A DNA stretch of 61,645 nt, the filler included, from Hausera hauseri (taxonomy: Eukaryota), in NCBI GenBank assembly GCA_046269625.1. It is 10 parts of 10 records of this genome, joined end to end, with 100 filler letters (N's around TTAATTAATTAA, not from the genome) between each part and the next. Parts side by side here need not be neighbours in the genome. Positions count along the whole stretch, not along the records: positions 27,482 to 32,829 come from JBJURY010273730.1; 9 more parts are not named here. One strand, written 5' to 3'. A program made the position numbers and the translations under genes. The notes beneath the pieces are model-generated. The model saw nothing but the letters and a program-made list of their open reading frames with translations, did no database searches and was not told the origin of the DNA. Position 1 is the first letter of the stretch. Each line of letters starts with the position of its first letter. This document shows, piece by piece, positions 1 to 61,645 of the stretch.

Positions 1-148
1 AATAAATAAATAATCAGAGAGACGTGCAAAATGTAATGCTCATTAATAATATGAAAAATTGTTTGCCAAGGAAGACAATAACACAATTGGAGCTTTTAAA
101 TATCACAGCCCCCCCACTATTTCACAAGATTTGTTCGCTCAGCGATGA
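1..148 (+). repeat. Direct repeat copy A (near-identical copy at 685-832)
   Basis: 1-148 matches 685-832 (offset 684) with only a few substitutions. Confidence 0.9.
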
Positions 149-651
149 CCTTAGATAAATTATAACCATCATCGAACTCCTCTCCATAAGCTACAGTTTT
201 TGATTACTCAGAATGATCTGTTCGATTAATTCGATTTATTAAACATCGTTTCGAATCAATTTTACCATACGTGTTTGCGAACGACAACGCGTTCGGTTCT
301 AGACTTCAATTGGACTTCGTCATCTGAACTTTAGTCCGAACTAGAAAAACGTGGTTTTGAGATAAAGACCTTTATTACTGACAACGAAAAACAAATTTAA
401 GACTTTGACCCTACCTATCACATCTAATTATTATCGGAGTTACATTGATTCAAGTAAATACGGTTGCAAAATTTGTCGAATATTGAATATCTTTTGAAAC
501 AGAAGTGAAACTAAAAACGATAAATATATTATTTTGAGCTCGTGTAAACGTTTAACGTAACGTGGTTTAATTATGTATTTATCAAAATAAATATTCTGAA
601 CAAACGATTTTAAGTGCTATTTACAATCGATTTTGTTTAAATTACAGTAAC

Positions 652-832
652 AAGGAAACGAATTTTACTGTAAATCTGACATTTAATAAATAAATAATCA
701 GAGAGACGTGCAAAATATAGTGCTCATTAATAATATGAAAAATTGTTTGCCAAGGAAGACAATAACACAATTGGAGCTTTTAAGTATCACAGCCCCCCCA
801 CTATTTCTCAAGATTTGTTCGCTCAGCGATGA
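652..832 (+). repeat. Direct repeat copy B; dispersed repeat also present inverted at ~25406-25489
   Basis: AAGGAAACGAATTTTAC.GTAAATCT...TCAGAGAGA..TGCAAA...TCATTA.TAATATGAAAA is found as the reverse complement at ~25406-25489. Confidence 0.8.
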
Positions 833-1129
833 AGTGAGTGTGCGTGTGTGTTTTGATAATGAAGAAATAAAACATAACGAGACAGATTTCTAACACATAC
901 ACACATACTTAAGTTTATCGACGAATTGAATGGTCAGACAATGATAAGATGCATGGCACACAATGAAATATATATGTACTTCATAGACAGATTAAAGTTA
1001 TTTGTAATTCGATCAATGGCTAGAAACAATGTAAGTTTATATGCATTGTATAATAATTATTATTTATTCTTTTATCAATTTTTAATTAATTTGTTTTATT
1101 ATCTAATTCTTATTTATTAATAAATCTAT

Positions 1130-1410
1130 CCAAAATTTAAAATTCTAAAATCTAATTTAAGTCATGAAAATAGAAGGCGAATTGCAGAATCTATTTGTAT
1201 TAAGAAGTTTACTTCAACACTTAATAAACAAACAGATTTTGTGAAGTTCGTTTTTCTGTTTAATGAATAATTTACAATTGTTTCACGGATTCGTTCTGCT
1301 AAAGTTTGACATTGCAATTTACTAGAGAAAAGCGATGGAAAAATTGGTTTCTGTAACATATTAATTTACTGACGATGATGGTTAATCCATCGAAATATAT
1401 TTATAAATGG
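1130..1410 (+). mobile_element. Penelope-like retroelement 3' fragment (GIY-YIG endonuclease C-terminus plus ribozyme-containing tail)
   Basis: 1130-1270 translates PKFKILKSNLSHENRRRIAESICIKKFTSTLNKQTDFVKFVFLFNE*, matching the FKIL...E.L.IK...P.LN.Q end typical of Penelope GIY-YIG domains. A hammerhead core follows ~100 nt downstream. Confidence 0.7.
1364..1408 (+). ncRNA. Minimal type I hammerhead ribozyme motif (stem III degenerate)
   Basis: ATTTA (stem I) - CTGACGA - T - GATGG/ttaat/CCATC (stem II) - GAAA - TATATTTA - TAAAT (stem I'). Confidence 0.65.
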
Positions 1411-1804
1411 CATTGTTTAATTTTAATTCTTATTTGCATTTGTTTTATTATTATTATTCACATTTGTATATTTCTGAACCCTGTTTTTCGTGTGTCAATC
1501 ATGTGTCTGAAGTGAAAAATAAAACCAAGCAGCAGCAGCAGCAGTAGCAGCAGCAGAAAATAAATAGTGTCGTACATAGTGTACATAAAGTAATCCAGAA
1601 TATCTCTCTATAAAAAGAACAATCGACCCGCTTGTTGTTACACCGTTGCATAAGTAATCTGTTACATCGACCCTCTCGCCGTGTGTCGTAGAATTATTGA
1701 TTATTAGCTACTTTACCCATGATCACTTATGGAAGCACAATGAAGTCCATACCAAACTTTTATTTTCTATTTATGAAGTACAACTAAACCCGAGTCTCCA
1801 ATAA

Positions 1805-2290
1805 TCATAAAGTCGAATCATCATCATCATCATCATCACCACCACCACCACCACACAAACCACATGCATTAACCAATTCCGTAGGAGAATGAACGAGTCC
1901 ATCGGAATTAGTTACATTACAATGTTGCTTGAAGCAAATCTGATCCACCGATTGCCACGTTGGAATGTTGGAATCACATTTGACAAAATCTTCCACAAAC
2001 CGTATTTGACGAGGATTGTCATCCAACGCATAGTAATCCACCAATTTCCGATAGGTGCTAAAAATCTGACCGAATATCGTGTCCATGTCACCAACAACCT
2101 TCTTCATATGTCGTAGATAAGGTTCCCGTGCCCTCCAATTCTCCTCAGCACTCTGGAGTAACTCCTCGGGCGAACAGTATCGTGCATCATATAAAGGTCG
2201 ATCAAGATTGTAAAGGTGACTCCGGAGACCGTCGAACGAGTGATATAAACGAATGAGTTCTGTTAAATGGGACATGTGTCGTAGTGTCAT
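1805..2290 (-). CDS. Hypothetical 161-aa accessory protein with C-terminal CxxC and Gly/Asp tail
   Basis: Intact ATG-stop ORF; TATAAA-like motif ~20 nt upstream on the minus strand and AATAAA downstream (~1759-1764); adjacent to pPolB. Confidence 0.6.
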   Translation of the reverse strand: MTLRHMSHLTELIRLYHSFDGLRSHLYNLDRPLYDARYCSPEELLQSAEENWRAREPYLRHMKKVVGDMDTIFGQIFSTYRKLVDYYALDDNPRQIRFVEDFVKCDSNIPTWQSVDQICFKQHCNVTNSDGLVHSPTELVNACGLCGGGGGDDDDDDDSTL

Positions 2291-2373
2291 ACCGTAAAGA
2301 AGCCCATGTATTTATACCGAAACGTAACAAATAAATTATATTGATTCACGAAAACAAACAGCAAAATTTGTGA

Positions 2374-2652
2374 TTAAATACGGTCAATCAACTTTTTCAT
2401 TACAATACAAAGCGAAGCAGTAAATACAAATGCAATGAGGAAATTAATCCGCCGTTTTTGTTGTTGTCGTTTTCGTCTCATTTCATCCTCGATACGTTTT
2501 ATGAAGAGAGATCTGACTATCAATTCAATATATTCTCGCCTGCTCATTATTCTCGTTTCTGTGAGCTCACATAAAAACTGTACATCAAACACATGTCCGG
2601 TCAAAATATCATCGGTCAATCTCTGAATTTCACTTTCAATATACTCTTCCAT
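2374..2652 (-). CDS. Hypothetical 92-aa protein with C-terminal hydrophobic helix (tail-anchored-like)
   Basis: ATG at 2652 (MEEYIESE...); basic stretch RRKRQQQKRR followed by INFLIAFVFTASLCIVM; TATAAA-like motif upstream (~2690). Confidence 0.55.
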   Translation of the reverse strand: MEEYIESEIQRLTDDILTGHVFDVQFLCELTETRIMSRREYIELIVRSLFIKRIEDEMRRKRQQQKRRINFLIAFVFTASLCIVMKKLIDRI

Positions 2653-2794
2653 TATATTTGTACAAACTGAGTGTTGAGAATGGTAAATGTTTATAGCTGA
2701 GTAAGTTAAGCCCTGATACCACAACAACAACTACAACCATAGAAAGAGTGGTATAAGGTGAATTTTAATTTAAATTGTAAATGAGTATATATAT

Positions 2795-3424
2795 ATGACA
2801 TTTAACATTTACTTTAATTTGTTTCTCATTCAGAAATGCAAGCACTATCCCATGTATTGCGTCTCTCGCATACATGAGGAGGCAGAACAGTGCCATCAAC
2901 AGATGGCGAAATATTACAAAATTGGCAAGGACACGTATGTGTGTCCGACGTGTAATATTTCAGCCCAATGTCCGTACCCCGATTTTTATGAGATGCACAA
3001 GCATCATCTCGGACCGTTTACTCGGTCTAAGAAGATGATGCTAGTGCATTGCCCTATGTACCCACGGTACTGTATAAGTACAGTGCACGACGTTGGTGGT
3101 TGTCATAGTGCAATGGAGCAATACTATGGCGCCACAACGGTACACGGTAAACGGGCCTATATTTGTCCCGGTTGTTCTATAGTTGATGATCAAATCAACT
3201 ATGAACAATTTTACAATGAGCACCAGGACCACTTAAACCAGTTTCAGCGGTGGTCGAAAAAACAAATAATAATGGAATCAACAAAAAACAGCAGCATCCC
3301 TTCAACAGGAAAAACAACAACAGCAACCAGTAAGAAACGTAAGGCATCAACAAGTCTGGACAAATACATCAGAACCAGTACCGAGCAGCAAAAAGAAAGA
3401 GAAGTACAACATCAGAATCAGTAG
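2795..3424 (+). CDS. Cys/His-rich protein with two tandem ~65-aa putative zinc-binding modules (possibly the N-terminal part of the PolB ORF)
   Basis: Internal duplication YPxYCxSxxH...CHxxMxxYY...YxCPxC...YxxFYxxHxxHLxxFxR-SKK; same strand as and immediately upstream of PolB. Confidence 0.65.
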   Translation: MTFNIYFNLFLIQKCKHYPMYCVSRIHEEAEQCHQQMAKYYKIGKDTYVCPTCNISAQCPYPDFYEMHKHHLGPFTRSKKMMLVHCPMYPRYCISTVHDVGGCHSAMEQYYGATTVHGKRAYICPGCSIVDDQINYEQFYNEHQDHLNQFQRWSKKQIIMESTKNSSIPSTGKTTTATSKKRKASTSLDKYIRTSTEQQKEREVQHQNQ

Positions 3425-3510
3425 GAGCTGCAACAGCAAGAGAAACATATAAAACAGGAACCCGACATAAATATCAAGTACGATTTGAACAGATAATACT
3501 GGACATAAAA

Positions 3511-6500
3511 ATGAACATGTCGGCGAAAACAGCAACAATACAATTGAGACGTGTTCCGTCCAGCGTGCGCAACCGGTTGGAATTGGAAGTAAAGAAATTC
3601 CAACACCAATACTGCAAAGTGCAATGTTATGCACTTGCAAAATTTGAAAATGTTGAAGGTGAAAGGAAACAATGGTACCTATCACATCGAGCTATACGGT
3701 ATTCGGAAGATTTTATTGCCGATGTAGGCGCAATTGTGGATGAGAAAATCGCCAATTATACCGAAAAGGGTAGTGGCTGGCGAATTGTAAAAATTGTCAT
3801 ACTAGACTTTATCATAAAAAAGTCGAGTGACGTGGTATATTTATCTGGAAGGTTATTCATACCGATACCTGAATCTCTAAAGCAGTATCTTGCGGTACAG
3901 AATGTACAAAATCCTGACTATGAATACTGTTTTCTGTACAGTATTCTGGCTGTATTGAAGTACAGCGAAGTGAACAAGTATCATACAAATCGTCCAAAGC
4001 AGTATGGACAGTATTTTCGGAATTGGAATTCGATGAAAGCTGGATGACGATGAAACTGAAATCCATCCCGACATTTGAACAGTGTATCCTACTGTGGCAA
4101 TCAACGTTTTCCACTACAACACAATCGTAGAAATACTAGCAGATGAAGAGATATACAAATAATTTATAGCAGTCGGAACCCGAATGGACTCTCGGTTAAT
4201 TTGTTTCTGTTGGAGCAAGCAGATAAATTTTACTACGTGGCAGTAACCTATTTGGACAGACTGCTGAATATGGTTCACCACCAATTCATCAAAAAGCGTA
4301 TAAATTGTAAATGGTACCCTACATGTTTGCATGATTTCAGGTCAAAAACGACATTGGAAAAAATATGGCGCTGTGCAAACAAAATTCATCAGGGACAACA
4401 ATGTACGTCATGTCAGTCAAAAAGGAACTGAGATTCAGTGGCTGGTCAAAAACAGAGAGTCCGGCATATGTGGTATATGCAGATATCAAGGCAATCCTAC
4501 CGCGGCACAACGTGTACGACCAAAAGCACATTCCAATCGCCGGTGGTATGTTGGTTATTTCAATAAAAGCCACCGGACAACCGCAGTATTACGTTTTTCA
4601 TGACTGGAACTGTATACGCGATTTCCTGCAACAGTTGAAAACAATAGTTGAAACGGAAATAGCACCGTGGTACAGTAACAATAGCACTAAACCCTTGATA
4701 TGGACAGACAAATATGAACCGCTGCTTTTCGCTGCCATCGATGAATGTTACCTCTGCCACAAAGTATTGCTTTTTGATGCACAAGAACGGCTCGTACCGG
4801 ACAATGATCATTCCACCGTTCGATACCTGGGAGCATTATTCAACGTATGCAATTTAATAAGGCGTGTGCGGCCATTCCTACCGGTGATCTTTCATAATTT
4901 CCGAGGTTATGATTGTCATCATATACTGAAATGGGCCATCAGCGGATTTCGGCACTGGGAACTGTCCATAATCCCAACAACAGTGGAGAAGTACCTGTCC
5001 CTGTCAGCACGCATAAACCGGTTCCAGGTAAGCTTTTTTGATTCATTGCAATTTCTCAATGAATCATTGGCGAAGCTGGTAAATGCTTTGGTAGATGGGT
5101 CGATAAACTCGCGCAGTTCTCCACACATATTGCACGCAGCAAAGGCCTATTTCCATATGACTTAACAACATTATATGAGCGACTCCGGACAGCAGAGGAA
5201 TTAATGCCGCGATGGACAAGCATCACAGAAGAGGAATATCGGAGAGCACAAGAATCTTGGACAGAAGTGGGCTGTAGTAACATGTTGGAGTACATACTCC
5301 AGTATCTCAAACTGGACGTTTACTTATTAGCCGATGTGTTCCAGGAATTTCGAGCGAAATCGTTGGCCGAAAATAGGCTGGAGCCGCTCAAATTTTACTC
5401 AATACCCGGAATAAGTCGGGCATCAGTTGTGGTGTCACTGGATCGGGATATCGAGCTATTGCAAGACCCGGAAATGTACCGAATGTTTGATGTTGGTATT
5501 CGTGGCGGCATGACATTTGTCCACAAGCATCATGTAACCAGTGATGATACCACATAACTGTTGTATATCGTCATTAATAACCTGCACGACTGGGCGCTTT
5601 CACAACCCTCGCCGTACGGTTCATTCGAATGGGCAGTCGACAAACAGGACTTGGATACAATATTGGAAAATGTGTCGAGAGCAGACACGACAACATCAGA
5701 AAACAGCTCAATCGGATACTTGATGGAGGTCGATCTCCTGGTACCAGATGAGCTGCATGACTTTTTGGATGAATTGCCGGTCACACCAATTAGCCAATGT
5801 CCGCCCGGCTCGAAGGTGAAGAAGCTGCTTATGACGCATGAACCCAAGCAAAATTACATAGTTCTTTTGCATCTGTTGCAATTTTACATGCAGTTGGGTG
5901 TACGCATCACACGGCTACATCGCGCGATCCGATTTGCTCAAGCTCCCATATTCAAGGCGTACATAGATGGAAATTTGCAGAAACGAGCCGCAGCTTGTAC
6001 AAAGTTCGAAAAGGACTACTACAAGCTGAAAAACAATTCCCTGTACGGAAAACAGTGGAGAATCTGAAAAAGCAGCTCAATGTACGCCTATGCAATAGCC
6101 AAAAGCGGTTGGTCACATACACGAGTAAGGTGCAGTTTCGGCGGTCAATGCACATTGCCTGTTGATTGCTTGTCGTGCTGTTAAACAGAGAAGTCGTTCT
6201 GGACCGACCAAGTTACATCGGTCAAGAGGTGTTGGATCTGAGCAAGTTGCGGATGTATGAGCTGCAGTATCACGATTTGGCACGTTACCGGCAAATGTTC
6301 GGTAACGGCGGCAGGATCAATATAATTGCCGGTGACACAAATAGTTTCTTTTGGAACTGGAAAAAGTCAATTGCGAACAACCACTGCAGCAAATGATGGC
6401 AGACGAATTACTCGACACGTCCAATTACCCACAGAATCATCCATTGTACAGCAATGCCATCAAAAACAAAATCGGCTGCTTCAAGGATGAAAGTGAAGGT

Positions 6501-6741
6501 CGGGTTTAGTATCGGGAATGTATTTCTACGGCCAAAATGTTATAGTCTTTTAACTGACTGGACCGAAAATGCTCGCCAAAGGAGTTCAGTTGGCCCAGAC
6601 GGAAATAAATCACGGTGATTATCGCCGTGTCTATGAAGGAGGACAATCAAGAGATGTTGTGTCCCAAACGATCATCCGATCGATTGAGCACCAGCTGTAT
6701 ACGGTGACCAATACAAAAGTCGCTTTATCATGCAATGATGA
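3511..6741 (+). pseudogene. polB: Protein-primed type B DNA polymerase (Polinton/adintovirus type) with endonuclease-VII-like insert; multiple frameshifts and stops
   Basis: Motifs in order across frames: GSGW, CFLYSILA, VVYADIK (ExoI), CYLC..DNDHSTVRYLGALFNVCNL (EndoVII-like), VIFHNFRGYDCH (ExoII), YLKLDVYLLADVF (ExoIII), GIRGG, NNLHDWALSQPSP (A), KLKNNSLYGK (B), GDTNS (C), GCFKDE, RPKCYS, AKGV. Confidence 0.92.
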
Positions 6742-6841
6742 NNNNNNNNNNNNNNNNNNNNNNNNNNNNNNNNNNNNNNNNNNNNTTAATTAATTAANNN
6801 NNNNNNNNNNNNNNNNNNNNNNNNNNNNNNNNNNNNNNNNN
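6742..6841. other. Artificial assembly spacer N44-TTAATTAATTAA-N44 (also at 16863-16962, 22243-22342, 27382-27481, 32830-32929, 40167-40266, 47604-47703, 51789-51888, 56447-56546)
   Basis: An identical 100-nt construct occurs nine times; the 12-mer gives stops in all six frames. Confidence 0.97.
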
Positions 6842-9800
6842 GTTCGTTCTTTCGTTAGATCGATCGCTCGTTACTTCATTTGTTCGATCCTATGTTCGTT
6901 CGTTCGTTCTTTCGTTCGTTGGATCGATCGACCCTTCGTTCGTCTGTTCGTTTGTTCCTTCTTTCTTTCGTTCGTTTGTTCGTTCGATCGTTCGTTCGCA
7001 CGTTTGCTCCTTCGTTCTATCGTTCATTCGTTCGTTCTTTCGTTCGATCATTCGTTCGATCGTTTGTTCGTTTGCACGTTCGATCATTCGTTCGTTCTTT
7101 CGTTCGTTCGTTCGTTCGTTCTTGCGTTCGATCGTTTTTCCTTCGTTCGTTCGTTCGTTCTTGCGTTCCTTCGATCGTCCGATCGATCGATCGTTTGTTT
7201 GTTTTTACGTCCGTTCGTTTGTTCGTTCGTTCTTTCGTTCTTTCAATCGTTCGTTGCTTCGTTCGTTCTTTCGTTCGTTCGTTCATTCGTTTGTTCGTTC
7301 GTTTGTTCGTTTGTTTATTTGTTCTTTCGTTCGTTTGTTCGTTTGATCGTTCGTTCTCACGTTTGTTCGTTCGTTCGTTCATTCATTCTTTTGTTCGTTC
7401 GTTCGATCTTTCGTTCATTCGTTCGTTTGTTCGTTCGTTCGCTCGTTCGTTCGTTCATTCGTTCGATATTTCGTTCGTTCGTTCTGTCGTTCGTTCGTTC
7501 GTTTGTTCGTTTGTTCGTTCCTTCATTCTTTCATTCGATCGTTCGTTCTTTTGTTCGGTCGATCGTTCGTTTGTTCGTTCTTTCGTTAGATCGATCGCTC
7601 GTTACTTCATTTGTTCGATCCTATGTTCGTTCGTTCGTTCTTTCGTTCGATCGATCGATCGATCTTTCGTTCGTTTTTTCGTTCGTTCGTTCATTCCTTC
7701 GCTCGTTCGATCGTTTGTTCGTTAGTTCGTTCGCTCGCTCGTTCGTTCTTGCGTTCGATCGTTTTTCCTTCGTTCGTTCGTTCGTTCTTGCGTTCCTTCG
7801 ATCGTCCGATAGATCGATCGTTCGTTCGTTTCTTCGTCCGTTCGTTTGTTCGTTCGTTCTTTCGTTCTTTCGATCGTTCGTTCGTTCGTTCGTTCCTTCG
7901 TTCGTTCGTTCTGTCGTTCGTTCGTTCTTTCGTTTGTTTGTTTGTTCGTTCCTTCATTCTTTCGTTCGATCGTTCGTTTTTTTGTTCGGTCGATCGTTCG
8001 TTTGTTCGTTCTTTCGTTAGATCGATCTCTCGTTACTTCATTGTTCGATCCTATGTTCGTTCGATCGATCTTTCGTTCGATCGATCGATCGATCTTTCGT
8101 TTGTTTTTTCGTTCGTTCGTTCATTCTTTCGCTCGTTCGATCGTTCGTTCGTTAGTTTGTTCTTTCGTTCGTTAGTTTGTTCTTTCGTTCGCTCTTGCGT
8201 TCGATCGTTTTTCCTTCGTTCGTTCGTTCGTTCTTGCGTTCCTTCGATCGTTCGATCGATCGATCGTTCGTTCGTTCTTTCGTCCTTTCGTTTGTTCGTT
8301 GGATCTTTCGTTCGTTCGATCGTTCGTTCCTTCGTTCGTTCTTTCGTTCGTTCGTTCATTCGTTTGTTCGTTCGTTTATTCGTTTGTTCATTTTTTCTTT
8401 CGTTCGTTCGTTCGATCTTTCATTCATTCGTTTGTTCTTTCGTTCGATCTTTCGTTCGTTCGTTCGTTCGTTTCTGCATTTGATCGTTTTTCCTTTGTTC
8501 GTTCGTTCGTTCTTGCGTTCCTTTGATCATTCGATCGATCATTCGTTCATTGGTTCTTTCGTCCGTTCATTCGTTCGTTCGTTCTTTCTTTCGTTTGTTC
8601 GTTCGTTCGTTCTTTCGTTCCTTCGTTCCTTCGTTTTTTCTTTCTTTCGTTCCTTTGTTCGATTTTCGTTCGGCTTCTCTTTCGTTGGTTCGTTTGTTCG
8701 TTCGTTGATTCATTTGTTCTTCCTTTCGTTCGGTCGTTCGTTTGTTCGATCGATCGATCGATCTTTCGTTTGTTTTGTCGTTCGTTCGTTCGTTTGTTCG
8801 TTTGTTCGTTCCTTCATTCTTTTGTTCGATCGTTCGTTCTTCTGTTCGGTCGATCGTTCGTTTGTGTGTTTTTTCGTTAAATCGATCGATCGTTACTTCA
8901 TTTGTTCAATCCTATGTTCGTTCGTTCGTTCTTTCGTTCGATCGATCGATCGATCTTTCGTTCGTTTTTTCTTTCGTTCTTTCATTCTTTCGCTCGTTAG
9001 ATCGTTCCTTCGTTATTTCGTTCTTTCGTTCCTTCGTTTGTTCGTTCGTTCTTTTTTCCTTTCTTTCGTTCGTTCGTTCGCTCGTTTGCTCTTTCGCTAG
9101 TTTGATCATTCTTTCGATAATTCGTTCCTTCGTTCTTTGTTTCGTTCGTTCATTCATTCGTTTGTTCGGTCGTTTTTTCGTTTTTTCGTTCGTTCTTTCG
9201 GTAGTTTGTTCATTCGATTGTTCGTTCACACGTTTGTCGTTCGATCGTTCTTTCATTCGTTCGATCGTTTGTTCGTTCGTTCGTTCCTTCATTCGTTCCT
9301 TTGTTCGTTCGCTCGTTCTTTCGTCCGTTCGTTCCTTCGTTTTTTCTTTCGTTCTTTCGTTCTTTCGTTCGTTCGATCGATCGACCGTTCTTTCGTTTGT
9401 TCGTTCGTTCTATCTTTCGTTCGTTCTTTCGTTCATTCGTACGTTCCTTCGTTTGTTCGTTCGTTCGCTCGTTTGTTTGTTCTCTTTATCGTTCATTCGT
9501 TCGTTCTTTCGTTCTTTCGTTCGATCGCTCGTTTGTTCGATCGTTCTTTCGTTCGTTTGTTCGTTTGATCGTCCGTTCGCACGTTTTTTCGTTCGTTCGT
9601 TCGTTCTTTCGTTTGATCATTCGTTCGTTCGTTCGTTCGTTCTTTCTTTCATTCGTTCGTTTCTTCGTTAGATCGTTCTTTCTTTCGATTGTTCGTTCGC
9701 TCCTTCGTTCATTCATTCGTTCTTTCGTTTGTTCGTTAGATCGATCTTTCGTTCGATTGTTCGTTCGCTCATTCGTTCATTCGTTCGTTCGTTCGTTCGT

Positions 9801-22768: not shown

Positions 22769-23105
22769 GGTGCTGAATGTATTTCCGTTATTATTATTCA
22801 TGTTAATAAATTTTACATATATTAGGATTATGACGTTTCGTACAGTAACTGACTTTTTTATACCGGAAATTGATGAACGTTAGTTGAAAAGAGTAATGAA
22901 AGAAGGATTTGTTTATGTTTAGTCTTCAAAACTAAAATGAAACAAATCATTCTTTCATTAATCTTTTCAACTAACGTTCATGGAATCATGCCGTAGAAAC
23001 ATGGGGTTTGTAGTTTACAAAAAGTCACAACCCTAATATATGTATCATGATAATTCCGCGAAATTTATTATCATGAAGAATGATAAAGGGAACATATTAA
23101 ACACC
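22769..23105. mobile_element. Foldback/MITE-like element with nested inverted repeats
   Basis: Inner near-perfect palindrome 22873-22981 (ATGAACGTTAGTTGAAAAGA...TCTTTTCAACTAACGTTCAT); imperfect outer arms ~22769-22835 and ~23020-23105. Confidence 0.7.
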
Positions 23106-23486
23106 GATGTATGTAAAACTATACAGAACACTGTATTTATTTGAGTAATAATAAAAATTAGTGTCGAAACATTCAATTGTGACAGCGTCAATTCGGTTTC
23201 GCTAGGAAACATTTTTCAAATTATTAATCATCATAAAATTCCACACATACATTTCAAATTTCGTAAAATAGTTCTTTTTTATTAAAAAGTGAAAATATAG
23301 CACAAAATGAAACCTTTTCAAAACTATTCAAAGTACAAAATATTTTATTAATGAGATAATACACGCATATTGCACAAAGAGACGTACGAAACACAATGCT
23401 TATAATAATACGTGATTCTGTTATACGACGCTGTACGTCAGTGAAGGTTTTATTTGTTATTGAATAAACTTGTTGTATTAAAATCT

Positions 23487-23736
23487 TGTTATAGTTTGCC
23501 ATCGCCCATTAAGGAGGATTTGTACCACACTAAGTGTTAAAATAGTTTAAAATATATAGTTAAGAGTGAGACATCGTAAGTTTAAGACAGGATATTGCAT
23601 TCAGTACAAGCATACTAAAATCAGGGCACAAACAGTTTAACGAAAATGTTAAACCGTCGTGCATAAGAATCAAATGATTTTCAGTGTAACGTACTGTTAT
23701 AGTCGGGAGATGTCTAGGCCCACTGTTACTATAACA
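23487..23736. mobile_element. Solo-LTR-like unit
   Basis: Bounded by TGTTATAG...CTATAACA; shares motifs with 33867-34098; no clear target-site duplication. Confidence 0.45.
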
Positions 23737-26712
23737 AGTGTATAATCAGCAGATATTCTTTACGAAGATTGGCCTATTTTAATTCCAATTTGATTCATTA
23801 TTATGTATTCAAAACGTAATGCTTTTCACATAGACTTAACAACAATGTCCATCTTTTGCAACTAATTATATATATATATATATTGACCTTCAGAAAAGAT
23901 ATTTTAAATTATAATATGGATATCCAAATGGTTCGATATTAAAAACTTTCAATGGGCGTTAAATTGTTCATGAAATAATGAATTTTTACAAAGTCAAATT
24001 CAATTACCTGACTTTAAATCTAGTTTCATAAATGTCCAGAATATTAATTATTTTACATGTTAATCGAAAAGATTAATGATTCACAAATAATGAATATTAC
24101 GTTATTTGTTCGATGGAACTGAGACTGCATAATTAAACAACGAAAAGTCAATATACTCACTCTGCAGTATACGGTAAACGCATACCAACAATTACGACGA
24201 AGCATGCATATTCTACAACAATAACCCAATCAATTACACAATAGTCAATAAATACACACATGCATGTTTAAGTACATTTGTAACCCTGAAAACATCATAG
24301 CTAAGTATAAAAGCAACTATTCTAAAACATCATTGAATCAAAGTGTCTAATTTTGAAATAGTTGTATCACATTTCGACCATGATAAAGCAAATGAAAGAA
24401 GTTTAGAAATTTTAGAAGAAGCGTTTAGAGAAGAAAGCGAAACGAAGTCGAGCTGAATACATTAAAAGAAACTAGATAAAGCTGAAGATGGATTATGTCA
24501 TGTTACGATTGGCAAACATTTTAGTAGGTTATTAACAAAATGAATGTTTATTTAATTTTCCATCAATTACAGCTACGTAAGCTGCGAAGAGAAATCATTT
24601 TTCCAAGCCAAAATAAGGGATACACTGGTGAAGCTTTACTGTTTCGGCTCTTAACAATTAGGAATATGACAATAGAATTTTTAATTTAATAAATGTCTGC
24701 TTTGCTGGCTTGTATTTAATTAATTATTACAACAGTACTTTATTGGTGTTTTTCTAATAAAATTATAATCATTTATACATTGATATATTGTGCATTTGAA
24801 TAATTATGAAATTAGACTGTTAGGATTATGAAAATAAGAATGAATTGGAAATATCGTTTTAAGATTGAATTTAATTTATATGATCGACGTTCCAGCAGGT
24901 AAAGTGATCATTATGATACAGGTGAATTCAGCCGAAATGACGATTAAATGCAATTTGAAATAGCATTGATATTTACTTTTATACTTTTCTATATATCGAA
25001 GAAACCTGCTTTAAAAATTAAAATAAAAAACTGAAAAAAATTTATAATAATTATAAAGTCATAACATCTCCCACTACGTTTCGAAATTTGAAATTTGACA
25101 ACATTTTCATTACTTTTCTCGAGCTATTGTTCTTTTAGTATTCGATTTATAGTGTTTCTTGGTTTTCTGACGAAATAAAAAATATCCATCGAATAAAGTC
25201 TATGGCCAGTCATATGCATAAGCAAATTTATACACGATTTAACATTCTATTATGAATTAAACCAATACATTTTAGATTGACAACATCAAGAAAACATGAC
25301 AAATCAATTGTTGAGAAACGAAAGTTTTATAAAAGTTCAAAATTACTAAACATAGGGGAAGAGGAGGGAATTTGAACAAATTGTTTCGACTTTCTCAGGA
25401 CAAGTATTTTCATATTAATAATGAACATTTGCATATCTCTCTGACTATTTGTTATAAAAACCAAGATTTACTGTAAAATTCGTTTCCTTATCAGATAAAA
25501 ACAATCTTAAATAGTATTCCACAAAACGATTTTTATTATTGTTTTGCAGAACTTTATGCACTGACACATTATTTCCCCTCATCAGATACGATAGAAAATT
25601 TATAAAATTTCCAAGTCGTTGGTGGTGAATTTTTTGTTGAAAATAAAATAAATACGCTAACTATTCTGTCGTTGGACTATCGATAGAATTTTGGACTATG
25701 GATGACTTCAATCTTCTATCTGAAAATTAGAATAAAATGTGCCTATAATATAGAAAGAACATCTATAAAATTCCCATAATGTGGCGAAGAACATAATGTA
25801 TAAGTACGTAAAGGAACACAGAAATTATTTCGAGTTTAGATTTTCGAAACTCTAAGAATCACATTTTACATTCAAAACAGTGATGCATAACAGAAATATA
25901 TTTCATTGCTTAAATTGACTTAAAGCAATGATTAAAAATAAATATGAATTTTAAAATGAATATTAAATAATTAAAATAATTTTTATATAAAAGATCATAT
26001 AAATGAAAGAAAAATACTAACGGTATTATCCATTTATTCTAAATGGTAAAAAATAAATTTTACAATAAATGAAAATTTTTTGCTTGGAAATATAATTTCA
26101 AAATGGTGTTGCTCATATTTTATATCATTAAATTGTACCAATTTGTCCCACGGTACAATTTGTTTTCATTATGTGGTACAACTTGTTTTCATTATGCGGT
26201 ACAATTTGTTTTCATTATCAAACTTCACCATTTCACCACAAATAAATTTAGTTTGTGTCCTAATTAATTGCCAGTCATAGCTCGTCAGCGTCAATCATTC
26301 TATCGCCCGTACGATAACCGTATCAGCATCACAATAAACAATAGATTTAATGAAAATGTGTGTGTGCTGTGTGATAGATTATTATAATAATAGCAGTGTA
26401 CAATCGGTCACATAACTGCACGTGAAAATGAAAGTACAGCTGACCACGCCGCCAAAATAACAATAATATTAGACTAAGTATCAGCAGTACAAAGATAGAT
26501 AGAGATGTTCGTTTTCACCTTATAAACAACGTAATTGGAATTCCGTTTGGATATAGACTGTCGAATTATTTTATATTTCTTTATATATATATTGTTTCTT
26601 TTTCCAATTAATATTTTACTAAAGTCGATTTTCCAGTTTGTCATTCATGTTATGTCAGAGTACAATGTATTCGTCTAATTATCAGTTACATCATTAATAT
26701 TACTTTATTCTA

Positions 26713-27381
26713 CGGGGTTGGGCATAATTACAGTAACCGGAGTGTAAGGTCGTTTCTAACAGTTTTGTGCTTATGTCCACCTGTTTTCTAGCTTTCTGGT
26801 TTTTTATAACTACAATTATTTCTAAGGTTATTTAATTAATGACTTAATATTTTTAGATATAGCTAGGAATTATGTTCCTCGAGATTCGATCATCGTCCTC
26901 TACTGGAAGGGAATTTCACAAAATAAGATTTCACAGCAATTGCTTGTTGGGAAATGGCTTATTTTGAAAACATTTATTCACTGTAAAGAACTTTGGACAA
27001 GTCTGGATCGTTTGGAACGTGGTAGAAAAGTAACGTCAACAACTTTGATCAACATTAAAAAGTGCGTGACAAACTCTTATATCAGGCTTCGCGTTCTGAA
27101 AACAAAATTGCAGCAGATGTTAATTCCATTGGANNNNNNNNNNAAGTTTAAAATGAAAACTTATAAGTGTTCTTTACAAAAAGAAACGAGAAAACTTCTC
27201 GAAGCCCTTGACGCATTGTTTCAGCGGTATTGATTATCGTTATGTCTTATTCACCGATGAAAAGATTTATACCATCGAGCAATTCGTAAAGAATCAAAAC
27301 AATCATGTTTATGCTAAGTCTCAGCAAAACGACAAAGTTTCGCACATTGGATATCCTAAATCGGTAATGGTTTTTGCTGTT
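26713..27381 (+). mobile_element. Tc1/mariner superfamily transposon 5' part (maT/DD37D-like), decayed
   Basis: TA-CGGGGTTGGGCATAA terminus-like sequence; HTH-like region and VLFTDEKIYTIEQ..NQNNHVYA...PKSVMVFA; truncated by spacer. Confidence 0.75.
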
Positions 27382-27481
27382 NNNNNNNNNNNNNNNNNNN
27401 NNNNNNNNNNNNNNNNNNNNNNNNNTTAATTAATTAANNNNNNNNNNNNNNNNNNNNNNNNNNNNNNNNNNNNNNNNNNNN

Positions 27482-30400
27482 TGATGTATGTATTCCAGTA
27501 GACGAAAACATTCCGCCTAGAATCGAAATGATAATGTTTGCACAGATTCGTCAAGACAAAGATCTACCAGTATATTTTGAACCTCAAAAGAATATCGATC
27601 CAAACCTCATGTTTAGCAATATCCTATGCAGTGTAGCAACGGGACGCGTACCTATTAGATTAATGAACAATGCACCAACTCACGTGAGATTGCACGATAA
27701 CACTACTCTGAGTCACAATTGCAGAGTATCGGCAATAATAATAGAAGAAAAACCGTACAAGTCTCAGAATTCTCACCTCACGTCAAAACCAAATTTTCTC
27801 CTGAAGCGTATTGCAAATTTTACGAATTACTATGTAAATACCTCGTAATAATCGCACAAAATGAGGAAGACATAGGTAGGGCAAAAGCCCTGAGATTAAC
27901 AATTCCATTAAGGAAGAAACCTGGTTCTTACGATGAAATCGATCTAGAAGAACAGAAAATGCCCAAATGGTACCCACCTCCTCATTCACTAAGACTAGAG
28001 ATAACTAAAGAAGTAAAACGAATGTTAAAGGCCGATATAATTCGATTAAACTACCGATCATGGTGCTCACTTATACTTATGGTTAAAAACAAAGGAACCA
28101 CGAAACATTGATTTTGTATAGATTATCGGGCAGTAAAAACGCTTATGATGAAGGACTCGTTTCCCCTACCTTCGGTAAAGGAAGCTTTGGTCAGACTATC
28201 GGGAGCAAAATGGTTTACCACTATTGACTCACAATCAAGATACTGGCAAGTGGAAATCGAAGAAGATCGATATAAGACAACGTTTAAAACACATGATGGC
28301 GTGTACGAATTTAATGTTATGCCTTTTGGTATTACCACAGGCCCAGATATTTTTACCAGAATGATGAATAAAATGCTTATGGGATTTGATTATGCATTCG
28401 TGTGCTTAGACAACGTGTTGATATCATCAAAAACGGAAGAAGAGCATTTGAAGGACATTGAAGATACGCTCATGCGACTGGAACAAGCAGGGCTCAAATT
28501 GAATTCCAAGAAATGTAAATGGGCACAAAATGTAGTATCATACCTTAAACATATAGTAGGAGAAGGAGGATCAAGACCGGATAAATCTCTATTAAATAAA
28601 ATATCTGATTGTATAAAACTGCAGAATCAAAAAGAGTTAAGACACTGGTTAGGCCTATATGGGTATTATGCAACTTACGTACCAGATAATTCGAAAATTA
28701 ACGCACCACTATATCGCCTACTTAAAAAAGGAACTAAGTGGAGATGGACAGAAGTGGAGCAAAAAGCATTCAATGAAATGAAGAAAATTTTGAAAAACAA
28801 ACCAGTTCTAAGATACCCTGACTTTAACCGCCATTTATCATTAAAACAGATGTAAGTAAAGAAGGTATAGAATATGAATTATCTCAGAAACGAGAAGATG
28901 AAGAACTAAAACACCCAATAGCCTATGGAGGACACTCGTTAAAGAAAGCAGAAAAGAATCATTCGGTTACCGAATTAGGAACGTTAGCCGGAAAGGAAGC
29001 ACTACGACACTTTAATGCATATGTCTATAAACAAAAGATTATAATAGTGACCGACCACAAAGCAGTTACGACATTGAAAGGACGAGCTAATAACCCAACA
29101 TGTAGATTAAACTGTTGGATCGAGGAAATTTCATGATATAATATTGAATTCCAATACATTCCAGGTAGCAAACATGTCGAAGCCAACGCACTATCAAGGC
29201 TAAAGACAAAAACGAGTGCAATCACCACAGTAAAAAAGCCGCAACTCGAACAACTGGTTGAACGACAACGAACTCTAATAATGAACAAGACGACTAGAAT
29301 TACAACCGGGCAAGCTAAAGATAAGGTTACTCAGCAAATTGTTGAGTTCGCACAAAACGGCAAAGTACCCAAAGGACGACAACTGAAGAAGCACCTTCAA
29401 AAACACGGACATAAATATTACGCATCAAACCAAGATAACATTTTGTAATACGAACAGAAAGGAAGAAGATTAATAGTTATTCTAAAAGGATTACGCACCG
29501 AAGTACTCATGGCTGAACATGACTTGTATTTAGCTGGACACATGTCTTGGAAGAAGACATTGGAAAGAATATTGAATAAATACTACGGGCCAAGAATTTT
29601 TATCGATGTAAAGAATTGGGTAGCTACGTGCGAAGTTTGCGCGACAAAACAAAAGAAAACGAAAGGCTACGTAGCAGAATTAAAACCCATAAACGTAGCA
29701 GATAGGCGCATGCAAGCCATGTCTATAAATATAGTAGGACTTTTACCTAAAACTCACAAAAATAACAGATATATTTTAACATGCGTGGATTGATTGACGC
29801 ATTTTGTCGAACTGGTGGCACTATTGGATCAAAAGCGGAAACTTTAGCCGACGCAATAGTAAGAAAAATCACCTGCAGATATAGACCACCAGAACAAATC
29901 TTAACAGATAGAGGAAAAAACTTCACAAGCGAATTATTCGAAAAAATTACTAAAATATTTGAAATCGAGCGTTTAACCACCACCGCGTACCACCACAATG
30001 TAATGGAATGGTTGAACAAATGAACGCAACGGTCATTCGAATACTATCAACAGTAGTGGGCAAAGACCAAAAAGATTGGGACGAATTCCTAGAAGGAACC
30101 CAGTTCGCGATTAATACAACTCCACATCTAGCAACAGGATTCACACCGTTCTTTATGATATATGGACGATAGGCAATCTTACCCACGGACCTAGGCGTGA
30201 CACCGTACGAAAAGAACCTCGAGGATCTCGAGCAAAATTTTGCCGAAATCTTACAGACAAGACTGCAAAAGTGTTGAGAAGTTGCAAAAACATTGTCACT
30301 CGAATACCAGGAACAAATTAAAAAACAATATAATAAAAAGACTAAGCCCTATGATCTGGAAAAGGGAAATTGGGTTTATATACATTACCCAGACGAAAAA

Positions 30401-30560
30401 AAGTACATCGTTGAAATTAACCCGTACAGGAAGAGGACCATATAAAATCATCCGCACAATGCCGATCACGGTCTATGTTAACAAAAACGGAAAAGAGGAA
30501 GTCGTATCAATCCAGAGTAGTTAAAACAGATATAAGGCCAGCTAAACACTACAAGCTAAG
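27482..30560 (+). pseudogene. pol: Gypsy pol (RT, RNase H, integrase), disrupted
   Basis: FCIDYR, DSFPLP, YWQV, YEFNVMPFGI, VCLDNV (degenerate YLDD), PVLRYPDF, TDHKA, H..AGH....CEVC, EQILTDRGKNF, TTAYH, GPY motif. Confidence 0.95.
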
Positions 30561-31936
30561 ACCACAAGAAAACAAGACTTCATCGATTGTTACCAGACCA
30601 GTATCTTACACACAGATAATAGTAGCCTTATCGTTGATTACTGTACTAACGCCTAAGTCTAATGCCCAATGGTGGGTAGATGAAACTTCGTTGAACGATA
30701 TATATGGAATCAGAAAAAGCGGATTGAAACCTTCACCGCCAAAGGAGAAAACTTCCAGACATAAATCAGAACAAAAAGACGAAAAATTCCTGCAAGCGAT
30801 AAAACTAGATTATTTTTCACCAGAGGCCCCATGTGCCTGGTTTAGGTTACCAGGACCATATGAGGGGTAAGTCCAGATACTATTCCATGACCTGTTAAGC
30901 CAAGCTGAGTTTGATTGTAAATTTAAGCCAGAAGACGATACGATTTGTTGCAACGTAGAGTACGGGCACTCTTACGCTCTCATTTATCGTTCGTATCTGC
31001 CGAACTGTAATGCAATGTACGCCGAAATAAACCTGAATTCACACTTAGTTATATCACAAACTTATGGAGACTACCTTACTATAGAGCTAGAAGACATGCT
31101 CCAGTCCATCAACCCATTAAAACGGATACTAGAAGAAAACGTAGCAAGTATAACAGAAAACCCAAAGGACAACTGTGTCCAAATAAAATAAAAGGACAAT
31201 TAATTAAGGGACGAGTAATCACGGTTCAATTCATAAGAGAGGACAAAGCAGCTCATGACCAACTGTGCTGTCAAATCGACGCCAAGAGACCAAATAAGTG
31301 TTGTAGGTTACCTAGGAGATATAAATATAAGATTCGATTTGACCTATATGATGTCCGACCAAACCAGCCAAGTATTTACCTATGAGGTTATCAATTGGAA
31401 AATTCAGTTCGAGAATTCCACCGGAAATGACGACAAGCAGAATTACGACTACAAGAAGGAGTATGACTACTTTAACTTCCACAAGAACCCTCCAAACAAG
31501 TGGATTACCTAAAAAGGATCTAGAAATGATCCCTATAAATTATTGGACACAACAACGCGAAATAACAATCGTTGTGTAAGAAGCACTTAATTACGACGTA
31601 AAAATAAGCTGCCGAACAGTACATAATAATCAGAAAGTAACACTGGCTAAGTGTAGCCATCGAGGCAAATGTACCTACTTAAAACCTAAAACGGATTACG
31701 TAATACAAGTGGGTGCAGAGAACAAACAAAGTAAAATAATTACGGTACGAACTTTAAACGAGATTGTCTTAACGAAACCACTGACTAATGAGGAAACGAA
31801 AGACGAAACTACGACTACCGATAAAATGAAACATTTAACTAAATGGACAACTTCGTCATTAATATCTATTCTTGGAACGTCAATATTTGCTCTCATAATT
31901 TTTATCGCGTTTTGTCGATTGATTACCAAAGGGTGA
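30475..31936 (+). pseudogene. env-position ORF3: signal peptide, three FN3-like Cys-containing repeats, Thr-rich stalks, transmembrane helix
   Basis: Hydrophobic YTQIIVALSLITVLTPKSNA (30607-30666); repeats CCNVEYGHSYALIY, CCRLPRRYKYKIRF, KCTYLKPKTDYVIQVGAEN; TM SSLISILGTSIFALIIFIAFC. Reconstruction needs two frameshifts and read-through of stops. Confidence 0.65.
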
Positions 31937-32073
31937 TGGTACCGCAGAGTGAAATCAATAATGGAGTAACCTGACAATTACAGGTTGGGTTATTTCACCA
32001 TCTAACAAAGAATTGGTTCAAATTTAGAACAATACTTTGTTATAGGATTGGCCCTTATTTTTTATTTGTCAGA

Positions 32074-32690
32074 ATGGTAAGCGTAGATAGCCGAATTAGC
32101 ATCGACAAATATTTGCGAGAACAAGCCACAGTATTCATTCCGAAATCGAAGTGTATCTACAGGAGGATAACCGACGCATTACAAGCAAAGACTTATCGAA
32201 ATTTTAAAAACTAACGAAATTCTAATTATCTAAAGGGTATTACAGCGGAAAATCGTGCAGTCTTCCTTTACGCAATGCGTGAGGACAATCAGGCCAAAGC
32301 ATATTCCCTAAGAAAATTAATCCGAAACCGACCAGCCAAAATTCAGGATGTATACATCCACCTAGCTGATGGAGAAATGTATTATAAGATAGAAAATCAA
32401 GCATGAAACTCCAATACGGGGCATTAATATCGGTTCAGCACATCTAAAATAAGTGGAGAAGGCCTAGAACGTATTAACTATGGCCTCGAATTCAGAGTAG
32501 CAGCCCTTCCTGTCAAACCTATGTTCAAAGTGACCTACAAAGAGAACTGCAATCTAGGCTTGCCAGTTCTACAGTTTGAACAAACTCCAACCGAGGTAGA
32601 ATAGGACGAACATCGTCAGTCATATAGGCTAGTCCAAGATGGTCGCAACATAAGAATTATAGCAGTAGGGAGAATATGGGAATTGGGGCA
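32074..32690 (+). pseudogene. ORF4, decayed ~200-aa accessory ORF of the Gypsy element
   Basis: ATG at 32074 directly after TTTTTTATTTGTCAG; frame continues through isolated stops (MVSVDSRISIDKYLREQ...AVFLYAMRED...DVYIHLADGEMYYKI... /...GLERINYGLEFRVAALPVKP...). Confidence 0.5.
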
Positions 32691-32829
32691 CAGACCCCGT
32701 GGGGGGGTTAATCAATAAATCGATATTGCACATGTGCCGATCAATAGTGCACCCGGAGCACTATCGATCCATAAAGTGCCTGGCAACGGTGCCGTTAGGC
32801 ACCGTTGCTAAGGGCACTTTTGCACATTT
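32675..32829 (+). repeat. 3' LTR start (truncated by spacer)
   Basis: Follows the purine tract; 32695-32829 aligns by eye with 60536-60671, both ending GGCACTTTTGCACATTT. Confidence 0.7.
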
Positions 32830-32929
32830 NNNNNNNNNNNNNNNNNNNNNNNNNNNNNNNNNNNNNNNNNNNNTTAATTAATTAANNNNNNNNNNNNNNN
32901 NNNNNNNNNNNNNNNNNNNNNNNNNNNNN

Positions 32930-33223
32930 ATTTATATCAACTTTGCAAAATTAAAACAAAAGGTGGTGGGAATAGTGAAACCACGACCACGCCAATGTCT
33001 TTGTTCAGGGGTGGGAATAGTGAAACCACGACCACGCCAATATGTCTTTGTTCAATACTGAAAACACTTTTCCTCAATTCTCATTGGTCAATTTCCTTCC
33101 CCGCACACACACACTCTATTCTGATTGGCCAGTTTCCCTTACCCCGATGACGTGTCCACAGCTGATTGGTTATTTTCCTTCCCGGTGGGGGGTAGTGGCG
33201 TCATGCGCTCCCTTCCTACTACT
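32930..33223 (-). mobile_element. Polinton/Maverick-type terminal repeat end
   Basis: Ends ...CTTCCTACTACT (minus strand begins AGTAGTAGG); GC-rich with several CCAAT/ATTGG boxes and TGACG motifs; ~44-bp tandem duplication at 32965-33055; inner part recurs inverted at 54638-54704. Confidence 0.6.
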
Positions 33224-33866
33224 ATGCAATAGTAAATGAACCGTTAGACGACATAGGAAGTTATAGGGATCTCCAGCGTAGACTAGACCTCCTCAGACGA
33301 CCAGAGTTACCTCTGCTGACGCAATAGGCACATTCACAGATGCCACTCAGGGAGGAGAAATGTCGTAGAATAACTAAATTAGAGTGTCAGAGTATTAATT
33401 ACACTATAGAGGTCTGAATGCGTCGTACGTAAATTATTGTTAATACTAGCTAGCATTATTATAGTTTTGAATTAATCTGTATTCTATTTCAAGTTATTGA
33501 ATTTATCAGTATTTTATTTCAATGCAATCAGTCAATTCTATTGCGAGAAAAGTATTAATCAATTGTTATTTGACATGAATGATTCAAATTACGCAGAAAA
33601 TTTAACAGAAATTGTAAATAATTAATTTATATTGAAGACAATGATCGCAGCAAATAGTATATATGCCATAATGAAAAGAGAGAGGTGAGAAGTCGAGAAG
33701 TCGAGAAGTCAAGGAGAAGTAAAGAGATTGTTGAGTCGAAGATTGTGGAAACCGTTCCAGACATTGATTTTAACTCTGTTACTGACACTGATTCTGATCC
33801 TATTGCTGCTGTTGTTATAACCAGTTAGGAATTTGTTTATTGAATATATTTATTGTTGTTAAGATC

Positions 33867-34098
33867 TGTTCTATATAGTTTGCACCGCTCCTTAAGAGTG
33901 GTTAGAGAGAAACCCTAAGATGTAAAATCAAGTGAATCTTATATAGATAAGAGGAGAATTTTATTACACTTTGCACAGGATTTGCAAGCATTCTGAAAGA
34001 GAAATTCATTAAACCCAACATGCATAAGATAAACTTAAATTTCAAGTGTAACTAGTGTTATAGTTGAGAGTTGCATAGGGCCCACCAAAACTATAACA
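33867..34098. mobile_element. Solo-LTR-like unit related to 23487-23736
   Basis: Shared TATAGTTTGC..C.C....TTAAG start, TGCATAAGA, GTGTAAC and terminal TGTTATAGT...GGCCCAC...ACTATAACA. Confidence 0.45.
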
Positions 34099-34176
34099 AA
34101 CAAACAACAACCTTGATCGTAACACTACAATAGGATCACACTGCAAGTGCGTATGCCTTCAAAAATATTTACATAC

Positions 34177-37100
34177 CTTGTAGTACACAATCTGTATCAA
34201 CTGATCCTGTCTCTAGAAAGAAATCATATGATCTGTTTGTCATTTCTACGGATTCCAAATAACCTTGCGCTGTAATATTCGAACTTTCACATTCAATACT
34301 GCTTGATGACTCGGACCAACAATCAACTTTTCGTGTTTCCCCTGGAATTTCATCGATAAGATTTGACTGGATCACACACATATCATATGAGTCTTGTTTG
34401 GTGATCAAAGATTTATGACGTTGTTCCGGCGAGATGTATATATATTTTGAAACGTCACTCAAGTTGGATTCAGCACAAGTCTTACTGTTGAGGGTACAAT
34501 TATCGTTGGGAGAAAACCCAACTCTCGTTAACTCACATTTGGAAGGGTCTGCTTCAGATTGTTTAGCAACGAATGATGGGTTGCATATTGATGGTCTGTA
34601 GTTGTCAAATGGTATATCTAAACTACTACCATGGACCGATTTTGAACGAAATGACTTGTCTAAAACTTTGTTGTTGTGTTGTGTCAACACGCATGGCACG
34701 TCCAAAGATACTTTTTCATCGACGTCATGATCCTGTCCAATTCTACAATAATTCCCATATGAATGATCATTCTTCCCATTGGGTGATAATGTTTGGATAG
34801 TATGCGCATTATACACCCCTGTACCGATTGTGCTTTCCAGATATTTACAAGTCACATCTCCATTAGTCAATGATGCTGTTACATTTCTATATCGAATGGA
34901 GTTCTTTGGTATAAATGACGATTGAATTTTGTTGATTGTCGTTTTGATTTTGTTCCAGTCGATATCCTGACATGCTGTACAAGGACATTTGGCGTATATC
35001 TGCTTTGATTTTGTTGGAATCCAGTTATCTGAACTTGTATTATTTCCCTTATCATTTGTGGAAGGCAAAGGGCTATCAATTTGTATTGCAAAATCGCTGT
35101 GCGTTGTTGTTTGGTAGTTCCTTTCAAATTTCGTTGATCCGGTGCAAAATGATGAAATGGCACTGTTTATAAGTTGTAGAGTTAGTGTGTGCAACGATGG
35201 ATTTTCATTGGAACTCAGCGCAAAATCGAACAGAGAATCTCTATACCTTAAATCGCCTTCTTGGGTTATTTTACTGATTATCGATATGTCTGAGCTAACA
35301 TTCGACGAAATAGAATTCCGCTCACTATCATCATCAACCACTTCGTTAATCGTTTGAAGTTTAGACGAATTGACAGATGTACCTACGGTTGTGCTAGTTT
35401 TCATTGATGTCGAACAGAATGCTACGTTTCTACTAGTTATCAAACCCCCACTGACATCTGCATAGGACTGAGATGGGAATTTTATCGTACCACACAATGA
35501 ACAATTACTCTGATCTTTCAACGTCTCCAGCAAAGCACTAAGTTTCAGTTTTTCCACTTCTGACAATTCATCCGATACTTGACTGTTCATATCATTTACA
35601 ATTTGATCTTTTTCGAAATTATTCCTCATTGGATCTTCACTGTGAAACACAGCCGTTTTATAGAAAAAACATCTTTTATTAACTTCATCTAAAATCGACC
35701 CTTCTGATTTTGACTTTCTTATAATCCAAGATAGACTCATACAGTTGGAATTCTTAGTAACTGAAGGTTCTGGTTCTTTATCTTCTACTTCATAGTTTGT
35801 TAAAGTACCTGAAATCCTTTCAAACGAAGGTTTCAAATTGGGTGCATCACTAATGACAGAATCCGATTTTAATACCATATCATCATAGATGTTACTTACT
35901 TCCATTACGTATTCGGTAACTGGCTTCTGGCTGTGAAATCTCAACGACATATCGCTGGGATCTTCCATTTTCTCTGTCTCTTCGAGGTAGACTGATTTCA
36001 CCGCAATCTCAGCCGGACTGCGTTTTGTTTTATCTATTTCAATACTCAATGAGTAAATTCCAACATGGGCATTTGGATTTGGACTAGACATGGATCGATT
36101 GGTATGGATGGTTAAAACGTCATCAGCCACCTTTTCAGATTCACTCATCATATTGTCATCAAAGTCGTCTTTTTCAATAAATGGCGTGAGGGATTTTTCA
36201 GATAGTCGATCCAAAGTCGATGCGATCAAAATGCTTTCGTTTAGATCTTTTTCCGATTGCGGAACGTTTATATCTCTGACGTGACTTATCGTGACTAGGT
36301 CCGATGTCTCGCTTGGTATGTTGGTTAGAACCCTTTGGTCGGCTACCAAATGACTCTGTGTAGCTTTTGATGATTTCCTGCTTTGTTTATTTTGGTCGAA
36401 TTCCCTTTCATTACCTTTTATTGTACTGCTTGAATATTTCTCCACGATTGTGCTGGTTTGCGTATGGTCGGGTTCAGTGCTGACTTGTGGTGATAAATTG
36501 ACGCCAGTTAACGTAACAAGCAACATCTGGTCATTCTCGTTTTGTTCGTTCGGAATATTCGATAGAACTATTTGGTCTGATGCCAAGTGGCTCTGTGTGG
36601 CTATTGATGAACTTTTGCTTTGCTTATTTCGGTCTGATCTTCTTACACTTGAATATCTGTCTGAATGTCTACTAGTTCGCGCAGGATCCGGTCCAACACT
36701 GACCTGTGATAAATTAATGCCCGATACTTTAATGTGCACCGCATCTTCATTATCATTTTGTTCATTTGGAATGCTTGATTGAACTTTTTGGTTAGCTACC
36801 ACATGAATCTGTGTCGATGATGACTTCCTGCTTTGACTACTTTTACCTTTACCCTTTATTACTACACTTGATTGTCTCATGGAATTTTTGCTCATTCTTG
36901 AATGATCTAACTCAGCGCTGCCTTGTGGTAATACATTAACACCGGATAATTTATCAAACAACTCCTGGTCGTTCTCATTTTCCTCGTTTGGAACATTCGA
37001 TTGAACTAAATGAATCAGGGTCGCTTTTGATGATTTCTTGCTTTGTTTATTTTGAACTGATTCTCTTTCATGACCTTTCATCGTGCTTCTTGAACGCTTC

Positions 37101-40100
37101 TCTGACAGTTTACTAGTTCTCTCATGATCGGATTCTGCAGTAGCTTGAGGAGATATATTTATGCCGGACAATGTTTGATCATTTTCATTTTGTTCACTTG
37201 GAATATTCGAAAGTATCCTTGGCTGCACTACCAAATGACTCTGTTTCGCTTTTGATGATTTCCTACTCTTTTTATGTTGATCTGATCCTCTTCTGGAACT
37301 ACTTGAGTATCTCTCCGAAATTTTACTTGTTCGCGAATCATCTGGATCACTGCTGGTTTGTGGTGATGAACCCATACCAGATAATGTTACAACTAACGAA
37401 TGGTCGCTTTCCGTTCGGTCGTTTGGAAGACTCGATTGAACCCTTACGTTCGCTACGAAATGAATCTGTGTTGACTTCGATGATTTCCTTATTGATTTAC
37501 TTTGATCTGATTCTCTTTCAGTATCTTTTGCAGTGATACTTGAATATTTATCCACGTTACTCATTCGTGTTTCATCTGGTTCAATGCTAACGAGTTGTGG
37601 TGATACGTCAGTTCCGGAATACGTTATAACTAACGTCTGATCGGTTTCATTTGGTTCGATTACAATATTCGATAAAGCTCTCGGGGTATCTATCAAATGA
37701 ATCTGAGTCTCTTTGGACGATTTCCTTGATTGTCTTCCTTCATCTGATTCTCTTTCATCATCTCTATTTGTGCTATTTGAATGTTTCGTCGAAACTTTAC
37801 TTGTTCGCCTTTCATCTGGATCAGCGCTGCCTTGTGGTGACAGGTGAATACCAGATAGCGTAATTTGTAACATCTGGTCGTGTTCACTTGGTTTGTATTG
37901 ACTTTCATCTTCCGGAGTATTTGCCATGTTAGGCTTTATTTCATCTCTATTTGTGTTACTTGAATGTTTCGTCGAAACTTTACTTATTCGCCTTTCATCT
38001 GGATCAGCGCTGCCTTGTGGTGACAAGTGAATACCAGATAGCGTAATTTGTAACATCTGGTCGTGTTCACTTGGTTTGTATTGACTTTCGTCTTCCGGAG
38101 TATTTGCCATGTTAGGCTTTACTTCTGTTTTGATTTCCGAAAAGTTTTGATATGTAGAGCTACTGTGAGTTTCTGTAGTCTCTTTTACTTCACTGTGCTT
38201 AGATGTACTGGTTTCCATATCTCTCGGGAAAATGCTCACTGCTTCATTGTTCGGGTCTGTTTCATCTTGTTGACTAACGTGTTCTTCCACTTGGCTAAGG
38301 ATAACAGAGTAATTAACTTTATCATCATTAACTTCAATTATTTCCATAGAATCCTTTTCATTTCTAACTAATACATTAACTACATAATCTGATGATTCTT
38401 TACAGCTTTGTGGATCTTGATTAATAACGGTATCTTCGGAAATAACAATGACCGACAAACCTGAATCTTTTGTTGACTTCAATTCACTGAAGGCCTTCTT
38501 ATCACTTACCTTTAACTTTGCAGTTGTCTTCATTTGCGATTGTGGTGATGGTGATTCTGGACATTTTCTATCACAATTTGTTGTCTGTGGTTGCGGCTGT
38601 GGACATTTCTTCTCACAATTTGCTTTTTGTGGTTGCGGCTGTGAACATTTCTCATTATTTATTTGTTGTTGTTGTAATCGTGGTTGTGGACATTTCTTCT
38701 CACAATTTGAAGATTGTGGTTGTGGACATTTTCTCTCACAATTTGTTGGTTGTTGAGGTTGTGGTTGTGGACATTTCTTCTCACAATTTGAAGGTTGTGG
38801 TTGCGGACATTTTTTCTCGCAATTTTTGGCCGTGTCCTCGGTTTTTAAAGAAATCTCGAGAACCTTCTTAAATGGAAATTCATCCGGTTCTCCATCGTTG
38901 CTATTCGCACTTTGCCAGTCAGAATCGCTAGATTCATTCATATTTTTGTCTCGGGCATCTTTGTTATCTCCCACATTTATGGCAACTGAACTATACGATT
39001 CACTGGGTTCAGATATTTGTTTTGATTTTCGTTCACCTTGTATTGACGGACTCGATATTTCTTTTGGGAAAATGGAAAATTGCAATTTCTTTGTTTCGAA
39101 GTTTTCATAAACGACAAAATTTGGGCCTAACTTGCCATTATTAACATCTTCCTCTTCCGATTTGTCGTTGGTTTCGTTTTCGTCACCGTTCATTGTTACG
39201 TCAGTGACTTCACTTTGATTTTCGGCATTTTCAAAGTGTACTGAATGCGGTGTTTCGATGGGAACGAGAGATAGTTCATTCTTCGAAATGCGCAACGTAT
39301 GACTGGAACGATGAACTAAAATGCTTTCAATTGGTTTATGTACTCTGGTGTTGCCATCGGGCCCAAAAACCGAATCAGTTGGGTCGTTGAGCGAGTCGGT
39401 TCTTGGAAAGATTGCCGTACCGCTGTTAGCCGGTGTTGTGTTATTAGCTACATTTCTCACTTTATCGTTGATTTCAATCACAGAATATGTTGAATTTTCA
39501 GTTCGGTTTGATGGTAGATTGTCCAGGAACTTCGATTGAGATGTTGATGTTTTATCATTTCGATTGGATGCTAAAATCTCATTCATACGAGTATGTTGTG
39601 GGTTCCGTTTTATTTGGTTTCCGATAATGGTTTTGTCTATTTCGGTATCCGTGAAATAGCAAGACATGTCGTCGAGGTCTAGATTATCGGTACAGTCCGC
39701 AGCATTGTTTGATGAAACATTATGGTTCTTGATTTGAAATCGACATTCGGTTGTATCACTGAATACAGAAAGAGACAAATCGACGTCTCCACTATTGACA
39801 TGTTCTCTTTCAGTGTCGGATTCGATTTCAGAAAATTGTTCAATCGATTCACTATGATTATTACAGACGTCAGTATTATCCGACTCCATCCACGACGATG
39901 ATGATTTCTGTTCGTTTTTCTTCAACTTCTTCTTGTATGTCATTGCGTGAACTTGGAACACTTCTGAATATTGTCTATGGCTGTCATTGTCTGATATGGA
40001 ATTATTCATCCCATTGACTTGGAGTGACCAATTTTTGTTATCATCGCATCTCGAATTGGTTGTAAGTAACAGTTCGTCATCCATGGGATCTTGAACTTTC

Positions 40101-40109
40101 TGCGAGTAC
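34177..40109 (-). CDS. Giant (5933 nt) internal coding exon of a repetitive Ser/Glu/Lys/Asn-rich protein (ORF 34169-40084, 1971 aa)
   Basis: Uninterrupted frame; acceptor TTTTATTTTCAATGGTTTAG ending at 40110 and donor AAG|GTATGT at 34177/34176 bracket the ORF. Confidence 0.85.
36300..38121 (-). repeat. Coding tandem repeats: near-identical 183-nt (61-aa) duplication at ~37756-38121 and several degenerate ~75-80-aa units
   Basis: KPNMANTPEDESQYKPSEHDQMLQITLSGIHLSPQGSADPDERR occurs twice; recurring SKxTQxHLV...SNIPxE.NE.DQ...LSG.N.SPQ. Confidence 0.85.
38540..38830 (-). repeat. Coding repeat (N)CEKKCPQPQ, about 7 copies
   Basis: Direct from the translation of the 1971-aa ORF. Confidence 0.9.
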
Positions 40110-40266
40110 CTAAACCATTGAAAATAAAATGTAAATAAAGCAACGATTATGCAATCTGAAATAGAGNNNNNNNNNNNNNNNNNNNNNNNNNNNNNNNNNN
40201 NNNNNNNNNNTTAATTAATTAANNNNNNNNNNNNNNNNNNNNNNNNNNNNNNNNNNNNNNNNNNNN

Positions 40267-40869
40267 AACTTATAAGTATGATTATTCAAACACTTAACAA
40301 GGATAATCAACAAAATACAAGACAAAGTGACTATAAAGACCAATTAGTAGAAGATATTTTATATGAGTACTATAGGATAATCGATTTAATTCAAACTATG
40401 ATACATGAAGTAGATAATGCAGAAGTTAATGAAAAAATGTACATATTTTTGTCAATACCAATCACACGCGAAGCTATAGCTAAAGAACAGGCCAAGGATG
40501 ACGAAATTCGTAAAATCCGTAATAGCTTAAACAAAGAAGGAGCAAAAATAAATATAAAATGGGAAGGGGATGGTTTAGAAATAATTTTGTCAATAGTGTC
40601 AATTGTGGGTGAAGAATCCATGCAACCACGGGTACGAATGTGTACTTGAATAATATATTGGTTTGAAGGAACAGAAAGGTTCTGAAAATTGATATTAATT
40701 ATAGGTAGGCTGTTGCACGTAAGATAAAAGTCAGAAATATTAGCGTAGTGTAGTACATAATTGTACAAGGAATATGCGTTTATAAAATACGTTGTATTGA
40801 GTGTGAGTAATTGGCAATTATTTAAGAAGAATGAAAAGGAGAGTTGGTGTTGGCCCTAGTGGTGACACA
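40267..40869 (+). mobile_element. LTR retrotransposon remnant (pol linker fragment, purine tract, possible LTR)
   Basis: ITREAIAKEQAKDDEIRKI resembles the pre-integrase segment of Gypsy pol; GGGAAGGGGA at 40561-40570 is followed by a TG...CA interval containing TATAAAA. Confidence 0.35.
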
Positions 40870-41569
40870 AGACCGTAGCGTAGCACCCACTGACATTGGA
40901 CAAACGGTTGGGCATTCAATCACGCTATGATGTACCCTAGAATATAGGGTGATTGGGTCCCCTCCGATTAGTCCAGTCAGAAAGGTATTTTACTTCATTA
41001 GTCCAATCGTATTTCCATTAGGAAAGGTAAGTAACGGGATAGTATCAGTAGAAACCTTCCTAAAGCCTTACTTAATAATGTACATGTAGTGTAGATGGAA
41101 ATTAGGCGATGCTGAAATAATAAAAGTATGGACATATCTGGCAGGTGTCGTTGACGCATGAATATCGAACATTCCATGGGACAAAAGAAAAAAATTTCAA
41201 AAAAAATTTCCAGATGACAAAAGGATTTTATCAGATAAAAAATTTGAAACATTCGGTGCAAAATCATTGTTACCAAGAAGATTACCAGCGATAGAAAGCG
41301 ATACTTTAATAAATTCGAGAAGGAAAATTCTGAATGAAGTGAAAATTTCTATCAATCACAAGAGAAATATACGAATTCGGAAAATAAATAAATTAGTGAC
41401 TTTGAACAAATTGACGCGAAAGATATTGCGATGGTAAAATTGATTGGGGTAATAAACATCCATAGTAAATCGGCATGCAAAAAATGGCAACAGCAAAAAA
41501 GAAAATGTATTAATAAAGTGTATGAAAAAAAGAAGTGCCGACAAATTTACACAAATACCCAATCTTACC

Positions 41570-44263
41570 ACATAGTGCGTCAGTTTCATCCATAGGTACC
41601 GCGTAGAGTTGTCCTTATAGATCGTAGATGGCCCTAGTGGTATCTGACGTTGTGAATTAGCCAGGTCAACTAACAGTTTGCCGCCTTGATTATTCATCTG
41701 AATATCTCGAGAAGGCGAGAAAGCGTGTTGATCTCCTTCAACATAATTTAGTTTATGAATAACTTTATAATATCTTCTTCTAACTGTGCAGGTATTTGAG
41801 ACGATTTTCGACCAATCTTTGTGTGAAGTAGATTTGAAATTTTCTCTTGGTTTACGTTCAAGTTGAGCAACAATAGGATTACCAGGATTTGGGCGACCTA
41901 TAGTTTTCAAAAGTAAATCTGAGTCCTAGGAGTCTAAGCGAATCACAGTGACCTTGTTTCACAATTTACTCAGAGTTCATGTCCATTTGACCATCAACTG
42001 AATCACCAAGCGTTACCGAAGATCCTTTGTGATTAAGATTTAAATACATAAGCCAGGTTTCCTCAAACATGTCGATTAATCCATCCAATATTATTTAGAA
42101 TAGTTTGTGCAATGAGAAGATCGTCACGATTCAATTTTGACAAACAGTTCAGTTCCAACTCTTCGCGGTTTATTACACAATGCATGTGTTTATTCGCTGT
42201 TGTTCCAATCTTTTACATACTTTGGATTTCTTGTATATGTAATAGAATAAGGCAATCGAGCAACAGTTATGACAGCTGATCTTAACTATTTCTGAAGTTT
42301 CGTCATTGAGCAACCATCAGATGAGAAATGAAATTTGAAAATTTGTATGATTTGTGATATAACGTGTATAGTAATGGCTGCTTCTTTCATGGGAATGTTG
42401 TTTGCAAGTTGGCAAGATTTTTCATAACTTCAAATGCCAGATGAAAGTTACCAAAGCAGAATATTATTAAAGTTAATAATTCTTCAATAAGAATCCTAGA
42501 ACACGTTTCATTAGATAAAATAACAATAGAAGAAAGACGTTCTATTAGTTTGATAATATTGTAACCAACGTCTATTGACACCGGTAATGAAACTGTCAAT
42601 TGGCAACCAAGACTAAGGTAGTCATTTAAACCACTTATCACACCAATCAAAGTACCTAAATTGAGGTTACGAAAATCATTGTTCGTAAGAGATATGTTCA
42701 TTTCATTTAGCTTCCTTTCAACTTCTTGAAATAGACGTTTTCCCCCAGACGAAAAATGAGATCAATTTGAACTCCTTCTGGAACGAACCCACCACCATAT
42801 CTCAAGAATCCCAAACGTATGCACTCCTGTATAAATCTTGGAGGTAAATTCATCAGCCCTTTAGTTTCATCTATATTTGAATTAGAAACTAAATCAGTTT
42901 TTGATCGAGCTTCAGCGGAAGATATCGTAATTCCAAAAATATCTTCCACATCTTTGCTACTGCCACCGTAAAGTAAACGTGGGCAGAGCCTAACGTCTTA
43001 ATCATGATTCTGGAAAGAATTCTGGAGGGTGATATCTGACGAACATGAACTCTGAGATGTTAGGGGATCTATCATGTTACTTGCAATTGATTTATTTTCT
43101 TCAACAAGATTTTTGCCTTTATACTTCACAATTATGAACCTACTTGGTAAGATATGATGCAATTTCAAACTGGCCACTATTTCGTCAACTTCACCATCAG
43201 AATGGGATTTGCTCCTGCAATTTCCCAGGTAATTCAACCTACTGCGAATAACCGACTCGATATTGATGGTAGTAATTAGTGACATTTTGTTCGTGTCAAA
43301 CTTTTCATTGACGAAAATACGGACAATATCAATAGAACAGTCCAAATGTAGATTTTCTAAAATATACAGCCACTTCATGAATACTTTCTGACTGCTAATT
43401 ATTTCGGCAGAATATATGAAAGACATTGATAGAAATCTATCGCTAAGTTCCATTTCCTGAAAAATTATCCTAAGAATATTTGCAACTTCACTGTTATCAT
43501 GAAGAGAAACAATGAGCAGAAAATTATTTTCAACAACTTGAGACAGCGGTTTTGTAACTCATATTGTCTGCTTTTAATACAAACCGACTCTTCTGAATAA
43601 GAACATTTTTGCAAAGCTTTGAGTACATTGCAGGCGATATACAATCATTCGAAATATCCATGGTGTCCAGAGAGTACGCAAATTTTAATTCAATCCACAT
43701 TATAATTGCAATATGACTTTGGCTCACAGATTCGGATGTAATCTGCAGAGCCCAATTATATGAATTAAGTACAGTTGTAAAATTTTCAAAAACTCGATTG
43801 AAAAATTCATTTCTTCCCGACACGGTGTCATCAATTTCAACCAAAATACATTTGTAATCTCTAAGATAATCAAATTTATTAATTGTCACAACTTTTAGGC
43901 AGTGGAATGATATTTAAGTGAAAGAAACAATTCCAATACGTATCCAATACGATTTTGAATTGTTTTTGTTCGATAGGGATCAGCATGATTCTTCAAAAAT
44001 TCCGTTGAATCAAAGTGACACGGTTTTTTTAAACGATTCATAAAAGCCACTTGATACTCGTTCATAGCAAAATCCGCTTGAATTTTACGATTATCATTGT
44101 TGTCATTCTTCTGACACCATTGTAGTTTCGGTGTTAAGTAAGAACTTGTAAAAATTTCCATTACTGCAAATCGTAGAAAAACAACTGAACAAAAAATACC
44201 GTTTATTTCAAAATTTCTAAAATAAATTCTATTATCTTTTTGCTGTATTAAACTTTGCTGCAA
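41570..44263 (-). pseudogene. Disrupted gene, tentatively a highly divergent pecanex-like C-terminal region
   Basis: Tiled minus-strand ORFs with weak colinear similarity to remembered pecanex motifs: NDCISPAMYSKLCKN, CFGNFHL, LLIAQ.....GW...V.GN, VTVIRLD, LLVDLANSQRQIPLG. Confidence 0.4.
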
Positions 44264-44935
44264 AATTAATTAGAACAAATTAAAGTATAAATATAACAAA
44301 GTTAAATATCATCAAAAGTTGTCTCAATATTTAAACATTCTACATTTTTTATAAAAGGTTGTAAGCAGAGGGTAAAACTCTGAAATCGCTATGTTCTTTC
44401 TGTTTAAATTTTAAATTCAAGGTAAACAAATTAGAAAAATGAGAATTCCAAATAGATCCAGTGAATTCGGATTGGGGTCATGTTTCAGGATACACAACGT
44501 CCAATTTGAAAATACAAGTAATCGTTGACTCTTTTTGGAATCGTTGCAGATCGTTGACTCAACATTCTGTGTAACTACAGATCGACGGGATCAGTGCCGG
44601 CAGTGAACGGCAGTGGGTTATCGACTGCAGATTATCGGGCATTTATTGAATGGTTGACCCATTTGAGGCTAGGAAAAGTCTCGTAATACTATTTGCCGTT
44701 TCGAACTAAGATGTCGTGAAGCTGGTATGGGAATGTAACCGGCGTTAGTTAGAGTAACTTCTGTTATTAGTCCAATCATGCTCTGATTGTCAGATGGCGT
44801 ACTTTGTAACGATATCGGAAAGTATGTAATAGAAAATTCGTACATATCTGGTTTGTTGTGCGTGAATATGCAATCTTCGTTTACATCAACGTTTTTTGGC
44901 ATCTTTCGGATACCCCGCACGTAAATCGACTACAC

Positions 44936-45185
44936 TGTGTTGATAACCACGTGTATGTTAAAAAGAATTCGCAAATACTTTGGAAAATACAAAAATACAG
45001 TCGTATTATTGGATCCTTCACTGACATTCTTATTTTGCTCTTTCAAAATAATTTTCATAGCTATATTCTAGCACGATGGGACAAAACGGTAAAAGTGCAT
45101 CAAATCGTCGTAAATTACAAAAACAAATAAAAACAAAGGAGGAAAACAATAACAGTGTATTTACAAGTCCTTGTTGGACAAAACA
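44936..45185 (-). repeat. Probable 3' LTR of the minus-strand Gypsy element
   Basis: On the minus strand GGGCGGGGGG (PPT-like) precedes TGTTTTG...CAACACA, downstream of the integrase. Confidence 0.55.
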
Positions 45186-45649
45186 TGGCCCCCCGCCCGT
45201 GCCAAAGCGCCGACTAGAGAGATAAGAAAGTAGAAAATGTGTGGAAACGGTGTAGGCTGTCTAAGTGGCCTGTGTGTGAATAAAATGTTAAACTTCTGCA
45301 GTGTTAATCTACTTACTATAGGTACCAAATGTCACGAACTTGCGATTTTTCAATGTCATTGGATCTGGTTGATGAGTTGATGGAGGTAAAAAAAATGACG
45401 AATGTCGTGGTGTAAGGTGTTGTGTCGTTCAAGGACGAAAAAGGAGCTGTAGAAGGAAATGCAGGAAAAAAGAAGGACAGGTTGTAAGGTTGGGAGAAGG
45501 GGTTTTAAGAGTAGGTTCTAGTAAAGGAGTAGGAATAGGGGTCGGAACGGAAGGCGGTGCAGGGGTGGTAGAAACTGTAAGGGGAAAAGCGGAGGAGTTA
45601 AAATGGCAGTAGAAGGTTCAAATTGAAGGCTATAGTCCACGAAAAATGC

Positions 45650-47346
45650 AGGTTTGACGTTGGTGATATGCACCGAAAGTTCCTTACCGTTTGTAGAAAT
45701 AATGGCGTTGTGGGAGTGTAATTGGGCAAATTTGTAAGGCCCAAAATACCGTGGTTAAAAATCGCACGGCGTTTGATTTTTTAGGCAAGCGAATTTTGCC
45801 CAATACAAGTCTTCAGGTAAATATGTTTTGTCTTTGTGAAGTAACATGTAGAACGAATCTTTACTGATCGTAACAAAGTAATTTTGCGCTGCCCGTATCG
45901 TTTCATCTGTAGGAGTGTCGTCTAGGGCAGCAAGTTCGAATAATGACAGTACAGGAGCGCCGAATAAGGCTTCAGTGGGTGAACAGCCGTTAGAAGTAGA
46001 TGGAGTGTTCCTCCAGCCAAGCAGAACAAACGGAAGAAGATTCGTCCAACTAGTGTTTGACTCTGCAAGGATTCTTAGTGATGTTTTCAATGTTTGGTGG
46101 TAACGTTCTAAAAGGCCATTTGATTGGAGGTGATAAGGCGTAGTATGTATGTGCTGGATCCTCAGTCGGTTAACAAGAAATTTGAACAGGTTGGATTCAA
46201 ACTGTGGACCCTGGTCCGTGATGATGAAACGAGTTGATCCAAACCTACTAATCCATGTACGAATGAAAACGTCAGCTACGGTGTCGGTATTTGTGCTCCG
46301 TAGAGGGGTAATTTCTGGCCATCGCGAGGAATGGTCCATAATGGTGAGAATAAATTGATGACCGTTGTCCAGAAGAAGAGGGCCGACGATGTCAATATGC
46401 ACAGATTCAAAACGCGATGTGCATGGAAAGTAAAATAGGGGTGGCTTTAAATGTTTAGTTGTTTTGTATTTTTGGCAGGCAACACACTCCTTAACTCCGG
46501 TTTGCACATCGGAACGCTTTGACGGCCAAATTACTTGTCGGAGGAGTAAACGAAAAGTGGTTTTAGAGCCAGAGTTGTGTAGCGAATGTACACTGTTAAA
46601 CGCTTGCCATTGTAAAGATGGTGAGAGAATTATTACGGAATGACCTGGTTTGGAAGTGTCTAAAGCCACGCCGTCAACAATTGTGCAAGACTTAAAAGAA
46701 TTAAGCATGTCGTGAGGTGGTTGGTTCTGTTGGAGTTGTATTTGAGTGAAGATTGGTGAAAAATTAATCGAACCAACTGTCCTAGATAAGAAATCCGTAA
46801 CTAAATTATTGACACCGTTAATATGTTTTATGTCGAAGTTAAATGTTGACAGATATGATATCTGTCGTTTTTGGCGTGAGGAAGGATGTTTCATAGCCAT
46901 GATATTTAGCAAGGGTTTGTGATCGGTCTGTGTGATAAAACGGCGAGCGACAAGTAGGTGGGAGAAATGCTTTAAAGCGAGTACGATAGCAAATAATTCT
47001 CGATCGAACGTTGGATATCTAGTTTCAGGGATGTTAACTTACGAGAGAAAAATTCTAGCGGTTGATTGTCTCCTTTGTGTATTTGGTAAATCACAGCACT
47101 TACCGAGATGGTTGAAGTGTCTGTAGTAAGGATCAGTTCCGCATCAGACCTGGGGAAGGCGAGAATGTCGACGGTCTTCATTCCATTGCGTAGCTTATCA
47201 AACTTATCAACCAGGTCAGGTGTCCACTGAATTGGATGATGTTTTTTGCCGCCACTTAAGTGAGCAAATGGTGCGGTAAGTTCAGAGCAGTACGGTATAT
47301 ATTTGTGAACGAAGTGCAAAGTTCCCAATGTTGGCAGCGGGGGCAT
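45650..47346 (-). pseudogene. pol: Gypsy pol fragment (RT thumb, RNase H, integrase)
   Basis: LILTTDTS, PLEFFSRKL, TDHKPL, H...CVAC, VHIDIVGPL, ITDQGPQFES, TTPYHLQSNGLLER, GPY. Confidence 0.93.
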
Positions 47347-48207
47347 CCACGCCGTCCACCTCGTCGCCCAGCTAAGGTAGAATTGGAAAATCCATGTCCC
47401 CTGGTCTGTCCGCTGAATCAGAATTTGATTATTTGTAATTGCTCATCGAAAAGTAACAATAATTGTTGAAAATTTTTATTGAAATCCAAATTATTTATTT
47501 TGGAACAAATTTTCCAAATTCATATTAGATTTTTAATATTACATTTTCAAATTAAAGTTTTAATTTAAATTTAAAAATGTTTCTAATTTAAATTCAGAAT
47601 TTCNNNNNNNNNNNNNNNNNNNNNNNNNNNNNNNNNNNNNNNNNNNNTTAATTAATTAANNNNNNNNNNNNNNNNNNNNNNNNNNNNNNNNNNNNNNNNN
47701 NNNGGTCATTTTATCTGATCTATACGAAGCTGAATATGACAAAAAATTTTGCTTTGTTTTAATTTTCGTGATGTTAAAGTTTGGTGGTTACGCGTTTTAA
47801 AAAAAGGACATGGATTGAAAACTGTATATTATTTTGAATTTTGAAAAGGGACGATAATTGAATTTTTTGAATTTGAAAAACAATAAAATATTGCTGACTA
47901 TTCCAATTGAATTTTAGTTCGTTTGCATACAAAGTATCGAATGGATTTATTGCTGAAGACGCGAGACCACAAAGTTCCTTTTTACCACCAGTCCGATCAC
48001 TTGTTTCAGGGAACCTTTTGTAAGCGCCCGTACTGGCCTGGGTGAATGGTGTGTTGTATGAGGAATCCGTATTATGCGTGTAGAGTAAAAATTTAAGAAA
48101 ACCCAATCTCACAGACCGATCAGCTAGATAATGTTTATGAACAAGACTCACTAAAGGCATCGAGATGCTCCTCGGACAGGTCGGGCGATGTATTAAACAG
48201 ATGAACA

Positions 48208-50174
<1,967 letters not shown>

Positions 50175-50499
50175 ATGGTAACAATTTCCAATTTAAAGGA
50201 TTTCACGAAAGCTCCGTAGCTTTTCCTATAGCAAAAGTCTGGATTGAACGATAATCACATCCCATTTTCAAGAGTACTGGAATAAAACCACCCGTTATAA
50301 GAAAAAATCGGATTTTTACTTTCCGAATGGTAAAAAAATGTTACACCACAGGCACTAATTCTCATTCTTTTATGGATTAATTTTAGGGCCAAGGTTTTTG
50401 GTTTCTTTCTTTAACTCTGATTATTTTAGCCCTGAAGCTATTGAGGACAGCTATGACATACGGCGAATTCGCTTCATTGTCCGTGTATTCATGATCAGT

Positions 50500-50920
50500 G
50501 ACGTCATAAATTTTCATGCAGACAGATCTCTTATGCCACAAATCCTTCTGATATGACGGTACCAGCGACACAGCGCATCTGAACATGATACAAATCAATT
50601 TCAAAACGAAATCTGTGACCTCCATGACGACCCACAACAAATGCCAAACAGAACTGAGTCCACTTGACATATAAAACATAAACAAGCCCCTATATAATTT
50701 ATCCGGTAAATAGACATGATACAACGAAAAAATGCTGCTGATGAGAAACATAACAATCCAAAATCTTTCAAAACGATTTTTTATCGTAACTGCTTGAAAA
50801 GAAATATCGGTAAAAGTAGAATCCGCTACGTGAAACAATAATAAAAAGGCACCAAATACGATAGTTCCCTCAAAATTATTAAACAGAACTTTCAAAAGAA
50901 TAACAATACATCTATGAGCG
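50500..50920 (-). pseudogene. RNFT1/RNFT2-like transmembrane-region fragment (RING absent)
   Basis: LYRGLFMF...VWHLLWVVMEVTDFVLKLICIMFRCAVSLVPS parallels RNFT1 LYYSLIFL...FWEVFWIVGITDFILKFFFMGLKCLILLVPS. Confidence 0.7.
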
Positions 50921-51069
50921 TTGTTGAATTTTTTAAAAGATGTTTGAAAAACAATTCTTGATGATCATGGGACATGGAAAATTCCACCAAAATAGTCTCT
51001 GTTCACAATGTAAATTAACTTTACACCAGTAAAAAAATAATTTTCGCACATAATGAGCTTCTTGTATAT

Positions 51070-51780
51070 GAAATTGGGATAAACGTCATCATATATTTCT
51101 CTCGATTTCCCTTCTCTATGTGTCAAATTCCAAGCTCCAGGGTTAGCTTTCAGCCGATAATTTTCCAAAATGGTCATAACCATAGTGTCGTGAGTAGTTA
51201 TTTAGCATCACTACCAGTAAGAACGAACTGAAGACCTCTAGGAGGTTGACCGGTAGTAAGATCAATAAAGTGACCTTCTAATAGAAGATATTCTAATTCA
51301 TATTGGGCGTGTGCAACACCATCTTTAATATCGTCGAATTTAAGATTGTCAAGATCAAAGACTGACTTAACAGGCTCAACCAGCCAGTTATGAATCGGTT
51401 CGAGACCCTAAGTTAATAATAATTGACCAAGAATCTGCGAAAATATTGCTTTAGGATTTGAAATTGATACTGGAGGATCGAGAACGAGTCGGTAGAAGCT
51501 TTTCAGTGGTTGCTCAGGTAGTTTGTCTTTACAGTTAAAAAGCACCCGGACATTCAAGTTAAGTGCATCTTTCGACACAAGCATAATATGCAACATCTTC
51601 TGTGCTGTTCGACTCAAAGGATCAATTATGGCAACGAGATCGAACGCCCGTTTTGACAAATGACCCATTAGAGAAAATGGTGTATACACTTCTTTTAAAT
51701 CAGTTATGTTAATTTTTACTTGTTGACATAACACCAATTTGAGCAGAGTTGCTCGATTTTGCTAAATCCATCCTTAACGT
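51070..51780 (-). pseudogene. UGGT: UDP-glucose:glycoprotein glucosyltransferase internal fragment
   Basis: FDLVAIIDPLSRTAQK, PLKSFYRLVL, WLVEPVKSVFDLDN, YELEYLLLEGH, TTGQPPRGLQF, LKANPGAW; contains stops. Confidence 0.9.
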
Positions 51781-51989
51781 AGCATGGANNNNNNNNNNNN
51801 NNNNNNNNNNNNNNNNNNNNNNNNNNNNNNNNTTAATTAATTAANNNNNNNNNNNNNNNNNNNNNNNNNNNNNNNNNNNNNNNNNNNNAAGGCCACTTTC
51901 TTTCTCCCTCCTCGGAGAAGAGAAAATCTCACGGAGAATCTGTCACAGAAGACACCACATCAGCCTGTGGTTTCCCGCTCCATTGCTAC

Positions 51990-52127
51990 AGATGAAGTGC
52001 TTGGGTGATTTGTGTGAATGGCTCGGAAGAAAGTCAACGGTAGAGATGATTGAGGGCACCAGGAATCATGAGAGATGGCGATCCATGACGACGACCCACG
52101 CTTCACACCGTGGCACCTTATGATGAT
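51990..52127 (+). mobile_element. RTE-type non-LTR retrotransposon 3' end
   Basis: MKCLGDLCEWLGRKSTVEMIEGTRNHERWRSMTTTHASHRGTL followed by TGATGAT; resembles the ...R.RE.WRSM...HGT* plus (TGA)n ends of RTE-group LINEs. Confidence 0.55.
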
Positions 52128-52498
52128 TTTAGTTGACTGTAGTCAAGAGGTTGACGCCGCCGATGACTCTCGCGTGGACAGATTGTAACCAGGATTTTGG
52201 TTTTTTTTTTTTAACTTGACTCCAGATTTTCAGTTGCCAAGGGATTTTCAATATGCACGAACACGCACGCGGAGGTTCGACCCAGGGATCACGGAAATTT
52301 AATATTATAGAATCCAGAATAAGAACAAACATTTCTACTGCTTCGCACCATGAACATCCAATCATCCAGACAGACGGCTCAGCCTTAGACCACTTAAACT
52401 TAAGACTCAACATGGACAAGCTATCATAATGCCATGTCTGGTAAAATACAAGCAATAAATATGGACTGTCCACCTCTTCCGAGACCAACCTATCAGTT

Positions 52499-52841
52499 TT
52501 GGACAGTCCAGAACCAACACTTTCAAATTTATATTGGAAAGTCCAGAACCAACACTTTCAAATTTGTATTGAACAGTCCAGAACCAACACTTTCAAATTT
52601 GTATTGGACAGTCCAGAACCAACACTTTCAAGTTTGTGTTCGACGGTCCAGAACCAACACTTTCAAATTTGTGTTGGACAGTCAGGAACCAACACTTTCA
52701 AGTTTGTATTGGACAGTCCAGAACCAACACTTTCAAGTTTGTGTTGGACAGTCAGGAACCAACACTTTCAAGTTTGTATTGGATAGTCCAGAACCAGTAT
52801 TTCACGTTTGTAATGGATAGTCCAGAACCAGCACGTTCACG
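52499..52841. repeat. 35-bp minisatellite, about 10 copies
   Basis: Unit GGACAGTCCAGAACCAACACTTTCAA(A/G)TTTGT(A/G)TT starts at 52501, 52536, 52571, 52606, 52641, 52676, 52711, 52746, 52781, 52815. Confidence 0.95.
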
Positions 52842-52934
52842 ATGGATCAACACTCTCCGATCGATTTTGTAAATTGCAGTTAAGTTCGACACGTGATCAT
52901 ACATCTGTGGTTTCCTTGTATTTAATAATGACAG

Positions 52935-53135
52935 TTTCCGTAGCGTTGCGTGTAGTGCGCTCCCTTGCCAATTGCAAAGTGATGGGATCCGGTTCCCAGC
53001 AATGGCAGGTATTATTTTTTTCAAACCGAAACGACTCCAGGGTCTACCAAGCCTCAAAAAGTGGGTACTGGAGAAACAATGAGGCCGTCTTATTCAGACC
53101 ACATATACTAGCAGTTCGCCGTTGGTTAAAAAATA
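52935..53135 (+). mobile_element. Probable tRNA-derived SINE, degenerate
   Basis: Degenerate A-box/B-box head followed by GACTCCAGGGTCTACCAAGCCTCAAAAAGTGGGTAC, similar to conserved central domains of metazoan tRNA SINEs. Confidence 0.4.
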
Positions 53136-53959
53136 TTTGTGGACAGTATGTTTAAATTTTGTGATTCGTTTTGTTCACTGAATGAGTGGATACATGTTTT
53201 TACTTTGCCGGCGACGACAACACGTCTTGTATCCTACCTTCGGTTTATCTTTACTTGTCCACACCCTAACAAAGATTTTATTATATCATTGTTAACACAG
53301 AATCATGGTTTTACAACCACTTGTATTTTGTTGTCCAGCATGCTAGATGATATACAGCATTGTCCTGGACAGCATCACCGGCGAGAGGCTTTACGGTTAC
53401 TGTTTTTTTGTTCTATTTTAACTTTAGATCCATGAAGTCAAACTGCTCCTTACGCTCTTCACTCACCAAGGAAAAATCCCAAATATCAATTGCGTATAAC
53501 CAACAATTTTATTGCCCATTGACCAAATGCCCGACTTTAAAATTACATGATTCACTCAATAATTCATCAGCAATTTTTCCTACATTTTCTGTAACTGATA
53601 TCATTTGTTGCACACTTTTCTGGATGCCATGTTGTAAAACATCAACGGAATACTTGCAGAGGTTCATACATTTGTTCAACAATGAGCAAATTGAGAGTGT
53701 ATCAATTTGTACAATTGCATGTTTTATCGAATTTTGAAAGTCATTCTGTGGATAATCAAATACAGTCCATAGTATCTTACAAAAGATGGTCAAAGCATAT
53801 GAAACATTATTATTGTATAAGTTCTGAGTCAACAATTAAGGAGTTCCAGAATTCAGAAGGCACTAAAAGAAGTACGGATAATGCATTCAAAATTCTAGAC
53901 ATCCCTTGCATCTAATTTATAATCATAGTTAATACAGATAGGAATACTATTTATAGAGG

Positions 53960-54450
53960 TCGACACTGCTCATGGGATTTTGATAATCTTAAGGCGTATT
54001 TCAGAGACTTATTTGAAAAGGCAATGAAGAAATATAAATATGATCCTTTAGACGAATGGCCGAACACATGGTCGTCGTATGTCACATCATTGGATTACCG
54101 AATTCTTCGAAACACAGATTGAAATTAGAAATATTCACGTTAGATACGAAGACGAAATTACCATTTCAGATAGAATATTCGCCGTCGGATTTATCGCCAA
54201 TGGAGTATAGGTGAAGAGTTCCAGTTTTGATTGGAAATCAAAAAAACAACCCATTAATGACACAAATTCCATTCAAAAGATTATGGACTGTAAAGGTATA
54301 AGATTATACGTTGATACAGACTGCATTTGTTGATCCGAAGTTATCGAATTAGTTGAAATGAAGATTCTGCTAGATAATAAGAAAACATCATGGAATGAAG
54401 CTGATTACATTGTAAGACCAAATTCGTTGAGTGGTAAAATGAAGAGACTT
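53960..54450 (+). pseudogene. VPS13: VPS13 N-terminal (chorein-N region) fragment
   Basis: WSSYVTSL..RILRN/IEIRNIHVRYED...IFAVGF...VKSSSFDWK...YIVRP; stops and frameshift. Confidence 0.75.
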
Positions 54451-54637
54451 AACCCTCCGTTGCCACTGGTCGACAGACCGAGAAATGAACTTCAGATCGA
54501 AATGAAAGAACAGGAGTAAGGGGAGTGGAGGACACGACACCAATGTAAATTTTCTATCTCGAGACTCCCCAGGATTGGAAATCAATAATCAATGATTTTA
54601 TATGGGAAAAATTTGGAAATAAATATTTTTTATATTA

Positions 54638-54704
54638 ATTGGCGTAGTCGGGGTTTCACTATTCCCACCCCAAAATTTGTTTTAATTTTGCAAAGTTGAT
54701 ATAA
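54638..54704 (+). repeat. Inverted copy of the inner part of the Polinton-type terminal repeat at 32930-32995
   Basis: Reverse complement TTATATCAACTTTGCAAAATTAAAACAAA...GGTGGGAATAGTGAAACC.CGAC.ACGCCAAT matches 32932-32996. Confidence 0.85.
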
Positions 54705-54738
54705 GTACGCCTGTGTAAGTGTCACTTGTGAATAAAAA

Positions 54739-54966
54739 ATGTCTCAACCGGATACTTTGTCAACATTTAAATCGAAAATGACACTTTATGGAGCATTGTT
54801 AAAGTTGAAACAAGAAGAAATTCATCAAGAATTACACGAAGTGAAGGCTTTATTTTCTACGACAGATGATTTAGTGTATATAGCACCAGAGGTTCTGTTG
54901 GAATTAGTTCGAAGCAGACTGATTTATGCTACACCGATGATTGATAAAATAGTCAAAATGGTATAA
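54739..54966 (+). CDS. Hypothetical 75-aa protein just inside the terminal-repeat copy
   Basis: ATG in AAAAAATG context ~35 nt after GATATAAG; AATAAA downstream. Confidence 0.4.
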   Translation: MSQPDTLSTFKSKMTLYGALLKLKQEEIHQELHEVKALFSTTDDLVYIAPEVLLELVRSRLIYATPMIDKIVKMV

Positions 54967-55191
54967 GAATTGGGAAACAGTCAGAAGGAACTAAACAATG
55001 TAATTGGTGACTTTGTTAAATATGAATAAATGTTTGTTAAATAAATTTTGTATTCAATGTCTTGTTAAATAAATCTTATATTCAGTGTCTTGTTGTTGTT
55101 TTATAAAAGTAAGATGACAAAAACACACATAAAAATTTTATTACATAACAAGTACATAACAACTGCATAACAATTTACTAAAAATTCAAGT

Positions 55192-55740
55192 CTATAGTTT
55201 TTTTCTTCGTTCAATGTCCTTTGCGCCAACATTCATTATGATATCATAAATGATCATACATCGCGTGACGAATTCAACGTGTTCTCGGACATTTGTTGGC
55301 AATTTGGGTTCTGGCATAATTCTTCCTTTGTGAAATATGCCACTTTCAATTGTATCTGTTAATTGTTTGAGAAGATTGTAAATATTGAAATCCTTTGAAT
55401 AAGTGTAAATTTCAGTAGCATAGGCATTAGACTGGTAAATCTTAGCTAGTTGATCCACATATTCATCAAATAGTCTTTTATCATTTTTGCTCTCATCTGA
55501 ACTTTCATCATTTGTTTTACACTCTTCAGAACTTTCACAATCCTATTAAAATAATTAAGTCAAGTATATGGAACATAAAATTATACGCTTATCCAGAATT
55601 AACTGACCGAACCACATGTACCATCTCCATGCCGTTGCAAATATATCTTGAGCAATTCTCTTAGAGTCATCGGGTCCCATTAAGTTTTCCCAATTAGCTT
55701 TCCCGGTGTGTTCGGACAATACTTTGATAGACATTTCCAA
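55192..55740 (-). pseudogene. Two co-oriented small ORFs (55192-55458, 55555-55740), possibly one interrupted virus-like accessory gene
   Basis: Protein-like composition; converges on the 54739 ORF across an AT-rich spacer with poly(A) signals on both strands. Confidence 0.35.
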
Positions 55741-56561
55741 TCCAGATTTAACAATTCCTTCATATGCAAAACTATTTCAAAGGCTGGTTAATTTCAAATG
55801 TTTAAGTTTCTTTTAACAAACAAATCAGTCTTTCAGCAATGATGAGTTTCCATATTTATAGTTTTATATTCTTTCTTGATCGTATTACAGTATTTATAAA
55901 TAGAGATTTTATTCTATTTACAATTAACCTGCCCCTGTCGGCCCATAAAATTGTATTTTTTATTACAAAAAAAATGGTGACCTTTGATTTAAATAATGGA
56001 GTGCTACGTTGCTATACGAGCCTGAGGGACATGGTTCAATCCCCCCTAATCAGTGTCTGAGAGGAGTTCCTCATGAACACTACATGTTCAGATCAGTTGC
56101 ATCCTCCTTTCTTCCATTATTACCTCAGCCCAGTTAAAAAGCTGTGTTCTTGTAATTGTCCCCCAAGGCTCTTTGATTTACTGGAATGATGATTTTTAAT
56201 GCTTTCATTATCAGAATTGGGATCCGGTGAATTCTAGAGAAGATGTAAGAAATGATCTAAAGAACAATGATAAGAACAGGAAAGACTTTCCTTTAAGTGT
56301 CTAAGGGTCATAAGACCTGAACTACTCTGCTGATGGGGAGTCCAGTAAAAAAACTTGAATTATTAACTGCATTATGGACTGAAAGATGTAACCTCCTCCA
56401 TGGTTACTCTTAATAGAGCTTCAATCACCTCTACCTAGCCCAGATGNNNNNNNNNNNNNNNNNNNNNNNNNNNNNNNNNNNNNNNNNNNNTTAATTAATT
56501 AANNNNNNNNNNNNNNNNNNNNNNNNNNNNNNNNNNNNNNNNNNNNTGTTATTTTAGTTTA

Positions 56562-56668
56562 ATTTTATTGAATTAAATTTTAAATTTTATTGAATTCAAT
56601 TTTAAATTTTATTGAATTCAATTTTAAATTTTATTGAATTCAATTTTAAATTTTATTGAATTTTATTG
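56562..56668. repeat. 22-bp AT-rich tandem repeat, about 4.5 copies
   Basis: Unit ATTTTATTGAATTCAATTTTAA. Confidence 0.9.
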
Positions 56669-56687
56669 TTTTAGTTTATCCATTTAA

Positions 56688-56898
56688 CCCGGCTTTAGAC
56701 GGGTTGAGTTTAATAGACCCAGTAAGTAATAGGTCGAGATTTTTGTAATGGATTTCTCAAACGGGTAACCCTGTACTTTTTAATACCTTTCCAAAAGCAC
56801 TTGAATTTCTTGTTCCGAAAGGTTTCAGTTTATTACACGATTGGTCCAACACACCAAACATTTAATCGTGTTACTTTTTTTACCCGCTTACTGCCAGG
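56688..56898. mobile_element. piggyBac-type MITE
   Basis: TTAA on both sides (56684-56687, 56899-56902); imperfect TIRs CCCGGCTTTAGACGGG / CCTGGCAGTAAGCGGG. Confidence 0.5.
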
Positions 56899-58423
56899 TT
56901 AATGTTAGAATCTAAATATATTATATATTATTTACAGACGGAAAATGCTCATATATACGCTGCCATTGTCTTTTCATAAGTGTTTTGTTCAAAGATATAC
57001 AATTTCATTGAATAAAATCATGCATAAAGCCGATCTTAATTGTATTAGTTGCATATCAATTATTTGATCCGTGTACTAAATTGTCAATCTACTGTATATG
57101 TACAATATGTTCTTTAAATTTGTTACATTATATGTTAGGGTATGTTTGCCACCGAAATAATGCATTCTCTCTGATTTTAATTAAATTTGAAAACTTTCAG
57201 CTTACAAAATTAATTTATATATCAAAACGATTTTTGAATGTTTCCACTTTAAAATTTAAATTTCTCTACACATCAATGAATAGCTGCAGCTAGAATTTTG
57301 CCAGAATTTTTATCAAAGCGTTTTTACATTTCAGGTAAACTTTTACTAAATTTAGCTTGGGACAGTTCATGAATGTTCCTTATAAGCATACAAGGAAAAC
57401 TGTGCTATGTTGTTGAAATATGTTAGAGAAAGTCGTTCGACAATGAAATCGGTATATGATAAATTGTTCCATTGAATTGACTGTATCGATTAATTAAAGA
57501 ACAGCTAGAGTCTCGAAGACGTGAAACTATGTGCTACTTAAGATTGTATTTAACTTCACATTAATTTATAAATAACAGTTCGAAGTTAATGAAAATTTGG
57601 TTTGATTTATTGTTCAATCTCCGTCAATTTATGCGGGAGAGCTTTATTAATAATTAGAACTTTGCGTTTACCTAAGATATAAATTAACGGGAGAACAGAA
57701 TTAATAACTTTACTTTAATGCGCAATTACGCTGGTAACAGGAGAAATGACGCGAGAGAACGAATGCCAACATACCTATCTACCCTATGGGTAATGTGTAG
57801 GGATCAAAGTGATATATTTTCTTCTTTACTCACTACTGTTTACTTTGTATGAACTTATTTGGAATTACTGATGACGCAGTCCGGTCGTGTACCGAGTCTG
57901 CTATCAGTTACTTATAGCGCTTACTTAATTACTTTAGTTAATTAGCAATTAGCGAAAAGTCAATAAAGAAAATAACAAAAGAAAGTACAATGTATCATAG
58001 ACTTACAGGAGTTCATTGTCATAGACGTTTAGTCAAAAATATTTCTCTTTTCATCTTGTAAGAGTAACGTATTTATAGTAAAATTTCGTACATAAGTTCA
58101 TGTGAAAATTTACACAATAAAATAACCGCAAATGTAAATAATTATCCGTTAATGTACACCAATGTTTTATTTAATGGTTTGGACCACAGTAAATGTTTAT
58201 GATGATGTCCGATCAGGTAAAGTCATTTAAATCACATTTGTCTGAATAATTAGTAATGCCAACGAATTGTTCGATTATCAATGAATTGTTCAAAATCAGA
58301 ATTGCTTGAAATAAGAATGTTTCAATAATTTGATTGGGAGTCGAAGAAAATTGCCCCAATTTTATTGATCTAACTATGGTTCTGTGTATTACTTTGCTGG
58401 TATTAGATCAGTATCTGCGTCTG

Positions 58424-59020
58424 CTAAGTAGATTTCCTCTCAATAACAATTGTTTCATCGAATTGTACACTTCTTTTTCTTCCTGCTGTAATTGGTGTAT
58501 TTAACAACTTATCGGAGACCAAGCTAGTGTCGATCCGTTCATCTTGCCACTTTAGAGATTTTATAGTGCTTGATAGCATTGCACCAGTGTCCAGATTCTG
58601 GTGTATTTTGCAAGTAAACTTTATTTTAACGAAATCTGAATCAGGTTTGATTGATATTATTAATGCAGTCGGGGCGGTAATGACTGTCATATTCTCTAAA
58701 CTACAGCTTTTTGGGCGATAATAGCACGCGTGTGGACGAATCAGAACGGTTATTTCTCTTTCGTTACTTTTATTAATTAACGGAGGATGTACTGGTGGCT
58801 TTGTGACTTTTTCGTATTTTCCATTGTATTCGATTGAGTTCTTATAACGTATGTACATCGTTGGACCCTTATGCTTCAGAATATTTCGAACAGCTCCATA
58901 TTCTTTACGGGTCACTCGATAGTATAAGGAATATATTTTCCCTCTAATTACGTTACAACATGTTTGAAATAATTCATGGGTTATTTCACATTTCTTTGGT
59001 ACTCTGATTATCTTTTTCAT
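58424..59020 (-). CDS. Hypothetical basic 198-aa protein with C-terminal RVxF-like motif
   Basis: Intact ATG-stop ORF; ends ...GRKRSVQFDETIVI... Confidence 0.5.
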   Translation of the reverse strand: MKKIIRVPKKCEITHELFQTCCNVIRGKIYSLYYRVTRKEYGAVRNILKHKGPTMYIRYKNSIEYNGKYEKVTKPPVHPPLINKSNEREITVLIRPHACYYRPKSCSLENMTVITAPTALIISIKPDSDFVKIKFTCKIHQNLDTGAMLSSTIKSLKWQDERIDTSLVSDKLLNTPITAGRKRSVQFDETIVIERKST

Positions 59021-59043
59021 GTATTAGTCTTACTAATACTATA

Positions 59044-60319
59044 CGCGACAAAAAATCTGTAATTTATTACAATTTAAAATCTGTAATTTCTATGGGTCTT
59101 CTAAATTTTTCTAAAATTTTTGTTTCAATTGATTAGTTTATTGCACTTCCTTCAAGAATTTCCTATGATATTGTTTAAGCCACAGTTTTTCAGTATTACG
59201 TCAGTGTCAAAATACGCATTCACAGTCATGAGTGAACTGGACAATAGACATCGACTATACCATCTCCTAGAGGCAGAAATCACAGAGGCTCAGGAACTAC
59301 ATCAAAGAACAGGGATTTCTTTATCTACCATATGTAGTATTAAAGACCACATTTTGTCTGGCCTACCTTATGGAAGGCTAAGTAGAAGTGGATGACCCCG
59401 GCTTCTTAAGGCTAATGACCGCCGCCGCGTTTCACAAATAGCTCGATGGCATCCTAAATGGTCTGCTGCTCACATTGGTGTTTCTGCTGAGAAAAGGAAA
59501 CTATGCACGTATCTTCAAGGACAATTTAGAGAACGCTTCATGACATGGGTTATCTGAAATTAATTGCGAAGAAAGTTCCGTTTCTTACTGCAGCTCACAA
59601 GCAAGCTCGTTGCGATTGGTACCGCCAGTTTCTTGAGGATGACATGAAGGACATATTCTTTACTGATGAAGCAGCATTCCAATTCTATCAAATCACCTTA
59701 AAGCAATGGACAAAGAAAGGAAGACCTAGTAAACATGTCCCAAAGTATTCTCGGAAAGTGAATTTGTGGAGCGGTATTAGCTTTCGTGGACAGAACAGCA
59801 TCGACATGAGAAAGGATAACATCGACTCTCACATGTACATTGAAATCCTCGAAAACCACCTACTCTCATCTGCCAATTCATTGTATCGTCGTCGCTGGCG
59901 TCTACAGCACGCTAATGCTACTCCCCACACCACCAAAGTCACAAAATTCTGGCTCGAGGCTCATGATATCACTGTAATTCCATGGCCTGCGGCTAGTCCA
60001 GACATGAATCCTGTGGAAAATGTGTAGAAAATCATGAAAGACCGATTGGAAGCTGCAGAGCCAAAAAGCCTGGACGACTGGCAGCAATCAATAGTTGAGA
60101 CATGGAACAGCATACACAGTTATAAGATAAAGCTTCTTATTCACAGTCCAAAAAACGCTTTGAGGATGTGCTATCCAATAATGAAGATAATATAGATTCT
60201 TGATATTTTATTCTTGTATTCACTTATTCATGCTCTATCTTACCAACAAATATAATTCTTGGTTTACATCGCCTTGTTTCATAGTAACAGAAAAATATTT
60301 TCCAGATTTTTCTGTCGCG
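59044..60319 (+). mobile_element. Full-length decayed Tc1-family (DD34E-type) transposon
   Basis: TA flanks at 59042-59043 and 60320-60321; TIR CGCGACA(G)AAAAATCTG; transposase from ATG 59228 with FFTDE, LQHANATPH, WPAASPDMNPVENV; stops and frameshifts. Confidence 0.92.
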
Positions 60320-60519
60320 TACACGTATAATACATACATTCAAATCATAAAGACACCTCAACACACAAAATACGAATATTTATTGTACAATTTCGTTGTA
60401 AAACTTCAAACGCCCACTTAATGTACAAATTTTCAAAATTGTGCACGAGAATGCAACAATTGAAGTAGAACTATTGTGCACATTTTTTGAAAATTGTATA
60501 TATATAAATAGGAAAAAAA

Positions 60520-60928
60520 TGCGGGTTCTCCCTCACCCCGGGGGTGGCTGCGCGGTGCCAAATCGATAGTTCAATGTGCTAATCGACAGTGCACATTGAA
60601 CACTATCAATCGGTTAAGTGCTAGGCAACGGTTCGGTTTGGTACCGCTGATGGAGGCACTTTTGCACATTTAACAAATAGATCGCTGAACATTGCACAAC
60701 TGATCGAATCGATCGGGATAAAGTTCTAATCGATAGAGCATATAGAGACGCATCGATCATTATACAGTGCAAGTGTGCTGCATATGTGCAAGTGTTTAAA
60801 AATCAATAATATCTGATTTCCGATATTTCCAATATTGATAATTAGCACATTTCGAGACTGCAGTTCATACGAGTTTTTGACTGGCTACAACACTGTGCGT
60901 ATCAAGTTCAACTGAGGGAGAACCCGCA
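60520..60928 (+). repeat. LTR-like unit (409 bp) related to the 3' LTR of the ORF3-bearing Gypsy
   Basis: Starts TG and ends CA with a perfect 16-bp terminal inverted repeat TGCGGGTTCTCCCTCA/TGAGGGAGAACCCGCA; 60536-60671 is homologous to 32695-32829. Confidence 0.7.
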
Positions 60929-61645
60929 TAGGTTTTTTAGGCCCTAAGGAAGTAAAATTCGACAAATATTTAAGCGGGAACAGATAGGAAGTGCCATATT
61001 GTAACCCGTATCTTCCATCCCGGATTTCCAAAATTCGGTACACAAATCGAACAAATATCGATTTTCACCGAACAGTATCGATTATCTCAACACCCTTAAA
61101 TTTTTTGAGAAATCTAAGAGGGCCAGTCGATTCCTCATGTCTCAGTGCATCTATATAGCACTTTGCAGATGTGTCGCACACGTGCAAGTGTGCTTTAATC
61201 AATAATAACGGTTTTCCGATAAAACCTTTGAAGTTGATTTTAGCACACAAGCAAGTGAAAATCGAAAAATGTAAAAGCGCACACACATAGAAACAAAGAT
61301 GTGCTGTATCCGATTATGACGTCAGATTTTCGGAAACTCGAATACAAGTCGAACTTTTCGAATAATTGATATTGTAATCGAATATGAGCAAAAATCGAAA
61401 AATCTAAAAGCGTAGAGATAGAAACCCATATATGAAGAACCGGAATATGACGTCAGACATTCGAAAAGATATTTAAATAAAAAGCCGATTTTTCGATCGA
61501 ATTCGAATAGTACCATCGGATTCCTAATGTCCGAAAACCTTTGTAGACCAAAAATAGGGTGTTCAGTGTTTGGAACAGTCTCGAAATGAATAAAACATTG
61601 AAAAATTCGATAATATTCGGTCAAGAATAAATTATTGGAACAATC

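Follow-up and report, generated by a model that had tools for sequence, protein, structure and literature searches.

A decayed Ty3/Gypsy retrotransposon with a predicted triple-FN3 membrane protein in the env position

Env-bearing Ty3/Gypsy elements (errantiviruses) carry a signal peptide-ectodomain-transmembrane (TM) gene behind pol, and the main text of a survey that used a bait-based search reports its product as F-type and gB-type Env only, with zero occurrences of the word "fibronectin" (PMC13524379). Other genes can occupy the same slot. In the bdelloid rotifer elements Juno and Vesta, captured third reading frames (ORF3s) encode GDSL or DEDDy enzymes or small Cys-rich TM proteins of 210-230 aa, each as a separate ORF; the accessible text of that report describes no FN3-type ORF3 and again contains "fibronectin" zero times (PMC5408684). 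Atlas virus, of the Belpaoviridae, is a BEL/Pao element that produces a Gag-Pol-Env polyprotein with a full class II fusogen, domain III of its Gc protein having FN3 topology (PMC9094657), and env-free elements of the MDG1 group carry sORF2, a short, FAST-like and fusogen-like membrane protein for cell-to-cell transfer (PMC11952523).

The locus analyzed here resembles each of these systems in part. As in errantiviruses, a Ty3/Gypsy pol is followed by a signal peptide, ectodomain and TM gene, but the ectodomain is predicted to consist of three FN3 domains and lacks a furin motif. Juno and Vesta provide a precedent for captured genes in the env slot, whereas the protein found here is neither an enzyme nor a small TM protein. 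With Atlas virus it shares FN3 topology and, putatively, a single polyprotein with Pol; unlike Atlas virus, it combines a Gypsy pol with three predicted tandem FN3 domains and shows no class II domains I and II in its low-confidence model. Like sORF2 it is a candidate membrane protein for cell-to-cell transfer in an env-free element, yet it is about 470 aa long with a large folded ectodomain. Our main reading, to which we assign a probability of roughly 45%, is that the locus represents one decayed member of a multicopy Ty3/Gypsy family, with an integrase tail that runs into a predicted triple-FN3 single-pass protein, likely captured from a host and likely used for attachment and not for fusion. 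That this protein, ORF3, is an element-borne FN3 membrane protein is a narrower claim, which we make with considerable confidence. "Env-like" is used below for position and topology only.

The window (the whole stretch of 61,645 nucleotides that was analyzed) is a chain of contigs separated by runs of N, most of them with a TTAATTAATTAA spacer, and neighbors across a gap may not be adjacent in the genome. The entire feature lies on one 5.35-kb contig (27482-32829) with a gap at either end. Its parts are given below, together with their matches to the nearest pol relatives (the protein P0001 and the metagenome contig L001) and to two homologs of ORF3 (P0121 and P0122).

27492..27845 (+): pol linker between protease and reverse transcriptase (RT); 25% identity to L001 residues 138-219, pairwise E 2e-5
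28112..28852 (+): RT, decayed; Pfam RVT_1, E 4e-23
28828..29133 (+): RNase H; Pfam RT_RNaseH, E 5.5e-23
29449..30403 (+): integrase zinc-binding domain and core, interrupted by stops and frame changes; Integrase_H2C2, E 2.5e-16, and rve, E 1.3e-5
30435..30564 (+): integrase tail with GPY (30435-30443), a frame break at about 30510-30520 and HYKLRP (30547-30564); matches GPY...Y-N-[FL]-R-P of P0001 and L001
30607..30666 (+): signal-peptide-like segment sharing the frame of HYKLRP; hydropathy of 3.05 over 11 residues
30799..31029 (+): FN3-like domain 1, which has a Trp in strand B, Cys and a Tyr corner, and a stop at 30868; collinear with P0122
31141..31390 (+): FN3-like domain 2 with a frame break near 31188; 44% identity to P0122
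31424..31489 (+): Thr/Ser-rich stalk 1, from sequence; Thr-rich also in P0121 and P0122
31538..31750 (+): FN3-like domain 3 (L-x-P-x-T-x-Y type motif) with a stop at 31577; assigned from the P0121 model
31793..31819 (+): Thr-rich stalk 2, from sequence
31859..31936 (+): TM helix (31859-31915; mean hydropathy 2.64 over 19 residues) and short remaining tail
31930..32715 (+): decayed reading frame with no assigned family; 6 stops in 263 codons versus 21 and 16 in the other frames
32717..32829 (+): beginning of a MITE-like repeat, distinct from the element, whose 3' end it masks; 77% identity to 60560-60671

Pfam matches on this contig follow the order RT, RNase H, integrase, GPY, which is the Ty3/Gypsy order, and the integrase comprises a zinc-binding domain, a core and a GPY/F tail, as in other members of this group. 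The linker has no Pfam family and, judged by eye, sits in a dUTPase-like position; the contig begins inside it, past the protease. The pol region is heavily decayed, with stops at 28109, 29134, 29446, 29791, 30170 and 30275 and with frame changes, and P0001 matches the integrase region in three frames (tblastn). Because the frame of GPY differs from that of HYKLRP in this copy, an additional break must lie near 30510-30520.

P0001 is the best of 120 listed RT matches (46% identity), and L001, a 7.6-kb contig, is 77% identical to it. In a tree of RT plus RNase H (44 rows: 43 of the 110 full-length rows and the window), the window element groups with P0001 and L001 at an SH-aLRT of 95, on a long branch, and an RT-only FastTree of 121 rows supports this grouping with 0.71. 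Both relatives share the GPY...Y-N-[FL]-R-P tail with the window element, and in both the pol frame stays open into a signal-ectodomain-TM-tail arrangement: after GPY...YNFRPR, P0001 reads on in frame through a signal-like segment and a short ectodomain rich in Cys to a TM helix and a tail, and L001 has the same layout in one ORF of 1,591 codons. A GPY-type motif was found in 64 of the 120 listed pol matches, and a strongly hydrophobic stretch after it in one, P0001; we also viewed 25 of the tails. The ectodomain of P0001 and L001 is short and unrelated to ORF3, and L001 differs further in carrying an additional protease-like domain and an independent ORF of 505 aa. The same layout with another ectodomain suggests a slot at the end of Pol whose contents can be swapped.

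The region 1-6528 of L001 encodes, in the long ORF, a protease, RT, RNase H, integrase, a second aspartic-protease-like domain, the signal-like segment, the Cys-rich ectodomain, TM helix and tail; the downstream 505-aa ORF shows DEDDy-exonuclease-like motifs by eye and has no Pfam match. Eight other Gypsy pols (P0040, P0047, P0048, P0056, P0057, P0072, P0081 and P0113) have in-frame tails of 280-450 residues past the integrase, in which C2H2-like zinc-finger motifs can be recognized by eye.

The original prediction had placed a signal-like segment, three repeats, Thr-rich stalks, a TM helix and stops at 30868 and 31577 directly behind the integrase, and the motif check recovered all of them, and every other motif coordinate of the ORF3 region, at the positions given. 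HYKLRP and the signal-like segment lie, as proposed, in a single stop-free frame (ORF 30421-30870), and the window sequence has no in-frame ATG between them. The two frameshifts that had been suspected near 31190 and 31390 were located by tblastn with P0122, whose matches run through frames 1, 3 and 2, near 31188 and 31385-31410. ORF3 contains no introns here, and its base composition is not separable from that of pol or of a host ORF. Hydropathy and conservation indicate a signal peptide, an ectodomain and a C-terminal TM helix after the integrase; the signal peptide is predicted on these two grounds, the segment being kept in P0122 through ...A-QW.

The three repeats had been recognized by the tyrosine corner of FN3 domains (CCNVEYGHSYALIY at 30946-30987, CCRLPRRYKYKIRF at 31299-31340 and KCTYLKPKTDY...ITVRT at 31667-31753). 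These motifs are indeed present, and in all three domains of both the window copy and P0122 the corner is accompanied by a hydrophobic residue in the E-F loop. The bare pattern is weak evidence for FN3: it occurs 12 times in the six frames of the contig, and three of these 12 matches are the repeats. Repeats 1 and 2 are clearly alike in sequence (z 4.2 in the window, z 9.8 in P0122), repeat 3 shows a marginal likeness to repeat 2 in P0122 (z 2.9), and there is no significant likeness between repeats 3 and 1 in the window or P0122, nor between profiles of domains 1/2 and domain 3 (hhalign probability 0.7%). The kinship of repeat 3 to the other two therefore rests on its predicted fold.

The C-terminal piece of ORF3, searched with phmmer against 1.84 billion representatives (E<=0.001), had two matches, P0121 (189 aa, 48%) and P0122 (479 aa, 34%), both single-member ENA records. 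P0122 is an unbroken natural homolog that stays open over 479 codons, with an ectodomain of about 400 aa, well outside the short-protein range of sORF2/FAST-like proteins. It is collinear with three pieces of the window over residues 10-445 (33%, 44% and 31% identity; combined E 2e-50), the match taking in the signal peptide, the Cys, Trp and Tyr positions and the TM helix, so that the type-I membrane layout proposed for the window copy is kept in an intact protein. The basic tail expected after the TM helix is found in the homologs, where both P0121 and P0122 end in a basic stretch followed by Y-x-R-I-T; in the window copy only CRLITKG precedes the stop at 31934, about 25 residues short of the homolog ends, and neither the basic tail nor Y-x-R-I-T can be aligned. 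Tyr-based motifs in such tails sort viral envelope proteins.

Further relatives were sought widely. Two word-based protein searches returned no relative of the N-terminal half of ORF3 among 448 candidates of longer proteins and only P0122 itself, one of 2,444, respectively. Scans for the ORF3 locus found nothing in metagenome, viral or prokaryote genome contigs, an RT scan of viral contigs found nothing, P0122 had no tblastn match in phages, and the protein searches found no host donor gene.

The fold was modeled on the homologs. AlphaFold2 on P0122 with a four-row alignment (mean pLDDT 47.8, pTM 0.26; domains 1-2 at pLDDT 53-77) gave a TM helix and three all-beta domains, each with seven strands (77-154, 191-274 and 328-397), the strands following the A-B-C-C'-E-F-G order of an FN3 sandwich. 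Foldseek matched this model to 341 PDB entries at E<=1e-3, with fibronectin FN3 10-12 the best (E 1.3e-10), and the top rows listed are proteins with tandem FN3 domains. In VIA comparisons, domain 1 matched a monobody (Z 7.3, rmsd 3.0, 84 residues aligned) and domain 2 the IL-20 receptor (Z 7.3, rmsd 2.8, 87 aligned), scores below 8 that may reflect merely a common arrangement, and domain 3 reached Z 8.4 (rmsd 2.8, 77 aligned). Domain 3 of the P0121 model is the most confidently predicted (pLDDT 81-90); it matched fibronectin and Tie2 FN3 domains at Z 9.4 (rmsd 2.2-2.5), 41 chains reached Z>=8, and its Foldseek rows are FN3 throughout (best E 2.7e-4). We regard the FN3 fold as well supported by these models for domain 3 and as moderately supported for domains 1 and 2, in line with the original prediction.

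At the sequence level, Pfam fn3 (PF00041) is no more than suggestive: it scored 15.7 bits in the window (E 0.018) and 13 bits in P0121, below the gathering cut-off of 25, and gave no row for P0122; sequence searches of the PDB found no FN3 match, and the FN3 membrane proteins returned by the ESM Atlas at 0.85-0.88 are leads only (<0.9). ORF3 shares with animal FN3 surface proteins (fibronectin 10-14, gp130 D4-6, Tie2, Dscam, ROBO1, FNDC5/9/10) the seven-strand sandwich and the Tyr corner, and with the receptors among them the single-pass layout. It differs from them in its compact, Cys-rich domains and in sequence, with 6-20% identity in structural alignments and no sequence-level match. On the strength of the modeled fold, it was likely taken from a host receptor or adhesion gene. 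The original prediction of an env-like or host-captured module thus holds for position and topology, whereas capture is deduced from the fold, with no donor gene found.

Some structural matches would also fit a protein that acts on its host. ORF3 could be element-borne and FN3-folded and yet be a receptor decoy or mimic (of cytokine or growth-factor type), which would change signaling or immunity in element-expressing cells or block rival elements. Gp130, IL-5R alpha, IL-12R beta1, IFNAR2 and IL-20R are among the matches, Cys pairs, a trait of cytokine-receptor FN3 domains, occur in domains 1 and 2, and proteins with FN3 repeats are known from large DNA viruses (Lymphocystis disease virus 2 and Tetraselmis virus 1 in the viral structure library). 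We nevertheless think such a role unlikely, though by no means far-fetched: fibronectin, tenascin and Dscam score at least as well as the receptors, the WSxWS motif of class I cytokine receptors is absent from P0121 and P0122, and the tail has merely some 25 residues.

The models likewise bear on fusion. In place of an F or gB ectodomain they show three FN3 sandwiches, the full P0122 model being of low confidence. No named fusogen occurs in the PDB match lists or among the best 50 rows of the viral structure library (about one quarter of them unnamed), as the original prediction had anticipated, such match lists being ones from which a fusogen family can be missing; the library rows include proteins with FN3/Ig repeats from phages and from large DNA viruses (best E 2.6e-6). 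Neither the window pieces nor P0122 contain a furin motif (R-x-[KR]-R) or a further strongly hydrophobic segment that could serve as a fusion peptide, and for this reason ORF3 is unlikely to be a fusogen, judging from its sequence. The furin motif is typical of F Env and is not always kept in gB. A true fusogen that escapes recognition, for example a reduced class II protein, would agree with the env position, the type-I topology and the FN3 topology of class II domain III (PMC9094657). It would, however, have to do without domains I and II, of which none is seen in the P0122 model (confidence between domains is low) and for which the three predicted FN3 domains and low-confidence linkers, filling most of the ectodomain, leave no room; together with the missing furin motif and fusion peptide, this makes it a very improbable explanation.

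We return to attachment by an element-borne FN3 protein, for which the coupling of ORF3 to pol is central. The original prediction had proposed a Pol-ORF3 polyprotein. The uninterrupted stretch from HYKLRP into the signal segment and the analogous layout of P0001 and L001 support this indirectly. P0122, on the other hand, has its own Met directly before the signal peptide, and some members of the family may therefore have ORF3 as a separate or spliced gene; like P0121, P0122 is only putatively linked to a pol.

Copies of the element in X1, one run that contains the stretch (share 0.29; possibly related to the window's source and not independent of it), speak to the same question. No RNA run was listed among those containing the stretch, which has no bearing on expression. 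At 80% likeness, 20,628 X1 contigs aligned across all 30 bins. The ORF3 pieces among them are about 80-85% alike, with diverged copies showing 53 differences over 30671-31012, 57 over 31080-31381 and 59 over 31528-31842, next to one near-identical piece. Among the variants listed, 35 contigs read differently at the stop at 30868, and length variants at 30510-30513 (rows of 4, 7 and 10 contigs), 31187 (7) and 31407-31412 (2 and 3) fall close to the frame breaks of the window copy; these breaks therefore look private to it. Two single contigs link the integrase side to the ORF3 side through a different linker, one joining 30509 to 30603 (78 letters on the shorter side) and the other 30517 to 30667 (40 letters), so the adjacency of integrase and ORF3 recurs, each contig spanning only part of the element. 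Summed depth, a measure that cannot rank parts of the element, is lower over ORF3 than over pol; ORF3 could diverge faster, or many copies could lack it. The sequences support a multicopy family and, with stops and frame breaks in both pol and ORF3, a disabled window copy, as had been proposed.

These observations weigh against an origin of the locus as a chimera, in which an element inserted beside a gene of an expanded host surface-antigen family, or was misassembled with it. The Met of P0122, a gene call for it that includes no pol, and the fragmented assembly would all fit such an origin. Set against them, ORF3 is intronless here, continues the frame of the integrase tail with no in-frame ATG after HYKLRP and is as decayed as the adjoining pol, X1 contigs of other copies cover the junction or link its two sides, and the sister elements P0001 and L001 have the same layout, so that we consider a chimera improbable. 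ORF3 might instead be a captured host retrocopy that the element carries as a passenger, without a role for it, as the dead window copy and the frequent occurrence of extra ORFs of varied origin in LTR elements (PMC5408684) would allow. This, too, we find hard to credit, given that three versions at 33-48% identity keep the signal, Cys residues, Tyr corners, stalks and TM helix and that P0122 is open over its whole length, a pattern of conservation that points to purifying selection.

If ORF3 is a functional element-borne attachment protein, working copies may use it as follows. Pol and ORF3 would be read as one polyprotein, the internal signal would direct ORF3 into the ER, and signal peptidase would free it at S-N-A/QW in the window copy and T-Q-A/QW in P0122, leaving a signal remnant that could tether Pol to the membrane until the element protease trims it. 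At the cell surface, the FN3 arm might bind a partner on neighboring cells, and the Tyr motif might sort the protein to the site where capsids gather. ORF3 would thus hold element-bearing cells or vesicles against target cells instead of fusing them, which could favor hand-over from soma to germline or from cell to cell via host uptake routes. On its own, attachment that has no fusogen to follow it does not account for entry.

The feature, predicted FN3 cargo in the known env slot, is real at the level of the family and apparently undescribed: among the papers listed in searches of the open literature, none reports an FN3 ORF in an LTR element. The bait-based env search of PMC13524379 would likely miss an FN3-type ORF3, which represents a class that such searches would pass over. 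An env-slot gene with a host-type FN3 fold, if the models are right, would show that Ty3/Gypsy elements also recruit receptor or adhesion modules, and it may serve as a model for an attachment-before-fusion stage in the origin of enveloped retroelements. More tentatively, and with real doubt, we suggest an undescribed Gypsy clade with a modular slot at the end of Pol (internal signal, swappable ectodomain, TM) that takes up host-type surface modules, here a triple FN3 arm, for fusogen-free attachment and transfer between cells, as a third class of "env" made from a host adhesion protein and not from a viral fusogen.

Downstream of ORF3, the frame at 31930..32715 is spanned over 32089-32533 by a diverged X1 copy and has no Pfam match at cut-off; it is probably part of the element and possibly its fourth gene. 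Neither the LTRs nor gag or protease can be seen, because the contig ends at gaps on both sides and another repeat covers the 3' end. We rejected a G-run near 32700 as a candidate polypurine tract ahead of an LTR, as the sequence downstream of it matches the MITE-like repeat. This repeat (60520-60928 and, in part, 32717-32829) has 16-bp terminal inverted repeats and strong internal hairpins; the matching stretch at 60560-60671 lies within the inverted ends of the former copy, and the summed depth over the latter in X1 is very high.

Several other features occur in the window. The region 3343-6067 (+) encodes a decayed protein-primed type-B DNA polymerase (Pfam DNA_pol_B_2, E 1.4e-5), which we take to be Polinton- or adintovirus-like, and an array of about 10 kb at ~6800-16860 consists of a degenerate, T-rich unit spaced at 8 and 12 bases. 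Remnants of Tc1/mariner-type transposases lie at 59530-60027 (DDE_3, E 9.4e-11) and, recognized by eye, at 26826-27429, and a second, unrelated decayed Gypsy pol with RNase H and integrase at 45755-47442 (-). Very diverged host gene fragments resemble huntingtin (42387-44269, -; E 1.3e-4, below the Pfam cut-off) and the DPP IV family (49425-50192, -; E 8.4e-19), and a UGGT-like stretch at 51408-51761 (-) was recognized by eye only. The huntingtin-like and DPP IV fragments, the Tc1-like remnants and a low GC content hint at an invertebrate animal as the host. An uninterrupted, Ser-rich frame of about 2,000 codons at 34169-40210 (-), which has no Pfam family, contains NCEKKCPQPQ repeats and longer internal repeats.
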